Source: Escherichia coli
Lineage (GTDB): Bacteria > Pseudomonadota > Gammaproteobacteria > Enterobacterales > Enterobacteriaceae
DNA length: 64,000 bases
Reading direction: 5' to 3' (one strand)
NCBI RefSeq assembly: GCF_030384885.1
Contig: NZ_CP128613.1
Shown here piece by piece: positions 1 through 64,000 of the stretch. Numbering within the stretch: the first letter of the stretch is position 1; each line of letters opens with the position of its first letter. Below the pieces are notes generated by a model, which did no database searches, was not told where the DNA came from, and was given only the letters and a program-made list of their open reading frames with translations. Both the position numbers and the translations under genes were made by a program.

Positions 1-32
1 TAAAAAAGTTATTACAAAAAGGAATAGATAAT

Positions 33-407
33 ATGACTTCAACTGCACGCTCCCTTCGCTACGCGCTGGCAATCCTGACCACTACGTTGGTGACACCTTC
101 CGTCTGGGCACATGCGCATTTAACGCATCAGTATCCTGCGGCAAACGCGCAAGTGACAGCTGCCCCGCAGGCAATCACTTTAAACTTCTCGGAAGGCGTT
201 GAAACAGGATTCAGTGGTGCAAAAATCACGGGGCCAAAAAACGAAAATATTAAAACATTACCGGCGAAGCGGAATGAGCAGGACCAAAAGCAACTGATTG
301 TTCCACTGGCCGATTCGCTGAAACCCGGAACCTACACCGTTGACTGGCATGTTGTTTCGGTGGACGGGCATAAAACGAAAGGACACTACACCTTTAGCGT
401 GAAATAA
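33..407 (+). CDS. yobA: CopC-family periplasmic copper-binding protein YobA
   Basis: ORF 124 aa with signal peptide (MTSTARSLRYALAILTTTLVTPSVWAHAHL...); matches recalled YobA, followed 3 nt later by yebZ. Confidence 0.9.
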   Translation: MTSTARSLRYALAILTTTLVTPSVWAHAHLTHQYPAANAQVTAAPQAITLNFSEGVETGFSGAKITGPKNENIKTLPAKRNEQDQKQLIVPLADSLKPGTYTVDWHVVSVDGHKTKGHYTFSVK

Positions 408-410
408 ATC

Positions 411-1283
411 ATGCTGGCGTTTACCTGGATCGCGCTGCGATTTATCCATTTCACCTCGCTGATGCTGGTTTTTGGCTTCGCAATGTACGGTGCCTGGCTG
501 GCCCCCTTAACGATTCGTCGCTTGCTGACGAAGCGTTTTCTGCGTTTACAACAGCACGCTGCCGTCTGGAGTTTGATCAGTGCCACTGCAATGCTCGCCG
601 TTCAGGGCGGGTTGATGGGAACGGGATGGTCAGATGTATTTTCGCCAAACATTTGGCAGGCTGTTTTGCAAACGCAGTTTGGTGGTGTCTGGTTATGGCA
701 AATTGTTCTCGCCCTCGTAACGTTGATCGTCGCCCTTATGCAACCGCGGAATATGCCACGTTTGCTGTTTATGCTCACTACCGCGCAATTTATTCTGCTG
801 GCGGGAGTCGGGCATGCGACGCTGAATGAAGGGGTAACGGCGAAAATCCATCAGACTAATCACGCGATTCACCTGATCTGTGCGGCGGCGTGGTTTGGAG
901 GATTACTTCCGGTGCTCTGGTGTATGCAACTCATCAAAGGCCGTTGGCGACACCAGGCTATTCAGGCGCTGATGCGTTTTTCCTGGTGCGGGCATTTTGC
1001 GGTGATCGGCGTACTGGCAAGCGGCGTGCTTAATGCATTGTTGATTACCAGATTTCCCCCCACGCTTACGACTTACTGGGGCCAACTCTTATTGCTCAAA
1101 GCCATACTGGTGATGATTATGGTGGTCATCGCGCTGGCTAATCGTTATGTTCTTGTACCGCGCATGAGGCAGGATGAAGATCGTGCGGCTCCCTGGTTTG
1201 TGTGGATGACTAAACTCGAATGGGCGATAGGTGCGGTAGTGCTGGTGATCATCAGCCTGCTTGCGACTCTCGAACCTTTTTGA
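411..1283 (+). CDS. yebZ: CopD-family inner-membrane protein YebZ
   Basis: ORF 290 aa, polytopic hydrophobic product; conserved yobA-yebZ-yebY order. Confidence 0.9.
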   Translation: MLAFTWIALRFIHFTSLMLVFGFAMYGAWLAPLTIRRLLTKRFLRLQQHAAVWSLISATAMLAVQGGLMGTGWSDVFSPNIWQAVLQTQFGGVWLWQIVLALVTLIVALMQPRNMPRLLFMLTTAQFILLAGVGHATLNEGVTAKIHQTNHAIHLICAAAWFGGLLPVLWCMQLIKGRWRHQAIQALMRFSWCGHFAVIGVLASGVLNALLITRFPPTLTTYWGQLLLLKAILVMIMVVIALANRYVLVPRMRQDEDRAAPWFVWMTKLEWAIGAVVLVIISLLATLEPF

Positions 1284-1295
1284 TGGATTACGAAA

Positions 1296-1637
1296 ATGAT
1301 GAAAAAAAGTATTCTGGCGTTTCTGTTACTCACCAGTTCTGCAGCGGCGCTGGCGGCACCGCAGGTGATTACCGTCAGTCGTTTTGAAGTGGGTAAAGAC
1401 AAATGGGCATTTAACCGCGAAGAGGTGATGCTGACATGCCGACCGGGCCATGCGTTGTATGTTATTAATCCGAGTACCCTCGTGCAGTATCCTTTGAACG
1501 ATATCGCACAAAAGGAAGTCGCCAGCGGGAAGACCAATGCCCAGCCCATTTCGGTGATTCAGATTGATGATCCTAACAATCCAGGTGAAAAAATGAGTCT
1601 GGCACCGTTTATAGAGCGAGCTGAAAAACTCTGTTAA
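1296..1637 (+). CDS. yebY: DUF2511 secreted protein YebY
   Basis: ORF 113 aa with signal peptide ([23 protein letters not shown]...); third gene of yobA operon. Confidence 0.9.
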
Positions 1638-1665
1638 TTACCTAAAATAGCCTTTTGATTTCCAA

Positions 1666-1710
1666 TAAAAAACCGCCTCAGTTCTTTCACCAGAACAGGC
1701 GGTTTTTAAC
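1666..1710. terminator. Bidirectional intrinsic terminator (yebY on +, RyeA on -)
   Basis: Stem AACCGCCT...AGGCGGTT (1671..1705) flanked by A-run on the left and T-run on the right. Confidence 0.7.
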
Positions 1711-1794
1711 ATTTAAGCTGATGACCACCACGCTTTTTATTGACCATTTTGCACGCAAACTGGAAAACCTGGCGTCGTCATCTATTCTTAAAGG

Positions 1795-1898
1795 GCAAGG
1801 CAACTAAGCCTGCATTAATGCCAACTTTTAGCGCACGGCTCTCTCCCAAGAGCCATTTCCCTGGACCGAATACAGGAATCGTGTTCGGTCTCTTTTTA
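1795..1898 (+). ncRNA. sdsR: RpoS-dependent small RNA SdsR (RyeB)
   Basis: Sequence GCAAGGCAACTAAGCCTGCATTAATGCCAACTTTTAGCGCACGG...CCGAATACAGGAATCGTGTTCGGTCTCTTTTT matches recalled SdsR (~104 nt); ends in hairpin plus T-run; CTATTCT -10-like element upstream. Confidence 0.85.
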
Positions 1899-2031
1899 TC
1901 TGTTAAAAGCCAGAAGCATTCCCTTCGCTGACTTTATAGTCAACCATAACACACACTCTACTGTCTGAGTCCAGCGTTTTTTAACATTCTTGTTAAGATT
2001 ATGTGATCTTTAGCGCGGGAGGAAAATATTG

Positions 2032-2688
2032 ATGAAACAGCCTGCGCCCGTTTATCAGAGAATTGCGGGTCATCAATGGCGACATATCTGGCTTTCAGGC
2101 GATATACACGGTTGTCTTGAGCAGTTGCGCCGCAAATTATGGCATTGTCGTTTTGAACCGTGGCGAGATTTACTTATCTCAGTGGGAGACGTTATCGATC
2201 GTGGGCCGCAAAGTTTACGTTGCCTGCAGTTACTGGAACAACATTGGGTTCGTGCGGTAAGAGGCAATCATGAACAGATGGCGATGGATGCGCTGGCATC
2301 CCAGCAGATGTCTTTGTGGTTGATGAATGGCGGCGACTGGTTTATTGCGCTGGCAGATAATCAACAGAAACAAGCGAAAACGGCGCTGGAAAAATGTCAG
2401 TATTTGCCCTTTATTCTTGAAGTACACAGTCGCACCGGCAAACATGTTATTGCCCATGCCGATTATCCGGATGATGTTTATGAATGGCAAAAGGACGTCG
2501 ATTTGCATCAGGTCTTGTGGAGCCGCTCACGATTACGTGAAGGCCAAAAAGGGCAGGGAATTACAGGTGCTGATCATTTCTGGTTTGGTCATACACCGTT
2601 GCGCCATCGCGTGGATATTGGCAACCTGCATTATATTGATACCGGTGCTGTCTTTGGGGGAGAACTGACTCTTGTGCAATTGCAATAA
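2032..2688 (+). CDS. pphA: Serine/threonine protein phosphatase 1 (PP1/lambda-phosphatase family)
   Basis: ORF product MKQPAPVYQRIAGHQWRHIWLSGDIHGC...GNHE contains metallophosphatase motifs GDxHG/GDxxDRG/GNHE; 218 aa from second Met. Confidence 0.9.
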   Translation: MKQPAPVYQRIAGHQWRHIWLSGDIHGCLEQLRRKLWHCRFEPWRDLLISVGDVIDRGPQSLRCLQLLEQHWVRAVRGNHEQMAMDALASQQMSLWLMNGGDWFIALADNQQKQAKTALEKCQYLPFILEVHSRTGKHVIAHADYPDDVYEWQKDVDLHQVLWSRSRLREGQKGQGITGADHFWFGHTPLRHRVDIGNLHYIDTGAVFGGELTLVQLQ

Positions 2689-2880
2689 TTAAAAATCACC
2701 GTACTCCTGTGCAGGTCGCCAGAAACCATCTATAAAATCCTCAATCGGAAAACAACCGCCATGGCGGATCCGTTGATCGCTCATAGAATAAAGACACTGT
2801 TGTTCCGTGTTGTAGACATCCACAACAATATCTTCACAACCGCCATCCAGGTAGCAAACAAAAAGTACCAGCGCGAACAT
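2689..2880 (-). CDS. yebW: Small uncharacterized protein YebW (63 aa)
   Basis: Internal Met of ORF 2689..2964 gives the 63-aa product MFALVLFVCYLDGGCEDIVV...; matches recalled YebW. Confidence 0.75.
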   Translation of the reverse strand: MFALVLFVCYLDGGCEDIVVDVYNTEQQCLYSMSDQRIRHGGCFPIEDFIDGFWRPAQEYGDF

Positions 2881-2984
2881 TTCATCCCCGAAGTGTGGTG
2901 CCGTACCGTTAAGTTTAGGAGAGATTTTACAACGGGGGAATAACCAGGACAAATAACCCGCCATGCCGACGGGTTCTTTTTGGA

Positions 2985-3221
2985 TCAGGCAAGACGCATA
3001 ATCCAGGCATCAGATTGTTGATCGTAACGGGTACGGTAAAGGACAGAGTGTTCGCCATTTAGTAGGGCAGGGATACTGGTTTCAGCATCCCAGGCATCCA
3101 GTTGCATACATAAATCGGGGTCTGATTTACAAGGAATGGTTAACGTTCGATCACCCGGCGATTCGCCGTGTAATTCGCCGTCGTCGATTTCAAAAGCGCC
3201 TATGCGCACACTGGTTTTCAT
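2985..3221 (-). CDS. yebV: Small uncharacterized protein YebV (78 aa)
   Basis: Product MKTSVRIGAFEIDDGELHGESPGDRTLTIPCKSDPDLCMQLD... matches recalled YebV; start taken at MKTSV within ORF 2985..3236. Confidence 0.8.
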   Translation of the reverse strand: MKTSVRIGAFEIDDGELHGESPGDRTLTIPCKSDPDLCMQLDAWDAETSIPALLNGEHSVLYRTRYDQQSDAWIMRLA

Positions 3222-3338
3222 CTTCGTGCTCTCCATTTAGCTGCCGGTTGTGGTACGACCAGTCCGATCGCACCATTTTTCAGCCTAGTTGAGGCAGCCG
3301 AATGTGCCAGTCAAAAAGTGCGCTTTTTTTGTGCGCTG

Positions 3339-4778
3339 TCAGGCGTTACCTGTAAAAAGTTTCCCGTCCCGCACCAGTTCACGCGGGTAGCTGTTTTTCA
3401 GTCGCGAACCAATCCGTTTGGCTAAACCAATCGGCTGATGCTGGAAAGTAACCAATACATCATCCGCGACTGGCGCGGCTTGCGGGTAAACATCGCGCCC
3501 GCGATACCACTCTTCCGCTTCCTGCGGTGTCAGTTCAAAAGCGTTCACATTGTCGGGGGAGGCAAGGGCAATAACCGCTTCATGCTGCCAGCGATAACCT
3601 TTGTTATGTGTTTCGGCAAGTTTAATCCCCAACCGAGAAAATCGGACTTTACCGATCAAGGCTTCAATGCCCACCGGGAACAACCACAGTTCTTTGTCGC
3701 GTTGCCAGAGTCGCAGGTTTCCATCCCAGTTTAAGCCAACACTTGCAGCCGCCTGACGAATTTGACCGGCTTCGCGATCTTTCACCGGGCTAAACGGGAA
3801 ATTGCCCACTTTGTATTTTGGGGCGGGTAAGACGGGGATCGCCTGAGTTTTACGCAGACGAGCAACGAAGAAGCCTTCGCAGTCGTAAATTTGTGGGAAA
3901 ACATGCAAAAAGCCTTCTTCGGTCAGCGCCTTATTTGCACCAGGGAAGAGATCGCCAAGCGGTATAAACTCTACTGCGTCGGGGTAAGTCTCTTTCAGCC
4001 ACCGGCAGACGGCTTCATTTTCTTCCTGGTTTAAGGTACAGGTCGAGTAAATCAGCGTACCGCCAGGGCGTAATGCATGAAAGGCGCTGTCGATCAGTTC
4101 CCGTTGGGTAGCTGCGATTTCCTGATTGCTTTCTGGTGACCAGTTTTTTAGCGCATCGGGATCTTTACGCACCACGCCTTCGCCGGAGCAGGGAGCGTCC
4201 AGCAAAATGGCATCGAACATTTCTGGCACTGCCGCACCAAATACACGGCCATCAAAATGCGTGAGCGCAACATTACGGATGCCACAGCGGCTGATATTGG
4301 CATGTAACACTTTTACCCGACTGGCGGAAAACTCATTGGCAAGGATCTCCCCTTCGTTATTCATCCGCGCGGCAATTTGCGTCGTTTTGGAGCCGGGCGC
4401 GGCAGCGACATCCATCACCCGCTGTGGTGCATTACCGTCAGCAAACAAGGCGGCGACGGGCAACATTGAACTGGCTTCCTGAATATAAAACAGGCCACTT
4501 AAATGCTCGGCGGTACTACCCAATGGCAAGGCATCTTCATCGTCGCGTTCAATCCAGAAACCTTCTTCACACCACGGAATTGGCGTAAGCGTCCAGCCAT
4601 AAGGGGCGGTTAATTGCAGGAAATCAGCAACGGAGATTTTCAGCGTATTAACGCGAATACTGCGGCGCAACGGGCGCTGACAGGCGGCAAGAAAATCATC
4701 AAATGAGAGCGTCGAAGGCATTGCTTCGCGCATTTGTGTCAGAAAGGCGTCCGGGAAATAAACGGTGTGTTGGGCCAC
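3339..4778 (-). CDS. rsmF: 16S rRNA m5C1407 methyltransferase RsmF
   Basis: Product (M)[21 protein letters not shown]... with SAM-binding Sun/NOL1 core; 479 aa if initiated at the GTG (4778) rather than the upstream ATG. Confidence 0.9.
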
Positions 4779-4858
4779 GAGCATGTACCACTGGCAAAAA
4801 AAACAGGTGCGCAGTTTAGCATAAACGCTCCGGCGCAGGCACGCCGGAGCAGTGGGCA

Positions 4859-7492
4859 TTATTTGGGAAGCGCTGTTCCCCATTCACGCCACTCTTTCGG
4901 TTCACTTTCCTGCAACAGGAAGTGCTTGCCTTCCTGGGCTTTCGGTGCCAGCGGCGTACCCGGAGGCGTAGCGAAGGCGATGCCGCCACGGATAAACTGG
5001 TTAAAGGTGCCGGTTTTCACGACGCCGCCCGTCAGACCAAAGTCCAGACTGTAACCCGATGCCAACCAGAAGACGGAATTGTTACGCACCAGGTGTTGAT
5101 AGCGTTTACTGATGCGCATCGCAATCATCACGCGATCTGACAATGTCCCCAGCGTCATTCCGGTAACCGTACCGACTTCCAGACCACGGAACAGCACAGG
5201 CGTACCGATGCCTAACGAACCGGCTTCCGGCGCTTCAACAATAATGCTTAAGCCATCCAGGTAACGCGAATCAGTTATGGTGGCCTCTTGTAATTCAAAG
5301 TCGCGGCGAGGATTGCCCCGGCCTGGTTCGACGTTGATATACGGCTGGAGGATAGTATCAAGATGCTCAACGCCAGCTGCCGAAATTTGCGGTGTGACCA
5401 CTGAGAAGCGTGTACCACCGCGTGCAAAGGTCTGGACATATTCCGGATAGAGTACCGCCTTTGCCTGTACTTCATTGCGCGCGGTAATCAGATCCAGCGT
5501 CTGGATTTGCCCGATATCAATACCGAGATAGCGAATTGGCATCCCGACCGCCAGTTTTCCGGCATCGAAAGCGTGAAGCGTAATTTGCCCGCCAACCGCA
5601 CGGGCCGCTGTTTCGGAAGCATACAGAATACGCTTGTCGCCTTTACGCTGACTGGCGCTGGCACCGCTGAGGTTATCGAAGCTAATAGCTCCCTTTAATG
5701 CTCTGGAGAGCGGGGATGCCTGTACAGTCAGACCACTACCATTTAGCTGAACTTTCGCCCCACCTTCTGCCCAGAACACGCTGTTGCTGGTCAGAAGGTT
5801 GCGATACTCCGGCTTAATATGCAGATCGATATCAAACGCGTTAGCTCGCGGACGCACAGTAATAACTTCACCAACTTCAAATTTACGGTACAGCACTACC
5901 GATCCTGCCTGCACATCCGGCAGCGTCTCTGCACTCAAACTCACGGTTGTGGTGGGTAAATCGCTAAGGCTGTTCTCCAGCGCTTTTTCCAGATTGGCAT
6001 ACAGTGGATAGCTGGCTTTCATCTCGCCTTTATCGCCTGGCAGAATACGTATCCCGCCGTTAATCCATTCTGAGGCGCTGGCACCGAGAAACTCAACGCC
6101 ATCCAGCCCCACCTTCACGTCGACACGGCTGTTGACGACAAATTTGCTATCGCCTTTTACCAGTTCGCGATGCTGAGGCTCGATGGCGACGGTAAAGGTG
6201 ACGCCTTTGCTGGTGAGTTTACGATCGATAACCTGGCCTACCTGCACGCCGTGAAGAATGAGCGGCTGACCAGCATCAATACCGTAACTTTCCGGCGCAG
6301 TCAGGGTCAGCGTCAGAACATCTGGCTCATGGAGCAGGGCTTTTTCGCCAGGAACAACAATAAACTCTTTACGTGGCTCACCGTCGCCCGGCACCAACTC
6401 GAAGGTTTTGCCGGTCAGCAAGGTACTGAGATTAGCATCGCTAAGGGATAATTTTGGATTACGTAATTCGATGCGGGTATTTTCCCGTAACAGCGTTACG
6501 ACGCTGGGATCAACGGTCATTTCTCCGGTGACTTTACCGCCAGGATTTAAATCCAGTTTAGTCAGCTGTCCGACTTCCAGCCCCTGATACATTAACGGCG
6601 TAGAGTCGGCGGTTAATCCGGCCCCACTCGGCAGTTCCAGTTTTATTATTACGCCACGCTGGCTGTGGGCGAGATCTTCATACAGACCAAAGGTATCTTC
6701 CGCCTCGGCAGGTTTTGACTCTTCTGGCGAATCGAAGGCAATTGCACCGTTAACCAGTGCCGCCAGACTTTCCAGTTTCACTTTTGCGCCACTGATACTG
6801 ACGTTGGCATCAACGCCGGAAACGTTCCAGAAACGGCTACCTTTTTTCACCAGATCGGTAAAACGTCGCTCGATCAGGACATCAATCACTACGCCTTGCT
6901 TATTGGGATTGATGGCATAGTCGTAGACTTTACCCACCGGGATCTTACGGAAATATACCAATGAACCACTGTTCAGTGAACCGAGATCGGGGGCTTGCAG
7001 GTGGATCATCAGATCGCCGTTATCCAGCCGATATTTCGGTTGGGTATCGAGTGCGACAAAGTGATCCTGCTCTTTACCTTTACCCGGCATCATGCCGATA
7101 TAGTTACCCCCGACGAGGGCGTCCAGCCCGGAGACTCCTGCCAGCGAGGCTTTTGGCGTCACCAGCCAGAACTGTGTCTCCTCGCGCAGCGCATCTTTCA
7201 TATCGGACTTGATGCTGACTTTGACTTCAATCTTACGAAGATCGTCGCTCAGGCTGATATCTTGCACTGTTCCGACCTCAACGCCCTGATAACGAACAGG
7301 TGTGCGGCCCGGGACGATACCGTCCGCCGACATAAAGTCGATGGTGACGGTATTACCCCGATCCTGATAACTGTCCCAAATCAGCCAACCGGCAATCATA
7401 AGCGCGATGAACGGCAGCAGCCAGAAAGGTGAGATACGGCGTTTATTTTTAATCTGCGCTTCAGTCGTCGAAGCGGGCGTTTCCTGACTCAT
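4859..7492 (-). CDS. letB: Multi-MCE-domain periplasm-spanning lipid transport protein LetB (YebT)
   Basis: 877-aa product [36 protein letters not shown]... with repeated MCE domains; start at internal Met of ORF 4859..7534. Confidence 0.9.
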
Positions 7493-8744
7493 GTGCATCC
7501 CAAAGTAAGCGGCTGTCCAGCCATTCCACAGCAAGAATAGTCAAAATTACCGCTGCGCCGAAATAAAACGCAGCCGGTCCCATAGTAAAAGCGAGGATCT
7601 GATCGCGATTAATCAGCGACATGGTTAAAGATATGACAAACAGGTCGAGCATCGACCAGCGACCGATCCAGGTCACCATCCGCAGTAACAGAATCCGTGT
7701 GCGTAAACCTTGCTGGCATTTAAAATGAATGCTCAACAGTAAAGTGAACATGACGATCACTTTGGTAAATGGCACCAGAATACTGGCGATAAACACGATT
7801 CCGGCGACCGCAATGTTGCTACTTGCCAGCGACATAATCCCGGAAAGAATCGTATCTTCCTGCCGGCCACCATTCAGATAAATGATAGAAATAGGTAACA
7901 GGTTGGCAGGTAACAACAACACGATTGATGCTAACAGCGCCGCCCAGCACTTTTGCAGACTATGACGGCGACGCAGGCGTAGCGGGATATGGCAACGCGG
8001 GCAGCGACCACGCTGATCGGGATAGCCGGTAAAATGGCATCCCAGGCAGACACGAAGTTTCTCGTCCCTACGCGTAGCGGGGCGCTGTGGATAAAATCGC
8101 GCCCACAGTTCCTCGACATTAAGATGTGACAACGTCACCGTGGTCAATATCACTAATGCAACAAAAGAGAACAGACCAATACCCGCCTGAATGTGCGCAT
8201 AATCCTGCACCTTTATAGAAGCAACGCCAATACCGACCAGATAGATGTCCAGCATCACCCACTCTTTCAATCGCTCAAGCATCAGCAGTACCGGGCGTAG
8301 ATTCATTCCCAGTCGGTTACCAAACCATAAATAAGCTATGGAGGTCACCAGAATAAGGGGGGCACCAATAACGCAAAAAAAGACCATCGCCCCCGTTATT
8401 GCATCGCCCTGTTTGGTCATTTGCCAGATGCCTTGCATGACATTGGCGTCAATACGAATACCTAACAGCCAGATATGCAACAGCGGTTCGCCCCAGGCAA
8501 ACGGCATCAGCAACAGCATGGTGAATGCCATTGCTGCCAGGCGCGTTAGCGACCAGTCGCGCCCGTCACGAATTTTTGCCTGACAGCGCGGACAATAGGC
8601 ACTTTGATGAGAGTTTATCTCGGGTAGGCTAAACAGCATGTCACATTGCGGGCAACGTTGGTAATCACCACGCGGCAGTTCCTCGCAAATTGCCCTCACT
8701 GTTATCTTTTTTGTCGGCGTAATTTGTGGTGTGTTAAGAGCCAT
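7461..8744 (-). CDS. letA: PqiA-family inner-membrane protein LetA (YebS)
   Basis: 427-aa product with Cys-rich zinc-ribbon-like segments (CPQCD...CPRCQ; CLGCH...CPRCH) and TM helices; 3' end overlaps letB start by 32 nt. Confidence 0.9.
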
Positions 8745-8873
8745 GACGTGCCAAATGTAATAAGAATTAACATTAATCTTAACCCATGATGGGAATGATC
8801 TTGAGCATTAACGCATTTAATGCTTATTTTAATAGGCTGGCAGTTCCAGGTAAGACAACCAAGTGATTATATA

Positions 8874-9371
8874 ATGAACAAAACAGAATTTTACGCGGAT
8901 TTAAACCGTGACTTTAACGCGCTGATGGCAGGAGAAACCAGTTTTCTGGCAACGCTGGCAAACACCAGTGCGTTGTTATATGAGCGTCTCACTGACGTAA
9001 ACTGGGCAGGTTTTTATTTACTTGAGGACGAGACGTTGGTTCTCGGACCGTTTCAGGGCAAAATTGCTTGTGTACGCATCCCCGTCGGGCGAGGTGTGTG
9101 TGGCACTGCAGTTGCCCGTAATGAAGTGCAGCGAATCGAGGATGTTCACGCTTTTGACGGACATATTGCCTGTGATGCAGCAAGTAATTCTGAAATTGTC
9201 CTACCGCTGGTGGTGAAAAATCAGATTATTGGTGTTCTCGATATCGACAGTACCGTCTTCGGTCGCTTTACAGACGAGGACGAGCAGGGCTTACGTCAGC
9301 TTGTGGCACAGCTTGAAAAGGTGCTTGCAATGACGGATTACAAAAAATTCTTTGCGAGCGTCGCAGGATAA
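8874..9371 (+). CDS. msrC: Free methionine-(R)-sulfoxide reductase (GAF domain)
   Basis: Product MNKTEFYADLNRDFNALMAGETSFLATLANTS... 165 aa from internal Met of ORF 8820..9371. Confidence 0.88.
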   Translation: MNKTEFYADLNRDFNALMAGETSFLATLANTSALLYERLTDVNWAGFYLLEDETLVLGPFQGKIACVRIPVGRGVCGTAVARNEVQRIEDVHAFDGHIACDAASNSEIVLPLVVKNQIIGVLDIDSTVFGRFTDEDEQGLRQLVAQLEKVLAMTDYKKFFASVAG

Positions 9372-9467
9372 TCAACGGATAACGTAGCATTTACTGATGG
9401 CGTCATTATAATGACGCCTGTTCATGCCTGCGCTTGTTGGCTACGTCCGTTGTAATCAGGAAATTTC

Positions 9468-10166
9468 ATGGAAAATCAACCTAAGTTGAATAGCAGTAAA
9501 GAAGTAATCGCGTTTCTGGCCGAACGTTTTCCCCACTGTTTCAGTGCGGAAGGTGAAGCGCGTCCGCTGAAAATCGGTATTTTTCAGGATTTGGTCGATC
9601 GTGTTGCCGGGGAAATGAACCTGAGCAAAACGCAATTGCGATCCGCTTTACGTCTCTATACCTCGAGCTGGCGTTACCTTTACGGTGTTAAACCCGGCGC
9701 AACGCGTGTCGATCTTGACGGCAACCCATGCGGTGAGCTGGACGAGCAACATGTAGAGCATGCTCGCAAGCAGCTTGAAGAAGCGAAAGCACGTGTTCAG
9801 GCACAGCGTGCTGAGCAGCAAGCGAAAAAACGCGAAGCTGCCGCAGCTGCTGGTGAGAAAGAAGACGCACCGCGCCGTGAACGCAAGCCACGTCCGACCA
9901 CGCCACGCCGCAAAGAAGGCGCTGAGCGTAAACCACGTGCGCAAAAGCCGGTAGAGAAAGCGCCAAAAACAGCAAAAGCACCTCGCGAAGAACAGCACAC
10001 CCCAGTTTCTGACATTTCAGCTCTGACTGTCGGACAAGCCCTGAAGGTGAAAGCGGGTCAAAACGCGATGGATGCCACCGTATTAGAAATCACCAAAGAC
10101 GGCGTCCGCGTCCAACTGAATTCGGGTATGTCTTTGATTGTGCGCGCAGAACACCTGGTGTTCTGA
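9468..10166 (+). CDS. proQ: RNA chaperone ProQ
   Basis: 232-aa product [25 protein letters not shown]... with FinO-like N-domain, basic Ala/Lys/Pro/Arg-rich linker and C-terminal Tudor-like domain. Confidence 0.93.
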
Positions 10167-10185
10167 AACGGAGGCCGGGCCAGGC

Positions 10186-12234
10186 ATGAACATGTTTTTT
10201 AGGCTTACCGCGTTAGCTGGCCTGCTTGCAATAGCAGGCCAGACCTTCGCTGTAGAAGATATCACGCGTGCTGATCAAATTCCGGTGTTAAAGGAAGAGA
10301 CGCAGCATGCGACGGTGAGTGAGCGCGTAACGTCGCGCTTCACCCGTTCTCATTATCGCCAGTTCGACCTCGATCAGGCATTTTCGGCTAAAATCTTTGA
10401 CCGCTACCTGAATCTGCTCGATTACAGCCACAACGTGCTGCTGGCAAGCGATGTTGAACAGTTCGCAAAAAAGAAAACCGAGTTGGGTGATGAACTGCGT
10501 TCAGGCAAACTCGACGTTTTCTACGGTCTCTACAATCTGGCACAAAAGCGCCGTTTTGAACGTTACCAGTACGCTTTGTCGGTACTGGAAAAGCCGATGG
10601 ATTTCACCGGCAACGACACTTATAACCTTGACCGCAGCAAAGCGCCCTGGCCGAAAAACGAGGCTGAGTTGAACGCGCTGTGGGACAGTAAAGTCAAATT
10701 CGACGAGTTAAGTCTTAAGCTGACAGGAAAAACGGATAAAGAAATTCGTGAAACCCTGACTCGCCGCTATAAATTTGCTATTCGTCGTCTGGCGCAAACC
10801 AACAGCGAAGATGTTTTCTCGCTGGCAATGACGGCGTTTGCACGTGAAATCGACCCGCATACCAACTATCTTTCCCCGCGTAATACCGAACAGTTCAACA
10901 CTGAAATGAGTTTGTCGCTGGAAGGTATTGGCGCAGTGCTGCAAATGGATGATGACTACACCGTTATCAATTCGATGGTGGCAGGTGGCCCGGCAGCGAA
11001 GAGTAAAGCTATCAGCGTTGGTGACAAAATTGTCGGTGTTGGTCAAACAGGCAAGCCGATGGTTGACGTGATTGGCTGGCGTCTTGATGACGTGGTTGCC
11101 TTAATTAAAGGGCCGAAGGGCAGTAAAGTTCGTCTGGAAATTTTACCTGCTGGTAAAGGGACCAAGACCCGTACTGTAACGTTGACCCGTGAACGTATTC
11201 GCCTCGAAGACCGCGCGGTTAAAATGTCGGTGAAGACCGTCGGTAAAGAGAAAGTTGGCGTGCTGGATATTCCTGGCTTCTATGTGGGTTTGACAGATGA
11301 TGTCAAAGTACAACTGCAGAAACTGGAAAAACAGAATGTCAGCAGTGTGATCATCGACCTGCGTAGCAATGGCGGTGGGGCGTTGACCGAGGCAGTATCG
11401 CTTTCAGGCCTGTTTATTCCTGCAGGTCCGATTGTTCAGGTTCGTGATAACAACGGTAAAGTTCGTGAAGACAGCGATACCGACGGTCAGGTCTTCTATA
11501 AAGGCCCGCTGGTGGTGCTGGTTGACCGCTTTAGTGCTTCGGCTTCAGAAATCTTTGCTGCGGCAATGCAGGATTACGGTCGTGCGCTGGTTGTGGGTGA
11601 ACCGACATTTGGTAAAGGCACTGTCCAGCAGTACCGTTCATTGAACCGTATTTACGATCAGATGTTACGTCCTGAATGGCCAGCTTTGGGTTCTGTTCAA
11701 TACACGATCCAGAAATTCTATCGCGTTAACGGCGGCAGTACGCAACGTAAGGGCGTAACGCCAGACATCATCATGCCGACAGGTAATGAAGAAACGGAAA
11801 CGGGAGAGAAATTTGAAGATAACGCGCTGCCGTGGGATAGCATTGATGCTGCAACCTATGTGAAATCAGGCGATTTAACGGCCTTTGAACCGGAGTTGCT
11901 GAAGGCGCATAATGCGCGTATCGCGAAAGATCCTGAGTTCCAGAACATCATGAAGGATATCGCGCGCTTCAACGCCATGAAGGACAAGCGCAATATCGTT
12001 TCTCTAAATTACGCGGTGCGTGAGAAAGAGAATAATGAAGATGATGCGACGCGTCTGGCGCGTTTGAACGAACGCTTTAAACGCGAAGGTAAACCGGAGT
12101 TGAAGAAGCTGGATGATCTACCGAAAGATTACCAGGAACCGGATCCTTATCTGGATGAGACGGTGAATATCGCACTCGATTTGGCGAAGCTTGAAAAAGC
12201 CAGACCCGCGGAACAACCCGCTCCCGTCAAGTAA
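10186..12234 (+). CDS. prc: Tail-specific periplasmic protease Prc (Tsp)
   Basis: 682-aa product MNMFFRLTALAGLLAIAGQTFAVEDITRADQ... (signal peptide, PDZ and S41 peptidase regions); begins 19 nt after proQ stop. Confidence 0.93.
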   Translation: MNMFFRLTALAGLLAIAGQTFAVEDITRADQIPVLKEETQHATVSERVTSRFTRSHYRQFDLDQAFSAKIFDRYLNLLDYSHNVLLASDVEQFAKKKTELGDELRSGKLDVFYGLYNLAQKRRFERYQYALSVLEKPMDFTGNDTYNLDRSKAPWPKNEAELNALWDSKVKFDELSLKLTGKTDKEIRETLTRRYKFAIRRLAQTNSEDVFSLAMTAFAREIDPHTNYLSPRNTEQFNTEMSLSLEGIGAVLQMDDDYTVINSMVAGGPAAKSKAISVGDKIVGVGQTGKPMVDVIGWRLDDVVALIKGPKGSKVRLEILPAGKGTKTRTVTLTRERIRLEDRAVKMSVKTVGKEKVGVLDIPGFYVGLTDDVKVQLQKLEKQNVSSVIIDLRSNGGGALTEAVSLSGLFIPAGPIVQVRDNNGKVREDSDTDGQVFYKGPLVVLVDRFSASASEIFAAAMQDYGRALVVGEPTFGKGTVQQYRSLNRIYDQMLRPEWPALGSVQYTIQKFYRVNGGSTQRKGVTPDIIMPTGNEETETGEKFEDNALPWDSIDAATYVKSGDLTAFEPELLKAHNARIAKDPEFQNIMKDIARFNAMKDKRNIVSLNYAVREKENNEDDATRLARLNERFKREGKPELKKLDDLPKDYQEPDPYLDETVNIALDLAKLEKARPAEQPAPVK

Positions 12235-12238
12235 CATC

Positions 12239-12270
12239 AATCAGGCACAAGAAATTGTGCCTGATTTTTT
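12239..12270 (+). terminator. Intrinsic terminator after prc
   Basis: Hairpin TCAGGCACA-AGAAAT-TGTGCCTGA followed by TTTTTT. Confidence 0.7.
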
Positions 12271-12425
12271 AACAGCGGCAAGATGCCGTAAATCAGATGC
12301 TACAAAATGTAAAGTTGTGTCTTTCTGGTGACTTACGCACTATCCAGACTTGAAAATAGTCGCGTAACCCATACGATGTGGGTATCGCATATTGCGTTTT
12401 GTTAAACTGAGGTAAAAAGAAAATT

Positions 12426-13307
12426 ATGATGCGAATCGCGCTCTTCCTGCTAACGAACCTGGCCGTAATGGTCGTTTTCGGGCTGGTACTGAGCCTGACA
12501 GGGATACAGTCGAGCAGCGTTCAGGGGCTGATGATCATGGCCTTGCTGTTCGGTTTTGGTGGTTCCTTCGTTTCGCTTCTGATGTCCAAATGGATGGCAT
12601 TACGATCTGTTGGCGGGGAAGTGATCGAGCAACCGCGTAACGAAAGGGAACGTTGGCTGGTCAATACTGTAGCAACCCAGGCTCGTCAGGCGGGGATCGC
12701 TATGCCGCAAGTGGCTATCTACCATGCGCCGGACATCAACGCTTTTGCAACCGGTGCGCGCCGTGATGCCTCTCTGGTTGCTGTCAGCACCGGTTTGCTG
12801 CAGAACATGAGCCCGGATGAAGCTGAGGCGGTAATTGCTCACGAAATCAGTCACATCGCCAATGGTGATATGGTCACCATGACGCTGATTCAGGGCGTGG
12901 TGAACACCTTCGTTATCTTTATTTCCCGTATTCTGGCGCAGTTGGCTGCTGGCTTCATGGGCGGTAACCGTGACGAAGGTGAAGAGAGCAACGGCAACCC
13001 ACTGATCTACTTTGCGGTTGCAACGGTTCTGGAACTGGTGTTTGGTATTCTGGCGAGCATTATCACCATGTGGTTCTCGCGTCACCGTGAATTCCACGCC
13101 GATGCGGGTTCAGCAAAACTGGTTGGTCGTGAGAAAATGATTGCCGCGCTGCAACGCCTGAAAACCAGCTATGAACCACAAGAAGCAACCAGCATGATGG
13201 CTTTCTGTATTAACGGGAAGTCGAAATCGCTCAGTGAGTTGTTCATGACTCACCCGCCGCTGGATAAACGTATTGAAGCTCTGCGTACGGGTGAATACCT
13301 GAAGTAA
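12426..13307 (+). CDS. htpX: Membrane zinc metalloprotease HtpX (M48)
   Basis: 293-aa product with HEISH zinc-binding motif ([11 protein letters not shown]) and TM helices. Confidence 0.93.
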
Positions 13308-13322
13308 TATGAAGTAAATACT

Positions 13323-13352
13323 AAAAAGCGCGTCCTGATCGACGCGCTTTTT
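13323..13352. terminator. Bidirectional terminator between convergent htpX and yebQ
   Basis: Palindrome AAGCGCGTC-CTGAT-CGACGCGCTT with A-run upstream and T-run downstream. Confidence 0.7.
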
Positions 13353-14726
13353 TTATGCCCTGGATCGTGGCTGGGTAATACGTAAGCCACTGACACAGGC
13401 AGCAATCACTGCCAGAATAGCCGCAGCCATCAGCGAGACGTGTGTACCATTATCACCAAACTGATTTAGCATCAGCGCCACCAGCGCCGCGCCACTACTC
13501 TGACCCAATAGACGAGCCGTCCCTAACATGCCACTGGCCCCACCGCTACGTTCGCGCGGAGCGGAGGTAATAATGGTGTGGTTATTGGGTGACTGGAATA
13601 AGCCAAATCCAGCGCCACATAAGATCATCGGCCAGATAATATTGATATCCGCAGGTGACGCGGGCAGCAGAACCAGGGAAAAAAGCCCAGCAGCCATGAT
13701 GAGCAACCCTAAAGCACCCAGCAATCCTGCATGTACGCGTTCAATCAAATAGCCTGCCAGCGGAGCCATCACCATTGTTGCTAACGGCCACGGTGTCAGA
13801 AGTAAACCTGTTTCGACTTCACTACGCCCGAGCACGTTTTGCAGGTAAAAGGGCAGGGAAACCATTGCCAGCATTTGTGCGCAGAAAGAGCAAACAGATG
13901 TGCAAATAGAAAGTGAAAACAGCGGGATACGCAGTAAATCCACCGGTAGCAGCGGTACGGGAAGAGAAAGCTGGCGGCGAATAAAGAAAATACCAACGAC
14001 AACCATTACCACCAGTTCCGCGCCAATCAACGTCAGCGATTGCCCCTGAGCGAAACCACTCAATGCAGTAATAAGCAGGCCGAAGGTTAACGCGTTCATC
14101 ACGGCGCTGGGCAGGTCGAAACGGGGTTTACTGGCACGAGAGCCATTGGGTGGCAGAAAACGCATGGCCAGAAGCAGGGCGATAATACCCAACGGTACGT
14201 TGATTAAAAATAACCATTTCCAGGATGCGATGGAGAGGATTGCTGCAGCAATTGTCGGCCCGGCAGCAGAAGAGACGGCAACAATAAACGAGTTTATGCC
14301 CATCCCTCTACCCAGAAAACGTTGTGGATAGATCAGGCGGATAAGTGCGGTATTAACGCTCATCAACGCTGCACCGCCGAAACCTTGTATGACACGCGCA
14401 AGGGTGAGCATTTGTAGCGAATCAGAAAGGGCACAGAACAGTGAAGACAACAGAAAAACGACCAGACCGCATTTATAAATACGTCGATAGCCAAACATAT
14501 CGCCCAGAAACGAAAACGAGAGCAGGGAGATGACAATGGCGATTTGATAGGCGTTCACTACCCAGATGGAACTGGCCGGTGTGGCATGAAGGTCTGTGGC
14601 GATTGTTGGCAAGGCGACGTTGGCGATTGCGCCGTCAAGCACAGCCATCGAAATACCAATCACAATGGTTAATATCGCACCGTATCGCTGGGGCAACGGC
14701 AGGCCGTCGGCCTGAACTTTTGGCAT
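13353..14726 (-). CDS. yebQ: MFS-family transporter YebQ
   Basis: 457-aa 14-TM-like MFS product starting MPKVQADGLPLPQRYGAILTIVIG...; ORF extends upstream to 14837 but recalled protein starts at this Met. Confidence 0.85.
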   Translation of the reverse strand: MPKVQADGLPLPQRYGAILTIVIGISMAVLDGAIANVALPTIATDLHATPASSIWVVNAYQIAIVISLLSFSFLGDMFGYRRIYKCGLVVFLLSSLFCALSDSLQMLTLARVIQGFGGAALMSVNTALIRLIYPQRFLGRGMGINSFIVAVSSAAGPTIAAAILSIASWKWLFLINVPLGIIALLLAMRFLPPNGSRASKPRFDLPSAVMNALTFGLLITALSGFAQGQSLTLIGAELVVMVVVGIFFIRRQLSLPVPLLPVDLLRIPLFSLSICTSVCSFCAQMLAMVSLPFYLQNVLGRSEVETGLLLTPWPLATMVMAPLAGYLIERVHAGLLGALGLLIMAAGLFSLVLLPASPADINIIWPMILCGAGFGLFQSPNNHTIITSAPRERSGGASGMLGTARLLGQSSGAALVALMLNQFGDNGTHVSLMAAAILAVIAACVSGLRITQPRSRA

Positions 14727-14902
14727 AGGAATTTTATATCTTTGGTGAATAATCAACAGGGGTAAGATTCTAGCACTGATATTCACGGTGGATGTCGCAG
14801 AATTGTAACTAACCGGCAAAAGATGGATTGCGACCACCCAGGTGCGAAATTATAATAAAAAACAGTTCTGATTTTTATAAAACACTCGCAACGAGGTGAT
14901 AA

Positions 14903-15694
14903 ATGGCTAACGCAGATCTGGATAAACAGCCTGATTCTGTATCTTCCGTGCTGAAAGTTTTTGGCATTTTGCAGGCGCTGGGTGAAGAGCGCGAAATAGG
15001 GATAACCGAGCTGTCGCAGCGCGTCATGATGTCAAAAAGCACCGTTTATCGCTTTTTACAGACCATGAAAACCCTGGGTTATGTGGCGCAGGAAGGGGAG
15101 TCGGAGAAATATTCGCTGACCTTGAAATTGTTTGAACTGGGCGCTCGCGCGTTACAAAACGTCGATTTAATTCGTAGCGCAGATATCCAGATGCGTGAGA
15201 TCTCCCGCCTGACGAAAGAAACTATCCACCTCGGCGCACTGGACGAAGACAGTATTGTTTACATCCACAAAATTGACTCTATGTACAATTTGCGCATGTA
15301 TTCACGGATTGGTCGTCGTAATCCGCTGTACAGCACCGCGATTGGTAAGGTACTGCTGGCATGGCGCGATCGCGATGAAGTGAAGCAAATTCTCGAGGGC
15401 GTGGAGTATAAACGCAGTACCGAACGGACCATCACCAGTACAGAAGCGTTATTACCCGTTCTGGACCAGGTGCGCGAGCAGGGGTATGGCGAAGATAACG
15501 AAGAGCAGGAAGAAGGACTGCGTTGCATTGCGGTTCCGGTATTTGATCGCTTTGGCGTGGTCATTGCCGGTCTGAGCATCTCCTTCCCGACGTTGCGTTT
15601 CTCTGAAGAGCGTTTACAGGAATATGTCGCAATGTTGCATACCGCGGCGCGCAAAATTTCTGCCCAAATGGGTTATCACGACTATCCGTTCTGA
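14903..15694 (+). CDS. kdgR: IclR-family transcriptional repressor KdgR
   Basis: 263-aa product MANADLDKQPDSVSSVLKVFGILQALGEE... with N-terminal HTH and IclR effector domain. Confidence 0.92.
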   Translation: MANADLDKQPDSVSSVLKVFGILQALGEEREIGITELSQRVMMSKSTVYRFLQTMKTLGYVAQEGESEKYSLTLKLFELGARALQNVDLIRSADIQMREISRLTKETIHLGALDEDSIVYIHKIDSMYNLRMYSRIGRRNPLYSTAIGKVLLAWRDRDEVKQILEGVEYKRSTERTITSTEALLPVLDQVREQGYGEDNEEQEEGLRCIAVPVFDRFGVVIAGLSISFPTLRFSEERLQEYVAMLHTAARKISAQMGYHDYPF

Positions 15695-15837
15695 TGAGAG
15701 TAAGAACCTGTCTGAATATCAAACAGACAGGTTCTTTATTTAGCATGAGAAAAATAAAGTTGAAGGTGGCGTTATATTAAACGCACTTGCGATAAGAATA
15801 TTTTACTTATGAGTGAGAATCTGGTTATTTATTACCC

Positions 15838-16077
15838 TTAACCATTATCGACCACAATATTGCTTTTACGTAACAACGGGCAATCTGTTATCCCCAGAAA
15901 ACCACTTTTAGTGTGCAGGTATTGTACCGTGCTGGTGCCTCTGGCGGTCAGATAGGTACATTGCAAACCTAATCCCGCGGCATTCTCTTTGCTTCCAATC
16001 AAAACGCCATATCCGCTGAGTAATAATCCTATCCATACCAGTGCTATCAGCATAACTGTGCGAATGATGAATCGCAT
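15838..16077 (-). CDS. yobH: Small membrane/secreted protein YobH
   Basis: 79-aa ORF MRFIIRTVMLIALVWIGLLLSGYG... with N-terminal hydrophobic helix. Confidence 0.8.
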   Translation of the reverse strand: MRFIIRTVMLIALVWIGLLLSGYGVLIGSKENAAGLGLQCTYLTARGTSTVQYLHTKSGFLGITDCPLLRKSNIVVDNG

Positions 16078-16235
16078 TACAACCTCTTCTCTTTTTATGT
16101 TCGCTTAATCGTAGCGGCAATATGCGCTGAAGCAAGCGACTCATTCTGAAAAAGCACGAATATCGACATAGTTAGGCGCTGTTTAACTAACACATGCTAG
16201 TTTAATGACATAAGGTAGGTGAAACGGAGATTGGA

Positions 16236-16379
16236 GTGAAAAAGTTTCGATGGGTCGTTCTGGTTGTCGTGGTGTTGGCTTGCTTGCTGCTTTGGGCGCA
16301 GGTATTCAACATGATGTGCGATCAGGATGTACAATTTTTCAGCGGAATTTGTGCCATTAACCAGTTTATCCCGTGGTGA
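16236..16379 (+). CDS. mgrB: PhoQ-inhibiting small membrane protein MgrB (47 aa)
   Basis: GTG-initiated ORF (not in >=60-aa track) translating to (M)[46 protein letters not shown]; GGAG RBS upstream. Confidence 0.88.
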
Positions 16380-16453
16380 TATCATTTTTTCAGCACTAGA
16401 TTTTCTTCCTCTCCAGCAGTGGTAGAATAGCGCCTCTACTCAGAGGTGGTGAA

Positions 16454-16741
16454 ATGAACGAAGTTGTAAATTCAGGCGTGATGAACATTGCGTCTTTGGT
16501 TGTATCGGTGGTGGTTCTTCTTATCGGGCTCATCTTGTGGTTTTTTATCAATCGTGCCAGTTCACGAACTAACGAACAGATTGAACTGCTTGAGGCGTTG
16601 CTGGATCAGCAAAAACGTCAAAATGCACTGTTACGTCGTTTGTGCGAAGCAAACGAACCTGAGAAAGCAGATAAAAAGACCGTTGAGAGTCAAAAATCGG
16701 TTGAAGACGAAGATATTATTCGTCTGGTCGCCGAACGGTAA
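16454..16741 (+). CDS. yebO: Small membrane protein YebO
   Basis: 95-aa ORF MNEVVNSGVMNIASLVVSVVVLLIGLILWFFINR... TM helix plus charged C-terminus. Confidence 0.85.
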   Translation: MNEVVNSGVMNIASLVVSVVVLLIGLILWFFINRASSRTNEQIELLEALLDQQKRQNALLRRLCEANEPEKADKKTVESQKSVEDEDIIRLVAER

Positions 16742-16754
16742 TCCTTCCTCAATC

Positions 16755-16795
16755 TTGAGTAACCCCGTCGTTGAAGGGTTACTCAATTCATCCTG
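16755..16795 (+). terminator. Hairpin terminator after yebO
   Basis: Perfect inverted repeat TTGAGTAACCC...GGGTTACTCAA immediately after the yebO stop; the T-run is weak. Confidence 0.5.
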
Positions 16796-17410
16796 ATTAT
16801 ACGCACTGTCATGGTGCAACTGCTTCAATTTAAAACTCTGGTCTGACTTCAAATAATTATCATATTATTTATTTGCGTAACGGGATATCAGAAAAAGATA
16901 TTTAGCCCATTAATTTATTAGGATGTTTACATCGGATTTGTGATTAAGCGTGTTATTATTTATTAGCGAAACGTTTCTCTCTTGATTTTTTTGCGCATTC
17001 ATCAATTTTTCTTATTTTAAATTTACAATACCTTTGGGGATTGACTTCTCTTTGGGGTGATTGATAGCCGTTAACTGACTGTTTTATGAGAAAAAGTGAT
17101 ATAACTTTTTATTCATTGCATAGCAGAAAATGTGATATTGCACGCACTATGTAATAACTTCTCCCATTGGCCTGGAACAACTGAACTTATTGAACTATGT
17201 TAGAAAATACGTCAGTTTAAGTATCTGCCTGAACTGGCAAGGTTAAGCACAATGATATATCGGCGCGTATTCCGTTGCATAAGTGTGCAAAAAAAGTGGA
17301 AGACGTATCGAGATTTGTGCGTCTGATCGAGACATGTTTAAAAATGGCTTGCCATAATTAACGTTGTATGTGATAACAGATTTCGGGTTAAACGAGGTAC
17401 AGTTCTGTTT

Positions 17411-17554
17411 ATGTGTGGCATTTTCAGTAAAGAAGTCCTGAGTAAACACGTTGACGTTGAATACCGCTTCTCTGCCGAGCCTTATATTGGTGCCTCATGC
17501 AGTAATGTGTCAGTTTTATCTATGTTATGCCTGCGGGCGAAGAAAACAATCTAA
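17411..17554 (+). CDS. yobF: Small protein YobF (47 aa), co-transcribed with cspC
   Basis: ATG ORF (below track threshold) giving [47 protein letters not shown]; ends 12 nt before cspC. Confidence 0.8.
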
Positions 17555-17566
17555 GGAATTTTTCAA

Positions 17567-17776
17567 ATGGCAAAGATTAAAGGTCAGGTTAAGTGGTTCA
17601 ACGAGTCTAAAGGTTTTGGCTTCATTACTCCGGCTGATGGCAGCAAAGACGTGTTCGTACACTTCTCCGCTATCCAGGGTAATGGCTTCAAAACTCTGGC
17701 TGAAGGTCAGAACGTTGAGTTCGAAATTCAGGACGGTCAGAAAGGTCCGGCAGCTGTTAACGTAACAGCTATCTGA
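17567..17776 (+). CDS. cspC: Cold-shock-domain protein CspC
   Basis: 69-aa product [37 protein letters not shown]... with RNP1/RNP2 motifs. Confidence 0.95.
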
Positions 17777-17822
17777 TCGAATCCACTGATCTGAAGTGTG
17801 AAGACACTTCAATCTCGCTATA

Positions 17823-17849
17823 AAGCCTCGTCGAATGCGAGGCTTTTTA
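17823..17849 (+). terminator. Intrinsic terminator after cspC
   Basis: Hairpin AAGCCTCG-TCGAAT-GCGAGGCTT followed by TTTT. Confidence 0.8.
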
Positions 17850-17941
17850 CTTTGTTTTATCTTCGCTCCTGGCGTTCGGATATTTGCCCGCCGCGTGATT
17901 CGCGTTACACTTGCGGCCTTTAGTATCCTGCCGGAGTTGTC

Positions 17942-18751
17942 ATGTCGTTTTCCTGTCCACTTTGCCATCAGCCTCTTTCGCGTGAAAAAAACAGCTATAT
18001 CTGTCCCCAGCGACATCAGTTTGATATGGCGAAAGAAGGGTATGTCAATCTGCTGCCCGTTCAGCATAAACGGTCTCGTGATCCGGGCGACAGCGCGGAA
18101 ATGATGCAAGCACGCCGCGCATTCTTAGATGCCGGACATTATCAGCCGCTGCGTGATGCAATTGTCGCCCAACTGCGGGAACGGCTTGATGAAAAGGCCA
18201 CGGCGGTGCTGGATATTGGCTGTGGTGAAGGGTATTACACACACGCATTTGCCGATGCGCTGCCCGAAATCACCACGTTTGGCCTGGATGTCTCGAAGGT
18301 AGCGATAAAAGCGGCGGCGAAACGCTATCCGCAGGTCACTTTTTGTGTTGCTTCCAGCCACCGTTTGCCGTTTTCCGATACCAGTATGGACGCCATAATA
18401 CGTATTTACGCGCCGTGTAAAGCAGAAGAATTAGCGCGAGTAGTGAAGCCCGGCGGTTGGGTCATTACTGCCACGCCGGGACCGCGACATTTGATGGAGC
18501 TGAAGGGGCTGATTTACAATGAAGTACATCTTCACGCACCTCATGCAGAACAACTGGAAGGTTTTACATTACAGCAGAGTGATGAGTTGTGTTATCCGAT
18601 GCGTCTTCGCGGTGACGAAGCCGTCGCGTTATTGCAGATGACGCCGTTTGCCTGGCGTGCGAAACCAGAAGTCTGGCAAACGCTGGCAGCAAAAGAAGTG
18701 TTCGACTGCCAGACGGACTTTAATATTCACCTCTGGCAGCGTTCTTATTAA
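17942..18751 (+). CDS. rlmA: 23S rRNA m1G745 methyltransferase RlmA (RrmA)
   Basis: 269-aa product with N-terminal Cys4 zinc-binding element (CPLCHQ...CPQRH) and SAM-MTase motif DIGCGEGYY. Confidence 0.92.
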
Positions 18752-19314
18752 CCGTGGAAGTGCGTCCAGAGGATCTGGACGCCGATGCCGATCAGTACCA
18801 GCCCACCGAGAATTTCCGCTTTCTTCCCAATAATTGAGCCGATAAAGCGACCAACCATCATCCCTAATGTCGACATAATCAAGGTTGCACAACCAATGGC
18901 CAATGCGGTCGCGATAATGTTGACCTGCAGGAAGGCGAGACCAACACCTACAGCCATCGCATCCAGGCTGGTGGCAATCGCGGTGGTTACCAGTAGCCAG
19001 AAACCGTGTCGACGGCGCGGTTCTTCATCTTCATCATCTGCGCCACGAAAACCCTCAATAATCATTCGCCCGCCGAGGAATATCAGCAGCACAAACGCAA
19101 TCCAGTGGTTCCATTCAAGGACAAACCGGCTGGCTAACATGCCCATTCCCCAGCCGATCAGCGGCGTCAGGGTTTCGACGGCACCAAAAATAAGGCCAGT
19201 TCGCAAAGCTTCAGAAAATTTCGGTTTATGGAGGGTGGCACCTTTACCGATTGATGCAGCAAATGCATCCATCGACATACCAAACGCAAGAAGAACAGTA
19301 GCAGTGATATTCAT
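18748..19314 (-). CDS. mntP: Manganese efflux pump MntP
   Basis: 188-aa product [25 protein letters not shown]...; start at internal Met of ORF 18748..19368; overlaps rlmA stop by 4 nt (convergent). Confidence 0.9.
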
Positions 19315-19321
19315 GACAACG

Positions 19322-19536
19322 TCCTGACCGGGGTATCCATAAAACACATCATCGCCCCCAGCAAACATGCATACATGAACAACAAACTGCGATGATTTTC
19401 GCGTTCATGCAGGCATAGCGATTGATGTGCATATGGTCTCGCCTGACTGAAAGTGTTCAGTCCGTACGTGCCACGTTTTGCAACGAGTATGTTGACACGT
19501 ACATTTCCGGAATCTGGAAATCGGCTACTCCCCAAA
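19322..19536 (-). promoter_or_regulatory. yybP-ykoY-family Mn(2+) riboswitch in the mntP 5' leader
   Basis: Minus-strand leader contains the conserved GGGGAGUAGCC element (plus-strand GGCTACTCCCC at ~19523..19533) and downstream GGAUACCCCGG-like segment; E. coli mntP is known to carry this riboswitch; exact ends approximate. Confidence 0.65.
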
Positions 19537-19742
19537 TGAGGGCGCAACATTAACATATTTTTAGAATATAAAACAACTGTTGGGATATATTATTTCAGCA
19601 GTTAATTGATAACGATTGTCATTTAGATTTATATATCAATGAAACGTTAAAATAAATAACAAATAAGGGAAGGGGTAATATAGCCTAAGCTATGTCTGAT
19701 TATTAAAAATACACTAAACATAGCTTTGGCTAAATTGATAAC

Positions 19743-20201
19743 TTATTGAGTTGAAACGAGAAGCTTATAAATTTTTTCCAGATCGTCGATATTTCGAACG
19801 CGAATTAACAGCCGGCGCTGTTCTAATTGCATCACCAACACGCCATCTTCCGACAAGTTCATCGCTTTGATTCGGCTATATTCAATCCAGACATTGGCGA
19901 AGAAAAAACCTTTTTGTTTAAAGATGATCTTCGGAACGCGGATCCAGAATATATAAAACCCCATTAGAGCCAGTGCACTTAATAACCATGTCGTTATTTG
20001 CGCGCCATGATTCGTGACGTTGTTATAGATAAGAATGACAATCAGTCCTACGAAGATAACGCTGTCGATGCGGCCACGTCGGAGCAAAGGAATTGCCAGC
20101 AGGGTGGGGCCGTTGCGGCGGGGCATGATGAACTGATCGTAGATCGCGAAGGTCAGGAGTGCGGCGATAAAAAGAATCAGTACCAGGTCCGTGATTGTCA
20201 T
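19743..20201 (-). CDS. yobD: UPF0266 inner-membrane protein YobD
   Basis: 152-aa [34 protein letters not shown]... with three predicted TM helices. Confidence 0.88.
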
Positions 20202-20211
20202 TAATCCTCCA

Positions 20212-20240
20212 GATAAAAAAACGGGGCCAAAAGGCCCCGG
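20212..20240 (-). terminator. Intrinsic terminator after manZ
   Basis: GGGGCC-AAAA-GGCCCC hairpin with T-run on minus strand (A7 on plus) just downstream of manZ stop. Confidence 0.75.
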
Positions 20241-20255
20241 TAGTGTACAACAGTC

Positions 20256-21116
20256 TTACAGTCCCAGCAGGCCGCAAGCGTAACCAGCGATACCGATGAC
20301 GAAGAAGCCAACGATGATCCACAGCGGGTTAACTTTTTTGCGCAGCAGCCACATACAAGCAAAGGTCAGCAGCAGTGGTACCAGGCCCGGCATTAACTGG
20401 TCAAGAATAGTCTGGACAGTGGTAACGTGTTCTTTGCCCGTCTGGTCAGTAATGCGAGAGACAACCAGCGGGATGTTGACATGTGTCCACTTGTTAACCA
20501 ATGCCCCCATGACAAACAGGCCGAGAATAGACGCCCCTTCCGTCAGTTTTTGCAGGAAGCCGCCACCCATATCTTTAACGATATCGATACCTTTGGAGTA
20601 ACCATACGCTACGCCGTAGTAACGGGTTGCCAGACGCACCAGGTTAAACAGGATGAAGAACAGCAGCGGACCTAACAGGCTGCCGCTCATCGCGATACCG
20701 GCACCCAGCGCTGCAAATACCGGACGTACCGTTCCCCAGAAGATCGGGTCGCCCACACCAGCCAGCGGTCCCATCAAACCAACTTTGATACCGTTGATAG
20801 CACCGTCGTCGATCTCTGCGCCATTAGCACGCTGCTCTTCCAGCGCCAGGGTTACGCCGAGAATCGGCGCAGCCACGAACGGCTGGGTATTAAAGAACTC
20901 CAGGTGACGGCGAATAGCTTGTTTACGAGCTTCGTTGTTCTCAGGGTAGAGGCGACGAATTGCCGGTACCATAGAGAAGCAGAAGCCCAGTGCCTGCATA
21001 CGTTCGAAGTTCCATGAACCCTGGAAGAGGTTAGAACGCAGGAAGACGCCACGAATATCACTTTGAGTGAGTTTTTTCTCGGTGGTAGTTTGAGTTGTAT
21101 CAACCATTTCGCTCAC
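20256..21116 (-). CDS. manZ: Mannose PTS EIID component ManZ
   Basis: Product ...MVDTTQTTTEKKLTQSDIRGVFLRSNLFQGSWNFERMQALGF...; ORF gives 286 aa, true start may be the Met three codons in. Confidence 0.92.
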   Translation of the reverse strand: MSEMVDTTQTTTEKKLTQSDIRGVFLRSNLFQGSWNFERMQALGFCFSMVPAIRRLYPENNEARKQAIRRHLEFFNTQPFVAAPILGVTLALEEQRANGAEIDDGAINGIKVGLMGPLAGVGDPIFWGTVRPVFAALGAGIAMSGSLLGPLLFFILFNLVRLATRYYGVAYGYSKGIDIVKDMGGGFLQKLTEGASILGLFVMGALVNKWTHVNIPLVVSRITDQTGKEHVTTVQTILDQLMPGLVPLLLTFACMWLLRKKVNPLWIIVGFFVIGIAGYACGLLGL

Positions 21117-21119
21117 CTG

Positions 21120-21920
21120 TTAGTCCAGTTCGTTATCGAGATCGTTGTTACCAGCTGCCTGAGCAGGCGCACCGGCTACGCGGTTGTATTTCGGGCTAAG
21201 TTGGATGTAGAGCACTGCCATAACAGTACCAATCACACCCAGAGCAACCAGGTTAAAGTTGGTGAATGCTGCGGTTACGAAGCCGAGGTAGAAGAACGGC
21301 ATCAGGTAGCCAGCACGCATCATGTTGATAACCATCGCATAACCAACCACCACGATCATGCCACCGGCGATATTCAGACCATTGGTTACCACTTCCGGAA
21401 TCGCATTCAGCATGTTCTGTACTTCGCTGGTACCAACAGACAGCGCAACGATGACGGCTGGAATAGCCACACGCATTGCTTGCAGGAACAGAGAAGAAAC
21501 GTGGATCCAGGAAATCGCTGTCAGGTTGCCGTTATCTGCAGCCTTATCCGCAGCGTGCTGGAAAGCAACGGTAATAGTACGAACGATGATGGTCAGTACC
21601 TGACCTGCAGCAGCCAGAGGGATTGCCAGTGCGATACCCGCACCAATGCTCTGATGACCTGCGATAACCAGAATAGTAGAAATGATGGAAGCCAGAGCGG
21701 CGTCAGGCGCAACTGCAGCACCGATGTTCATCCAGCCCAGCGCGATCATTTCCAGCGTACCACCGATAATAATACCGGTTTTCATATCGCCAAGAACGAT
21801 ACCCACCAGGGTACACGCGATTAGCGGACGGTGAAACTGAAATTCATCGAGGATTGATCCCATACCTGCGATACAGGCTACGATAAATACCAGCACAATT
21901 TGAAGAGTGGTAATCTCCAT
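21120..21920 (-). CDS. manY: Mannose PTS EIIC component ManY
   Basis: 266-aa polytopic product MEITTLQIVLVFIVACIAGMGSILDEFQFHRPL... Confidence 0.93.
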   Translation of the reverse strand: MEITTLQIVLVFIVACIAGMGSILDEFQFHRPLIACTLVGIVLGDMKTGIIIGGTLEMIALGWMNIGAAVAPDAALASIISTILVIAGHQSIGAGIALAIPLAAAGQVLTIIVRTITVAFQHAADKAADNGNLTAISWIHVSSLFLQAMRVAIPAVIVALSVGTSEVQNMLNAIPEVVTNGLNIAGGMIVVVGYAMVINMMRAGYLMPFFYLGFVTAAFTNFNLVALGVIGTVMAVLYIQLSPKYNRVAGAPAQAAGNNDLDNELD

Positions 21921-21982
21921 TGTACTTCTCCTGTTTACGTAAGACTTAAGTGTGAAAACTGAGTGATAATCAACACAATACG

Positions 21983-22954
21983 TTACTTATCGATTTTGCT
22001 GATCAGATCCATCATTTTCAGTTTCGGATCGGTGGAAACCTTACGGACTTCCAGCTCAATACCGCGCGCATTCAGTTTCTTGAACGCCTCGATATCTTTT
22101 TCATCAACCGAAACCGCGTTATTCACCTGGGTTTTACCCTGACGGAATGCCATACCACCAACGTTAACAGAGGTGATTTTCACGCCGCCTTCAACGAGAC
22201 GCTCTACATCTGTAGGGTTGGTAAATAACAGCATTACGCGTTCGCCAGCATATTTCGGGTTGTTGTAGACGCGAATCATTTTGGCAACATCAACTACGTG
22301 TGCTGTTACGCCCGGAGGTGCAACCTGGGTGAGCAGTGTCTTACGAACGGTATCCGCAGCCACTTCATCACTAACAACAATAATACGGGAGACATTGGTT
22401 TCTTTGGTCCAACGGGTGGCGACCTGACCGTGAATCAGACGGTCGTCGATACGCGCAAGGCCAATAACCATGTAGTCGTTTGGTCCCATTGGTTTTGCCG
22501 GAGTTGGAGCCGCTTTTGGTGCTGCGGCAACGGGTGCTGGCGCGGCTTTTTCAACCGGTTTGGCTTTCAGTGCTTTCACGCCTTCACGGCCTGTTTCTAC
22601 TGCCAGCGCCACCAGTTCATCAAAGCTTGGGTCATCATCACGGGCCATTAACGTTTCCACGAGCATTGGAATGTTAACGCCTGCAATGACTTCATAATGC
22701 TCTTTGTCGACGACAATGCGGCTGGCAGCATTGAACGGGCTGCCTCCCCATGTATCAACGAGAAACAGCACGCCTTTAGTGGTGTCGAGTTTTGCCAACT
22801 GAGCGTTGTACTTTTCAATCAGCGTTTCGGCATTTTCACCTGGAACGAAATCGATCCAGCCGACGTTTTCCTGCTCGCCTAACAGCATTTCTGCCGTTTT
22901 AAGCAACTGCTCTGCAGCCCAACCATGTGTGCCTATAACAATAGCAATGGTCAC
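21983..22954 (-). CDS. manX: Mannose PTS EIIAB component ManX
   Basis: 323-aa product MTIAIVIGTHGWAAEQLLKTAEMLLGEQ... with Ala/Pro-rich hinge (KAKPVEKAAPAPVAAAPKAAPTPAKP) between IIA and IIB domains. Confidence 0.94.
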   Translation of the reverse strand: MTIAIVIGTHGWAAEQLLKTAEMLLGEQENVGWIDFVPGENAETLIEKYNAQLAKLDTTKGVLFLVDTWGGSPFNAASRIVVDKEHYEVIAGVNIPMLVETLMARDDDPSFDELVALAVETGREGVKALKAKPVEKAAPAPVAAAPKAAPTPAKPMGPNDYMVIGLARIDDRLIHGQVATRWTKETNVSRIIVVSDEVAADTVRKTLLTQVAPPGVTAHVVDVAKMIRVYNNPKYAGERVMLLFTNPTDVERLVEGGVKITSVNVGGMAFRQGKTQVNNAVSVDEKDIEAFKKLNARGIELEVRKVSTDPKLKMMDLISKIDK

Positions 22955-23180
22955 TTGCTACCTCCTTTATTATCGTTAACACCTCAACGTGCCAGATGTA
23001 TTTTTGAATCGTCGTCCACAATCGAATCGATTCAGATAAGGGCTACAACCAAAAACCCCTGCGTTTCGCGATTTATTTTAGATATCGAAAAAATTATTTT
23101 ATGTGATGAAGATCCGTAATTTAACTTTCGATTAGCAGAAATTTCGAAAGGTAAAATATCCTTGTCACATTCGTTTGCAA
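22955..23180 (-). promoter_or_regulatory. manXYZ promoter/operator region (CRP- and Mlc-controlled in E. coli); sites not individually resolved
   Basis: AT-rich 5' region upstream of manX containing TGTGA/TCACA-like half sites; assignment is by position and established regulation, not by a scored motif. Confidence 0.4.
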
Positions 23181-23416
23181 AGGAAGGTAAATCTTTGCCA
23201 AATCAGATGTGTCTCTGATATGTTTAACTCCCGTTTAACAACCATGGAGTATAGGGCAGTAGCCCGCAGTATGGATCGTCACCGACGTCATTTCAGCATC
23301 AGGCCTTTTAACGCCTGCCTTTCTGGCACTCTATGCCGCACCTTTCGTTTGCATTTTGTCGTTACGCCTGCATTATTTCTGGCGTCGAATAGCTATTCCT
23401 TAAGCAGGAGCTTGTC

Positions 23417-24973
23417 ATGGAATTCTTAATGGACCCCTCAATTTGGGCGGGGCTACTCACGCTTGTTGTTCTCGAAATTGTGCTGGGTATCGATAACCTG
23501 GTCTTCATCGCCATTCTTGCTGACAAACTGCCGCCAAAACAACGCGATAAAGCGCGTTTGCTGGGGTTATCACTGGCGCTGATTATGCGTCTGGGGCTGC
23601 TGTCGCTGATTTCATGGATGGTCACGCTGACCAAACCGCTATTTACCGTCATGGATTTCTCCTTCTCCGGACGCGACCTGATTATGTTGTTCGGGGGGAT
23701 ATTCTTGCTGTTCAAAGCAACAACCGAACTGCATGAACGGCTGGAAAACCGCGATCATGATTCCGGCCACGGTAAAGGCTACGCCAGTTTCTGGGTGGTC
23801 GTCACACAGATTGTCATCCTTGACGCCGTCTTCTCGTTGGATGCGGTAATTACTGCAGTAGGGATGGTTAACCATCTGCCGGTGATGATGGCGGCGGTAG
23901 TGATTGCGATGGCGGTTATGTTGCTGGCATCCAAACCGCTGACGCGATTCGTTAACCAGCACCCCACGGTGGTGGTGCTCTGTCTGAGCTTCCTGTTAAT
24001 GATTGGTCTGAGTCTGGTGGCAGAAGGTTTCGGTTTCCACATTCCGAAAGGTTACCTGTATGCCGCGATTGGCTTCTCGATCATCATCGAAGTGTTTAAC
24101 CAGATTGCGCGTCGCAACTTTATTCGCCACCAGTCGACTTTGCCGCTGCGAGCGCGTACTGCCGATGCCATCCTGCGTTTGATGGGCGGGAAACGTCAGG
24201 CCAATGTTCAGCACGATGCCGATAACCCGATGCCGATGCCGATCCCGGAAGGTGCATTTGCCGAAGAAGAACGTTACATGATTAACGGCGTACTGACGCT
24301 GGCGTCGCGTTCTCTGCGCGGGATCATGACGCCGCGCGGTGAAATAAGCTGGGTTGACGCTAATCTCGGGGTCGATGAAATCCGCGAGCAACTGCTCTCT
24401 TCACCGCACAGTCTGTTCCCGGTATGTCGCGGTGAACTGGATGAAATCATCGGTATTGTACGTGCTAAAGAACTGCTGGTGGCGCTGGAAGAGGGCGTTG
24501 ATGTGGCGGCGATTGCTTCGGCGTCTCCGGCGATTATCGTCCCGGAAACCCTCGATCCGATCAACCTGTTGGGCGTGCTGCGTCGTGCTCGCGGGAGCTT
24601 TGTTATCGTGACCAACGAGTTTGGTGTGGTACAAGGTCTGGTCACGCCGCTGGATGTGCTGGAAGCCATTGCGGGTGAATTCCCGGACGCTGACGAAACG
24701 CCGGAAATCATTACCGATGGTGACGGCTGGCTGGTAAAAGGCGGTACAGATTTGCATGCCTTGCAGCAGGCGCTTGATGTTGAGCACCTTGCCGATGACG
24801 ATGATATCGCGACGGTCGCGGGCCTCGTGATCTCGGCAAATGGTCACATTCCCCGTGTGGGCGATGTGATTGATGTAGGGCCACTGCATATCACCATCAT
24901 TGAAGCCAATGATTATCGTGTTGATCTGGTTCGCATTGTTAAAGAGCAACCGGCGCACGATGAAGATGAGTAA
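23417..24973 (+). CDS. yoaE: TerC-family membrane protein with CBS pair and CorC/HlyC domain, YoaE
   Basis: 518-aa product [35 protein letters not shown]... with TerC membrane region followed by CBS/CorC-type cytoplasmic domain. Confidence 0.9.
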
Positions 24974-24976
24974 GCG

Positions 24977-26575
24977 TTAACGTAACGGCATAACGGGCGT
25001 GATATGTCCATTATGCCGGGCGGGCGGCGGTTGGCTGCCCGCCAGCCATTTGGGAAAATCACGTAGCGGCATCGGCTGTGCGTACAAATACCCTTGCAAA
25101 ATATGCACGCCATGACGGCGCAAATACTTCGCCTGTTCTTGTGTTTCCACACCCTCCGCCACCAGTTCAATATTCAGTCTTTGCCCCAGTGCGATGATGA
25201 TATCGGTCACCGTCGAGTTAACCGCGTCAGAACCTATAGCTGCGGTAAATGACTTATCAATTTTCAGCACGTCAGGACGTAATGTTTCAAGCCAGGAAAA
25301 TGAACTGTTGCCGGTGCCGAAGTCATCAATCGCCAGTTTGACGTTTTTACGATGCAGCTCGCGGGCAATCCGATAATCAACATCCAGTAAGGCATCGCGT
25401 TCGGTGATTTCGAGGATCAGTTGCTGAATCGGGTGAGCGCTAAACCAGTACTGATTGAGATCTTTTATCAGCACACCACGGCGAAAATGGCTGGGTGCGA
25501 CGTTAATGCCAACATGAAACTGACTACTCATTGGGAAAACATGCCGCTGACGGATGGTTTCTGCCATCACATAGCGGGTCAGTGGCACAATTAAATGATG
25601 TTCTTCCGCGATAGGAATAAACACATCCGGTGAAATCCAGCCCTGACGTGGATTGTTCCAGCGCAGCAAAATCTCTACACCAATACATTGCTGGCTGCGC
25701 GCATTAAGCAAAGGCTGGCAGAACAATTCGAACTCATGTTGCGCCAGGCCCAGATTGATTTCACGGGAAAAACTCATCCGGTAAGCGGTCGCCAGCCAGG
25801 CGATATAGCCCACAAGTAAACTTAGCAGCACCGCCAGCGGTAATTGTGTTGGAAGATAGTGCCATGCCAGCGCCGTAGCCCCCGGACCATTAACGTTAAT
25901 GGTAAAAGGAAAGCGTTGCGAAGAAACATGATAGTTTTCATTGTCTTCAGGTTGCGGAAGGGAATCTACCAGCCCATTACCATAGAGCAAATGCCGATCG
26001 TCCACCGTCAGGCTGGCGCTACTGATTTGCGGCAGTTGTGGCTCAAGCAGCATTGCCGCCAGTAAGTCGATGTTGATCATCTCCATGACCCCAGCATTGC
26101 TACTGCCCGCTGCAGGCGTCCATTGAATCAAAACCGGACTGCCTTTAATCAGGGCATGGTCGGTCGTCAGTCGTAAAAGTGGTTGCGGTGCAGGAAGTTC
26201 AGCCAGAATGTCCACGACGGGCACATTGCGATAACCAAAAATGCTGGAGCAATAAAGTGTGCCGTCTTGCACCAGGCCAATGGATCGCACAGTTTGGAGT
26301 TTTGCCGCCTGTTTACGTAATGGCAAATGGGCGACAGAGCAGGGCAGACCAATTAGCGGAAGTAAGACTTCGCTACCTGCCTGTAGGGGAAGCAGTACTT
26401 TATCTAATTCCTCTACAGCGTGATTGGCGAATTGTACTACCCGTTGTTGATTTAAGTTACGCTGTGAAATAAATCGCACGCTCAGGGTCGAAGCGAGCGT
26501 AACGAGTGCGCAAATCGTACAAACAATCATTCGATTACGGCGATAGGTTTTAATGATCCGTTGTGCTTTTTGCAT
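24977..26575 (-). CDS. pdeD: CSS-domain c-di-GMP phosphodiesterase PdeD (YoaD)
   Basis: 532-aa product MQKAQRIIKTYRRNRMIVCTICALVTL... with periplasmic CSS motif (YCSSIFGY) and C-terminal EAL domain; convergent with yoaE (3-nt gap). Confidence 0.88.
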   Translation of the reverse strand: MQKAQRIIKTYRRNRMIVCTICALVTLASTLSVRFISQRNLNQQRVVQFANHAVEELDKVLLPLQAGSEVLLPLIGLPCSVAHLPLRKQAAKLQTVRSIGLVQDGTLYCSSIFGYRNVPVVDILAELPAPQPLLRLTTDHALIKGSPVLIQWTPAAGSSNAGVMEMINIDLLAAMLLEPQLPQISSASLTVDDRHLLYGNGLVDSLPQPEDNENYHVSSQRFPFTINVNGPGATALAWHYLPTQLPLAVLLSLLVGYIAWLATAYRMSFSREINLGLAQHEFELFCQPLLNARSQQCIGVEILLRWNNPRQGWISPDVFIPIAEEHHLIVPLTRYVMAETIRQRHVFPMSSQFHVGINVAPSHFRRGVLIKDLNQYWFSAHPIQQLILEITERDALLDVDYRIARELHRKNVKLAIDDFGTGNSSFSWLETLRPDVLKIDKSFTAAIGSDAVNSTVTDIIIALGQRLNIELVAEGVETQEQAKYLRRHGVHILQGYLYAQPMPLRDFPKWLAGSQPPPARHNGHITPVMPLR

Positions 26576-26705
26576 GCGGGCCACCCTGTAAGCGTATGGC
26601 GACAAACGCCTGACGCAACAGTGGAAGTGTAGTGGGGAAAATTACAGCAGACGAGAAAGCGGGGATAAATTCGCCCATCCGTTGCAGATGGGCGAGGATA
26701 AAGTA

Positions 26706-28070
26706 TTAGTCACACTGGACTTTAATTGCCAGACCACCACGAGACGTTTCGCGGTACTTGGCGTTCATGTCTTTACCGGTTTCGTACATCGTTTCGATGA
26801 CTTTATCCAGCGAGACGCGCGGCGCACTGGTGCGACGCAGGGCCATCCGCGCGGCGTTAATCGCCTTGACTGACGCAATGGCGTTACGTTCAATGCACGG
26901 CACCTGAACTTGCCCTGCAACAGGGTCACAGGTCAGACCGAGGTTGTGCTCCATGCCAATTTCCGCTGCCACACAAACCTGTTCCGGGCTACCGCCCAAC
27001 AGCTCGGCAAGGCCCGCAGCAGCCATTGAACAGGCAACACCCACTTCGCCCTGGCAACCGACTTCCGCACCGGAAATAGAGGCGTTCATTTTATACAGTG
27101 CACCAATCGCGCCCGCAGCCATAAAGTAACGGGTATAGATGTCCGGGCTAACCGATTCAATAAAGTGGTCATAATAAGCCAGCACTGCCGGAACAATGCC
27201 ACAAGCACCGTTGGTTGGCGCAGTGACCACACGACCACCGGCGGCGTTTTCTTCGTTAACTGCCAGCGCAAACATGTTTACCCAGTCAATGACATTCATC
27301 GGATCGTTAGACAGTTTATCGCTGGAAACCAGCATCCGGCGCAGGGCCGACGCACGACGCGGCACGCGCAGCGGGCCTGGCAGTACGCCTTCGGTGTTCA
27401 TCCCGCGATCGATACATGCCTGCATGGTTTGCCAGACATGCGCGAAATACTCGTCGATCTCTTTCTTGCTGTGCAGCGCCAGTTCGTTCTGCATAGCGAG
27501 ACCAGACAGCGAATAGCCGGTTTCATTACAGTACGCGAGCAGTTCGGTGGCAGATTTGAACGGATACGGCACGCTCACTTCGTTGGCGGCATCCTGACCA
27601 AAGTGTTCTTCATCGACGATAAAACCGCCGCCGATGGAATAATAAGTTTTGCTGTAGACGACTTCATCGCCGTTATAGGCGTGGATTTGCATACCGTTTT
27701 CATGCAGCGGCAGGTTGCCGTTATGAAAACGCATCCCGTTGTCGCGCGGGAAATCCACTTCATGCCGTCCCTGTGCCAGCAGCAGACGTTCGCGCTCTTC
27801 TACGTCGCGAATAAAACCGGGAATACTGTCGATATCCACGGTGGCAGGTTCGTTACCTGCAAGACCCATAATAATGGCGATATCGGTGTGGTGGCCTTTA
27901 CCCGTCAGCGACAGTGAACCATAAACGTCCACGGCAACGCGAGTAACGCTATCCAGTAAGCCTTTTTCGACCAGATCATCGACGAACTGTTTACCCGCCT
28001 TCATAGGCCCTACGGTATGGGAAGATGAGGGACCAATCCCCACCTTAAACATGTCGAATAGACTAATCAC
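26706..28070 (-). CDS. sdaA: L-serine dehydratase 1 (Fe-S)
   Basis: 454-aa product [29 protein letters not shown]... characteristic of Fe-S L-serine deaminases. Confidence 0.94.
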
Positions 28071-28253
28071 GATAATACTCCTGACAAGGTGACTGGACTT
28101 CCAGTAACGAACGAATAACAGCGCATAGTGTAAGAGGGAACGCGGCGACTGGCTTAACTATTCACATGAATTAAACTAATCAAAAACCGCGATTTAACTA
28201 ATATTGCGATGATTGTCTCAAGTAGTGTTTTGTAGATGTAAAGATAAGTATAG

Positions 28254-28832
28254 TCAGGGTTTCACACCAATTTGCAGCGCCAGCTCACGAATTATGCCTG
28301 CGGTCATTCCCCATACAAAATACTGTTCATACCAGGACAGCCATACCCGATGTGAATCGCCACGGCGGTAGATATCTAAAGGGTGATAACGACCCAGATG
28401 TAATGCCTGGGCGAGCGGCATTTCAAACACAGCGGAGACTTCATCTTCACTGGCGCGATACGGTAGATCGGGCGGGATAATGCCGACCACCGGGGTTACC
28501 TGGTAGCCAGTTACGCTATCGACGGGCGGCAGCACGCCGATAACTTCAACGGCGGAAGGCGGTATAGCGACCTCTTCTTCAGCTTCGCGCAGCGCAGCGG
28601 CGATAACTGACGCGTCCGTATCATCGACTGCACCTCCAGGGAATGCCACTTGTCCGGCGTGTTTACGCAGATGAATCGAACGCTGAGTCAGCAACAACCC
28701 CGGTTGCGGTCGGCGGACGATGGGGATTAACACGGCAGCCTGACGATGATTTAGGGTTTCCCGGTTAATTTGCGGGCGCAAAAGTTGAAAACGCGATAAA
28801 AAATCATCAAGCGTCAGGCTACGGTATTCCAC
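28254..28832 (-). CDS. nudL: Nudix hydrolase NudL (CoA pyrophosphatase-like)
   Basis: 192-aa product with Nudix box ([25 protein letters not shown]). Confidence 0.9.
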
Positions 28833-28835
28833 GTC

Positions 28836-30197
28836 TTACTTCTCCAGTTGGCGTAATATCTTATTAACTTTATCAAAAGTTTCCTGATATTCCGCTTCTT
28901 CCTGGCTATCGGCGACAATTCCACCGCCCGCAGAGCAGTATATTTGTCCGTTAATGGCAGTCAGCGTGCGGATAGTAATGCTGGTATCCATGTTGCCGCA
29001 AAAGCTCAAATAGCCAATGCTGCCGCACCAGGCATTGCGTCGCTGCGGTTCCAGTTCGTCGATAATTTCCATAGCCCGTACTTTCGGTGCTCCAGTTATT
29101 GAGCCACCAGGAAAAGCTGCGCGCAGCAGATCGCTGGTGTGTAACTGTTCTGGTAGTTGCGCCGTTATGGTGCTGACCAGATGATGCACGGCAGGGAAGG
29201 GTTCCACCACGAACAGCTCTGGTACTTTTACCGAACCTGCTACGGCAACACGACCGATATCATTACGCATTAAATCGACAATCATCAGATTTTCGGCACG
29301 ATCTTTCGCTGAGTTCGCCAGTTTTTCTGCTTGTTTGCTATCTTCCTGAGGATCGGGCAGGCGTGGTAGCGTGCCTTTAATCGGGCGGGTCTGGATTTCA
29401 CTATTATCACAAAGAATAAACCGCTCTGGCGAAAGGCTTAAAATCGCGCCCTGTTCAAGACGTAAAAAAGCGCTAAATGGCGCGCGGTTGGCCTGATTAA
29501 GCTGAAGGAATGCCTGCCATTCATCGCCAGAATAGGTCGCATGGAAACGCTGGGCGAGATTCACCTGATAGCAATCACCGCTGTGCAGATATTCCTGTAC
29601 CTGGCGAAATTTTTCGCCGTACAGCTCGCGGGTCATATTGGATTGCCAGTCGGAAGTGAGCGTGAAATCTTCCTGCGGCGAGAATTGCTGGCTTTCCAGC
29701 CAGGCCCGACGGGCATTGACATCATTATGACTCAGCAAAGAAACTGTTTGACGCTGGTGGTCGACAATGAGCGCCCAGTCGTAGATACCCACAGCCATAT
29801 CCGGCAGAACGATATCTTGCTGCGCAATTTCTGGCAGTGACTCAAAACGGCGGCCCAGATCGTAGCCAAACAACCCCAGCGCGCCGCCCTGAAATGGCAA
29901 ATCTTCGTTATGCGCTGGGCGAATGTCTGCGCGATCCAGCACCTGCTGGAGCACCTGTAGCGGGTCATCAGTGGTCGTTGTGCGTTTTTCGCTTTCACTA
30001 ACAACGGTTTCTTTACCGAAAGTGGTTAAAGTGCAAATCGGCTCGGCGACCACAATATCAAAGCGGCTATATGGATGATCGGCATAGCCGGAGTGTAAAA
30101 GCATCGCCCACGGCAGGTGACTTAAGCGGGAGAAATAAAATTCAGCGGCGTCCTGACGCCAGGGTAAAGTAATCACAGCGGGAGATAACGTCTTCAT
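28836..30197 (-). CDS. pabB: Aminodeoxychorismate synthase component I PabB
   Basis: 453-aa product MKTLSPAVITLPWRQDAAEFYFSRLSHLPWAMLLHSG... chorismate-binding enzyme fold; stop 3 nt before nudL start. Confidence 0.94.
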   Translation of the reverse strand: MKTLSPAVITLPWRQDAAEFYFSRLSHLPWAMLLHSGYADHPYSRFDIVVAEPICTLTTFGKETVVSESEKRTTTTDDPLQVLQQVLDRADIRPAHNEDLPFQGGALGLFGYDLGRRFESLPEIAQQDIVLPDMAVGIYDWALIVDHQRQTVSLLSHNDVNARRAWLESQQFSPQEDFTLTSDWQSNMTRELYGEKFRQVQEYLHSGDCYQVNLAQRFHATYSGDEWQAFLQLNQANRAPFSAFLRLEQGAILSLSPERFILCDNSEIQTRPIKGTLPRLPDPQEDSKQAEKLANSAKDRAENLMIVDLMRNDIGRVAVAGSVKVPELFVVEPFPAVHHLVSTITAQLPEQLHTSDLLRAAFPGGSITGAPKVRAMEIIDELEPQRRNAWCGSIGYLSFCGNMDTSITIRTLTAINGQIYCSAGGGIVADSQEEAEYQETFDKVNKILRQLEK

Positions 30198-30270
30198 CAG
30201 TCCTGACTCTACTGGCTATGTGCCGGGTAGCATGAAATAATTAGCGCCAACAATTTAGCAGGAGTTAACA

Positions 30271-30450
30271 ATGTTTGCAGGTTTACCTTCACTCACCCAT
30301 GAACAGCAGCAAAAAGCCGTCGAGCGGATCCAGGAACTGATGGCACAAGGGATGAGCAGCGGCCAGGCAATCGCGTTGGTGGCAGAAGAGCTGCGTGCCA
30401 ACCATTCCGGCGAGCGAATCGTGGCGCGTTTTGAGGATGAAGACGAGTAA
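30271..30450 (+). CDS. yoaH: UPF0181 small protein YoaH (59 aa)
   Basis: ATG ORF (below track threshold) giving [59 protein letters not shown]; GGAG RBS upstream; divergent from pabB. Confidence 0.85.
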
Positions 30451-30456
30451 CACAAA

Positions 30457-30909
30457 ATGATCCGTATCGATTTCGTCACGGATGACGCCCTGTATCTTGA
30501 TACGGATAGCCTCATCGGCTGGGATTTTTCCGGCATGAACTTACATCGTGCCATTTTTGACGGTATGTGCCTGGACGGCGCGCGGTTTAATCATGCGCAT
30601 CTGCGTAATATCAGTTTTATCAACGCGTCCCTGATTGGGGCCGACCTCTCGTCCAGCGCACTGATGTGTGCCTGGTTAAACAGCGCCGATCTGACCAATT
30701 GTAATTTTGCTCAGTCACGACCCATTGATGCTGATTTTAGGCATGCACGACTTTGTGGGGCAGATTTTACCGACACCGATTTAAGAGGTGCTAATTTTTC
30801 ATCGACACATCTTCAGAATGTTTGTTTTAACGGGGCGCATTATGACAAACGAACTGTCTGGCCCGCAGAGTTTTATCCAAGGATTAACGGGGCTGTGTTG
30901 GTTGATTGA
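30457..30909 (+). CDS. Pentapeptide-repeat protein (Qnr/MfpA/McbG-like beta-helix), identity not recognised at this locus
   Basis: 150-aa ORF; residues ~22-131 are ~22 tandem 5-residue units (WDFSG MNLHR AIFDG MCLDG ARFNH AHLRN ISFIN ASLIG ADLSS SALMC AWLNS ADLTN CNFAQ ...) with F/L at the central position; ATG lies 6 nt after the yoaH stop and in the same frame; no strong SD. Confidence 0.65.
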   Translation: MIRIDFVTDDALYLDTDSLIGWDFSGMNLHRAIFDGMCLDGARFNHAHLRNISFINASLIGADLSSSALMCAWLNSADLTNCNFAQSRPIDADFRHARLCGADFTDTDLRGANFSSTHLQNVCFNGAHYDKRTVWPAEFYPRINGAVLVD

Positions 30910-30998
30910 ATTTGGCGGGGTTTATGATGGCAAGAAAAAGACGCTTTTATGTGGTCAACAAAAGCGCCCTGGTCAATTTTTGCTGATAGAGAATTAAC

Positions 30999-31298
30999 TC
31001 AAACCAGTGCTTTGAGTTCTTCCTGCATGTACGACGAAAAGTATTCTGGGTTTTTAATCACAATACGTTCACCAGACTCCATTTTTTTTGCCCATCCCAC
31101 CATTTTTTCCGTGAATCCAGGATTCCAGCCTTCCTGATCGGCTCGCGCAGTAATATCGGCGGAACTGGCGGGTACACCCAGGTCATGCAAATATTTAAAT
31201 ATTCCCTTCGCCGTACTTTCATTCATAGAACTTGGTGTTGATGCTGATACATCCATGGCACCAATAAAATCCAGAGCTTTATCTATTACTGCAGGCAT
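30999..31298 (-). CDS. yoaC: DUF1889 protein YoaC
   Basis: 99-aa product MPAVIDKALDFIGAMDVSASTPSSMNESTAKGIFKYLHDLG... from internal Met of ORF 30999..31322. Confidence 0.8.
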   Translation of the reverse strand: MPAVIDKALDFIGAMDVSASTPSSMNESTAKGIFKYLHDLGVPASSADITARADQEGWNPGFTEKMVGWAKKMESGERIVIKNPEYFSSYMQEELKALV

Positions 31299-31738
31299 AT
31301 TCTTTTCCTTAAAATTAACCATGTGAACAATAAGGCTATATATGACCTTAAATTGCGTCCAATATCAAAGGGATTATAACGATATCTCATTAGTTAACCT
31401 ATTGACATTCAGGTGTTTTAAAGGTAGCAGGTCATAGTCTGTTATGTAGTGATGTACCGCAAATTAACTGTAAGTAGAAACGCTTCAGCCCAGGTTTTCA
31501 AGCAAGAAAGATAGCAAGAAGAAAACCAAAGTAGGCTAATCAGGGAGTTAGCATAATAATTTGATTTTGCTGATTAATATCAATTGTGTATAAATAACAA
31601 CGAATCGATAAAAATGAAGAATAAATGACCTGAAGGGGTATTACACATCTAAAACACTGACCGTTTTATTCAAAGTCGGCCAGTGTTTTCGATAAATTAT
31701 TGTGCGACTTTTGCCGTGACAGAATTCTTTTTCTGAAA

Positions 31739-32083
31739 TTAAACCGCCGCGATAATCTTAATTTCAACCTTGTACTTCGGGTTCATCAAACCCGCTTGTA
31801 CCGTGCAGCGCACCGGCGCATGACCCGCGACAACCCAGGCATCCCACGCTTTATTCATCGCCGCGAAGTCGTTTTTATCAGCCAGGAAAATGGTGGCATC
31901 CAGAATGCTCGATTTATTGCTGCCCTGTTTTTCCAGCACGGCGTCAATCTGCGCCAGCGTGTTGGCGGTTTGCTCAAAGGCATTGGCGTCGAGGTTTTCC
32001 GGTACACCAGTGTAGTAGAGCGTGTTGTTGTGGATTACTACATCAGACCAGCGGGCTTCAGCATCGATACGAACGATAGTCAT
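31739..32083 (-). CDS. yoaB: RidA/YjgF-family protein YoaB
   Basis: 114-aa product MTIVRIDAEARWSDVVIHNNTLYYTGVPENLDANAFEQ...; start at internal Met of ORF 31739..32131. Confidence 0.85.
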   Translation of the reverse strand: MTIVRIDAEARWSDVVIHNNTLYYTGVPENLDANAFEQTANTLAQIDAVLEKQGSNKSSILDATIFLADKNDFAAMNKAWDAWVVAGHAPVRCTVQAGLMNPKYKVEIKIIAAV

Positions 32084-32214
32084 CATTTTGTCCTCATTAT
32101 CCTTCCATTTTCGTGCTGCAAAGACTGCCACAATGTGAGGTCGCCGTCACCACTTCAACTGGCGAAAGCGCCCTCATCCTGACATAATCCCTGTTCAAAT
32201 CAACAGGGGGTAGT

Positions 32215-34125
32215 GTGACGGACGATTTTGCACCAGACGGTCAGCTGGCGAAAGCGATACCAGGCTTTAAGCCGCGAGAACCACAGCGTCAGATGGCGGT
32301 AGCCGTCACCCAGGCAATAGAAACAAGCCAGCCGCTGGTGGTGGAGGCCGGAACCGGTACGGGCAAAACCTACGCTTACCTGGCCCCTGCGCTGCGGGCG
32401 AAAAAGAAAGTCATTATCTCGACCGGCTCAAAAGCGTTGCAGGATCAGCTCTACAGCCGCGATTTGCCAACGGTCTCAAAGGCGTTGAAATACACGGGCA
32501 ACGTGGCGTTGCTGAAAGGGCGCTCAAACTATCTCTGCCTCGAACGACTGGAACAGCAGGCGCTGGCGGGCGGCGATTTGCCGGTACAAATCTTAAGCGA
32601 TGTGATCCTGCTGCGCTCCTGGTCTAATCAAACAGTCGATGGTGATATCAGCACCTGCGTCAGCGTGGCGGAAGATTCACAGGCGTGGCCGCTGGTCACC
32701 AGCACCAACGACAACTGCCTTGGCAGCGACTGCCCGATGTATAAAGATTGCTTTGTGGTCAAAGCACGCAAAAAAGCGATGGACGCCGATGTGGTGGTGG
32801 TAAACCATCATCTCTTTCTGGCGGATATGGTGGTGAAAGAGAGTGGATTTGGCGAACTGATCCCGGAAGCTGACGTGATGATCTTCGACGAAGCCCACCA
32901 ACTGCCTGACATTGCCAGCCAGTATTTTGGTCAGTCACTCTCCAGTCGACAACTGCTCGACCTGGCAAAAGACATCACCATCGCCTACCGCACCGAATTA
33001 AAAGACACCCAGCAGTTACAAAAGTGCGCCGACCGCCTTGCCCAGAGCGCGCAGGATTTTCGCCTGCAATTAGGTGAGCCAGGTTATCGTGGCAACCTGC
33101 GCGAACTGTTAGCTAATCCGCAAATTCAGCGAGCATTTTTACTGCTCGATGACACCCTGGAACTTTGTTATGACGTGGCGAAACTGTCGCTGGGGCGTTC
33201 CGCCTTGCTGGATGCGGCATTTGAGCGCGCCACGTTGTATCGTACGCGGCTGAAACGGCTAAAAGAGATCAATCAGCCGGGCTACAGCTACTGGTATGAA
33301 TGCACTTCGCGCCATTTTACTCTGGCGCTCACGCCGCTTAGCGTGGCGGATAAATTCAAAGAATTAATGGCGCAAAAACCAGGTAGCTGGATCTTCACCT
33401 CAGCAACGCTGTCGGTGAACGACGATCTGCATCATTTCACCTCGCGGCTCGGGATAGAACACGCGGAGTCGTTGCTATTGCCAAGCCCCTTTGATTACAG
33501 CCGCCAGGCATTACTCTGTGTGCCGCGCAACCTGCCGCAAACCAATCAACCGGGTTCCGCTCGGCAGCTGGCGGCAATGCTGCGACCGATCATCGAAGCC
33601 AATAATGGTCGTTGTTTCATGCTTTGTACCTCGCACGCCATGATGCGCGATCTGGCCGAGCAGTTCCGCGCTACCATGACGCTTCCCGTGTTGTTGCAGG
33701 GGGAAACCAGCAAAGGCCAACTGCTACAGCAGTTTGTCAGTGCCGGTAATGCGCTGCTTGTGGCGACCAGCAGTTTCTGGGAGGGGGTGGACGTGCGTGG
33801 CGATACATTGTCACTGGTGATTATCGACAAGTTGCCGTTTACCTCCCCGGATGACCCGTTGTTAAAAGCGCGCATGGAAGATTGCCGTTTGCGCGGTGGT
33901 GACCCGTTCGATGAAGTACAACTGCCGGATGCGGTCATTACTCTCAAGCAGGGAGTAGGGCGACTGATTCGCGACGCCGACGATCGAGGGGTTTTGGTGA
34001 TTTGCGACAATCGGCTGGTGATGCGCCCTTACGGCGCGACGTTTCTCGCCAGTCTGCCGCCAGCGCCGCGCACCCGTGACATTGCCCGTGCGGTTCGTTT
34101 CCTTGCGATACCATCCTCCAGGTAA
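32215..34125 (+). CDS. yoaA: DinG-family ATP-dependent DNA helicase YoaA
   Basis: 636-aa product with Walker A (AGTGTGKT), DEAH box (FDEAHQL) and Fe-S Cys cluster; GTG start. Confidence 0.92.
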   Translation: MTDDFAPDGQLAKAIPGFKPREPQRQMAVAVTQAIETSQPLVVEAGTGTGKTYAYLAPALRAKKKVIISTGSKALQDQLYSRDLPTVSKALKYTGNVALLKGRSNYLCLERLEQQALAGGDLPVQILSDVILLRSWSNQTVDGDISTCVSVAEDSQAWPLVTSTNDNCLGSDCPMYKDCFVVKARKKAMDADVVVVNHHLFLADMVVKESGFGELIPEADVMIFDEAHQLPDIASQYFGQSLSSRQLLDLAKDITIAYRTELKDTQQLQKCADRLAQSAQDFRLQLGEPGYRGNLRELLANPQIQRAFLLLDDTLELCYDVAKLSLGRSALLDAAFERATLYRTRLKRLKEINQPGYSYWYECTSRHFTLALTPLSVADKFKELMAQKPGSWIFTSATLSVNDDLHHFTSRLGIEHAESLLLPSPFDYSRQALLCVPRNLPQTNQPGSARQLAAMLRPIIEANNGRCFMLCTSHAMMRDLAEQFRATMTLPVLLQGETSKGQLLQQFVSAGNALLVATSSFWEGVDVRGDTLSLVIIDKLPFTSPDDPLLKARMEDCRLRGGDPFDEVQLPDAVITLKQGVGRLIRDADDRGVLVICDNRLVMRPYGATFLASLPPAPRTRDIARAVRFLAIPSSR

Positions 34126-34182
34126 TTTGTGATGGAGTATGGTATGATGCGCGCCTTTTTATTGATCTAAGCACGAAGACCC

Positions 34183-34878
34183 ATGCGAATTCTGGCTATC
34201 GATACCGCGACAGAGGCCTGCTCTGTCGCCCTGTGGAACGACGGTACTGTCAACGCTCATTTTGAGCTTTGCCCTCGTGAACATACTCAACGAATCTTAC
34301 CGATGGTGCAGGATATCCTGACCACCAGCGGAACTTCCCTGACGGACATAAATGCTCTGGCTTACGGGCGCGGCCCCGGTAGCTTTACCGGCGTGCGCAT
34401 TGGTATTGGCATTGCGCAAGGGCTGGCGCTTGGCGCGGAATTACCGATGATTGGCGTCTCCACGCTAATGACGATGGCTCAAGGGGCGTGGCGCAAAAAC
34501 GGCGCAACCCGCGTGCTGGCAGCCATTGACGCGCGAATGGGCGAAGTTTACTGGGCCGAATATCAGCGCGATGAAAACGGCGTCTGGCACGGTGAAGAAA
34601 CCGAAGCCGTACTCAAACCTGAACTCGTTCATGAACGGATGCAACAGCTTTCCGGCGAATGGGTGACGGTAGGGACGGGCTGGCAAGCCTGGCCGGATCT
34701 CGGTAAAGAGAGCGGTTTGGCCCTGCGCGATGGCGAAGTGTTACTGCCCGCTGCAGAAGATATGCTGCCGATTGCTTGTCAGATGTTTGCCGTGGGTAAA
34801 ACGGTGGCGGTGGAACATGCCGAACCGGTTTATTTACGTAACAACGTCGCATGGAAGAAACTTCCGGGCAAAGAATGA
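34183..34878 (+). CDS. tsaB: tRNA t6A37 synthesis protein TsaB (YeaZ)
   Basis: 231-aa product [42 protein letters not shown]... (ASKHA fold, Kae1/TsaD paralog). Confidence 0.93.
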
Positions 34879-34916
34879 ATCTTAAGAGTATGCCCTGAGA
34901 AAAAAGGAGTCGCATC

Positions 34917-35498
34917 ATGGCGGTTCAAAAGAATGTTATCAAAGGCATACTGGCAGGTACGTTTGCGCTAATGCTGAGCGGTTGTGTCACTGTGCCGGAC
35001 GCCATTAAAGGCAACAGTCCCACGCCGCAACAAGATTTAGTTCGGGTAATGAGTGCGCCGCAGCTGTACGTTGGTCAGGAGGCACGCTTTGGTGGCAAAG
35101 TGGTTGCGGTACAAAACCAGCAAGGGAAAACCCGCCTGGAAATTGCCACCGTACCGCTGGACAGTGGAGCCAGACCGACGCTGGGAGAACCTTCTCGCGG
35201 TCGCATTTATGCCGATGTGAACGGTTTTCTGGATCCGGTAGATTTTCGTGGACAATTGGTCACGGTAGTTGGACCAATCACCGGTGCGGTTGACGGCAAA
35301 ATCGGCAACACGCCCTATAAATTTATGGTGATGCAGGTAACGGGTTACAAACGTTGGCATTTAACCCAGCAGGTGATTATGCCGCCTCAGCCGATTGATC
35401 CATGGTTTTATGGCGGTCGTGGCTGGCCCTATGGCTACGGTGGATGGGGCTGGTATAATCCCGGCCCCGCGAGAGTACAAACTGTTGTAACTGAATAA
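34917..35498 (+). CDS. yeaY: Slp-family outer-membrane lipoprotein YeaY
   Basis: 193-aa product with lipobox (LMLSGCVTV) and Gly/Trp/Tyr-rich C-terminus. Confidence 0.88.
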
Positions 35499-35702
35499 TT
35501 GCTTGTTTTTAAAGAAAAAGAAACAGCGGCTGGTCCGCTGTTTCTGCATTCTTACGGTAAAGATAAAAATAAATAGTGACGCGCTTCGCAACCTTTTCGT
35601 TGGGTAATTATCAAGCTGGTATGATGAGTTAATATTATGTTAACGGCATGTATATCATTTGGGGTTGCGATGACGACGAACACGCATTTTAGAGGTGAAG
35701 AA

Positions 35703-37388
35703 TTGAAGAAGGTTTGGCTTAACCGTTATCCCGCGGACGTTCCGACGGAGATCAACCCTGACCGTTATCAATCTCTGGTAGATATGTTTGAGCAGTCGGT
35801 CGCGCGCTACGCCGATCAACCCGCGTTTGTGAATATGGGGGAGGTGATGACCTTCCGCAAACTGGAAGAACGCAGTCGCGCGTTTGCCGCTTATTTGCAA
35901 CAAGGGTTGGGACTGAAGAAAGGCGATCGCGTTGCGTTGATGATGCCTAATTTATTGCAATATCCGGTGGCGCTGTTTGGCATTTTGCGTGCCGGGATGA
36001 TTGTCGTAAACGTTAACCCGTTGTATACCCCGCGTGAACTTGAGCATCAGCTTAACGATAGCGGCGCATCGGCGATTGTTATCGTGTCTAACTTTGCCCA
36101 CACTCTGGAAAAAGTGGTTGATAAAACCGCCGTTCAGCACGTTATTCTGACCCGTATGGGCGATCAGCTATCCACGGCAAAAGGCACGGTAGTCAATTTC
36201 GTTGTTAAATACATCAAGCGTCTGGTGCCGAAATACCATCTGCCAGATGCCATTTCATTTCGTAGCGCCCTGCACAACGGCTACCGGATGCAGTACGTCA
36301 AACCCGAACTGGTGCCGGAAGATTTAGCTTTCCTGCAATATACCGGCGGTACCACTGGTGTGGCGAAAGGCGCGATGCTGACTCACCGCAATATGCTGGC
36401 GAATCTGGAACAAGTTAACGCGACTTACGGGCCGCTGTTGCATCCGGGCAAAGAGCTGGTGGTGACGGCACTGCCGCTGTATCACATTTTTGCGCTGACC
36501 ATTAACTGCCTGCTGTTTATTGAACTGGGCGGGCAGAACCTGCTTATCACTAACCCGCGCGATATTCCGGGGTTGGTAAAAGAGTTAGCGAAATATCCGT
36601 TTACCGCGATAACCGGCGTTAACACCTTGTTCAATGCGTTGCTGAACAATAAAGAGTTCCAGCAGCTGGATTTCTCCAGTCTGCACCTTTCCGCAGGCGG
36701 TGGGATGCCTGTTCAGCAAGTGGTGGCAGAACGTTGGGTGAAACTGACAGGACAGTATCTGCTGGAAGGTTATGGCCTGACCGAGTGTGCGCCGCTGGTC
36801 AGCGTTAACCCGTATGATATTGATTATCATAGTGGTAGCATCGGTTTGCCGGTGCCGTCGACGGAAGCCAAACTGGTGGATGATGATGATAATGAAGTAC
36901 CACCGGGTCAACCGGGTGAGCTTTGTGTCAAAGGACCGCAGGTGATGCTGGGTTACTGGCAGCGTCCGGATGCTACCGATGAAATCATCAAAAATGGCTG
37001 GTTACACACCGGCGATATCGCGGTGATGGATGAAGAAGGATTCCTGCGCATTGTCGATCGTAAAAAAGACATGATTCTGGTTTCCGGTTTTAACGTCTAT
37101 CCCAACGAGATTGAAGATGTCGTCATGCAGCATCCTGGCGTACAGGAAGTCGCGGCTGTTGGCGTACCTTCCGGCTCCAGTGGTGAAGCGGTGAAAATCT
37201 TCGTTGTGAAAAAAGATCCATCGCTTACCGAAGAGTCACTGGTGACTTTTTGCCGCCGTCAGCTCACGGGCTACAAAGTACCGAAGCTGGTAGAGTTTCG
37301 TGATGAGTTACCGAAATCTAACGTCGGAAAAATTTTGCGACGAGAATTACGTGACGAAGCGCGCGGCAAAGTGGACAATAAAGCCTGA
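35703..37388 (+). CDS. fadD: Long-chain-fatty-acid--CoA ligase FadD
   Basis: 561-aa product (M)[31 protein letters not shown]... with AMP-binding motif ([12 protein letters not shown]); initiates at TTG 35703, not at the upstream in-frame ATG. Confidence 0.92.
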
Positions 37389-37405
37389 GCGTTAAGTCAG
37401 TCGTC

Positions 37406-37433
37406 AGACGCCGGTTAATCCGGCGTTTTTTTT
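37406..37433 (+). terminator. Intrinsic terminator after fadD, immediately upstream of rnd
   Basis: GACGCCGG-TTAAT-CCGGCGT hairpin followed by T8. Confidence 0.8.
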
Positions 37434-37457
37434 GACGCCCACTAAAGAGAATACAAT

Positions 37458-38585
37458 TTGAATTACCAAATGATTACCACGGACGATGCGCTGGCTTCTT
37501 TGTGTGAAGCTGTCCGTGCCTTTCCGGCGATAGCCCTGGATACTGAATTTGTTCGTACGCGCACCTATTACCCGCAGCTGGGTCTAATTCAACTTTTCGA
37601 TGGCGAGCATCTGGCGCTAATTGATCCTCTCGGGATCACCGACTGGTCACCGCTGAAAGCGATCCTGCGCGATCCGTCCATCACAAAATTTCTCCATGCA
37701 GGCAGTGAAGATCTGGAAGTGTTCCTCAATGTCTTTGGCGAATTACCACAACCCCTGATTGACACGCAAATCCTTGCTGCCTTCTGCGGACGCCCGATGT
37801 CATGGGGTTTTGCTTCCATGGTGGAAGAGTATTCCGGCGTTACGCTGGACAAGAGTGAATCGCGCACCGACTGGCTGGCCAGACCGCTGACTGAACGTCA
37901 GTGTGAATACGCAGCGGCGGATGTCTGGTATCTGTTACCGATCACCGCAAAGCTTATGGTAGAAACGGAGGCCTCCGGCTGGCTACCTGCGGCGCTGGAT
38001 GAATGCCGCCTGATGCAAATGCGTCGTCAGGAAGTCGTTGCGCCGGAAGATGCCTGGCGTGATATCACCAATGCCTGGCAGTTACGCACACGCCAACTGG
38101 CCTGTCTGCAACTGTTAGCCGATTGGCGACTGCGTAAGGCGCGGGAGCGCGATCTGGCGGTGAACTTTGTCGTGCGTGAAGAGCATTTGTGGTCGGTAGC
38201 ACGTTATATGCCGGGAAGTCTTGGCGAACTGGATAGCCTGGGCTTATCCGGTAGCGAAATCCGCTTCCACGGTAAAACGCTGCTGGCGCTGGTGGAAAAA
38301 GCGCAGGCATTGCCGGAAGAGGCGTTACCGCAGCCGATGCTTAACCTGATGGATATGCCGGGTTATCGTAAAGCGTTTAAAGCGATTAAGTCGCTGATTA
38401 CTGACGTGAGCGAAACACACAAGATCAGCGCCGAATTGCTGGCATCGCGTCGGCAAATCAACCAGCTGCTGAACTGGCACTGGAAACTGAAACCGCAGAA
38501 CAATTTGCCGGAGCTGATTTCCGGCTGGCGTGGTGAGCTGATGGCGGAAGCATTACACAATTTATTGCAGGAATATCCACAGTAA
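37458..38585 (+). CDS. rnd: Ribonuclease D
   Basis: 375-aa product MNYQMITTDDALASLCEAVRAFPAIALDTEFVRTRTYYPQLGLIQL... (DEDD 3'-5' exonuclease plus HRDC); initiation codon is TTG at 37458, as known for rnd. Confidence 0.93.
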   Translation: MNYQMITTDDALASLCEAVRAFPAIALDTEFVRTRTYYPQLGLIQLFDGEHLALIDPLGITDWSPLKAILRDPSITKFLHAGSEDLEVFLNVFGELPQPLIDTQILAAFCGRPMSWGFASMVEEYSGVTLDKSESRTDWLARPLTERQCEYAAADVWYLLPITAKLMVETEASGWLPAALDECRLMQMRRQEVVAPEDAWRDITNAWQLRTRQLACLQLLADWRLRKARERDLAVNFVVREEHLWSVARYMPGSLGELDSLGLSGSEIRFHGKTLLALVEKAQALPEEALPQPMLNLMDMPGYRKAFKAIKSLITDVSETHKISAELLASRRQINQLLNWHWKLKPQNNLPELISGWRGELMAEALHNLLQEYPQ

Positions 38586-38598
38586 AATCTTCCGAAGC

Positions 38599-38636
38599 CG
38601 GACTGGGCGCGCTCAGCGCCACATCCGGCTTCGGCA
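38599..38636. terminator. Bidirectional hairpin between convergent rnd and yeaX
   Basis: Extended inverted repeat GAAGCCGGA...TCCGGCTTC between the two stop codons. Confidence 0.55.
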
Positions 38637-38638
38637 AA

Positions 38639-39604
38639 CTACAAATCCAACACCAGGCGTTTACCCTTCGCGCGTGAACAACAGATCAACATACTTTGCT
38701 GGCTGGCACGCTCTTCATCGCTAAAATACTGATCCCGATGGTCAGCTTCACCTTCCAGTATTGCCGTTTCGCAGGTTCCGCATACCCCTTCACGACATAA
38801 ACATTCCACTTTCGCTGCTTTACTATTTTCAATAACCTGCAAAATAGTCATCTCTTCCGCCACCACAAACTCTTTTCCGGAACGGGCAAGCACCAGCGTA
38901 AATGCATCGCCGGTTTTGTCTTCGATAGCAAATTGCTCAAAGTGCAGCGTATCGGTGGCGATGTCCAGACGCGCAGCTTCACTTCTTACCGCCTCATTTA
39001 GCGCCTCGGGGCCACAGGTATAAACATGTGTGCCAGGTTCGATATCCGCCAACAATCGCGCTAATTCCAGTCGTGTTCCGGTTGATGAATGATGCAAATG
39101 GACTTTCTCGGCCTGCGGATGCTGGACTAGCTCATCACGAAATGCGCAACTTTCTGGATTTCGCGAGCAGTAATGTAACTGCCAGTCGACGTCGCTGTAT
39201 TGCAACTCTGCCATGTGCGACAGGAAAGGGGTGATACCAATACCGCCCGCGATAAACAGATGCTTTCTGGCCGAGGGAATTAGCGCAAACAGGTTATTCG
39301 GCGTTGAAATCGTTAACCGATCGCCAGCCTTCACTTTCTGATGTAAAAAACGCGAACCGCCGCGCGAATTTTCTTCCAGTCGAACGGCAATCTGATAACG
39401 AGACGTATCGAGTGGCGAACTCAGCAGTGAGTACGCATTGCTGTACTGGTTATCACCATCGGCCATCTGCACAATGATGTGACTTCCGCCGTTGAACGCA
39501 GGCAGCGGTTTGCCATCGGTTGCCACCAGCGTGAAGCGTTTCACCTGTTCGGTAAGCGGTTCAACCTGGCTCACCTGTACTTCAAATATTTGGTAGTTTG
39601 ACAT
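38639..39604 (-). CDS. yeaX: Carnitine monooxygenase reductase subunit YeaX (CntB); FNR-like flavin reductase with 2Fe-2S ferredoxin domain
   Basis: 321-aa product MSNYQIFEVQVSQVEPLTEQVKRFTL... with C-terminal plant-type ferredoxin Cys motif (CREGVCGTCE). Confidence 0.9.
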   Translation of the reverse strand: MSNYQIFEVQVSQVEPLTEQVKRFTLVATDGKPLPAFNGGSHIIVQMADGDNQYSNAYSLLSSPLDTSRYQIAVRLEENSRGGSRFLHQKVKAGDRLTISTPNNLFALIPSARKHLFIAGGIGITPFLSHMAELQYSDVDWQLHYCSRNPESCAFRDELVQHPQAEKVHLHHSSTGTRLELARLLADIEPGTHVYTCGPEALNEAVRSEAARLDIATDTLHFEQFAIEDKTGDAFTLVLARSGKEFVVAEEMTILQVIENSKAAKVECLCREGVCGTCETAILEGEADHRDQYFSDEERASQQSMLICCSRAKGKRLVLDL

Positions 39605-39659
39605 TGCTGTACTCCATCAAAAATCAGCCCGGCGGCGGAAAATACCGCCGCCGATGTCA

Positions 39660-40784
39660 TTAGTCCTTAAACACCTGCGCCAGCAGATTATGGAAATGGG
39701 CGATACCGTGTTCGGAAATTCCGCTACCGCTACTGTCGGCCATGATGCGCCCCTGACCACGATAGCCACGCGATTTCAGCCCTTTCTGTACGCTTTCAAC
39801 CAGACGTAAATCTTCCGGACGGAACACGTCGCGATACCACTCAATCAGTGATTTTTGCTCGTCGGTTAACTCTTCATTGGTGAAGTAAATATCGTAGTTT
39901 TGCAGGGTAGTTTCAGAATCCACCGGGAATTCATAAATGACCGTCATCATGCCTTTGATCGGGGTGACGTTCAGCATCGTGCACGGCCACAGCCAGAAAC
40001 CATGGAATGCCGCATCCGTGCCCTCTTCGAATTTGAAAGACTGTTCGGACGGTTTGGCGAAACCGTACTGCAGCGTCCAGTTACCGTGCATGGTGTGCCA
40101 GTAACGATCAACCTGAACGGAGTCGGAGAAACCTGGATGCGCCGGACCACAGTGATAGCACTCGAGATAGTTATCGACAATGTTCTTCCAGTTGGCAGGC
40201 GTGCGGGTGGTAAAGCGGGCCGCCAGTTTCAGGTCATGGACTTCCGGGCAGGCTTCCAGCACTTTCTCTCCCAGACCGGGTAACTGATCTTCTACGCTGG
40301 TGGCGTTGGGGTCCATGTTGATGAAGACGAATCCGGCATATTCTTCCAGACGTACTGGAACCAGTTGCGCTTTGTCGCTATCGAAATTGGCGACGTTTTC
40401 GCAGTTACGTGCATGGGCCAGGTTGCCATCGAGTTTGAATGCCCAGGCGTGATACGGGCAGGTAATCACATTTTTCGCTTTCCCTTCGCCGCTCAATAAC
40501 TGATGACCACGGTGCGGGCAAACGTTATAGAACGCGCGCAAAACCTTATCACGACCGCGTACCAGCACGATGCTTTCGCCAATGATCTCACGCGTCACAT
40601 AATCATTGGCATTCGCCAGTTCGCTGCTGTGAGCGACGCAAATCCAGCTTTTGGCGAAGACGTTCTCTTTTTCGTGTTCAAACGCGTTCTGATCGGTATA
40701 AAAACGGGCAGGAATGGTCCACGCCTCTTGTGGGTTAGCGCAAAAATTTTCGGGTAGTACAAAGTCAGGGCTCAGATTGCTCAT
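39660..40784 (-). CDS. yeaW: Carnitine monooxygenase Rieske oxygenase subunit YeaW (CntA)
   Basis: 374-aa product MSNLSPDFVLPENFCANPQEAWTIPARFYTDQ... with Rieske motif (CPHRGH...CPYHAW); start at internal Met of ORF 39660..40904. Confidence 0.9.
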   Translation of the reverse strand: MSNLSPDFVLPENFCANPQEAWTIPARFYTDQNAFEHEKENVFAKSWICVAHSSELANANDYVTREIIGESIVLVRGRDKVLRAFYNVCPHRGHQLLSGEGKAKNVITCPYHAWAFKLDGNLAHARNCENVANFDSDKAQLVPVRLEEYAGFVFINMDPNATSVEDQLPGLGEKVLEACPEVHDLKLAARFTTRTPANWKNIVDNYLECYHCGPAHPGFSDSVQVDRYWHTMHGNWTLQYGFAKPSEQSFKFEEGTDAAFHGFWLWPCTMLNVTPIKGMMTVIYEFPVDSETTLQNYDIYFTNEELTDEQKSLIEWYRDVFRPEDLRLVESVQKGLKSRGYRGQGRIMADSSGSGISEHGIAHFHNLLAQVFKD

Positions 40785-40815
40785 AGGGATACCTTTATCG
40801 TTAGGATGATGGCGT

Positions 40816-42426
40816 TCAGTTGTCGCCTTTGAATACGGTTCCAGCAGGAAGCACTGGCGCTTTTCCCGGGGCTTCAACCGGTGTCTGCGGGAGATAATGT
40901 TCAACTTGATGAGCCGGAATGTCGGCGTAATCCTGTTTCAGCCAGCGAATAAATCCGCCGACTTTCACCAGTAAAATGGCGAGGAAGGGAAGGGCAGTGA
41001 GGACGACGGTAGTTTTCATTGTTTCCAGCGAAGCACCGGTAAACAAGATGGAAAGCGGGATCAGAGTGATCACTACGCACCAGAACAGACGCAGCCCACG
41101 GTCAGGATCGTCACCTTCCTGGAGATTACGCGTGCTGGTCGCCGCCATGGTGTAAGCCACCGCATCCATATGCGAGGCGAGGAAGATAATCATCACGCCC
41201 AGATAGGCCGCGAGGAACAATTTACCGGCTGGTAGAGACATCAGAACTTGCTGCACAGCTGTTTCGCCGCCCAGTGTTTCCAGCACCTGTGGGACGTTGA
41301 TTACGCCATTGATAAACTGATGAATGGCATAGCTTTCCATTACGCCGAAGAAGAACCAGCAACCGACGGTGCTGCCGAGGATCAGTCCCCAGATAACTTC
41401 TTTAATCTTACGACCGCGCGAAACTCGGGTGACAAACATTGCTACGCCAGGGGTGTATGAGATCCACCACAGCCAGTAGAAAACGGTCCAGTTGCGGGTA
41501 AATGAACCATCGCCAAGCGGATCGGTGAATAAGCTCATTTGCAGGAAGTTTTGCGTGGTCAGGCCGATGGCATTGATGATGCTGTTGGTAATAAATTCGG
41601 TTGGACCGACAATCAGCACCAGTAATGGCAGCAGGAATGCGCCCCAGCCAACCATTTTGCTTAGACGTTGCAAACCGTTGTTGATACCAATCCACGAGCT
41701 TAGGCAAAAAATGCCGCCGGAAAGCAGGATCACAAATGCCTGTACGGTAAAGTTATCGGGTAAACCGGTCAGCGCGGAAAGCCCACGGGTAAAGGTTGCT
41801 GCGGTGACAACAAGGGAAATGGTCAGTGCGCCGACAGTGGCGATCAGGAACATCAAATCGACCAGTTTCCCCCACGGGCCTTGCGGGCGAACGCCGGTAA
41901 TAGCAGCAATAATGCCGGAAAGGCTCAGCCCTTTATTTTTCCGCACATGAAAGTGATAAGCCATGATTAATGAGGCCAGCGTATAAGTTGCCCAGGCGCT
42001 GATGCCCCAGTGGAAGAAGGAGTAGGGAACGCTAAATTCGAGTGCCTGTTGTGAACGCGGTGCGATATTTAATCCAGGCGTTTGATAATAATAGGCCCAT
42101 TCAGCAACCCCCCAATAAAGCGTAGAAGAACCTAAACCTGCACAAATAAACATAAACAGCCAGGAGAGCGTGCTGTATTCCGGTTTTCCTTCGCCAAGAC
42201 GAATATTGCCGTATTTACTGGTGGCTAAATAAATCACCAGTCCCATTGCCAGCAAAACCAATACCTGTACGGCGGAACCTAACGTACGCGTAACAAAAGT
42301 GTATATTGCGTTGGCCGCGTCGGCCGATTGTTGTGGGAAAAGGCTTAATGCAGCTGCGATGAAAAGAATGGCCACCAGGCTGATGCTTATCAACGGCACA
42401 TCTTTTTTCTTAACATTGCTCATCAT
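40816..42426 (-). CDS. yeaV: BCCT-family transporter YeaV (CaiT-like)
   Basis: 536-aa ORF aligning from its N-terminus with CaiT-type BCCT transporters; overlaps the yeaW start by ~32 nt; exact start/end not certain. Confidence 0.85.
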
Positions 42427-42627
42427 GAGTCATCTCCTGGGCATAAAAGCCCGTCTCTGGCTTTTGCCAGTTGTAATTATTTGCAGGGTATGAGTTGTAT
42501 GTTGTGTTTAACAAATTGATTATTTACATGTTACATAAATTAAACAATTAAGAATACGGAAAGCCATAAAACACGAAACGGAAACAATAAAAGGTGAAAT
42601 GACGCAGGTTATTTACTGCAAAGAACG

Positions 42628-42657
42628 AATAAAAAAACCGCGTCAGTGACGCGGTTC
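42628..42657 (-). terminator. Intrinsic terminator after dmlA
   Basis: AACCGCGTC-AGTG-ACGCGGTT hairpin with T-run on the minus strand. Confidence 0.7.
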
Positions 42658-42675
42658 AAATAAACTGGTTTGACC

Positions 42676-43761
42676 TTAACGCAAAATAATTTTGCAAATC
42701 GCGTCGGCAACCTGTGGCGTGGTGGCATTGCCTTTCATATCAGGTGTTTTCGGCCCGTGAGCAATCACTTCTTCAATCGCGGCCAGAATACCGTTATGCG
42801 CTTGCTGGAAACGCTCATCGCCATTGCCGAGAAAATCGAGCATCATTGCACCGGCCCAAATTGTGGCGATAGGGTTAGCAATATTTTTCCCGTAGATATC
42901 CGGCGCGGAACCGTGGACTGGCTCGAAGAGCGACGGGAAAGTGCGTTCTGGATTCAGGTTGGCGGATGGGGCAATGCCGATGGTGCCGGTGCAGGCCGGG
43001 CCAAGATCGGAAAGAATATCGCCAAACAAATTAGACGCCACCACCACATCGAAGCGTTCCGGCTGCATCACAAAACGTGCGCAGAGAATATCAATATGCT
43101 GCTTGTCCCAGCGGATCTCCGGGTAATTCTCAGCCATTGCTTCCACTCGCTCATCCCAGTACGGCATGCTGATGGCTAAACCGTTCGATTTAGTGGCAGA
43201 AGTTAGCGTCTTACGTGGGCGGCTTTGCGCAAGTTCAAAGGCATAGCGCAAAATACGATCGACACCACGACGAGTAAATACCGATTCCTGAATGACGACT
43301 TCATGCTCTGTACCTTCATTCACTCTACCGCCGAGCGAGGAATATTCGCCTTCGGTGTTTTCCCTGACCACGTAAAAATCGATGTCGCCAGGCTGTTTTC
43401 CCGCCAGCGGGCAGGGAACGCCAGGAAAGAGACGAACCGGGCGCAGGTTGACGTACTGGTCGAACTCACGACGAAATTTCAGCAGCGAACCCCACAACGA
43501 AATATGGTCCGGAACGGTATCCGGCCAGCCGACGGCACCAAAATAGATGGCGTCGAAACGGCTAAGTTGCTCATGCCAGTCGTCCGGCATCATTTTACCG
43601 TGATGGCTGTAATACTCGCAGCTCGCCCACTCCATTTGCTCAAAACTCAAGGCGAAGCCCCAGCGCTCAGCGGCAGCCTGTAACACGCGAATCCCTTCAG
43701 GAAGGACTTCTTTGCCAATCCCGTCTCCCGGGATCGCAGCAATACGCATCGTTTTCATCAT
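42676..43761 (-). CDS. dmlA: D-malate/3-isopropylmalate dehydrogenase DmlA (YeaU)
   Basis: 361-aa product MMKTMRIAAIPGDGIGKEVLPEGIRVLQAAAERWGF... of the isocitrate/isopropylmalate dehydrogenase family. Confidence 0.92.
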   Translation of the reverse strand: MMKTMRIAAIPGDGIGKEVLPEGIRVLQAAAERWGFALSFEQMEWASCEYYSHHGKMMPDDWHEQLSRFDAIYFGAVGWPDTVPDHISLWGSLLKFRREFDQYVNLRPVRLFPGVPCPLAGKQPGDIDFYVVRENTEGEYSSLGGRVNEGTEHEVVIQESVFTRRGVDRILRYAFELAQSRPRKTLTSATKSNGLAISMPYWDERVEAMAENYPEIRWDKQHIDILCARFVMQPERFDVVVASNLFGDILSDLGPACTGTIGIAPSANLNPERTFPSLFEPVHGSAPDIYGKNIANPIATIWAGAMMLDFLGNGDERFQQAHNGILAAIEEVIAHGPKTPDMKGNATTPQVADAICKIILR

Positions 43762-43863
43762 TGGGTTCTCACTTCCTGACCATCAAAATTGACAATACCC
43801 TCATCCTATAATTGACTGAAAAGGAATTAATCCCCGTAACTGGTGAAACATAAAACACGAATC

Positions 43864-44787
43864 ATGAATAATTTACCGCTGCTGAACGATTTGCGCGTCT
43901 TTATGCTGGTGGCTCGCCGGGCTGGTTTTGCCTCCGTGGCAGAAGAATTGGGTGTTTCACCGGCTTTTGTCAGCAAACGCATCGCCTTGCTGGAGCAAAC
44001 GCTAAACGTGGTGTTGTTACACCGCACCACCCGCCGCGTCACCATTACCGAAGAAGGAGAGCGGATTTATGAATGGGCGCAGCGGATTTTGCAGGATGTC
44101 GGTCAAATGATGGACGAACTTTCTGACGTGCGTCAGGTGCCGCAGGGGATGCTGCGTATTATCAGCAGCTTTGGTTTTGGACGACAGGTAGTGGCTCCGG
44201 CGTTATCAGCGCTGGCGAAAGCGTATCCGCAACTGGAATTACGTTTTGATGTGGAAGACCGGTTGGTCGATTTGGTCAATGAAGGCGTCGATCTCGATAT
44301 TCGCATTGGCGATGACATCGCCCCTAATTTAATCGCCCGCAAACTGGCGACCAATTACCGCATTCTCTGCGCTTCGCCGGAATTTATTGCGCAATATGGC
44401 ACGCCGAAACATTTAACCGACCTTTCTGCATTGCCGTGCCTGGTCATTAAAGAGCGCGATCATCCTTTTGGTATCTGGCAATTACGCAATAAAGAAGGCC
44501 ACCATGCGATTAAAGTCACCGGCCCGCTGTCGTCTAATCATGGAGAAATTGTACATCAGTGGTGTCTTGATGGTCAGGGGATTGCGCTACGCTCCTGGTG
44601 GGATGTCAGCGAAAATATTGCCAGTGGTCATTTAGTGCAAGTGCTACCGGAGTATTACCAGCCAGCAAATGTCTGGGCCGTTTATGTTTCAAGGCTGGCG
44701 ACGTCAGCGAAAGTGCGGATAACGGTAGAATTTTTACGCCAGTATTTTGCCGAGCACTACCCGAATTTTTCACTGGACCACGCCTGA
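43864..44787 (+). CDS. dmlR: LysR-type transcriptional activator DmlR (YeaT)
   Basis: 307-aa product MNNLPLLNDLRVFMLVARRAGFASVAEELGVSPAFVSKRIALLE... ; divergent from dmlA. Confidence 0.9.
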   Translation: MNNLPLLNDLRVFMLVARRAGFASVAEELGVSPAFVSKRIALLEQTLNVVLLHRTTRRVTITEEGERIYEWAQRILQDVGQMMDELSDVRQVPQGMLRIISSFGFGRQVVAPALSALAKAYPQLELRFDVEDRLVDLVNEGVDLDIRIGDDIAPNLIARKLATNYRILCASPEFIAQYGTPKHLTDLSALPCLVIKERDHPFGIWQLRNKEGHHAIKVTGPLSSNHGEIVHQWCLDGQGIALRSWWDVSENIASGHLVQVLPEYYQPANVWAVYVSRLATSAKVRITVEFLRQYFAEHYPNFSLDHA

Positions 44788-44895
44788 TTAATGATTCAAT
44801 TATCGGGTTGATATCAGGTTAAACCCTGATTTTCTCCTTTCTAAGCCGCTAGAGATTGGTTAGCATATTCACCTTTAATCGCGCATGATCGATAG

Positions 44896-45552
<657 letters not shown>

Positions 45553-45724
45553 TGCTTTCAGCCCGCGTTATCGCGGGCTTCCTGCCTGTAATCTTTCCTT
45601 ATTCATCGCTGATACGGTGCTAAAGAGTAACCAATAAATGGTATTTAAAATGCAAATTATCAGGCGTACCCTGAAACGGCTGAAATAAACTGTTTTCAGC
45701 ACATTCATCGAAGGAGGGAAAAGG

Positions 45725-46084
45725 ATGCTGCAAATCCCACAGAATTATATTCATACGCGCTCAACGCCTTTCTGGAATAAACAAACTGCGCCTGCCGGAA
45801 TATTCGAACGTCATCTTGATAAAGGAACGCGCCCAGGGGTATACCCACGCCTTTCCGTTATGCATGGGGCGGTCAAATATCTCGGCTACGCTGATGAACA
45901 CAGTGCAGAGCCTGATCAGGTGATCCTTATCGAAGCGGGGCAGTTTGCGGTGTTTCCGCCAGAAAAGTGGCACAACATTGAAACCATGACTGACGATACT
46001 TATTTCAACATTGACTTCTTCGTTGCTCCTGAAGTCCTGATGGAAGGCGCGCAACAACGGAAAGTCATTCATAACGGGAAATGA
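45725..46084 (+). CDS. yeaR: DUF1971 protein YeaR (nitrate/NO-induced)
   Basis: 119-aa product MLQIPQNYIHTRSTPFWNKQTAPAGIFERHLDKGTRPG... Confidence 0.88.
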   Translation: MLQIPQNYIHTRSTPFWNKQTAPAGIFERHLDKGTRPGVYPRLSVMHGAVKYLGYADEHSAEPDQVILIEAGQFAVFPPEKWHNIETMTDDTYFNIDFFVAPEVLMEGAQQRKVIHNGK

Positions 46085-46087
46085 ATC

Positions 46088-46270
46088 ATGGGCAAAGCAA
46101 CGTATACCGTGACCGTCACCAATAACAGCAATGGTGTTTCTGTCGATTATGAAACAGAGACGCCGATGACTTTGCTGGTGCCAGAAGTGGCGGCTGAAGT
46201 GATAAAAGATCTGGTGAATACCGTGCGTTCTTATGACACGGAAAACGAACATGATGTTTGTGGTTGGTAA
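46088..46270 (+). CDS. yoaG: Small protein YoaG (DUF1869)
   Basis: 60-aa product MGKATYTVTVTNNSNGVSVDYETETPMTLLVPEVAAEVIKDL...; 3 nt after yeaR. Confidence 0.88.
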   Translation: MGKATYTVTVTNNSNGVSVDYETETPMTLLVPEVAAEVIKDLVNTVRSYDTENEHDVCGW

Positions 46271-46417
46271 TTATCACTGATCGTAGATGGCGCAATTTCT
46301 GCGCCATCGCAAAAAAATCCTCCGTGATGCTTGTCACAAATCTTGCCCTCCTGATGTTGTGCTATGCTTTTTATCAGCGACTAACCCGCTAATGCAAAAC
46401 AGATAAGTGAGGAAACA

Positions 46418-46666
46418 ATGGGCATTCTGTCATGGATTATTTTTGGGCTTATTGCCGGTATTCTGGCGAAGTGGATCATGCCAGGTAAAGATGGTGGTGG
46501 ATTCTTTATGACTATCCTGCTGGGGATAGTCGGTGCCGTAGTCGGCGGATGGATCAGCACGCTGTTTGGCTTTGGTAAAGTCGATGGCTTCAATTTTGGC
46601 AGCTTCGTGGTTGCCGTTATTGGTGCGATTGTCGTGCTGTTTATCTACAGAAAGATCAAAAGTTAA
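46418..46666 (+). CDS. yeaQ: GlsB/YeaQ/YmgE-family small membrane protein YeaQ
   Basis: 82-aa Gly-rich two-helix membrane product MGILSWIIFGLIAGILAKWIMPGKDGGGFFMTILLGIVGAVVGGWIS... Confidence 0.9.
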   Translation: MGILSWIIFGLIAGILAKWIMPGKDGGGFFMTILLGIVGAVVGGWISTLFGFGKVDGFNFGSFVVAVIGAIVVLFIYRKIKS

Positions 46667-46680
46667 CGCGTAAATTGCAC

Positions 46681-46716
46681 AAAGGCTGCACACAGGCAGC
46701 CTTTGCTATTTTTTAG
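46681..46716. terminator. Terminator hairpin between convergent yeaQ and yoaJ
   Basis: AAAGGCTGC-ACACAG-GCAGCCTTT followed by TTTTTT. Confidence 0.75.
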
Positions 46717-46724
46717 ATGTGACG

Positions 46725-46799
46725 TTACCACCATCCCAACTCAGTGCCGAGAACGACAATAATCGCTACGCCCATCATAATAATCGTTGTTTTTTTCAT
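46725..46799 (-). CDS. yoaJ: Small membrane protein YoaJ (24 aa)
   Basis: Minus-strand ORF MKKTTIIMMGVAIIVVLGTELGWW (below track threshold); matches recalled size of the Hemm-type small protein; assignment by length and position. Confidence 0.65.
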   Translation of the reverse strand: MKKTTIIMMGVAIIVVLGTELGWW

Positions 46800-46801
46800 C
46801 T

Positions 46802-46900
46802 TTACGCTCCCGGGGCAGCATAGCCGCCAATAAAAAACCATGCTAAAAATACGACCGCTGTAATAAAGATTACAACCGGAAAAATAATACCGATTCGCAT
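46802..46900 (-). CDS. yoaK: Small membrane protein YoaK (32 aa)
   Basis: Minus-strand ORF MRIGIIFPVVIFITAVVFLAWFFIGGYAAPGA ending 2 nt before yoaJ start; single TM helix. Confidence 0.65.
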   Translation of the reverse strand: MRIGIIFPVVIFITAVVFLAWFFIGGYAAPGA

Positions 46901-46932
46901 GTTATCACCAATCAAAAGGATGTGAATACGCC

Positions 46933-47958
46933 TCAGGAATGTAGCGCTGAATGCGCGACAAAAGGTGTTTTCTGTTTGTGTTTTTTCTCCTGATACATCG
47001 CGATATCGGCAGCATGCAGGGCGCTGTCTGCATCGGTCGTTTCAGGATCGACTTCTACTATGCCAAGACTGGCACCAGGATAATACAAATCAACATCACC
47101 TAAGTGATATTCTCCGCGTATTTGCTGTTGAATACGTTCTCGCAGCGATGGAATATCCGCATTCTCATTGTTCAGTGAAACAACCAAAAACTCATCACCG
47201 CCGAGACGACCAATAACTTCGCCATTTTGCTGGAGCGTATTAAGGCGCTCGCCAACCTGAATAAGAAACAGATCGCCACTATTATGACCAAAACGATCAT
47301 TGATTAATTTGAAGTTATCCAGATCGATAAATGCGATCATTATCTTATGGTTAAGATGCCTCGCAAGAGAAAACAGCGTCGTCAGGTTTTCAAAAATCGC
47401 CCGCCGATTCGGTAGCCCGGTTAACGAGTCGGTATACGATTGCGCAATCAGTGCGGCATTGGCTTCGCGCAGCTGTTCAACCAGCGCCTCTTTTTGAATA
47501 TATTGTGCAATCAGTCCGGCGAATAGCTGTAAAACCTGTTCCGCGCGTTCACTCCACTGGCGCTTCTCACTGCTGGCGGCGCAAAGTGTGCCATAGAATG
47601 ATCCATCCGGTAAGTGAATTGGCGTGCTCAGAAATGTGGTGATGCCAAGATTTCGTGCCGCAATACAGTCGCCCCAACGGTCGGGGACTTCATCGCTGAA
47701 AAAGCAGTTTTCATCAATGGCACGCTTGCATAATGAGTAATCCCACGAGACGGTAAAATTCTCCGGGATGTGCATTTTCTGGCTATTACGGGCAAACATA
47801 ATATGCTGCAGGCGCGCTTCGACATCCACTTTGGTCAGGTAGGTTGACTCCATATCAGTGACCATTTCCAGCATCTCCAGAAGCTGTCGGACCAGACTTT
47901 CCAGTGACTGTTCTTTGGCAAGGGATTGCGAGACGCGGGCGATAATCTGATCTGACAC
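46933..47958 (-). CDS. dgcP: Diguanylate cyclase DgcP (YeaP), GAF-GGDEF
   Basis: 341-aa product (M)SDQIIARVSQSLAKEQSLESLVRQL... with intact RLGGDEF active site; GTG start with GGAG RBS; ORF extends upstream to 48087 but known protein starts here. Confidence 0.88.
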   Translation of the reverse strand: MSDQIIARVSQSLAKEQSLESLVRQLLEMLEMVTDMESTYLTKVDVEARLQHIMFARNSQKMHIPENFTVSWDYSLCKRAIDENCFFSDEVPDRWGDCIAARNLGITTFLSTPIHLPDGSFYGTLCAASSEKRQWSERAEQVLQLFAGLIAQYIQKEALVEQLREANAALIAQSYTDSLTGLPNRRAIFENLTTLFSLARHLNHKIMIAFIDLDNFKLINDRFGHNSGDLFLIQVGERLNTLQQNGEVIGRLGGDEFLVVSLNNENADIPSLRERIQQQIRGEYHLGDVDLYYPGASLGIVEVDPETTDADSALHAADIAMYQEKKHKQKTPFVAHSALHS

Positions 47959-48140
47959 AAAACAACTCCAGGATACGGCGGGTAAATGCTGATTATTTAA
48001 TCTTTGCAGGCATGATAAAACATCATCAACAAAGATGAAACAAGGCGTAATATGTTTTGAGTGAATGTAATAAAAATAGTGCTGCAAAACAAAACGATAC
48101 CGCGATACTCTAAGCCTGGATAAATATGTGAGATCAATAA

Positions 48141-48395
48141 ATGAAAATTATCAGTTTTGTTCTGCCTTGCTTGCTGGTCCTGGCTGGTTGTTCAACCCCT
48201 TCTCAGCCAGAAGCACCTAAACCGCCGCAGATTGGTATGGCAAATCCGGCGTCGGTCTATTGCCAGCAGAAGGGCGGGGCGCTCATTCCTGTGCAGACAG
48301 CGCAAGGGGTCTGCAACAATTGCAAATTACCGGGCGGTGAAACGATTGATGAATGGGCATTGTGGCGACGGGACCATCCGGCTGGTGAAAAATAA
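48141..48395 (+). CDS. yoaF: Lipoprotein YoaF (DUF333)
   Basis: 84-aa product MKIISFVLPCLLVLAGCSTPSQPEAPKPPQIGMANPASVYC... with lipobox LAGC. Confidence 0.88.
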   Translation: MKIISFVLPCLLVLAGCSTPSQPEAPKPPQIGMANPASVYCQQKGGALIPVQTAQGVCNNCKLPGGETIDEWALWRRDHPAGEK

Positions 48396-48416
48396 CCGCC
48401 GGATGCTGCACTAAAA

Positions 48417-48764
48417 TCACAAGCTACGTAGCCAGTCGGCCAGCACCAGTGCATGGTTCTGCGTGGTGTTTTTTGCTGAGTAGAGCAGGGTTAGCGGCTG
48501 TTTTTTGGCGATGTCCGCCAGCCGCTTTCCTTCTTGCTCGTGTTGCGTCAGTTCTGCAAGATATTGCTCGCGAAAGGTTGCAAAATCGACGACTTCGCCG
48601 TGAAAGGCTTTGCGCAGTTCCGTTGACGGCGTGATTTCTTTATCCCACTCATCAAGGGCTAAATCGGTTTTCTTGATACCGCGCGGCCAGAGGCGGTCGA
48701 CCAGTACGCGATAACCATCGCTCTGTTCAGCCGGATCATAAACGCGTTTGCACTGAATATTCAT
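48417..48764 (-). CDS. yeaO: DUF488 protein YeaO
   Basis: 115-aa product MNIQCKRVYDPAEQSDGYRVLVDRLWPRGIKK...; start at internal Met of ORF 48417..48785. Confidence 0.88.
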   Translation of the reverse strand: MNIQCKRVYDPAEQSDGYRVLVDRLWPRGIKKTDLALDEWDKEITPSTELRKAFHGEVVDFATFREQYLAELTQHEQEGKRLADIAKKQPLTLLYSAKNTTQNHALVLADWLRSL

Positions 48765-48818
48765 CGTATTTGTTCTCCCTTTCACGCATGATTTGTCACG
48801 TCACTATAGCACCGGATA

Positions 48819-50000
48819 TTAGCGAATTTCTTTGTCTCTCCCGGCGCAAAGTCCGAAAATCGCCATCAGTAGTGAAAGTATTGCAACACCCATCAGTGGT
48901 ACGGACCAGTCACCGTTAGCATCGTGTATTTTACCCATCAGCGGCGGCCCACAGGCTGCCAGCAAATACCCGACGGATTGTGCCATCCCCGAGAGTGCCG
49001 CCGCCTGATGCGCAGAACTTGCCCGCAGACCAATGAACGTCAACCCCAGTATCATTGTTGCGCCGGAACCAAAACCGAAAAGCAGAGTCCAGGTGATCGC
49101 GTGTGCTGGCATAAAGCAGAGCCCAACCGCGCCCACTGCGCACATCAAGGCAACGAATGCTGCAATACCACGCTGATCTTTCACATGATGTAAGAAAAGT
49201 GGGATCAGCAAACCGGGAGCTGCTGTGGCTAGTTGCAGCAAACCATGCAGTGAACCCGCCTGTGCTTCGCTATAGCCGTGACTGATGAGGATCGCCGGAA
49301 GCCAGCCAATAATCACGTAATAGACCAGTGAGTTGATCCCAAGAAACAATGTTACCTGCCAGGCAAGCGGCGAACGCCAGATACCCCGAGTATGTAAGGC
49401 GCGTGAGGTACTCAAATTTGCATGTTGTTGACTTCGCCACTGTGGCAGCCATAAAAAAAGAGCCAGCAGAGGAAAACACATCAGCATGAGCAACGCGCCT
49501 TGCCAGCCAAAACCGTTCAAAGCCAGCGGCACGACCATAGCCGATCCCAGTGCCGCAGCAGCTCCCATTGTCAGGGAATATGCGCCGGTAAGTCTGGCGA
49601 CGGAATGAGGGAAATCGCGTTTAATTAATCCTGGCAGTAAGACATTGCCTAATGCAATCCCACCGCCAATGACCGCTGTACCGCCAAATAATAAGTAAGG
49701 CGAAGGGAGAGAGCGAATTGCAATACCAGCACAGATCAAAAGTAACGCGGCAAACAGGCTACGTTCCATACCAAAACGTCGCGCCACCGGGGCAGCCAGA
49801 GGTGAGATTAGCGCAAAGGCTAATAATGGCAGGGTGGTCAATAAGCCGGTTTGCGCCGTCGTCAGCGAGTAAGCGGAACGAATCGTATCCAGTAACGGTG
49901 CTGCGCCGGTAAAGGTGACGCGTAATGTTGTGGCAATCATCAGAATGCCAGCGATAAGGACAATCCTGTTTTTGCCGCTTAATGAAGTTGAACAGGTCAT
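48819..50000 (-). CDS. nimT: MFS transporter NimT (YeaN), nitroimidazole efflux
   Basis: 393-aa 12-TM MFS product MTCSTSLSGKNRIVLIAGILMIATTLRVTFTGAAPLLD... Confidence 0.9.
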   Translation of the reverse strand: MTCSTSLSGKNRIVLIAGILMIATTLRVTFTGAAPLLDTIRSAYSLTTAQTGLLTTLPLLAFALISPLAAPVARRFGMERSLFAALLLICAGIAIRSLPSPYLLFGGTAVIGGGIALGNVLLPGLIKRDFPHSVARLTGAYSLTMGAAAALGSAMVVPLALNGFGWQGALLMLMCFPLLALFLWLPQWRSQQHANLSTSRALHTRGIWRSPLAWQVTLFLGINSLVYYVIIGWLPAILISHGYSEAQAGSLHGLLQLATAAPGLLIPLFLHHVKDQRGIAAFVALMCAVGAVGLCFMPAHAITWTLLFGFGSGATMILGLTFIGLRASSAHQAAALSGMAQSVGYLLAACGPPLMGKIHDANGDWSVPLMGVAILSLLMAIFGLCAGRDKEIR

Positions 50001-50096
50001 ATGCTTCTCATTGTTACAAACGAGGCTGTACCTTACCGTTTTTATTGTTATGTTGAATCAAGCTAAAATGACAAATTATCGCTAAATTCGGACAAA

Positions 50097-50918
50097 ATGA
50101 TGCACAGGTTGAATCTCAATGGCTATGAACCCGACCGACACCATGAAGCCGCGGTCGCATTTTGTATTCACGCCGGAACGGATGAGTTAACCAGTCCTGT
50201 ACATAAGCACCGCAAAGGGCAGTTGATACTGGCACTACATGGTGCAATTACCTGTACGGTGGAAAATGCTTTGTGGATGGTGCCGCCACAATATGCGGTT
50301 TGGATACCGGGCGGGGTGAAACATAGCAATCAAGTGACAGCTAACGCTGAACTCTGTTTTCTGTTTATCGAACCCAGCGCAGTGACAATGCCGACAACAT
50401 GTTGCACATTGAAAATATCGCCCTTATGCCGGGAATTAATTTTAACCCTGGCAAACAGGACGACGACTCAGCGTGCTGAGCCGATGACCCGCAGATTAAT
50501 TCAGGTCCTGTTTGATGAACTCCCTCAGCAGCCACAACAACAGCTGCACCTGCCCGTTTCTTCTCATCCTAAAATCCGCACGATGGTGGAGATGATGGCG
50601 AAAGAGCCCGTCGAGTGGGGCTCATTGGGGCAATGGGCTGGCTTTTTTGCGATGAGTGAACGCAATCTTGCCCGGCTGATAGTGAAAGAGACGGGGTTGA
50701 GTTTTCGCCAGTGGCGTCAGCAGTTACAGCTGATTATGGCGCTTCAGGGATTAGTGAAAGGCGATACTGTACAGAAAGTTGCTCATACGCTGGGGTATGA
50801 TTCAACAACGGCCTTTATTACTATGTTTAAGAAAGGCCTGGGGCAAACGCCAGGCCGATATATTGCGGGATTAACTACTGTTTCCCCACAATCAGCGAAA
50901 CCAGACCCGCGGCAATAA
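50097..50918 (+). CDS. nimR: AraC-family regulator NimR (YeaM)
   Basis: 273-aa product with cupin-like N-domain and C-terminal AraC HTH; divergent from nimT. Confidence 0.9.
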
Positions 50919-51321
50919 GCGGGCCAACCGGTACGCCGCGAAACAGCGCCACGCCCAAAACAGTGCCCACCAGCAGCCCGGCGACCAGTTGCGGCTGGCT
51001 GCCCATTAACGTCACGCCGCGCCCACCTAGCCAGGAGACAATAACGCCTACTGCAATTGCCACCAGCGATTTCCAGTTCAGAAACGAGTGAATCAGGGTT
51101 GAGGGCGGTAGCGTCCCGCTGGCGATGGGGGCCATAACGCCAATCGTCAGAATGATTATCCCGATACTTAGCCCCTGTTTTTCAATCCACGGGAAAAAGG
51201 TGCTTAACGGTGTGACGCGGACAATGATTAACACCAGAATTGAAACGGCGACAGTGGTGTTATGACTGATAAAGCCCAGCGCAGCTAACCCGAGCAGGAT
51301 CAGCAAAGTGACATCAAACAT
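50875..51321 (-). CDS. yeaL: UPF0756 membrane protein YeaL
   Basis: 148-aa four-TM product [36 protein letters not shown]...; 3' end overlaps nimR 3' end (convergent). Confidence 0.88.
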
Positions 51322-51490
51322 CGTGGTTTCCTTGCCAAAAAATAATAAGCCTGCTTACTTTACGCTTGCTGCAGGAAGGAAGTAGAAAATCTTTACGTTT
51401 TTTGCATAAAAAATCAGGCGAACTGTCATCAAACTGCCATTTGTGCACGCTAACAATAACGTGAAAACAGCTATCTCCCCGGGGCATACT

Positions 51491-51595
51491 ATGAACGATC
51501 AAATGTTTGTCGAGACACTGATTATCACGTCATCGTTTTTTGCCATTGCTGTTGTGCTGGTTTTGTCCGTTCTGCTTATTGAACGGACAGGCTAG
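51491..51595 (+). CDS. yoaI: Small membrane protein YoaI (34 aa)
   Basis: ATG ORF (below track threshold) [34 protein letters not shown]; single TM helix; frame verified by codon-by-codon count. Confidence 0.75.
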
Positions 51596-52099
51596 TTACG
51601 CAGTGCGGCGGAAATTGACCAGTTCTGGTTGCGCAATGCGCAAATAATCCGCGGTTTTCAAAATAACGGATTTATCCAGCATGCCTGCATTGAAGGCGAT
51701 TTCATCAAATCGTTCGAAGAGTAGGGGGTCGGCAACCAGTTTGAGTTTTGGATGGAAGCTGAAAGGGGGGATCGCGCCGAAGACACAGCCTGTGAGTTCA
51801 TCGACTTCCGCCGGGCTGGCCAACGAAGCGCGTAATCCGCCTATATGACTGGCGAGTTGGCTCAGATCGGCCTGTTGATCGGCAGCGAGGATCGCCAGAA
51901 CATGTTGATTTACGCCATTGCCTTTGACTTTACATACCAGTGCCTTAGCCCCCTGGCCTAAAGCGGTGCCACGAATTTCTGACACCGCTTCGCATTTACC
52001 TACCGCCTCATGGGTAACGACGCGGAAGTCAGCTCCTTCTTGTGATAATAAAGCGATTAACCGCTGATGCGTCAAGCTTCCTTTAGCCATTTCAGTCAT
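51596..52099 (-). CDS. yeaK: YbaK/ProX-family aminoacyl-tRNA deacylase YeaK
   Basis: 167-aa product MTEMAKGSLTHQRLIALLSQEGADFRVVTHEAVGKCEAVSEIRG... Confidence 0.88.
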   Translation of the reverse strand: MTEMAKGSLTHQRLIALLSQEGADFRVVTHEAVGKCEAVSEIRGTALGQGAKALVCKVKGNGVNQHVLAILAADQQADLSQLASHIGGLRASLASPAEVDELTGCVFGAIPPFSFHPKLKLVADPLLFERFDEIAFNAGMLDKSVILKTADYLRIAQPELVNFRRTA

Positions 52100-52141
52100 T
52101 TCATGCTCCTGAGATTACAAGCAAACAACCACAGAAGATTA

Positions 52142-53632
52142 TCATGAACGGCTGTTTTTGTTCTGCTTATTGACATATAAACGCTCATCGGAAGCTTTAT
52201 ACGCATCATGTAACGTATCGTTTTCTTTCATCGCGTAAATACCGGAAGAGAAGCCGATCTCTTTTTGCGGCGCGATATGTTGCAGACGTTTTTCGATACG
52301 TTCAGGCAGTTGTGCTGCAATTTGCGGCGTCGAATCGACAAGAATGATGCAGAATTCATCGCCACCGAGTCGGATGGCATAATCACTTTTACGAATCGAC
52401 TGTTTAATCGCCTGAGCTAATAACGTAATCGCTAAATCCCCCTCCTGATGACCGAGGGTGTCATTTATTTGCTTTAACTTGTCCATGTCAATTGCAATAA
52501 ACATCACCGAAGAACCGGATTGCACCAGTTTTTGCAACCGCTGCTCCAGTTCAGGGGTTAATATTTTGCGATTATACAGTCCGGTCATCGCATCACTAAT
52601 ATTTTCTCGCGACACATTTTGGTATAAACGGAAGTGCATCCGGACCATATTCAGCAAAATTAACGCCGTCAAAATCCAGAACAGAACGCTTTTCCACGAA
52701 GACGTGATAAAGTAAAGAATATCAATGGATAACGAGACACGAATACCGCCCGGTAAGTCATGGACGTAACTGACATACTGGAACAGATTATCTTCGCTCT
52801 GGTTGATGATAATGTCGCGCCCTGAATCTGTATCAGTTAGCGTGACATTGAGAAAACGCCAGAGGAGAGGGCGGTCATGAGTATAAAAGATATTCCGCAG
52901 ATTGTTTTTGTTAATATCCAGCAGCACAATTCCTTTTAGCTGCCCTGCAACATACACTGGCGTCAGCAAACTCATCACGTTCTGTTTAGTACGCTGATCC
53001 TGGTAAATGCTCGATAATACGGTACGCCCGGTAAATACCTTTTCAATATCTTTGCGATCGATGCCAATACTTCCTGACTGCAGGAAGGACCAGTTATTCA
53101 TCGCAAAGTACTCAACATTAACCGGCTCATAAAAATAGACATAGCGGTCATTGAGATCGAGATAATAGTGAAATTTCTCTTCGGCCATCCCAAGACCTGA
53201 ACCGTAATCATCCTGGTGGCGGTTGCCTTCCACTGCCTGATCAAAAGCGGGTAATAGTGCTGCAGCTTCCACAATGGTGTCGCAGTCAGTGGATGCGGTT
53301 TGTAGTGTGCCGCGTAAGCCCGGGTATTTATGGGCAGTCAGGTTTAAGCCATGGGTATTATTGGCAGACTCAAAAGCCTCGCAGATGGCGCGCCGCTGTT
53401 CTGGCGACACTTCCGACTGCTCAGCAGCGAGAGCGCGCATCACATGCGCGGCAATACTCTGATTTTGATACTTATCATAAAGAAAGGAGGAATCTGCTCT
53501 CTGCACGATATAGCGCAGATAGGCACTCATTGCTCTGTCGCTGGCGACAAGTTCAAAAATAAGGAAGGAAGATGTCAGCACAATGACACTTGCGGCGATA
53601 AAATGCCGGAGCATTCTATGGTGCAATTTCAT
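52142..53632 (-). CDS. dgcJ: Diguanylate cyclase DgcJ (YeaJ)
   Basis: 496-aa product MKLHHRMLRHFIAASVIVLTSSFLIFELV... with periplasmic sensor region, TM and intact RLGGDEF; start at internal Met of ORF 52142..53812. Confidence 0.88.
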   Translation of the reverse strand: MKLHHRMLRHFIAASVIVLTSSFLIFELVASDRAMSAYLRYIVQRADSSFLYDKYQNQSIAAHVMRALAAEQSEVSPEQRRAICEAFESANNTHGLNLTAHKYPGLRGTLQTASTDCDTIVEAAALLPAFDQAVEGNRHQDDYGSGLGMAEEKFHYYLDLNDRYVYFYEPVNVEYFAMNNWSFLQSGSIGIDRKDIEKVFTGRTVLSSIYQDQRTKQNVMSLLTPVYVAGQLKGIVLLDINKNNLRNIFYTHDRPLLWRFLNVTLTDTDSGRDIIINQSEDNLFQYVSYVHDLPGGIRVSLSIDILYFITSSWKSVLFWILTALILLNMVRMHFRLYQNVSRENISDAMTGLYNRKILTPELEQRLQKLVQSGSSVMFIAIDMDKLKQINDTLGHQEGDLAITLLAQAIKQSIRKSDYAIRLGGDEFCIILVDSTPQIAAQLPERIEKRLQHIAPQKEIGFSSGIYAMKENDTLHDAYKASDERLYVNKQNKNSRS

Positions 53633-53812
53633 GATAAATGGCACTCCTTCGGTTAGTGAAACGAGAAAACCAGATAAAGTTCGATTGCGGCCTGGCACAG
53701 GGGCGCTAATTATACTCATCTCTGCGCCGCTGGGGAGGGGAAATTTAGGGGTAATAGTAATAAATTGTATGCAAAAGCCACGCAAAAAGCATGGCTCTGA
53801 ATATTTTTGCAC

Positions 53813-55288
53813 TTAAATATGATGAATAATCACTTTGTTGCCCCCCTCGCTTTTCGCTTCGCGTAAGGCTTTATCTGCTTCCGTCATGACAAGCGAGATA
53901 TTACGCGTGTCACCCGTTGAAAAAACCGTGCCAATACTGATGGTCATTTGTTCAGGAACATCATATCTGTTACTAAAACCGGTCAGGAGTTCGACATTTT
54001 TACGCATACGTTCCGCAATGATTTTTGCCTGGGCACTATTGAGTTCGGTAAATAGCAAGCCAAACACCTCACCCTCCAGTCGCGCTAAAATATCATCGGG
54101 GCGGATGCTTTGCTGGATAATATCGACAATTGAAACCAGCACTTTATCACCCACACGATGTCCCCATTGGGCATTGATGCGCTTGAACTGATTAATATCA
54201 ACCAGCATGACACAAAAGTCCTTAACAACAGGTCGCGACAATAATGACTCTACGCTGTTGAAAAAGTAGCGCCGATTATAAATATTGGTCAGTACATCAT
54301 GAACTGCCAGTTTGCTGGAGAGTTGCAGTTCCTGAAAAATGTTATAAATCAGAAAAGACACAACAAACAGTTTACTGGAAACTTCAATCCCGCGACTGAT
54401 ATACCAAATGGTGTAATTATACTCATCCAGAGTCAGTAGAAGTAAGTTGCAGCATAGCGATGCCAGACATAATAATGCTATTAACGGCCATAGTTCGCTG
54501 GCTAATCGTGTACGCATGATAATAAAGAACAGTAAAAATGCCCACAAACAAACCAATATTTTTGTATAGTTGATTCCCCAGGTCGCAGTATGGTTGTCCG
54601 GACAGTAATCGACGACATACAAAGAATAGTCAGCGTTATAACTGCTCAGATTGTGTGCCAGAAGGGGAAAAACTAAAAAAGGAATCAGCGCCAGCAACAG
54701 AATGCCAGTTTTTTTCTTATTGTTGTCAAGGATGTTGTCTTTCCCATAACAAAAGAGCGCCAGCGAGGTTAAACAAATGAAACTGAGTTGGCGGAAAATA
54801 TAGAAAATAGAAACATCATTCGACTTTGTCTGGATCAGTGTACTGCCGTTGATTGGTTTATGGATAATTACAATGGTTTCAACTAAATAGATAAGGCCAC
54901 TTAAAAATGCAAGGCTTAAAATGAGTGTTGGTAAAATTTGTTTGTTAGTGAAATACTTCATTAACATGAAAAGAAAAATGACGGCGTTAAGGAAAAACAA
55001 AGCCACAACAACCATCAGGTAATTCATCTGTGGGATGAGTTTTACATTCGTGTTTTCGTTATATAAGGTAGTAATGCACAATAAAATTAACGTCAGCAAT
55101 AAGCTGAAAATAAAAAAGCCTTGAGCTTTTAATTTTTGTGTACCCATAGAAGCCATAAAAAGGAGAGCAATGTGAGTGCTGGATTTTATTGATGGCAGAG
55201 ATATATGGTTTTGACCAGGATCAATTTTCGTTGACGATAAAAAATAATTAAAGAATAACCCCAGGGAAATACGTGTTGACCGAATCAT
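53813..55288 (-). CDS. cdgI: Degenerate GGDEF-domain membrane protein CdgI (YeaI)
   Basis: 491-aa product with multi-TM N-terminal region and GGDEF-like domain in which the active-site motif reads EGEVF; markedly AT-rich coding sequence. Confidence 0.88.
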   Translation of the reverse strand: MIRSTRISLGLFFNYFLSSTKIDPGQNHISLPSIKSSTHIALLFMASMGTQKLKAQGFFIFSLLLTLILLCITTLYNENTNVKLIPQMNYLMVVVALFFLNAVIFLFMLMKYFTNKQILPTLILSLAFLSGLIYLVETIVIIHKPINGSTLIQTKSNDVSIFYIFRQLSFICLTSLALFCYGKDNILDNNKKKTGILLLALIPFLVFPLLAHNLSSYNADYSLYVVDYCPDNHTATWGINYTKILVCLWAFLLFFIIMRTRLASELWPLIALLCLASLCCNLLLLTLDEYNYTIWYISRGIEVSSKLFVVSFLIYNIFQELQLSSKLAVHDVLTNIYNRRYFFNSVESLLSRPVVKDFCVMLVDINQFKRINAQWGHRVGDKVLVSIVDIIQQSIRPDDILARLEGEVFGLLFTELNSAQAKIIAERMRKNVELLTGFSNRYDVPEQMTISIGTVFSTGDTRNISLVMTEADKALREAKSEGGNKVIIHHI

Positions 55289-55434
55289 TTTTCCGAATGA
55301 TTGTTTTCTGAAACTAAATTGTGTAAAGGTTATGCTGTCATATTTAAAGCGATTGTAAGCTAATGTATGTAATAAATGAGATAATTTACAGTGAGCTAAA
55401 AATCAGCCAGGCGATAATGACCCGGCTGACAGTT

Positions 55435-56730
<1,296 letters not shown>

Positions 56731-56830
56731 CTACATTTGCCAACTGTTTGCTACGCCTGTGTTGCCGCTTCTCTGGCCCACGGTTCGCTGTCGTTGTAGG
56801 CCCGGTAGCATGCGTACCGGGCCATGGTTG

Positions 56831-58765
56831 TTAAGACGATTTACGTACGCGCAAATACCATTCGCACAGTAAACGCACCTGTTTACGGGTGTAGCCTTTT
56901 TCCATCATACGGTCGACAAAATCGTCGTGTTTCTTCTGCTCGTCGGTTGACGTTTTGGCGTTAAACGAAATAACCGGCAACAGCTCCTCGGTATTAGAGA
57001 ACATTTTCTTCTCAATAACCGTGCGCAGTTTTTCATAGCTGGTCCAGTTCGGATTGCGTCCGCTGTTATTCGCTCTGGCGCGCAGTACGAAGTTGACAAT
57101 CTCGTTGCGGAAATCTTTTGGATTACTGATCCCCGCCGGTTTCTCAATTTTCTCCAGCTCGGCGTTGAGAGATTCGCGGTCAAATAGCTGCCCGGTATCC
57201 GGGTCGCGATACTCCTGATCCTGAATCCAGAAATCTGCATACGTGACATAACGGTCAAAAATGTTTTGTCCATACTCAGAATAGGATTCAAGATACGCAG
57301 TCTGAATCTCTTTACCGATAAACTCGGCATATTTCGGGATCAGATAACCTTTCAGGAACTCCAGATAGCGTTCTGCCTGCTCTTGCGGGAACTGCTCGCG
57401 CTCGATCTGCTGTTCCAGGACGTAGAACAGATGAACAGGGTTTGCTGCCACTTCCACGTGGTCGAAGTTGAACACGCGAGAGAGGATCTTAAACGCAAAA
57501 CGCGTGGACAGACCGTTCATCCCTTCATCAACGCCTGCGTAGTCACGATATTCCTGATACGACTTGGCTTTCGGATCGGTGTCTTTCAGACTTTCGCCAT
57601 CATAAACCCGCATCTTCGAATAAATGCTGGAGTTTTCCGGCTCTTTCAGACGCGAAAGAATGGAAAAACGAGACAGCGTTTCCAGCGTGCCAGGTGCGCA
57701 GGGGGCGTGAGTCAGTTCACTATGATTAAGCAATTTCTCGTAGATTTTGATCTCTTCGGAAATACGCAAGCAATATGGCACCTTCACGATATAAACACGA
57801 TCGAGGAAGGCTTCGTTGTTCTTGTTATTACGGAAAGTGACCCATTCGGATTCGTTCGAATGGGCGAGAATAATCCCGTTAAACGGCAAGGCGGAGATAC
57901 CTTCCGTACCGTTGTAGTTACCTTCCTGAGTGGCGGTTAACAGGGGATGCAGCACTTTAATCGGTGCTTTAAACATCTCGACAAACTCCATGATCCCCTG
58001 GTTGGCGCGGCACAGTGCACCGGAATAGCCGTAGGCGTCCGGGTCATTCTGCGCGTAGTGTTCGAGTTTACGAATATCGACTTTCCCAACCAGCGCGGAG
58101 ATGTCCTGGTTGTTCTCATCACCGGGTTCCGTTTTGGCGATAGCAATTTGTTGCAGAATTGACGGCCAGACCTTCACTACCCGGAACTTAGTGATATCGC
58201 CACCAAATTCATGCAGGCGTTTTGCCGCCCACGGCGACATGATGGTGCCGAGATAACGGCGAGGAATGCCATACTCTTTTTCCAGAATCTGCGCATCTTC
58301 CTGCGGATTGAAAAGACAGAACGGATGATCGTTGACCGGGCTCCGCTCACCGTTAGCGCTTAATACATAGATCGGCACGAGCTGCATTAATGATTTCAGT
58401 CGCTCAGCAAGCGATGATTTACCCCCACCCACAGGCCCCAGCAGATACAGGATTTGTTTCTTCTCCTCCAGCCCCTGAGCCGCGTGTTTCAGATAAGAGA
58501 CAATCTGTTCAATCGCGTCTTCCATGCCGTAAAACTCTTCAAAGGCCGGGTAACGTGCAATGACCCGGTTAGAAAAGAGTCGAGAAAGTCTGGGTTCCTG
58601 GGCTGTATCGACCATGACAGGCTCACCGATAGCCATCAATAGCCGCTCAGCCGCGTTGGCATAAGCACTGCGATCTTGCCGACAAGTGGTAAGAAACTCC
58701 TGCAGTGTGAACTCTTCGTCCTTGGCAGCTTCATATCGCTGGCGATAGTGATCGAATATATTCAT
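56831..58765 (-). CDS. yeaG: PrkA-family serine protein kinase YeaG
   Basis: 644-aa product MNIFDHYRQRYEAAKDEEFTLQEFLTTCRQD... with Walker A (GPVGGGKSS). Confidence 0.93.
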   Translation of the reverse strand: MNIFDHYRQRYEAAKDEEFTLQEFLTTCRQDRSAYANAAERLLMAIGEPVMVDTAQEPRLSRLFSNRVIARYPAFEEFYGMEDAIEQIVSYLKHAAQGLEEKKQILYLLGPVGGGKSSLAERLKSLMQLVPIYVLSANGERSPVNDHPFCLFNPQEDAQILEKEYGIPRRYLGTIMSPWAAKRLHEFGGDITKFRVVKVWPSILQQIAIAKTEPGDENNQDISALVGKVDIRKLEHYAQNDPDAYGYSGALCRANQGIMEFVEMFKAPIKVLHPLLTATQEGNYNGTEGISALPFNGIILAHSNESEWVTFRNNKNNEAFLDRVYIVKVPYCLRISEEIKIYEKLLNHSELTHAPCAPGTLETLSRFSILSRLKEPENSSIYSKMRVYDGESLKDTDPKAKSYQEYRDYAGVDEGMNGLSTRFAFKILSRVFNFDHVEVAANPVHLFYVLEQQIEREQFPQEQAERYLEFLKGYLIPKYAEFIGKEIQTAYLESYSEYGQNIFDRYVTYADFWIQDQEYRDPDTGQLFDRESLNAELEKIEKPAGISNPKDFRNEIVNFVLRARANNSGRNPNWTSYEKLRTVIEKKMFSNTEELLPVISFNAKTSTDEQKKHDDFVDRMMEKGYTRKQVRLLCEWYLRVRKSS

Positions 58766-59200
58766 GGTATGCCGTCCTTTCGTTTTTTAGCACAGGTTAA
58801 GAGCCGTTCATATGAATAGTAGAGGCTCCCGGAAGAGGTAAACTGAACGACGTCTCTTGCTAAAACACAGCAACTCTCATGCCATTTTATCGACGATGAG
58901 AACAACGTGCCCGGTGATACACCTTCAAAATTAAGCGTAGATGGCAAATGGAAAACTTGCCTGCACGGCTTTCTTAATTTCAATGGCATATCAACAACTC
59001 ATCCATAAAATTTGCATAATTAATGTAAAGACCAGGGTCGCCAGTAACGCGTAATTCATTTGGCTGTAAGCGTGGTGTCATCTGCGTCAGGAAAATTAAA
59101 CAGTTACTTTAAAAAATGAAAACGTAAAAAGGTTGGGTTTCGATGTATTGACGGGTAAACTTTGTCGCCCGCTAAACATTTGTTTAAGGAATGATTAATT

Positions 59201-59947
59201 GTGACCAAACTCAAACTTCTGGCACTTGGAGTGCTTATCGCAACGTCTGCAGGCGTAGCGCACGCTGAAGGTAAATTTTCCCTGGGCGCAGGCGTAGGTG
59301 TCGTTGAACACCCATATAAAGATTACGATACCGATGTTTACCCAGTACCGGTAATCAACTATGAAGGCGATAACTTCTGGTTCCGTGGCTTAGGTGGTGG
59401 TTACTACCTGTGGAATGACGCAACGGATAAACTTTCAATTACCGCTTACTGGTCGCCGCTTTACTTCAAAGCTAAAGACAGTGGCGATCACCAAATGCGT
59501 CACCTGGATGACCGTAAGAGCACCATGATGGCTGGTCTGTCTTATGCTCACTTTACCCAGTACGGTTACCTGCGTACCACCCTGGCTGGCGATACCCTGG
59601 ATAACAGCAACGGCATCATCTGGGATATGGCCTGGTTGTATCGTTACACCAACGGTGGCCTGACCGTGACTCCGGGTATTGGTGTGCAGTGGAACAGCGA
59701 AAACCAGAACGAATACTATTATGGCGTATCGCGCAAAGAGTCTGCGCGCAGCGGTCTGCGTGGCTATAACCCGAACGACAGCTGGAGCCCTTACCTGGAG
59801 CTAAGTGCCAGCTACAACTTCCTCGGTGACTGGAGTGTTTACGGTACCGCGCGCTACACCCGTCTGTCTGATGAAGTTACTGACAGCCCAATGGTGGATA
59901 AATCCTGGACTGGCCTGATTTCTACCGGGATCACCTACAAATTCTGA
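59201..59947 (+). CDS. mipA: MltA-interacting outer-membrane protein MipA
   Basis: 248-aa product with signal peptide (MTKLKLLALGVLIATSAGVAHA) and beta-barrel-like alternation ending ...GITYKF. Confidence 0.92.
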   Translation: MTKLKLLALGVLIATSAGVAHAEGKFSLGAGVGVVEHPYKDYDTDVYPVPVINYEGDNFWFRGLGGGYYLWNDATDKLSITAYWSPLYFKAKDSGDHQMRHLDDRKSTMMAGLSYAHFTQYGYLRTTLAGDTLDNSNGIIWDMAWLYRYTNGGLTVTPGIGVQWNSENQNEYYYGVSRKESARSGLRGYNPNDSWSPYLELSASYNFLGDWSVYGTARYTRLSDEVTDSPMVDKSWTGLISTGITYKF

Positions 59948-60036
59948 TAATGCATCTTTCCAGGGCATTTTGTGCATAAAAACAGGGCGTAACGCCCTGT
60001 TTTGCATTACGGTGGTGCAATACCTGGGAGGAAACA

Positions 60037-60891
60037 ATGCAACAAAAAATGATTCAATTTAGTGGCGATGTCTTACTGCCAGCCATAGGGCAGGGAACAT
60101 GGTATATGGGCGAAGATGCCAGTCAGCGTAAAACAGAAGTTGCTGCACTACGCGCGGGCATTGAACTCGGTTTAACCCTCATTGATACCGCCGAAATGTA
60201 TGCCGATGGCGGTGCCGAAAAAGTGGTTGGGGAAGCATTAATCGGTCTGCGTGAGAACGTCTTTCTCGTCTCTAAAGTCTATCCGTGGAATGCTGGCGGG
60301 CAAAAAGCGATAAATGCATGCGAAGCCAGTTTACGCCGTCTCAATACTGATTATCTCGATCTCTACTTATTACACTGGTCTGGCAGTTTCGCTCTCGAAG
60401 AGACTGTCGCAGCGATGGAAAAATTGATCGCCCAGGGAAAAATCCGCCGCTGGGGCGTTTCTAACCTTGATTATGCCGATATGCAGGAACTCTGGCAGCT
60501 GCCGGGGGGAAATCAGTGTGCCACTAATCAGGTGCTTTACCATCTCGGTTCACGAGGGATTGAGTACGATCTACTGCCCTGGTGCCAGAAACAGCAGATG
60601 CCGGTGATGGCTTACAGTCCATTAGCCCAGGCCGGCCGGTTGCGCAATGGACTGTTAAAAAATGCGGTAGTCAACGAAATTGCACATGCTCACAATATCA
60701 GTGCGGCACAAGTATTGTTGGCGTGGGTAATCAGCCATCAGGGTGTGATGGCGATTCCAAAAGCGGCAACTGTCGCACATGTCCAACAAAATGCGGCTGT
60801 GCTTGAGGTTGAACTTTCGTCAGCGGAATTAGTTATGCTGGATAAAGCGTATCCGGCACCAAAAGGAAAAACTGCGTTGGATATGGTGTGA
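60037..60891 (+). CDS. yeaE: Aldo-keto reductase YeaE
   Basis: 284-aa product MQQKMIQFSGDVLLPAIGQGTWYMGEDASQRKTEVAALRAGIELGLTLIDTAEMY... Confidence 0.92.
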   Translation: MQQKMIQFSGDVLLPAIGQGTWYMGEDASQRKTEVAALRAGIELGLTLIDTAEMYADGGAEKVVGEALIGLRENVFLVSKVYPWNAGGQKAINACEASLRRLNTDYLDLYLLHWSGSFALEETVAAMEKLIAQGKIRRWGVSNLDYADMQELWQLPGGNQCATNQVLYHLGSRGIEYDLLPWCQKQQMPVMAYSPLAQAGRLRNGLLKNAVVNEIAHAHNISAAQVLLAWVISHQGVMAIPKAATVAHVQQNAAVLEVELSSAELVMLDKAYPAPKGKTALDMV

Positions 60892-60898
60892 TGTTGAT

Positions 60899-60930
60899 AC
60901 GTGCCGGATGCATCGCACCCGGCACACAAT
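60899..60930. terminator. Bidirectional hairpin between convergent yeaE and yeaD
   Basis: GTGCCGG-ATGCATCGCAC-CCGGCAC inverted repeat between the two stops. Confidence 0.55.
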
Positions 60931-60941
60931 ATTAACGCAAA

Positions 60942-61826
60942 TTAACGTTTCGCAACGCGAATGGATTGCGCCAGATGTGCAGGTTTCTCTTTGGTGACTT
61001 TTTGCGTTTCTGAAGCGTATGCCGTTTCTACACAAACAAAGGTCTTGTAGCCATCATCCGGCATATCGCCCATGCTAACTGAAAGCGCCGGTCCTGGGTT
61101 CCAGCCTACAACGTTCAGATGATGCTGGTGGCCTACGGCGATAATACGATTCAGCGCTTCGTCATTAATTACGCTGCAATCTTGCGGATTCAGATACACG
61201 CGATCGGTACGGTCAGGGAAGGTCTGAATACCGTCGGTCAGTACATCTTCTTTCGCGTCATTTACTTTATCAATGAAGCGATCGCCTAGTCCACTGACGC
61301 TTACCTTAGCGATATCACCCACGTTAAAGTAGGTATGCAGAGCAGAGGTAGTTTCAAATTCGCCGTGTGCTTCAAGATCGATTTCACAGGTTTTACCCAC
61401 GTGGAAATGCGCTAACAGCGTAAAGTCGTGCGGCCAGAATTTTTTCGTCTCTTCGCTTTGTGTCAATTCAAAAGTCAGCGCTACACCATCAGCATCTTCA
61501 CGATGTGATTTCAGCGTCCACGGCAGGTTGCGGGCAAAACCGTGCGCAGGCAGACCTTGTTGTGCAGCCGGACCAAACCACGGCCAGCAAACCGGTATGC
61601 CACCGCGAATGGCGACGCCATTTTTGAACGGTGTGTTGTTACTCAACCACAGAACTTCTTCTTCACCCGCAGGTTTCCACGAGAGAAGGTGTGCGCCCTG
61701 TAATGCAAAAGAGGCTTTTACCTGGGGATGATCGACCACAATGAGGTCCAGTTCATCCAGTTTACGACGGGAGAGAACAGGGGAGATTTGTTCGATGACC
61801 GGAAGGGCAAAAATTTTCTTAAACAT
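60942..61826 (-). CDS. yeaD: Glucose-6-phosphate 1-epimerase YeaD
   Basis: 294-aa aldose-1-epimerase-like product M(F)KKIFALPVIEQISPVLSRRKLDELDLIVVDHPQVKASF...; start at internal Met of ORF 60942..61847. Confidence 0.88.
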   Translation of the reverse strand: MFKKIFALPVIEQISPVLSRRKLDELDLIVVDHPQVKASFALQGAHLLSWKPAGEEEVLWLSNNTPFKNGVAIRGGIPVCWPWFGPAAQQGLPAHGFARNLPWTLKSHREDADGVALTFELTQSEETKKFWPHDFTLLAHFHVGKTCEIDLEAHGEFETTSALHTYFNVGDIAKVSVSGLGDRFIDKVNDAKEDVLTDGIQTFPDRTDRVYLNPQDCSVINDEALNRIIAVGHQHHLNVVGWNPGPALSVSMGDMPDDGYKTFVCVETAYASETQKVTKEKPAHLAQSIRVAKR

Positions 61827-61873
61827 GACGCAGTCCTTTAACTTCATTTTATCAGGTAAAAAAAAGAGCGACC

Positions 61874-61905
61874 GAAGTCGCTCTTTTTAGATCACAGAGT
61901 CATCT
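61874..61905 (-). terminator. Intrinsic terminator after gapA
   Basis: AAGAGCGAC-CGAAG-TCGCTCTT hairpin with T8 on the minus strand. Confidence 0.8.
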
Positions 61906-61909
61906 CAAC

Positions 61910-62917
<1,008 letters not shown>

Positions 62918-63246
62918 CTATTTGTTAGTGAATAAAAGGTTGCCTGTAAAATTACAAAAACCTTACGCAGCGTCAAGCGGAATCGTGTCAATCATTGCGA
63001 CAAATCAATCCTGTGCCTAAGCATTATGCGACTGACTCGCCTCACTCTTCCTTTGGGCTTGAGACCACATGGGGTCGGCGCCCCGAATTTTAAAGGGCAA
63101 TTACGATAAAAATGTGATTTTCATCACGATTTAGGTGCAGCCATTTCGTCGAGATCAAGTTTAGGACAAAATTTTGCCAGTTGGTGTTAATGTTTTGTTA
63201 GAATCAGTCACGTAATGTGAGCACGATTAAAGTGAGATGTAAGCAA

Positions 63247-63660
63247 ATGGCTAATAAACCTTCGGCAGAAGAACTGAAAAAAAATTTGTCCGAGATGCAG
63301 TTCTACGTGACGCAGAATCATGGGACAGAGCCGCCATTTACGGGTCGTTTACTGCATAACAAGCGTGACGGCGTATATCACTGTTTGATCTGCGATGCCC
63401 CGCTGTTTCATTCCCAAACCAAGTATGATTCCGGCTGTGGCTGGCCCAGTTTCTACGAACCGGTGAGTGAAGAATCCATTCGTTATATCAAAGACTTGTC
63501 ACATGGAATGCAGCGCATAGAAATTCGTTGCGGTAACTGTGATGCCCATCTGGGGCATGTCTTCCCCGACGGGCCGCAGCCAACGGGTGAACGTTATTGT
63601 GTTAACTCAGCCTCTTTACGCTTTACCGATGGCGAAAACGGCGAAGAAATCAACGGTTGA
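63247..63660 (+). CDS. msrB: Peptide methionine-(R)-sulfoxide reductase MsrB
   Basis: 137-aa product [33 protein letters not shown]... with CxxC...CxxC zinc site and SelR fold. Confidence 0.93.
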
Positions 63661-63701
63661 AAAAACGATTCAGCAACTTATTCCACAGGAGCGGAAAAAT
63701 T

Positions 63702-63974
63702 ATGAATCTTGATGACATTATCAACAGCATGACGCCTGATGTATACCAGCGTTTGTCGACTGCCGTTGAGCTGGGGAAATGGCCTGATGGCGTTACGTTG
63801 ACCGAGGAACAAAAAGAGAACTGCCTGCAACTGGTGATGCTGTGGCAAGCCCGCCATAATACCGAAGCTCAGCATATGACAATTGACACAAATGGTCAGA
63901 TGGTTATGAAGAGCAAACAACAGTTAAAAGAAGATTTTGGTATCTCAGCAAAGCCTATTGCCATGTTTAAATGA
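63702..63974 (+). CDS. yeaC: DUF1315 protein YeaC
   Basis: 90-aa product MNLDDIINSMTPDVYQRLSTAVELGKWPDGVTLTEEQKENCLQ...; start at internal Met of ORF 63657..63974. Confidence 0.85.
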   Translation: MNLDDIINSMTPDVYQRLSTAVELGKWPDGVTLTEEQKENCLQLVMLWQARHNTEAQHMTIDTNGQMVMKSKQQLKEDFGISAKPIAMFK

Positions 63975-64000
63975 TTGGTTTATCCCCTTTTTGCCGCGGT

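What the first reader, a model, noticed from the sequence alone, without database searches (positions are those of the whole stretch)
46725..46900. Tandem tiny membrane-protein ORFs (24 and 32 aa) between yeaQ and dgcP
Seen: two back-to-back minus-strand ORFs, MKKTTIIMMGVAIIVVLGTELGWW and MRIGIIFPVVIFITAVVFLAWFFIGGYAAPGA, separated by 2 nt, each a single hydrophobic helix. They fall below the 60-aa ORF track and would be missed by standard gene callers. I assign them as yoaJ/yoaK from recalled small-protein annotations, with moderate confidence.
Basis: partly seen in the sequence, partly recalled or inferred. Interest (0 to 1): 0.25.

Follow-up and report, generated by a model that had tools for sequence, protein, structure and literature searches.

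The report
Known small membrane genes yoaK, yoaJ

Summary
On the minus strand, a 32-aa ORF (46900..46802) ends in TAA and is followed after 2 nt (AG) by a 24-aa ORF (46799..46725).

Both ORFs are 100% identical in protein sequence to E. coli K-12 YoaK (b4676) and YoaJ (b4675). They lie in the same dgcP-yoaK-yoaJ / convergent yeaQ arrangement, and both pass the NCBIfam equivalog cut-offs. The locus is present in 5418 of 5426 complete E. coli genomes.

ORFs of this size are common by chance. The evidence that these are genes is evolutionary:
- Across 72 species-level enterobacterial genomes, dN/dS is 0.057 for yoaK and 0.15 for yoaJ. The out-of-frame values are above 1.
- yoaJ starts -4 to +3 nt from the yoaK stop in 77 of 80 evaluable loci. 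The other three carry frameshifts.

Published work reports:
- chromosomally tagged YoaK is detectable;
- YoaJ has Nin-Cout topology;
- RNA-seq supports a yeaP(dgcP)-yoaK-yoaJ operon;
- RseP cleaves both proteins in vitro.

Their function is unknown.

Side findings:
- The pair is retained where dgcP has been deleted (Salmonella, some Citrobacter).
- Solo YoaK-family genes lie directly after the CI repressor gene in lambdoid (pro)phages. They are unannotated in HK106, mEp234 and mEp506.
- In Buttiauxella, solo copies lie directly after a MASE5-GGDEF cyclase gene.

Verdict: already known, low interest.

The parts
46802..46900 (-). yoaK, a 32-aa single-pass small membrane protein (includes the TAA stop at 46802..46804)
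   Evidence: The protein is identical to K-12 b4676. NF033821 scores 69.1 bits against a cut-off of 32. dN/dS is 0.057 over 72 species.
46800..46801 (-). 2-nt spacer (AG) between the yoaK stop and the yoaJ start; the translational-coupling junction
   Evidence: Across 77 loci the junction is -4, -1, 0, +2 or +3 nt.
46725..46799 (-). yoaJ, a 24-aa single-pass (Nin-Cout) small membrane protein (includes the TAA stop at 46725..46727)
   Evidence: The protein is identical to K-12 b4675. NF011343 scores 60.4 bits against a cut-off of 54. dN/dS is 0.153. Topology is from PMC4597795.
46905..46909 (-). Shine-Dalgarno-like GGTGA, 4 nt upstream of the yoaK ATG
   Evidence: Read. GGTGA/GGTGG/GGTAA is conserved in this position in most genera.
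46807..46811 (-). Shine-Dalgarno-like GGGAG for yoaJ, embedded in the last codons (P-G-A) of yoaK, 7 nt before the yoaJ ATG
   Evidence: Read. The equivalent GGGGG/GGGAG/GGAGG is seen in other genera.
46938..46943 (-). Candidate -10 hexamer TACATT overlapping the last codons of dgcP; a possible yoaKJ-specific promoter (inferred only)
   Evidence: The column is conserved in the upstream alignment of 49 + 21 species: TACACT, TATGCT, TATTCT, TATCCT, and TATCAT/TATGAT in the Klebsiella/Kluyvera group. It is not conserved in some other Escherichia species. No TSS data were examined.
46680..46705 (.). GC-rich hairpin between convergent yoaJ and yeaQ; a terminator. The T-run is on the yeaQ strand, and on the yoaJ strand the stem is followed by UGCAAUUU.
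   Evidence: One search shows 10 pairs, 6 of them GC. The RNA fold gives -21.2 kcal/mol with z = -2.3. A hairpin with changed stem bases is present in Salmonella, Enterobacter and Citrobacter.
46933..47958 (-). dgcP (yeaP), a GAF-GGDEF diguanylate cyclase; the upstream gene of the RNA-seq-predicted dgcP-yoaK-yoaJ operon
   Evidence: Annotation. The operon is from PMC4620388. There are 32 nt between the dgcP stop and the yoaK ATG.
46418..46666 (+). yeaQ (GlsB/YeaQ/YmgE family membrane protein), the convergent neighbour
   Evidence: It is found downstream and convergent in most loci of the Escherichia-Salmonella-Citrobacter-Enterobacter group.

Best explanation
These are the known E. coli genes yoaK and yoaJ. 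Both are real protein-coding genes. Each makes a micro-protein consisting of little more than one transmembrane helix that inserts into the inner membrane. YoaJ has its N-terminus in the cytoplasm and its C-terminal GWW in the periplasm. YoaK is predicted to be single-pass.

They are transcribed as the distal end of a dgcP-yoaK-yoaJ mRNA and, by inference, also from a weak promoter of their own that overlaps the dgcP stop codon. Transcription ends at the hairpin shared with convergent yeaQ.

The yoaJ start codon sits 2 nt after the yoaK stop, and its Shine-Dalgarno sequence lies inside yoaK's last codons. I therefore infer that yoaJ translation is coupled to yoaK termination, so the two are made together in fixed proportion.

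The most likely mode of action is also inferred, not shown. The two helices would work together as a small hetero-oligomeric membrane module that binds and tunes a larger inner-membrane protein or complex, as AcrZ, MgrB, CydX and MgtS do. The intramembrane protease RseP would contribute to their turnover. The biochemical target is unknown.

Confidence by part: identity and coding status about 0.99, coupling about 0.7, paired accessory-subunit action about 0.4.
For: Identity:
- The translations are identical to K-12 b4676 and b4675 in the same synteny.
- Both pass the NCBIfam equivalog models.
- The locus is present in 5418 of 5426 complete E. coli genomes.

Coding status:
- In-frame dN/dS is 0.057 for yoaK and 0.153 for yoaJ over 72 species genomes, and above 1 out of frame. 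Third-codon positions are the most variable.
- All 6 differences from K-12 are synonymous.

Coupling and pairing:
- 77 of 80 evaluable chromosomal loci carry a 24-25-aa YoaJ ORF ending in GWW that starts -4 to +3 nt from the yoaK stop. The 3 exceptions are frameshifts.
- A G-rich Shine-Dalgarno sequence lies inside yoaK's P-G-A codons.
- The pair is retained together where dgcP was deleted, in Salmonella and in C. amalonaticus and a related Citrobacter MAG.

Expression and localisation, from the literature:
- A yeaP-yoaK-yoaJ operon is predicted from RNA-seq (PMC4620388).
- Chromosomally tagged YoaK is detected at a low level (10.1101/511675).
- YoaJ is integrally membrane-associated, and its Nin-Cout topology is reported as experimentally confirmed (PMC4597795).
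- YoaJ is reported to be induced by diamide (PMC12542507, citing Hemm 2010).
- RseP cleaves both proteins in vitro, and YoaJ co-immunoprecipitates with RseP (PMC10470546, PMC4597795).

Terminator hairpin.
Against: - No experiment or computation here shows that YoaK and YoaJ touch each other or any partner.
- Neither appears in any solved structure.
- In vivo RseP cleavage is inconsistent between tags; both are 'class II' candidates in PMC10470546.
- YoaK-family genes occur without YoaJ in prophages and in Buttiauxella, so YoaK can function alone.
- The proposed internal promoter rests only on a conserved -10-like hexamer. It has no good -35 element, and the consensus sigma-70 scans found nothing usable.
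- The hexamer is degenerate in some other Escherichia species.
Confidence: 0.85

Rival explanations
1. YoaK, with or without YoaJ, is an accessory or regulator of diguanylate cyclases. It would tether or modulate DgcP, or c-di-GMP signalling more generally, at the membrane.
For: yoaK lies 35-130 nt downstream of dgcP in most genera. In Buttiauxella a solo YoaK-family gene lies 7-14 nt downstream of a different cyclase, MASE5-GGDEF. That is a second, independent gene-order link to GGDEF enzymes. A yeaP-yoaK-yoaJ operon is reported (PMC4620388).
Against: Salmonella and some Citrobacter deleted dgcP but kept yoaKJ intact and under purifying selection. Prophage copies have no cyclase nearby. DgcP is a soluble GAF-GGDEF protein with no membrane segment annotated. 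No interaction data exist.
Confidence: 0.15
2. YoaK-family micro-proteins act in phage-host conflict. Possible roles are superinfection exclusion, modification of a membrane entry factor, or another lysogenic-conversion function. On this view the chromosomal copy is a domesticated or ancestral version acting on the same membrane target.
For: Solo YoaK-family ORFs lie on the same strand directly after the CI-type repressor gene (HTH_3 + Peptidase_S24). They precede variable cargo (HicAB, HipA_2, DUF6414, P63C) in prophages and IMG/VR contigs, in phages HK106, mEp234 and mEp506, and in a Klebsiella phage. This corresponds to the position of rexAB in lambda, a comparison from my own knowledge. 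The ORFs pass NF033821 at 55-74 bits and have dN/dS of 0.076.
Against: There is no PADLOC or PHROGs family match. The window copy is a core chromosomal gene outside any prophage, present in nearly all E. coli and paired with YoaJ, which phages lack. The position next to cI is suggestive only.
Confidence: 0.12
3. The two proteins have unrelated functions and are adjacent only because they share a transcript.
For: YoaK occurs alone in phages and Buttiauxella. The two behave differently in RseP assays (PMC10470546). Diamide induction is reported only for YoaJ (PMC12542507).
Against: The junction is invariant and very tight, and the two are co-retained in 77 of 80 loci across many genera, including lineages that lost the upstream gene.
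Confidence: 0.2
4. They are chance ORFs, regulatory leader peptides or type I toxin-like peptides rather than functional membrane proteins.
For: Short hydrophobic ORFs are common by chance: one search lists 65 ORFs of at least 20 aa in 3 kb. Several E. coli type I toxins are small hydrophobic peptides.
Against: There is strong frame-specific purifying selection. No gene lies downstream on the same strand to be regulated; only a terminator and convergent yeaQ follow. No Rfam antisense RNA or other RNA family is found in 46300..47300 at E<=1. Tagged protein has been detected (10.1101/511675).
Confidence: 0.02

Closest known systems
E. coli K-12 YoaK (b4676; NCBIfam NF033821 'YoaK family small membrane protein'; Pfam PF28021 in precomputed annotations)
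   Same: The 32-aa sequence is identical, with the same position after dgcP and before yoaJ.
   Different: Nothing in the protein differs. There are 2 synonymous nucleotide differences.
E. coli K-12 YoaJ (b4675; NCBIfam NF011343 'protein YoaJ')
   Same: The 24-aa sequence is identical, with the same 2-nt junction after yoaK and the same terminator and convergent yeaQ.
   Different: Nothing in the protein differs. There are 4 synonymous nucleotide differences.
Solo YoaK-family ORFs of lambdoid phages HK106, mEp234 and mEp506, and of Rac-like and other prophages
   Same: They share the family signature M[RK].G..FP...[FI]I.A..[FL]..WF..GGYA.P and the 31-36-aa size. They are about 61% identical to the window YoaK and pass NF033821.
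   Different: They have no YoaJ partner. They lie after the CI repressor gene in the immunity region and carry WFI rather than WFF. They are unannotated in the phage records.
Characterised small inner-membrane regulators or subunits (AcrZ-AcrB, MgrB-PhoQ, CydX-cytochrome bd, MgtS-MgtA, KdpF); a functional analogy from general knowledge, not homology
   Same: All are single-helix proteins of 50 aa or fewer in the E. coli inner membrane, and several were found in the same small-protein screens.
   Different: There is no sequence relationship and no known partner for YoaK or YoaJ. No other pair in this list is encoded as two translationally coupled micro-genes.

Membership tests
YoaK family small membrane protein (NF033821) | Whole-protein HMM score above the curated cut-off | tested here: met
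   69.1 bits against a cut-off of 32, with residues 1-32 matching profile positions 1-32.
YoaK family small membrane protein (NF033821) | Orthology to K-12 b4676: sequence identity and conserved gene order (dgcP - yoaK - yoaJ - convergent yeaQ) | tested here: met
   100% amino-acid identity. The synteny is identical.
YoaK family small membrane protein (NF033821) | It is translated and located in the membrane | not testable with these tools
   Only the literature bears on this. Chromosomally tagged YoaK is detected at a low level (10.1101/511675). A single transmembrane span is predicted for the whole screening set in which YoaK was tested (PMC10470546). Here there is only hydropathy (GRAVY 1.88) and purifying selection.
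Protein YoaJ (NF011343) | Whole-protein HMM score above the curated cut-off | tested here: met
   60.4 bits against a cut-off of 54, with residues 1-24 matching profile positions 1-24.
Protein YoaJ (NF011343) | Orthology to K-12 b4675: identity and position immediately after yoaK | tested here: met
   100% identity. The junction is 2 nt, as in K-12.
Protein YoaJ (NF011343) | Type II (Nin-Cout) integral inner-membrane topology | not testable with these tools
   Reported in PMC4597795, which cites Fontaine 2011 and shows its own fractionation. The sequence is consistent: N-terminal MKKTT, a hydrophobic core, and C-terminal ELGWW.
Type I toxin-antitoxin small hydrophobic toxins (Hok, Ldr, Ibs, TisB type) | A cis- or trans-encoded antisense RNA antitoxin at the locus | tested here: not met
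   No Rfam family matches at E<=1 on either strand of 46300..47300. Only a weak consensus promoter match lies antisense, at 46753..46781. Uncatalogued RNAs cannot be excluded.
Regulatory leader peptide / upstream ORF | A downstream gene on the same strand whose expression it controls, with the peptide sequence itself usually weakly constrained | tested here: not met
   yoaJ is followed by a terminator hairpin and convergent yeaQ. dN/dS is 0.057 and 0.153.
Known anti-phage defence proteins (PADLOC) / PHROGs phage families | A match to a family profile | tested here: not met
   There are no PADLOC hits. PHROGs gives only E>0.07 noise hits, for the window proteins and for the phage-borne YoaK copies alike.

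The most novel reading that the evidence does not exclude
YoaK defines a micro-protein family shared between enterobacterial chromosomes and temperate phages. The chromosomal form is an obligate, translationally coupled two-helix module (YoaK+YoaJ) acting on a conserved inner-membrane target. Lambdoid prophages express a solo YoaK paralogue from the repressor operon to act on the same target in lysogens, for example to block superinfection or rewire c-di-GMP or envelope signalling. The phage copies are currently unannotated in reference phage genomes.
Probability: 0.15. Interest if true: 0.5.

Novelty: already known. Interest (0 to 1): 0.12.

Why it matters
For the genome scan, this is a correct re-discovery of two annotated small genes and needs no further attention as a novelty. 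It is a useful positive control, because a sequence-only reader can spot genuine sub-50-aa genes that many automatic gene calls skip. yoaJ was uncalled in 6 of 9 non-E. coli loci inspected.

The biology of YoaK and YoaJ is still unknown. The comparative facts gathered here narrow where to look for a function:
- the YoaK-YoaJ junction is invariant across genera;
- the pair is retained after dgcP loss;
- there is a second gene-order link to a GGDEF cyclase;
- solo YoaK copies lie in the cI operon of lambdoid phages.

Tried and rejected
I worked round this with an exact cluster look-up, a full-library phmmer search with YoaK, exact-protein contig look-ups and a degenerate codon-pattern scan of genome and viral collections.
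- The primary papers are not held in the library: Hemm 2008, Hemm 2010, Fontaine 2011 and the EcoSal 2020 review. Their results are cited only through papers that quote them.
- The local Pfam copy has no YoaK model, although precomputed annotations list PF28021.
- PDB, PADLOC, PHROGs and Rfam gave nothing.
- The consensus sigma-70 scans gave no credible yoaK promoter. The one minus-strand match near the gene (46926..46899) has its -10 element overlapping the start codon, so I rejected it. The Salmonella upstream region gave no match.
- A literature search for a YoaK-phage link found nothing relevant.
- I did not run an AlphaFold prediction of a linked YoaK-YoaJ fusion. The tool returns no interface or PAE measure, so the result could not have tested pairing.
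- I rejected the chance-ORF, leader-peptide and type I toxin readings, for the reasons given under rival explanations.

Full report
**1. Observation**

The minus strand of the window carries two ORFs.
- The first starts with ATG at 46900 and encodes MRIGIIFPVVIFITAVVFLAWFFIGGYAAPGA, with stop TAA at 46804..46802.
- Two nucleotides (AG) follow.
- The second starts with ATG at 46799 and encodes MKKTTIIMMGVAIIVVLGTELGWW, with stop TAA at 46727..46725.

The ORFs lie between dgcP (46933..47958, minus strand) and convergent yeaQ (46418..46666, plus strand).

ORFs of this length are not remarkable in themselves. The same 3-kb stretch contains 65 ORFs of at least 20 aa. The case for real genes therefore has to come from elsewhere.

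**2. Identity**

An 801-nt query spanning yeaQ to the dgcP 3' end matches 5418 of 5426 complete E. coli genomes. RefSeq annotates yeaQ, yoaJ, yoaK and dgcP under the match.
- In K-12 MG1655 the same positions are yoaK (b4676, 99 nt) and yoaJ (b4675, 75 nt).
- Their translations are identical to the window ORFs.
- The window differs from K-12 at 6 nucleotides inside the two ORFs, and all 6 are synonymous.
- Both peptides pass the NCBIfam equivalog models. NF033821 YoaK scores 69.1 bits against a cut-off of 32, and NF011343 YoaJ scores 60.4 bits against 54.

**3. Are they genes?**

The peptides were too short for the homology tools. I therefore used four other routes:
- an exact cluster look-up;
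- a full-library phmmer search with YoaK;
- exact-protein contig look-ups;
- a degenerate codon pattern for W-F-[FI]-[IVM]-G-G-Y-A, scanned over one genome per species and over IMG/VR.

These recovered 144 YoaK-like small ORFs. All came from contigs labelled as Enterobacteriaceae genera, apart from a few generically labelled MAGs and one contig labelled Chryseobacterium.

For 72 species-level chromosomal loci with both genes:
- pairwise Nei-Gojobori dN/dS is 0.057 for yoaK and 0.153 for yoaJ in the annotated frame;
- the shifted frames give 1.7-3.1;
- third-codon positions carry most of the variation.

Invariant or near-invariant residues:
- YoaK: M1, G4, F7, P8, I11, F12, A15, F18, L19, W21, F22, G25, G26, Y27, A28, P30.
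- YoaJ: K3, T5, A12, G18, G22, W24, with W23 in 71 of 72.

Both ORFs are therefore under strong, frame-specific purifying selection.

**4. Architecture**

In 77 of 80 evaluable chromosomal loci, a 24-25-aa ORF ending in GWW starts close to the yoaK stop codon. The junction distances and their counts are:

| Distance from yoaK stop | Loci |
|---|---|
| -4 nt | 13 |
| -1 nt | 15 |
| 0 nt | 26 |
| +2 nt | 20 |
| +3 nt | 3 |

The three exceptions are single-assembly frameshifts:
- L054 and L187 have frameshifts at the 3' end of yoaK.
- L059 (C. sedlakii) has lost one A from the A7 run at the start of yoaJ.

The yoaJ Shine-Dalgarno sequence (GGGAG at 46811..46807) lies inside the last codons of yoaK. 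yoaK has GGTGA 4 nt before its ATG, and both features recur in other genera. I infer translational coupling and co-production. This was not tested.

Downstream, a 10-bp GC-rich hairpin at 46680..46705 lies between yoaJ and convergent yeaQ (-21.2 kcal/mol, z = -2.3). Its T-run is on the yeaQ strand.

No Rfam family matches the region.

**5. Transcription**

RNA-seq-based operon prediction reports a yeaP(dgcP)-yoaK-yoaJ operon (PMC4620388).

Salmonella, C. amalonaticus and a related Citrobacter MAG lack dgcP but keep yoaK-yoaJ. They also keep a recognisable remnant of the dgcP 3' end (CCTTTTGTC...) upstream of yoaK.

The upstream alignment shows a positionally conserved -10-like hexamer at or just after the dgcP stop:
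- TACATT in the window (46943..46938);
- TACACT in Enterobacter;
- TATGCT, TATTCT and TATCCT in Citrobacter and Salmonella;
- TATCAT or TATGAT in the Klebsiella/Kluyvera group.

I take this as suggestive evidence for a separate weak promoter, with three caveats. The consensus scans found none. The hexamer is degenerate in some other Escherichia species. I had no TSS data.

**6. What is known experimentally**

All of this comes from papers read here.
- Chromosomally tagged YoaK is detectable in stationary phase, among the more weakly expressed of the originally identified small proteins (10.1101/511675).
- HA-MBP-YoaJ is integrally membrane-associated. YoaJ's Nin-Cout topology is cited as experimentally confirmed. 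YoaJ co-immunoprecipitates with RseP (PMC4597795).
- RseP cleaves both YoaK and YoaJ in vitro. The in vivo results depend on the tag, and both are 'class II' candidates (PMC10470546).
- Their function is explicitly described as unknown (PMC9769844, PMC4597795).
- Neither appears in any PDB entry.

**7. Mechanism**

What is shown: two conserved genes for single-helix membrane micro-proteins, always adjacent.

What is inferred: coupled translation giving fixed stoichiometry, and action as a two-helix module on a larger inner-membrane partner, by analogy with AcrZ, MgrB, CydX and MgtS (general knowledge). RseP would contribute to turnover.

Rival readings are scored in the structured fields:
- an accessory of diguanylate cyclases;
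- a role in phage-host conflict;
- two unrelated functions that merely share a transcript;
- chance ORF, leader peptide or type I toxin, which the selection data and the gene layout exclude.

**8. Side findings**

Thirty-two YoaK-family ORFs of a 'WFI' subtype have no YoaJ.

Many lie on the same strand directly after a CI-type repressor gene (HTH_3 + Peptidase_S24). Variable cargo follows: HicAB, HipA_2, DUF6414 or P63C.

The same ORF is present in four sequenced phages:
- It is intact but unannotated in phages HK106, mEp234 and mEp506, between cI and hicA.
- In a Klebsiella phage it is mislabelled 'CI transcriptional regulator'.

These copies pass NF033821 at 55-74 bits and have dN/dS of 0.076. 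They match no PHROGs or PADLOC family.

In Buttiauxella, solo copies lie 7-14 nt after a MASE5-GGDEF cyclase gene.

A full-text search of the held papers found no discussion of a YoaK-phage link. These are leads to function, not part of the finding.

**9. Verdict**

The finding is real, correctly interpreted and already known. Interest is low. The most novel reading still open, a phage/host-shared micro-protein module, has perhaps a 15% chance.

Noticed in passing
L016 2501..2599 (phage HK106, NC_019768.1 complement 30461..30559); also mEp234 and mEp506 (hits H18-H23); L013 3001..3099; L014 3001..3105; L015 3001..3111; L017 2480..2599: YoaK-family 31-39-aa ORFs sit directly after the CI-type repressor gene in lambdoid phages and prophages, ahead of HicAB, HipA_2, DUF6414 or P63C cargo. 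They are unannotated in HK106, mEp234 and mEp506, and mislabelled 'CI transcriptional regulator' in Klebsiella phage ST974-OXA48phi18.2. They pass NF033821, have dN/dS of 0.076, and have no YoaJ partner.
   Followed up: partly
L084, L105, L114, L132 (Buttiauxella genomes): Solo YoaK-family genes lie 7-14 nt downstream of a MASE5-GGDEF diguanylate cyclase gene. This is a second, independent gene-order link between YoaK and c-di-GMP synthases, besides dgcP.
   Followed up: partly
L003/L004 (Salmonella) 2805..3000; L009-L011, L058, L083 (Citrobacter amalonaticus group), upstream of yoaK: dgcP has been deleted, together with yoaF in C. amalonaticus. A remnant of the dgcP 3' end (CCTTTTGTC...) and a -10-like hexamer are retained upstream of an intact yoaK-yoaJ pair. 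This suggests that the pair has its own promoter and is selected independently of dgcP.
   Followed up: partly
L059 (Citrobacter sedlakii NBRC 105722), just after yoaK: yoaJ is frameshifted by loss of one A in the A7 run at codons 2-3 (ATGAAAAAAACA). L054 and L187 have frameshifts at the yoaK 3' end that fuse the reading frames, and similar fused variants appear among database proteins (P0017-P0019). They may be sequencing errors or real slippage.
   Followed up: no
L138-L189: about 30 IMG/VR Klebsiella/Raoultella-type contigs (e.g. L139, L143, L153): Many predicted proviruses of about 37-39 kb end exactly at the stop codon of the chromosomal-type yoaK, with dgcP just inside the contig. This is probably a boundary artefact of provirus prediction trimmed at a gene end, or a prophage integrated next to dgcP-yoaK in Klebsiella.
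   Followed up: no
L003-L011: yoaJ is intact in all 9 Salmonella, Enterobacter and Citrobacter loci but was called as a gene in only 3 of them. This is a systematic annotation gap for the 24-aa gene outside E. coli.
   Followed up: yes
L006 3910..4002 (Enterobacter, CP003026.1): Another annotated small-protein gene (PF28073 YncL, 30 aa) lies just beyond yeaQ in this genome, so several micro-protein genes cluster in this neighbourhood.
   Followed up: no
window 46753..46781 (+): There is a weak sigma-70-like match (ACGACA-17-CATAAT) antisense to yoaJ. The region as a whole has fewer promoter-like matches than its shuffles (3 against a mean of 3.8), and no RNA family is found there.
   Followed up: partly

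Follow-up and report, generated by a model that had tools for sequence, protein, structure and literature searches.

The AT-rich gene of CdgI, an Escherichia coli GGDEF protein with a degenerate A-site and an intact I-site

Three genes that encode GGDEF domains lie within 8.4 kb of one another in a 64-kb stretch of Escherichia coli DNA (the window), and one of them, cdgI (yeaI), is both AT-rich and broken at its active-site motif. The locus raises the question of what such a gene is for, that is, whether its product still makes c-di-GMP, has become a receptor for it or is simply decaying, and whether its base composition betrays a foreign origin. Over the 12 kb from 46000 to 58000, the sequence matches NZ_CP027579.1 (E. 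coli 2013C-4282) at 100% identity, and the region is an ordinary, species-wide E. coli yeaG-yeaH-cdgI-dgcJ ... dgcP neighbourhood. The best overall explanation, with a probability of roughly 80%, is that CdgI is a receptor with a dead A-site that descends from an active cyclase, and that its gene is an old, AT-rich and nearly silent target of H-NS. In this account, we infer that K-12 data on binding, expression, H-NS and regulators apply to strain 2013C-4282 as well.

Three GGDEF genes and the motifs of CdgI

All of the c-di-GMP genes considered here are on the minus strand. RefSeq annotates cdgI at 53813-55288 (491 amino acids; MASE4 plus a degenerate GGDEF domain; 39.0% GC), dgcJ (yeaJ) at 52142-53632 (45.5% GC) and dgcP (yeaP) at 46933-47958 (48.0% GC). 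Pfam assigns a GAPES1 periplasmic sensor and a GGDEF domain to DgcJ, GAF and GGDEF domains to DgcP, and a CSS-motif with an EAL phosphodiesterase domain to PdeD (yoaD; 24977-26575; 50.1% GC, ordinary for the window). DgcJ carries an IRLGGDEF A-site and an RKSD I-site; DgcP reads GRLGGDEF and has no RxxD I-site. A preliminary description of this DNA had reported two GGDEF genes with RLGGDEF and one with EGEVF within about 8 kb, pdeD some 20 kb away, and all four genes as known. Translations, RefSeq, Pfam and the K-12 literature bear this out; the distance of pdeD is 20.4 kb to dgcP and 27 kb to cdgI. The presence of three GGDEF genes within 8.4 kb exceeds chance (about 0.004-0.04 genome-wide by a simple Poisson estimate with 19 GGDEF-domain genes per 4.64 Mb). 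Tandem duplication was rejected as their origin, the domains being just 28-31% identical to one another.

The gene is the ortholog of K-12 cdgI (YeaI, b1785). The order yeaH-cdgI-dgcJ is the same in both genomes, as are the length of 491 amino acids, the RPDD...EGEVF motifs and the MASE4-GGDEF architecture; nucleotide identity is about 98%. A small number of amino-acid replacements (98% identity to the cluster representative, P0001) brings no functional distinction.

CdgI belongs to the MASE4-GGDEF family. An integral-membrane MASE4 domain (residues 88-319; 54332-55027, minus strand; PF17158, 165.8 bits, 1.4e-48; 37.1% GC) is followed by a GGDEF domain (residues 328-485; 53834-54307, minus strand; 44.7% GC) that matches PF00990 over profile positions 1-161 of 161 (152.8 bits, 9.1e-45) and 41 GGDEF chains of solved structures at E < 1e-10. 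The motif region reads RPDDILARLEGEVF, encoded at 54062-54103. Within it, RPDD (residues 396-399; 54092-54103, minus strand) and EGEVF (residues 405-409; 54062-54076, minus strand) are spaced as RPDD-ILARL-EGEVF, with exactly five residues between RxxD and the A-site position, as in an I-site. EGEVF aligns with the GGEEF of solved diguanylate cyclases and occupies the GG(D/E)EF position with both the first Gly and the fourth Glu substituted. The metal and guanine box, D-x-D...F-K-x-x-N-D in active enzymes, reads DINQFKRINA, with DID changed to DIN and IND to INA. Structures and mutagenesis of PleD and WspR have established that each such change in the A-site, DxD or IND abolishes catalysis. 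Read from these motifs, the A-site of CdgI is dead and its RxxD I-site is intact, and the protein most likely makes no c-di-GMP any longer. A full-text literature search for 'EGEVF' returned no matches.

That CdgI still has some diguanylate cyclase activity and works by increasing c-di-GMP is very improbable. Sanchez-Torres 2011 is the source that Spurbeck et al. 2012 cite for the cyclase activity of YeaI. The latter place YeaI among proteins of 'verified diguanylate cyclase activity', describe a biofilm defect of a CFT073 yeaI mutant in LB without salt that the cyclase WspR complements, and report K-12 yeaI mutants as more motile (PMC3484386). However, WspR gave no complementation in glycerol medium (PMC3484386), and both Sarenko et al. 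2017 (PMC5635695) and K-12 RefSeq class the protein as non-catalytic; published statements on CdgI cyclase activity conflict (PMC5635695 versus PMC3484386). Residual activity would also have to survive the replaced Gly and Glu of the A-site together with the loss of the second Asp of DxD and of the Asp of IND. Furthermore, positions 1, 3 and 4 of the A-site vary freely across Escherichia-type orthologs, which show six broken forms (EGEVF, EGEEF, DGEVF, EGDVF, EGNVF and EGKRF), as expected of a site released from selection.

[quoted passage not shown] 2017, PMC5635695, Fig. S4). K-12 CdgI also makes multiple GGDEF-GGDEF contacts and is toxic when overexpressed (PMC5635695). CdgI would then be a membrane-anchored MASE4-GGDEF protein that binds c-di-GMP at its preserved allosteric I-site, and its output may run through protein-protein contacts with other GGDEF domains, whether as sensor, effector or cyclase antagonist. 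PopA of Caulobacter and PelD of Pseudomonas aeruginosa, likened to CdgI here by fold and motif, have a GGDEF fold with a non-catalytic A-site and use c-di-GMP bound at RxxD as an effector input. The partner in PopA consists of receiver domains, and in PelD of a GAF domain and transmembrane segments; outputs are known for both.

Orthologs, the slot downstream of yeaH, and selection

The closest comparison outside Escherichia comes from Citrobacter sp. Awk 4, NCU1 and related genomes, where an ortholog with 57-63% identity and 37-38% GC fills the same slot (yeaH-X-dgcJ-yeaK) and has the same length as CdgI from the conserved start; the synteny in Awk 4 and its relatives extends over yeaG-yeaH-cdgI-dgcJ-yeaK. 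Unlike CdgI, the five Citrobacter-type orthologs compared have kept both GGEEF and DIDHFKRIND, and by these motifs are presumably still cyclases. RxxD is invariant in more than 30 ortholog and paralog sequences. CdgI probably descends from an active cyclase of the kind that its syntenic Citrobacter orthologs still appear to be. The active MASE4-GGDEF cyclases of E. coli itself, DgcT (YcdT) and DgcX (PMC10459773), share with CdgI the domain architecture, 38-45% identity, RxxD and AT-richness relative to the host. They differ in keeping GGEEF, DID and IND where CdgI is catalytically dead, and dgcX is prophage-associated and strain-variable whereas cdgI is core.

Among 83 yeaH loci, cdgI is found only in Escherichia and a few Citrobacter, a patchy distribution (the 80 loci returned include neither Salmonella nor E. 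fergusonii). In Enterobacter, Lelliottia and others, yeaH adjoins yeaK, and in many Citrobacter and Kluyvera it adjoins dgcJ. Elsewhere the cargo downstream of yeaH consists of methyltransferase, hemerythrin, hexapeptide-transferase, LysR, GT9 or Usp genes. The contents of the slot differ from one member of the Enterobacteriaceae to another.

If cdgI were a relic without function, turning into a pseudogene, its dead motif, silence and AT drift would all be signs of decay. In keeping with this, the protein is undetectable in K-12 (PMC5635695), truncated alleles of 345 (P0013), 295 (P0019) and 281 (P0025) amino acids have hundreds of member sequences, and one complete genome (H17) carries an IS200 insertion in cdgI. 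Such decay is nonetheless very unlikely. Across Escherichia species, both domains have dN/dS values of 0.09-0.11, five species representatives retain an intact reading frame and the I-site does not vary; of 5426 complete E. coli genomes, 5424 contain cdgI, which has also been reported as core in 61 genomes (PMC5635171). Regulated induction by SrsR (PMC9181523) and AppY (PMC10057817) and the phenotypes of yeaI mutants (PMC3484386) also speak against a relic.

A more specific history can be offered tentatively, at somewhat less than even odds. An enzyme would have been converted stepwise into a receptor: in Citrobacter the gene in this slot would still be an active GGEEF cyclase, and in Escherichia the first Gly of the A-site would have been lost once and followed by at least six A-site variants, with the I-site and MASE4 domain held under purifying selection. 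Low GC would be a maintained state that persists across saturated synonymous divergence, not an un-ameliorated donor relic, and possibly selected to keep a toxic protein under the control of H-NS.

Base composition, H-NS and a possible horizontal origin

The preliminary description singled out cdgI as AT-rich against the rest of the window. Sliding-window GC analysis, which it had proposed as a check, confirms a clear outlier. At 39.0% GC, cdgI is the lowest of 70 annotated genes (z = -3.7 against the 54 genes 300 nt or longer, 50.7% +/- 3.1), and cdgI with its upstream spacer is also where the 64 kb have their lowest 500-, 1000- and 1476-nt windows. The lowest 500-nt stretch (31.8%) spans 54904-55403, covering the 5' end of cdgI and the yeaH-cdgI spacer. 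Of two hand counts given as 30-33%, the one at 55021-55080 holds (33.3%); the other, at 54901-54960, comes to 26.7%, below the range.

In what way the composition arose can be examined by partitioning the deficit of 11.7 GC points, of which about 7.7 belong to amino-acid composition and about 4.2 to synonymous codon choice. It is unlikely, though far from negligible, that no horizontal transfer was involved. The low GC would then result from a membrane protein rich in Ile, Leu, Phe, Asn, Lys and Tyr, combined with AT-biased mutation and relaxed selection on codons in a gene with hardly any expression, and H-NS would bind because GC is low, not because the gene is foreign. From its amino-acid composition alone, cdgI would be expected to have 43.3% GC, compared with a window mean of 51.0%; this covers about two-thirds of the deficit, and the synonymous residual (-0.042) is matched by that of pphA (-0.045). 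The dinucleotide signature (composition-normalised delta*) is ordinary, at the 53rd percentile. A local history is also in keeping with the core status of the gene and with a dS equal to that of its flanking genes (0.54-0.71, compared with 0.42-0.79 in dgcJ and yeaH). Singleton synonymous changes (50 W->S versus 40 S->W, p = 0.34) are indistinguishable from stationarity, and all orthologs have a GC3 of 0.41-0.45 despite the saturation of synonymous sites between genera.

Several observations weigh on the other side. Other membrane proteins in the window have a high expected GC (nimT 0.562, yebQ 0.540), and the soluble GGDEF domain of cdgI is low as well, at 44.7%. With window transporters GC-rich and both GC3 and the soluble domain low, membrane-protein bias was rejected as the whole cause. 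Moreover, cdgI is missing from most Enterobacteriaceae, with unrelated cargo in the slot elsewhere, and all MASE4-GGDEF genes checked have a GC content well under that of their hosts; dgcX (29.2% GC) lies beside prophage tail genes, and another such gene has 47% against 55% in its flanks. Three published predictors (GIST, Nakamura and Lawrence) call the promoter island inside yeaI foreign (PMC3661553).

Since cdgI orthologs in both Citrobacter and Escherichia remain at 37-39% GC (37.3-39.4%) despite saturated synonymous sites, the low GC is a stable, long-standing property; it is not the relic of a fresh donor, nor only a fading donor signature. The AT-richness would be partly an amino-acid trait common to the MASE4-GGDEF family and partly synonymous. 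This composition would already have been stable before Escherichia radiated and would make the 5' end of the gene a target of H-NS.

The earlier suggestion of an old horizontal acquisition is supported, with qualifications. The age of the gene, the variable slot and the foreign predictions (PMC3661553) favor it; the ordinary dinucleotide signature, a GC deficit that lies mostly at the amino-acid level and the stability of the low GC across genera qualify it. No atypical oligonucleotide signature or mobile-element hallmark marks cdgI: the annotation places no mobile-element genes, tRNA or integrase near it, and a repeat search of 46000-58000 gave short chance pairs only, with no flanking repeats or insertion boundaries. 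The case for a horizontal origin thus rests on GC, patchy distribution and the published predictors, without direct insertion marks.

The accompanying suggestion of H-NS silencing is supported by K-12 data. The promoter island inside yeaI is bound by H-NS in all three compiled ChIP-chip sources (Panyukov & Ozoline 2013, PMC3661553 Table 1), and CdgI is undetectable under standard conditions, with CsrA acting as a repressor (PMC5635695). The island maps to approximately 54858-55161 and overlaps the lowest-GC stretch; for this mapping, the SrsR peak in the yeaH-cdgI spacer served to check how far coordinates differ from one K-12 genome version to another. The high-affinity H-NS motif TCGATAAATT, at up to 2 mismatches, is not enriched in cdgI (2 hits versus 2.6 expected), weak negative evidence, and the published ChIP data count for more. 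Between 53500 and 55600, promoter-like sites are no more frequent than in dinucleotide-preserving shuffles (5 versus 6.3 +/- 3.5), and the 'promoter island' is not visible beyond the effect of AT-richness itself. SrsR activates cdgI (PMC9181523); an AppY ChIP peak lies at the gene, for which the table of direct AppY targets gives a value of 11.0, taken here as fold induction (PMC10057817). In the favored explanation, cdgI would be kept almost silent by H-NS and CsrA and switched on by regulators such as SrsR and AppY.

The 47 N-terminal codons of the annotated cdgI (55148-55288, minus strand) are not conserved in an analysis of the upstream frame. No open frame continues upstream of the MGTQKLK start (M48) in Citrobacter, in E. 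albertii or in the representatives of two further Escherichia species, and orthologs of 444-448 amino acids begin at M45/M48. The annotated ATG has GGA 4 nt upstream, and M45/M48 are without a Shine-Dalgarno sequence. By these comparisons, 55148-55288 may be a 5' leader rather than coding sequence. Further upstream on the minus strand are a candidate sigma-70-like -35/-10 pair (TTTACA-16-AACAAT; 55300-55327), identified by consensus match only, and a terminator-like hairpin (55402-55430) immediately after the yeaH stop that separates yeaH from cdgI. An Rfam search returned no RNA family inside 46933-55288.

Implications for CdgI and its family

The picture of cdgI as an AT-rich gene with a broken motif is correct but already published for the K-12 gene in terms of its motif, c-di-GMP binding, silence, H-NS occupancy and foreign predictions. 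Direct observations are the identities and motifs of the genes, the GC outlier, the synteny, the decay of the A-site beside an invariant I-site, purifying selection and core status. The importance of the locus as a discovery is small, and what is added is modest and comparative. The Citrobacter GGEEF orthologs in the same slot provide a natural 'before' state for the passage from cyclase to I-site receptor, and the stability of low GC across genera indicates that an AT-rich core gene need not imply a recent or un-ameliorated transfer.

Setting of the three GGDEF genes

By translation and Pfam, the window carries the three GGDEF proteins of the preliminary description, with RLGGDEF in DgcP and DgcJ and EGEVF in CdgI. 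According to RefSeq, all three genes and the phosphodiesterase gene pdeD lie on the minus strand: pdeD at 24977-26575 (CSS-motif and EAL), dgcP at 46933-47958 (GAF and GGDEF; GRLGGDEF), dgcJ at 52142-53632 (GAPES1 and GGDEF; IRLGGDEF) and cdgI at 53813-55288 (MASE4 and GGDEF), where RPDD-ILARL-EGEVF is encoded at 54062-54103. After pdeD and a gap, the annotated order is leuE, yeaR, yoaG, yeaQ, yoaJ, yoaK, dgcP, yoaF, yeaO, nimT, nimR, yeaL, yoaI, yeaK, dgcJ, cdgI, yeaH and yeaG. The proposed spacing of about 20 kb to pdeD agrees with the 20.4 kb measured from dgcP; cdgI is 27 kb away. A simple Poisson estimate with 19 GGDEF genes puts the chance of three falling within 8.4 kb at about 0.004-0.04 genome-wide, and a grouping by chance is unlikely. 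Tandem duplication is rejected as its origin, since the three GGDEF domains share just 28-31% pairwise identity.

The 46000-58000 region matches the E. coli 2013C-4282 chromosome (NZ_CP027579.1) at 100% identity, and 5424 of 5426 complete E. coli genomes contain it at 95-99% identity. Over 45 kb, four SNPs and an additional G set the window apart from NZ_CP027579.1. The G lies near 23693 within yoaE (23417-24973, plus strand), an intact 518-codon ORF here that is labelled 'frameshifted' in NZ_CP027579.1, probably an assembly or version difference. Elsewhere, a gene for a 150-amino-acid pentapeptide-repeat protein (30457-30909, plus strand) starts 6 bp past yoaH and is a rare accessory gene, present in just 3/5426 complete genomes; the adjacent yoaC/yoaB stretch shares only some 93% identity with most E. 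coli. The protein matches Pfam Pentapeptide but falls below every NCBIfam equivalog cut-off, scoring 64.6 bits where the Alr5209-type model requires 125 and 39.6 where Qnr requires 240.

Catalytic motif, I-site and N-terminus of CdgI

Aligned to solved diguanylate cyclases, CdgI places EGEVF over GGEEF, DIN over DID and INA over IND. In GGDEF biochemistry, each of these changes takes away a residue essential for catalysis. The allosteric I-site is intact in the alignments, with RPDD at its canonical position five residues upstream of EGEVF. The earlier view of CdgI as likely inactive and a possible c-di-GMP receptor is supported.

Relatives suggest how this state arose. MASE4-GGDEF paralogs recovered by homolog search and alignment (38-46% identity to CdgI) have GGEEF in every case, and Citrobacter-type proteins (57-63%) combine GGEEF with DIDHFKRIND. 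Escherichia-type proteins display six distinct broken motifs (EGEVF, EGEEF, DGEVF, EGDVF, EGNVF and EGKRF). Since RxxD is unchanged across all three groups aligned, the A-site drifts while the I-site is held, a pattern that would be expected of a protein kept for binding, not catalysis. The YcdT/DgcX/YeaI MASE4-GGDEF family has been described by Cimdins-Ahne et al. 2023 (PMC10459773). One dissenting report, Spurbeck et al. 2012, places YeaI among 'verified' cyclases, and the WspR complementation seen there was medium-dependent (PMC3484386).

Three truncated cdgI alleles, P0013, P0019 and P0025, end after residues 345, 295 and 281 and represent 639, 249 and 934 member sequences, respectively. 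One complete genome (H17, NZ_CM143878.1) has IS200C inserted in cdgI, and together these indicate that the GGDEF domain has been lost in some E. coli lineages. At the other end, the first 44-47 codons of the 491-amino-acid annotation (55148-55288, minus strand) lack conservation. In E. albertii, two further Escherichia species representatives and Citrobacter, the upstream reading frame is closed, and orthologs begin at the residue matching M45/M48. A GGA sits just upstream of the annotated ATG, while M45/M48 lack a Shine-Dalgarno sequence. The N-terminal extension is doubtful.

Base composition and its stability

At 39.0% GC, cdgI ranks last among the 70 annotated window genes (z = -3.7; genes of 300 nt or more average 50.7%, SD 3.1), and the window-wide calculation proposed earlier therefore shows it to be an outlier. 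Among the other c-di-GMP genes, dgcJ (45.5%) and dgcP (48.0%) lie slightly below average and pdeD (50.1%) is unremarkable. In sliding windows, the 500-nt minimum of the entire 64 kb is 54904-55403 (31.8%), and the 1-kb and gene-sized minima likewise lie over cdgI and the spacer upstream of it. Two blocks hand-counted at roughly 30-33% compute to 26.7% and 33.3%.

Much of the skew resides in the protein. GC1/GC2/GC3 are 42.1/31.5/43.3%, and the membrane portion (residues 1-325) has 36.6% GC compared with 44.7% for the GGDEF domain. If codons are assigned at the synonymous frequencies of the window itself, the CdgI protein sequence would by itself give 43.3% GC, compared with a mean of 51.0% (z = -3.0); the rest of the deficit, -4.2 points, is synonymous (z = -2.2) and close to that of pphA. 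Since the membrane proteins NimT and YebQ have high expected GC, membrane-protein status by itself does not explain the value. With delta* at the 53rd percentile, the composition-normalised dinucleotide signature is unexceptional, and no repeats, tRNA or mobility genes were found beside cdgI by repeat search and RefSeq annotation of the region.

Orthologs in Escherichia and Citrobacter have 37.3-39.4% GC (GC3 0.41-0.45), next to yeaG and yeaH at 48-52% (GC3 0.49-0.63). Among MASE4-GGDEF relatives, dgcX has 29.2% and another gene 47% in flanks of 55%. Singleton synonymous changes within Escherichia number 50 AT->GC and 40 GC->AT (p = 0.34), compatible with stationarity or very slow amelioration. 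Taken together, the AT-richness is long-standing and family-wide, not a fresh donor signature.

Several other window features can be noted. The gene pphA (2032-2688) has a synonymous GC deficit of -0.045, as big as that of cdgI, with GC3 of 0.443, and may likewise have atypical codon usage. Strongly AT-rich stretches occur at 16819-17318 (33% GC, unannotated, between yebO and yobF) and 19550-19749 (24.5%, between mntP and yobD); the latter matches another H-NS-bound promoter island, yobD/mntP (PMC3661553, Table 1). At gathering score, Rfam finds SraC/RyeA and SdsR/RyeB on opposite strands (1757-1901), a cspA-type thermoregulator over the yobF-cspC leader (17391-17851) and sroD (37347-37432), and no family in the mntP leader. 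The cold-shock gene at 17567-17776 is labelled cspE by RefSeq and occupies the K-12 cspC locus.

Ancestry of the locus and published work

A YeaH scan of species-representative genomes returned 80 Enterobacteriaceae loci, whose gene states were then assigned by tblastn. The Citrobacter GGEEF proteins occupy exactly the cdgI slot (yeaG-yeaH-X-dgcJ-yeaK...dgcP). Among the 80 loci, yeaH-cdgI-dgcJ occurs only in Escherichia and a few Citrobacter; yeaH is followed by dgcJ in many Citrobacter, Kluyvera and the Klebsiella oxytoca group, and directly adjoins yeaK in Enterobacter, Lelliottia, Kosakonia and others. Elsewhere (yeaH loci L012-L061) the yeaH-dgcJ or yeaH-yeaK junction is, by genus, empty or filled with unrelated cargo: a SAM methyltransferase, hemerythrin, hexapeptide transferase, LysR with a membrane protein, GT9 glycosyltransferase or Usp protein. 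The junction downstream of yeaH is a variable slot. Within Escherichia, dS is 0.54-0.71 for cdgI, 0.42-0.79 for dgcJ and 0.49-0.73 for yeaH, and cdgI dN/dS is 0.09-0.11 in both domains; cdgI is co-inherited with its neighbours under purifying selection. Between Escherichia and Citrobacter, synonymous sites are saturated and dN of cdgI (0.27-0.31) is on par with dgcJ (0.26). cdgI DNA is present in 5424/5426 complete E. coli genomes, and Povolotsky & Hengge, as cited in PMC5635171, report it in all 61 genomes studied.

The K-12 ortholog is about 98% identical to the window gene. [quoted passage not shown] A 304-bp promoter island within yeaI was H-NS-bound in every ChIP-chip study compiled by Panyukov & Ozoline 2013 and associated with predictions of foreign origin from GIST, Nakamura and Lawrence (PMC3661553); mapped approximately through K-12 coordinates, it corresponds to window 54858-55161, the AT trough. 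SrsR, which binds in the yeaH-cdgI spacer, is an activator of cdgI (PMC9181523). The AppY target data report a ChIP peak in cdgI, and their direct-target table a value of 11.0, taken here as probable fold induction (PMC10057817).

The preliminary observation is confirmed and the interpretation as a whole is supported, its essentials having already been published for the K-12 ortholog, and everything essential on cdgI is already known. The comparative additions are small extensions: syntenic orthologs predicted to be active, A-site drift with an invariant I-site, a variable slot, stable low GC and a doubtful N-terminal extension.
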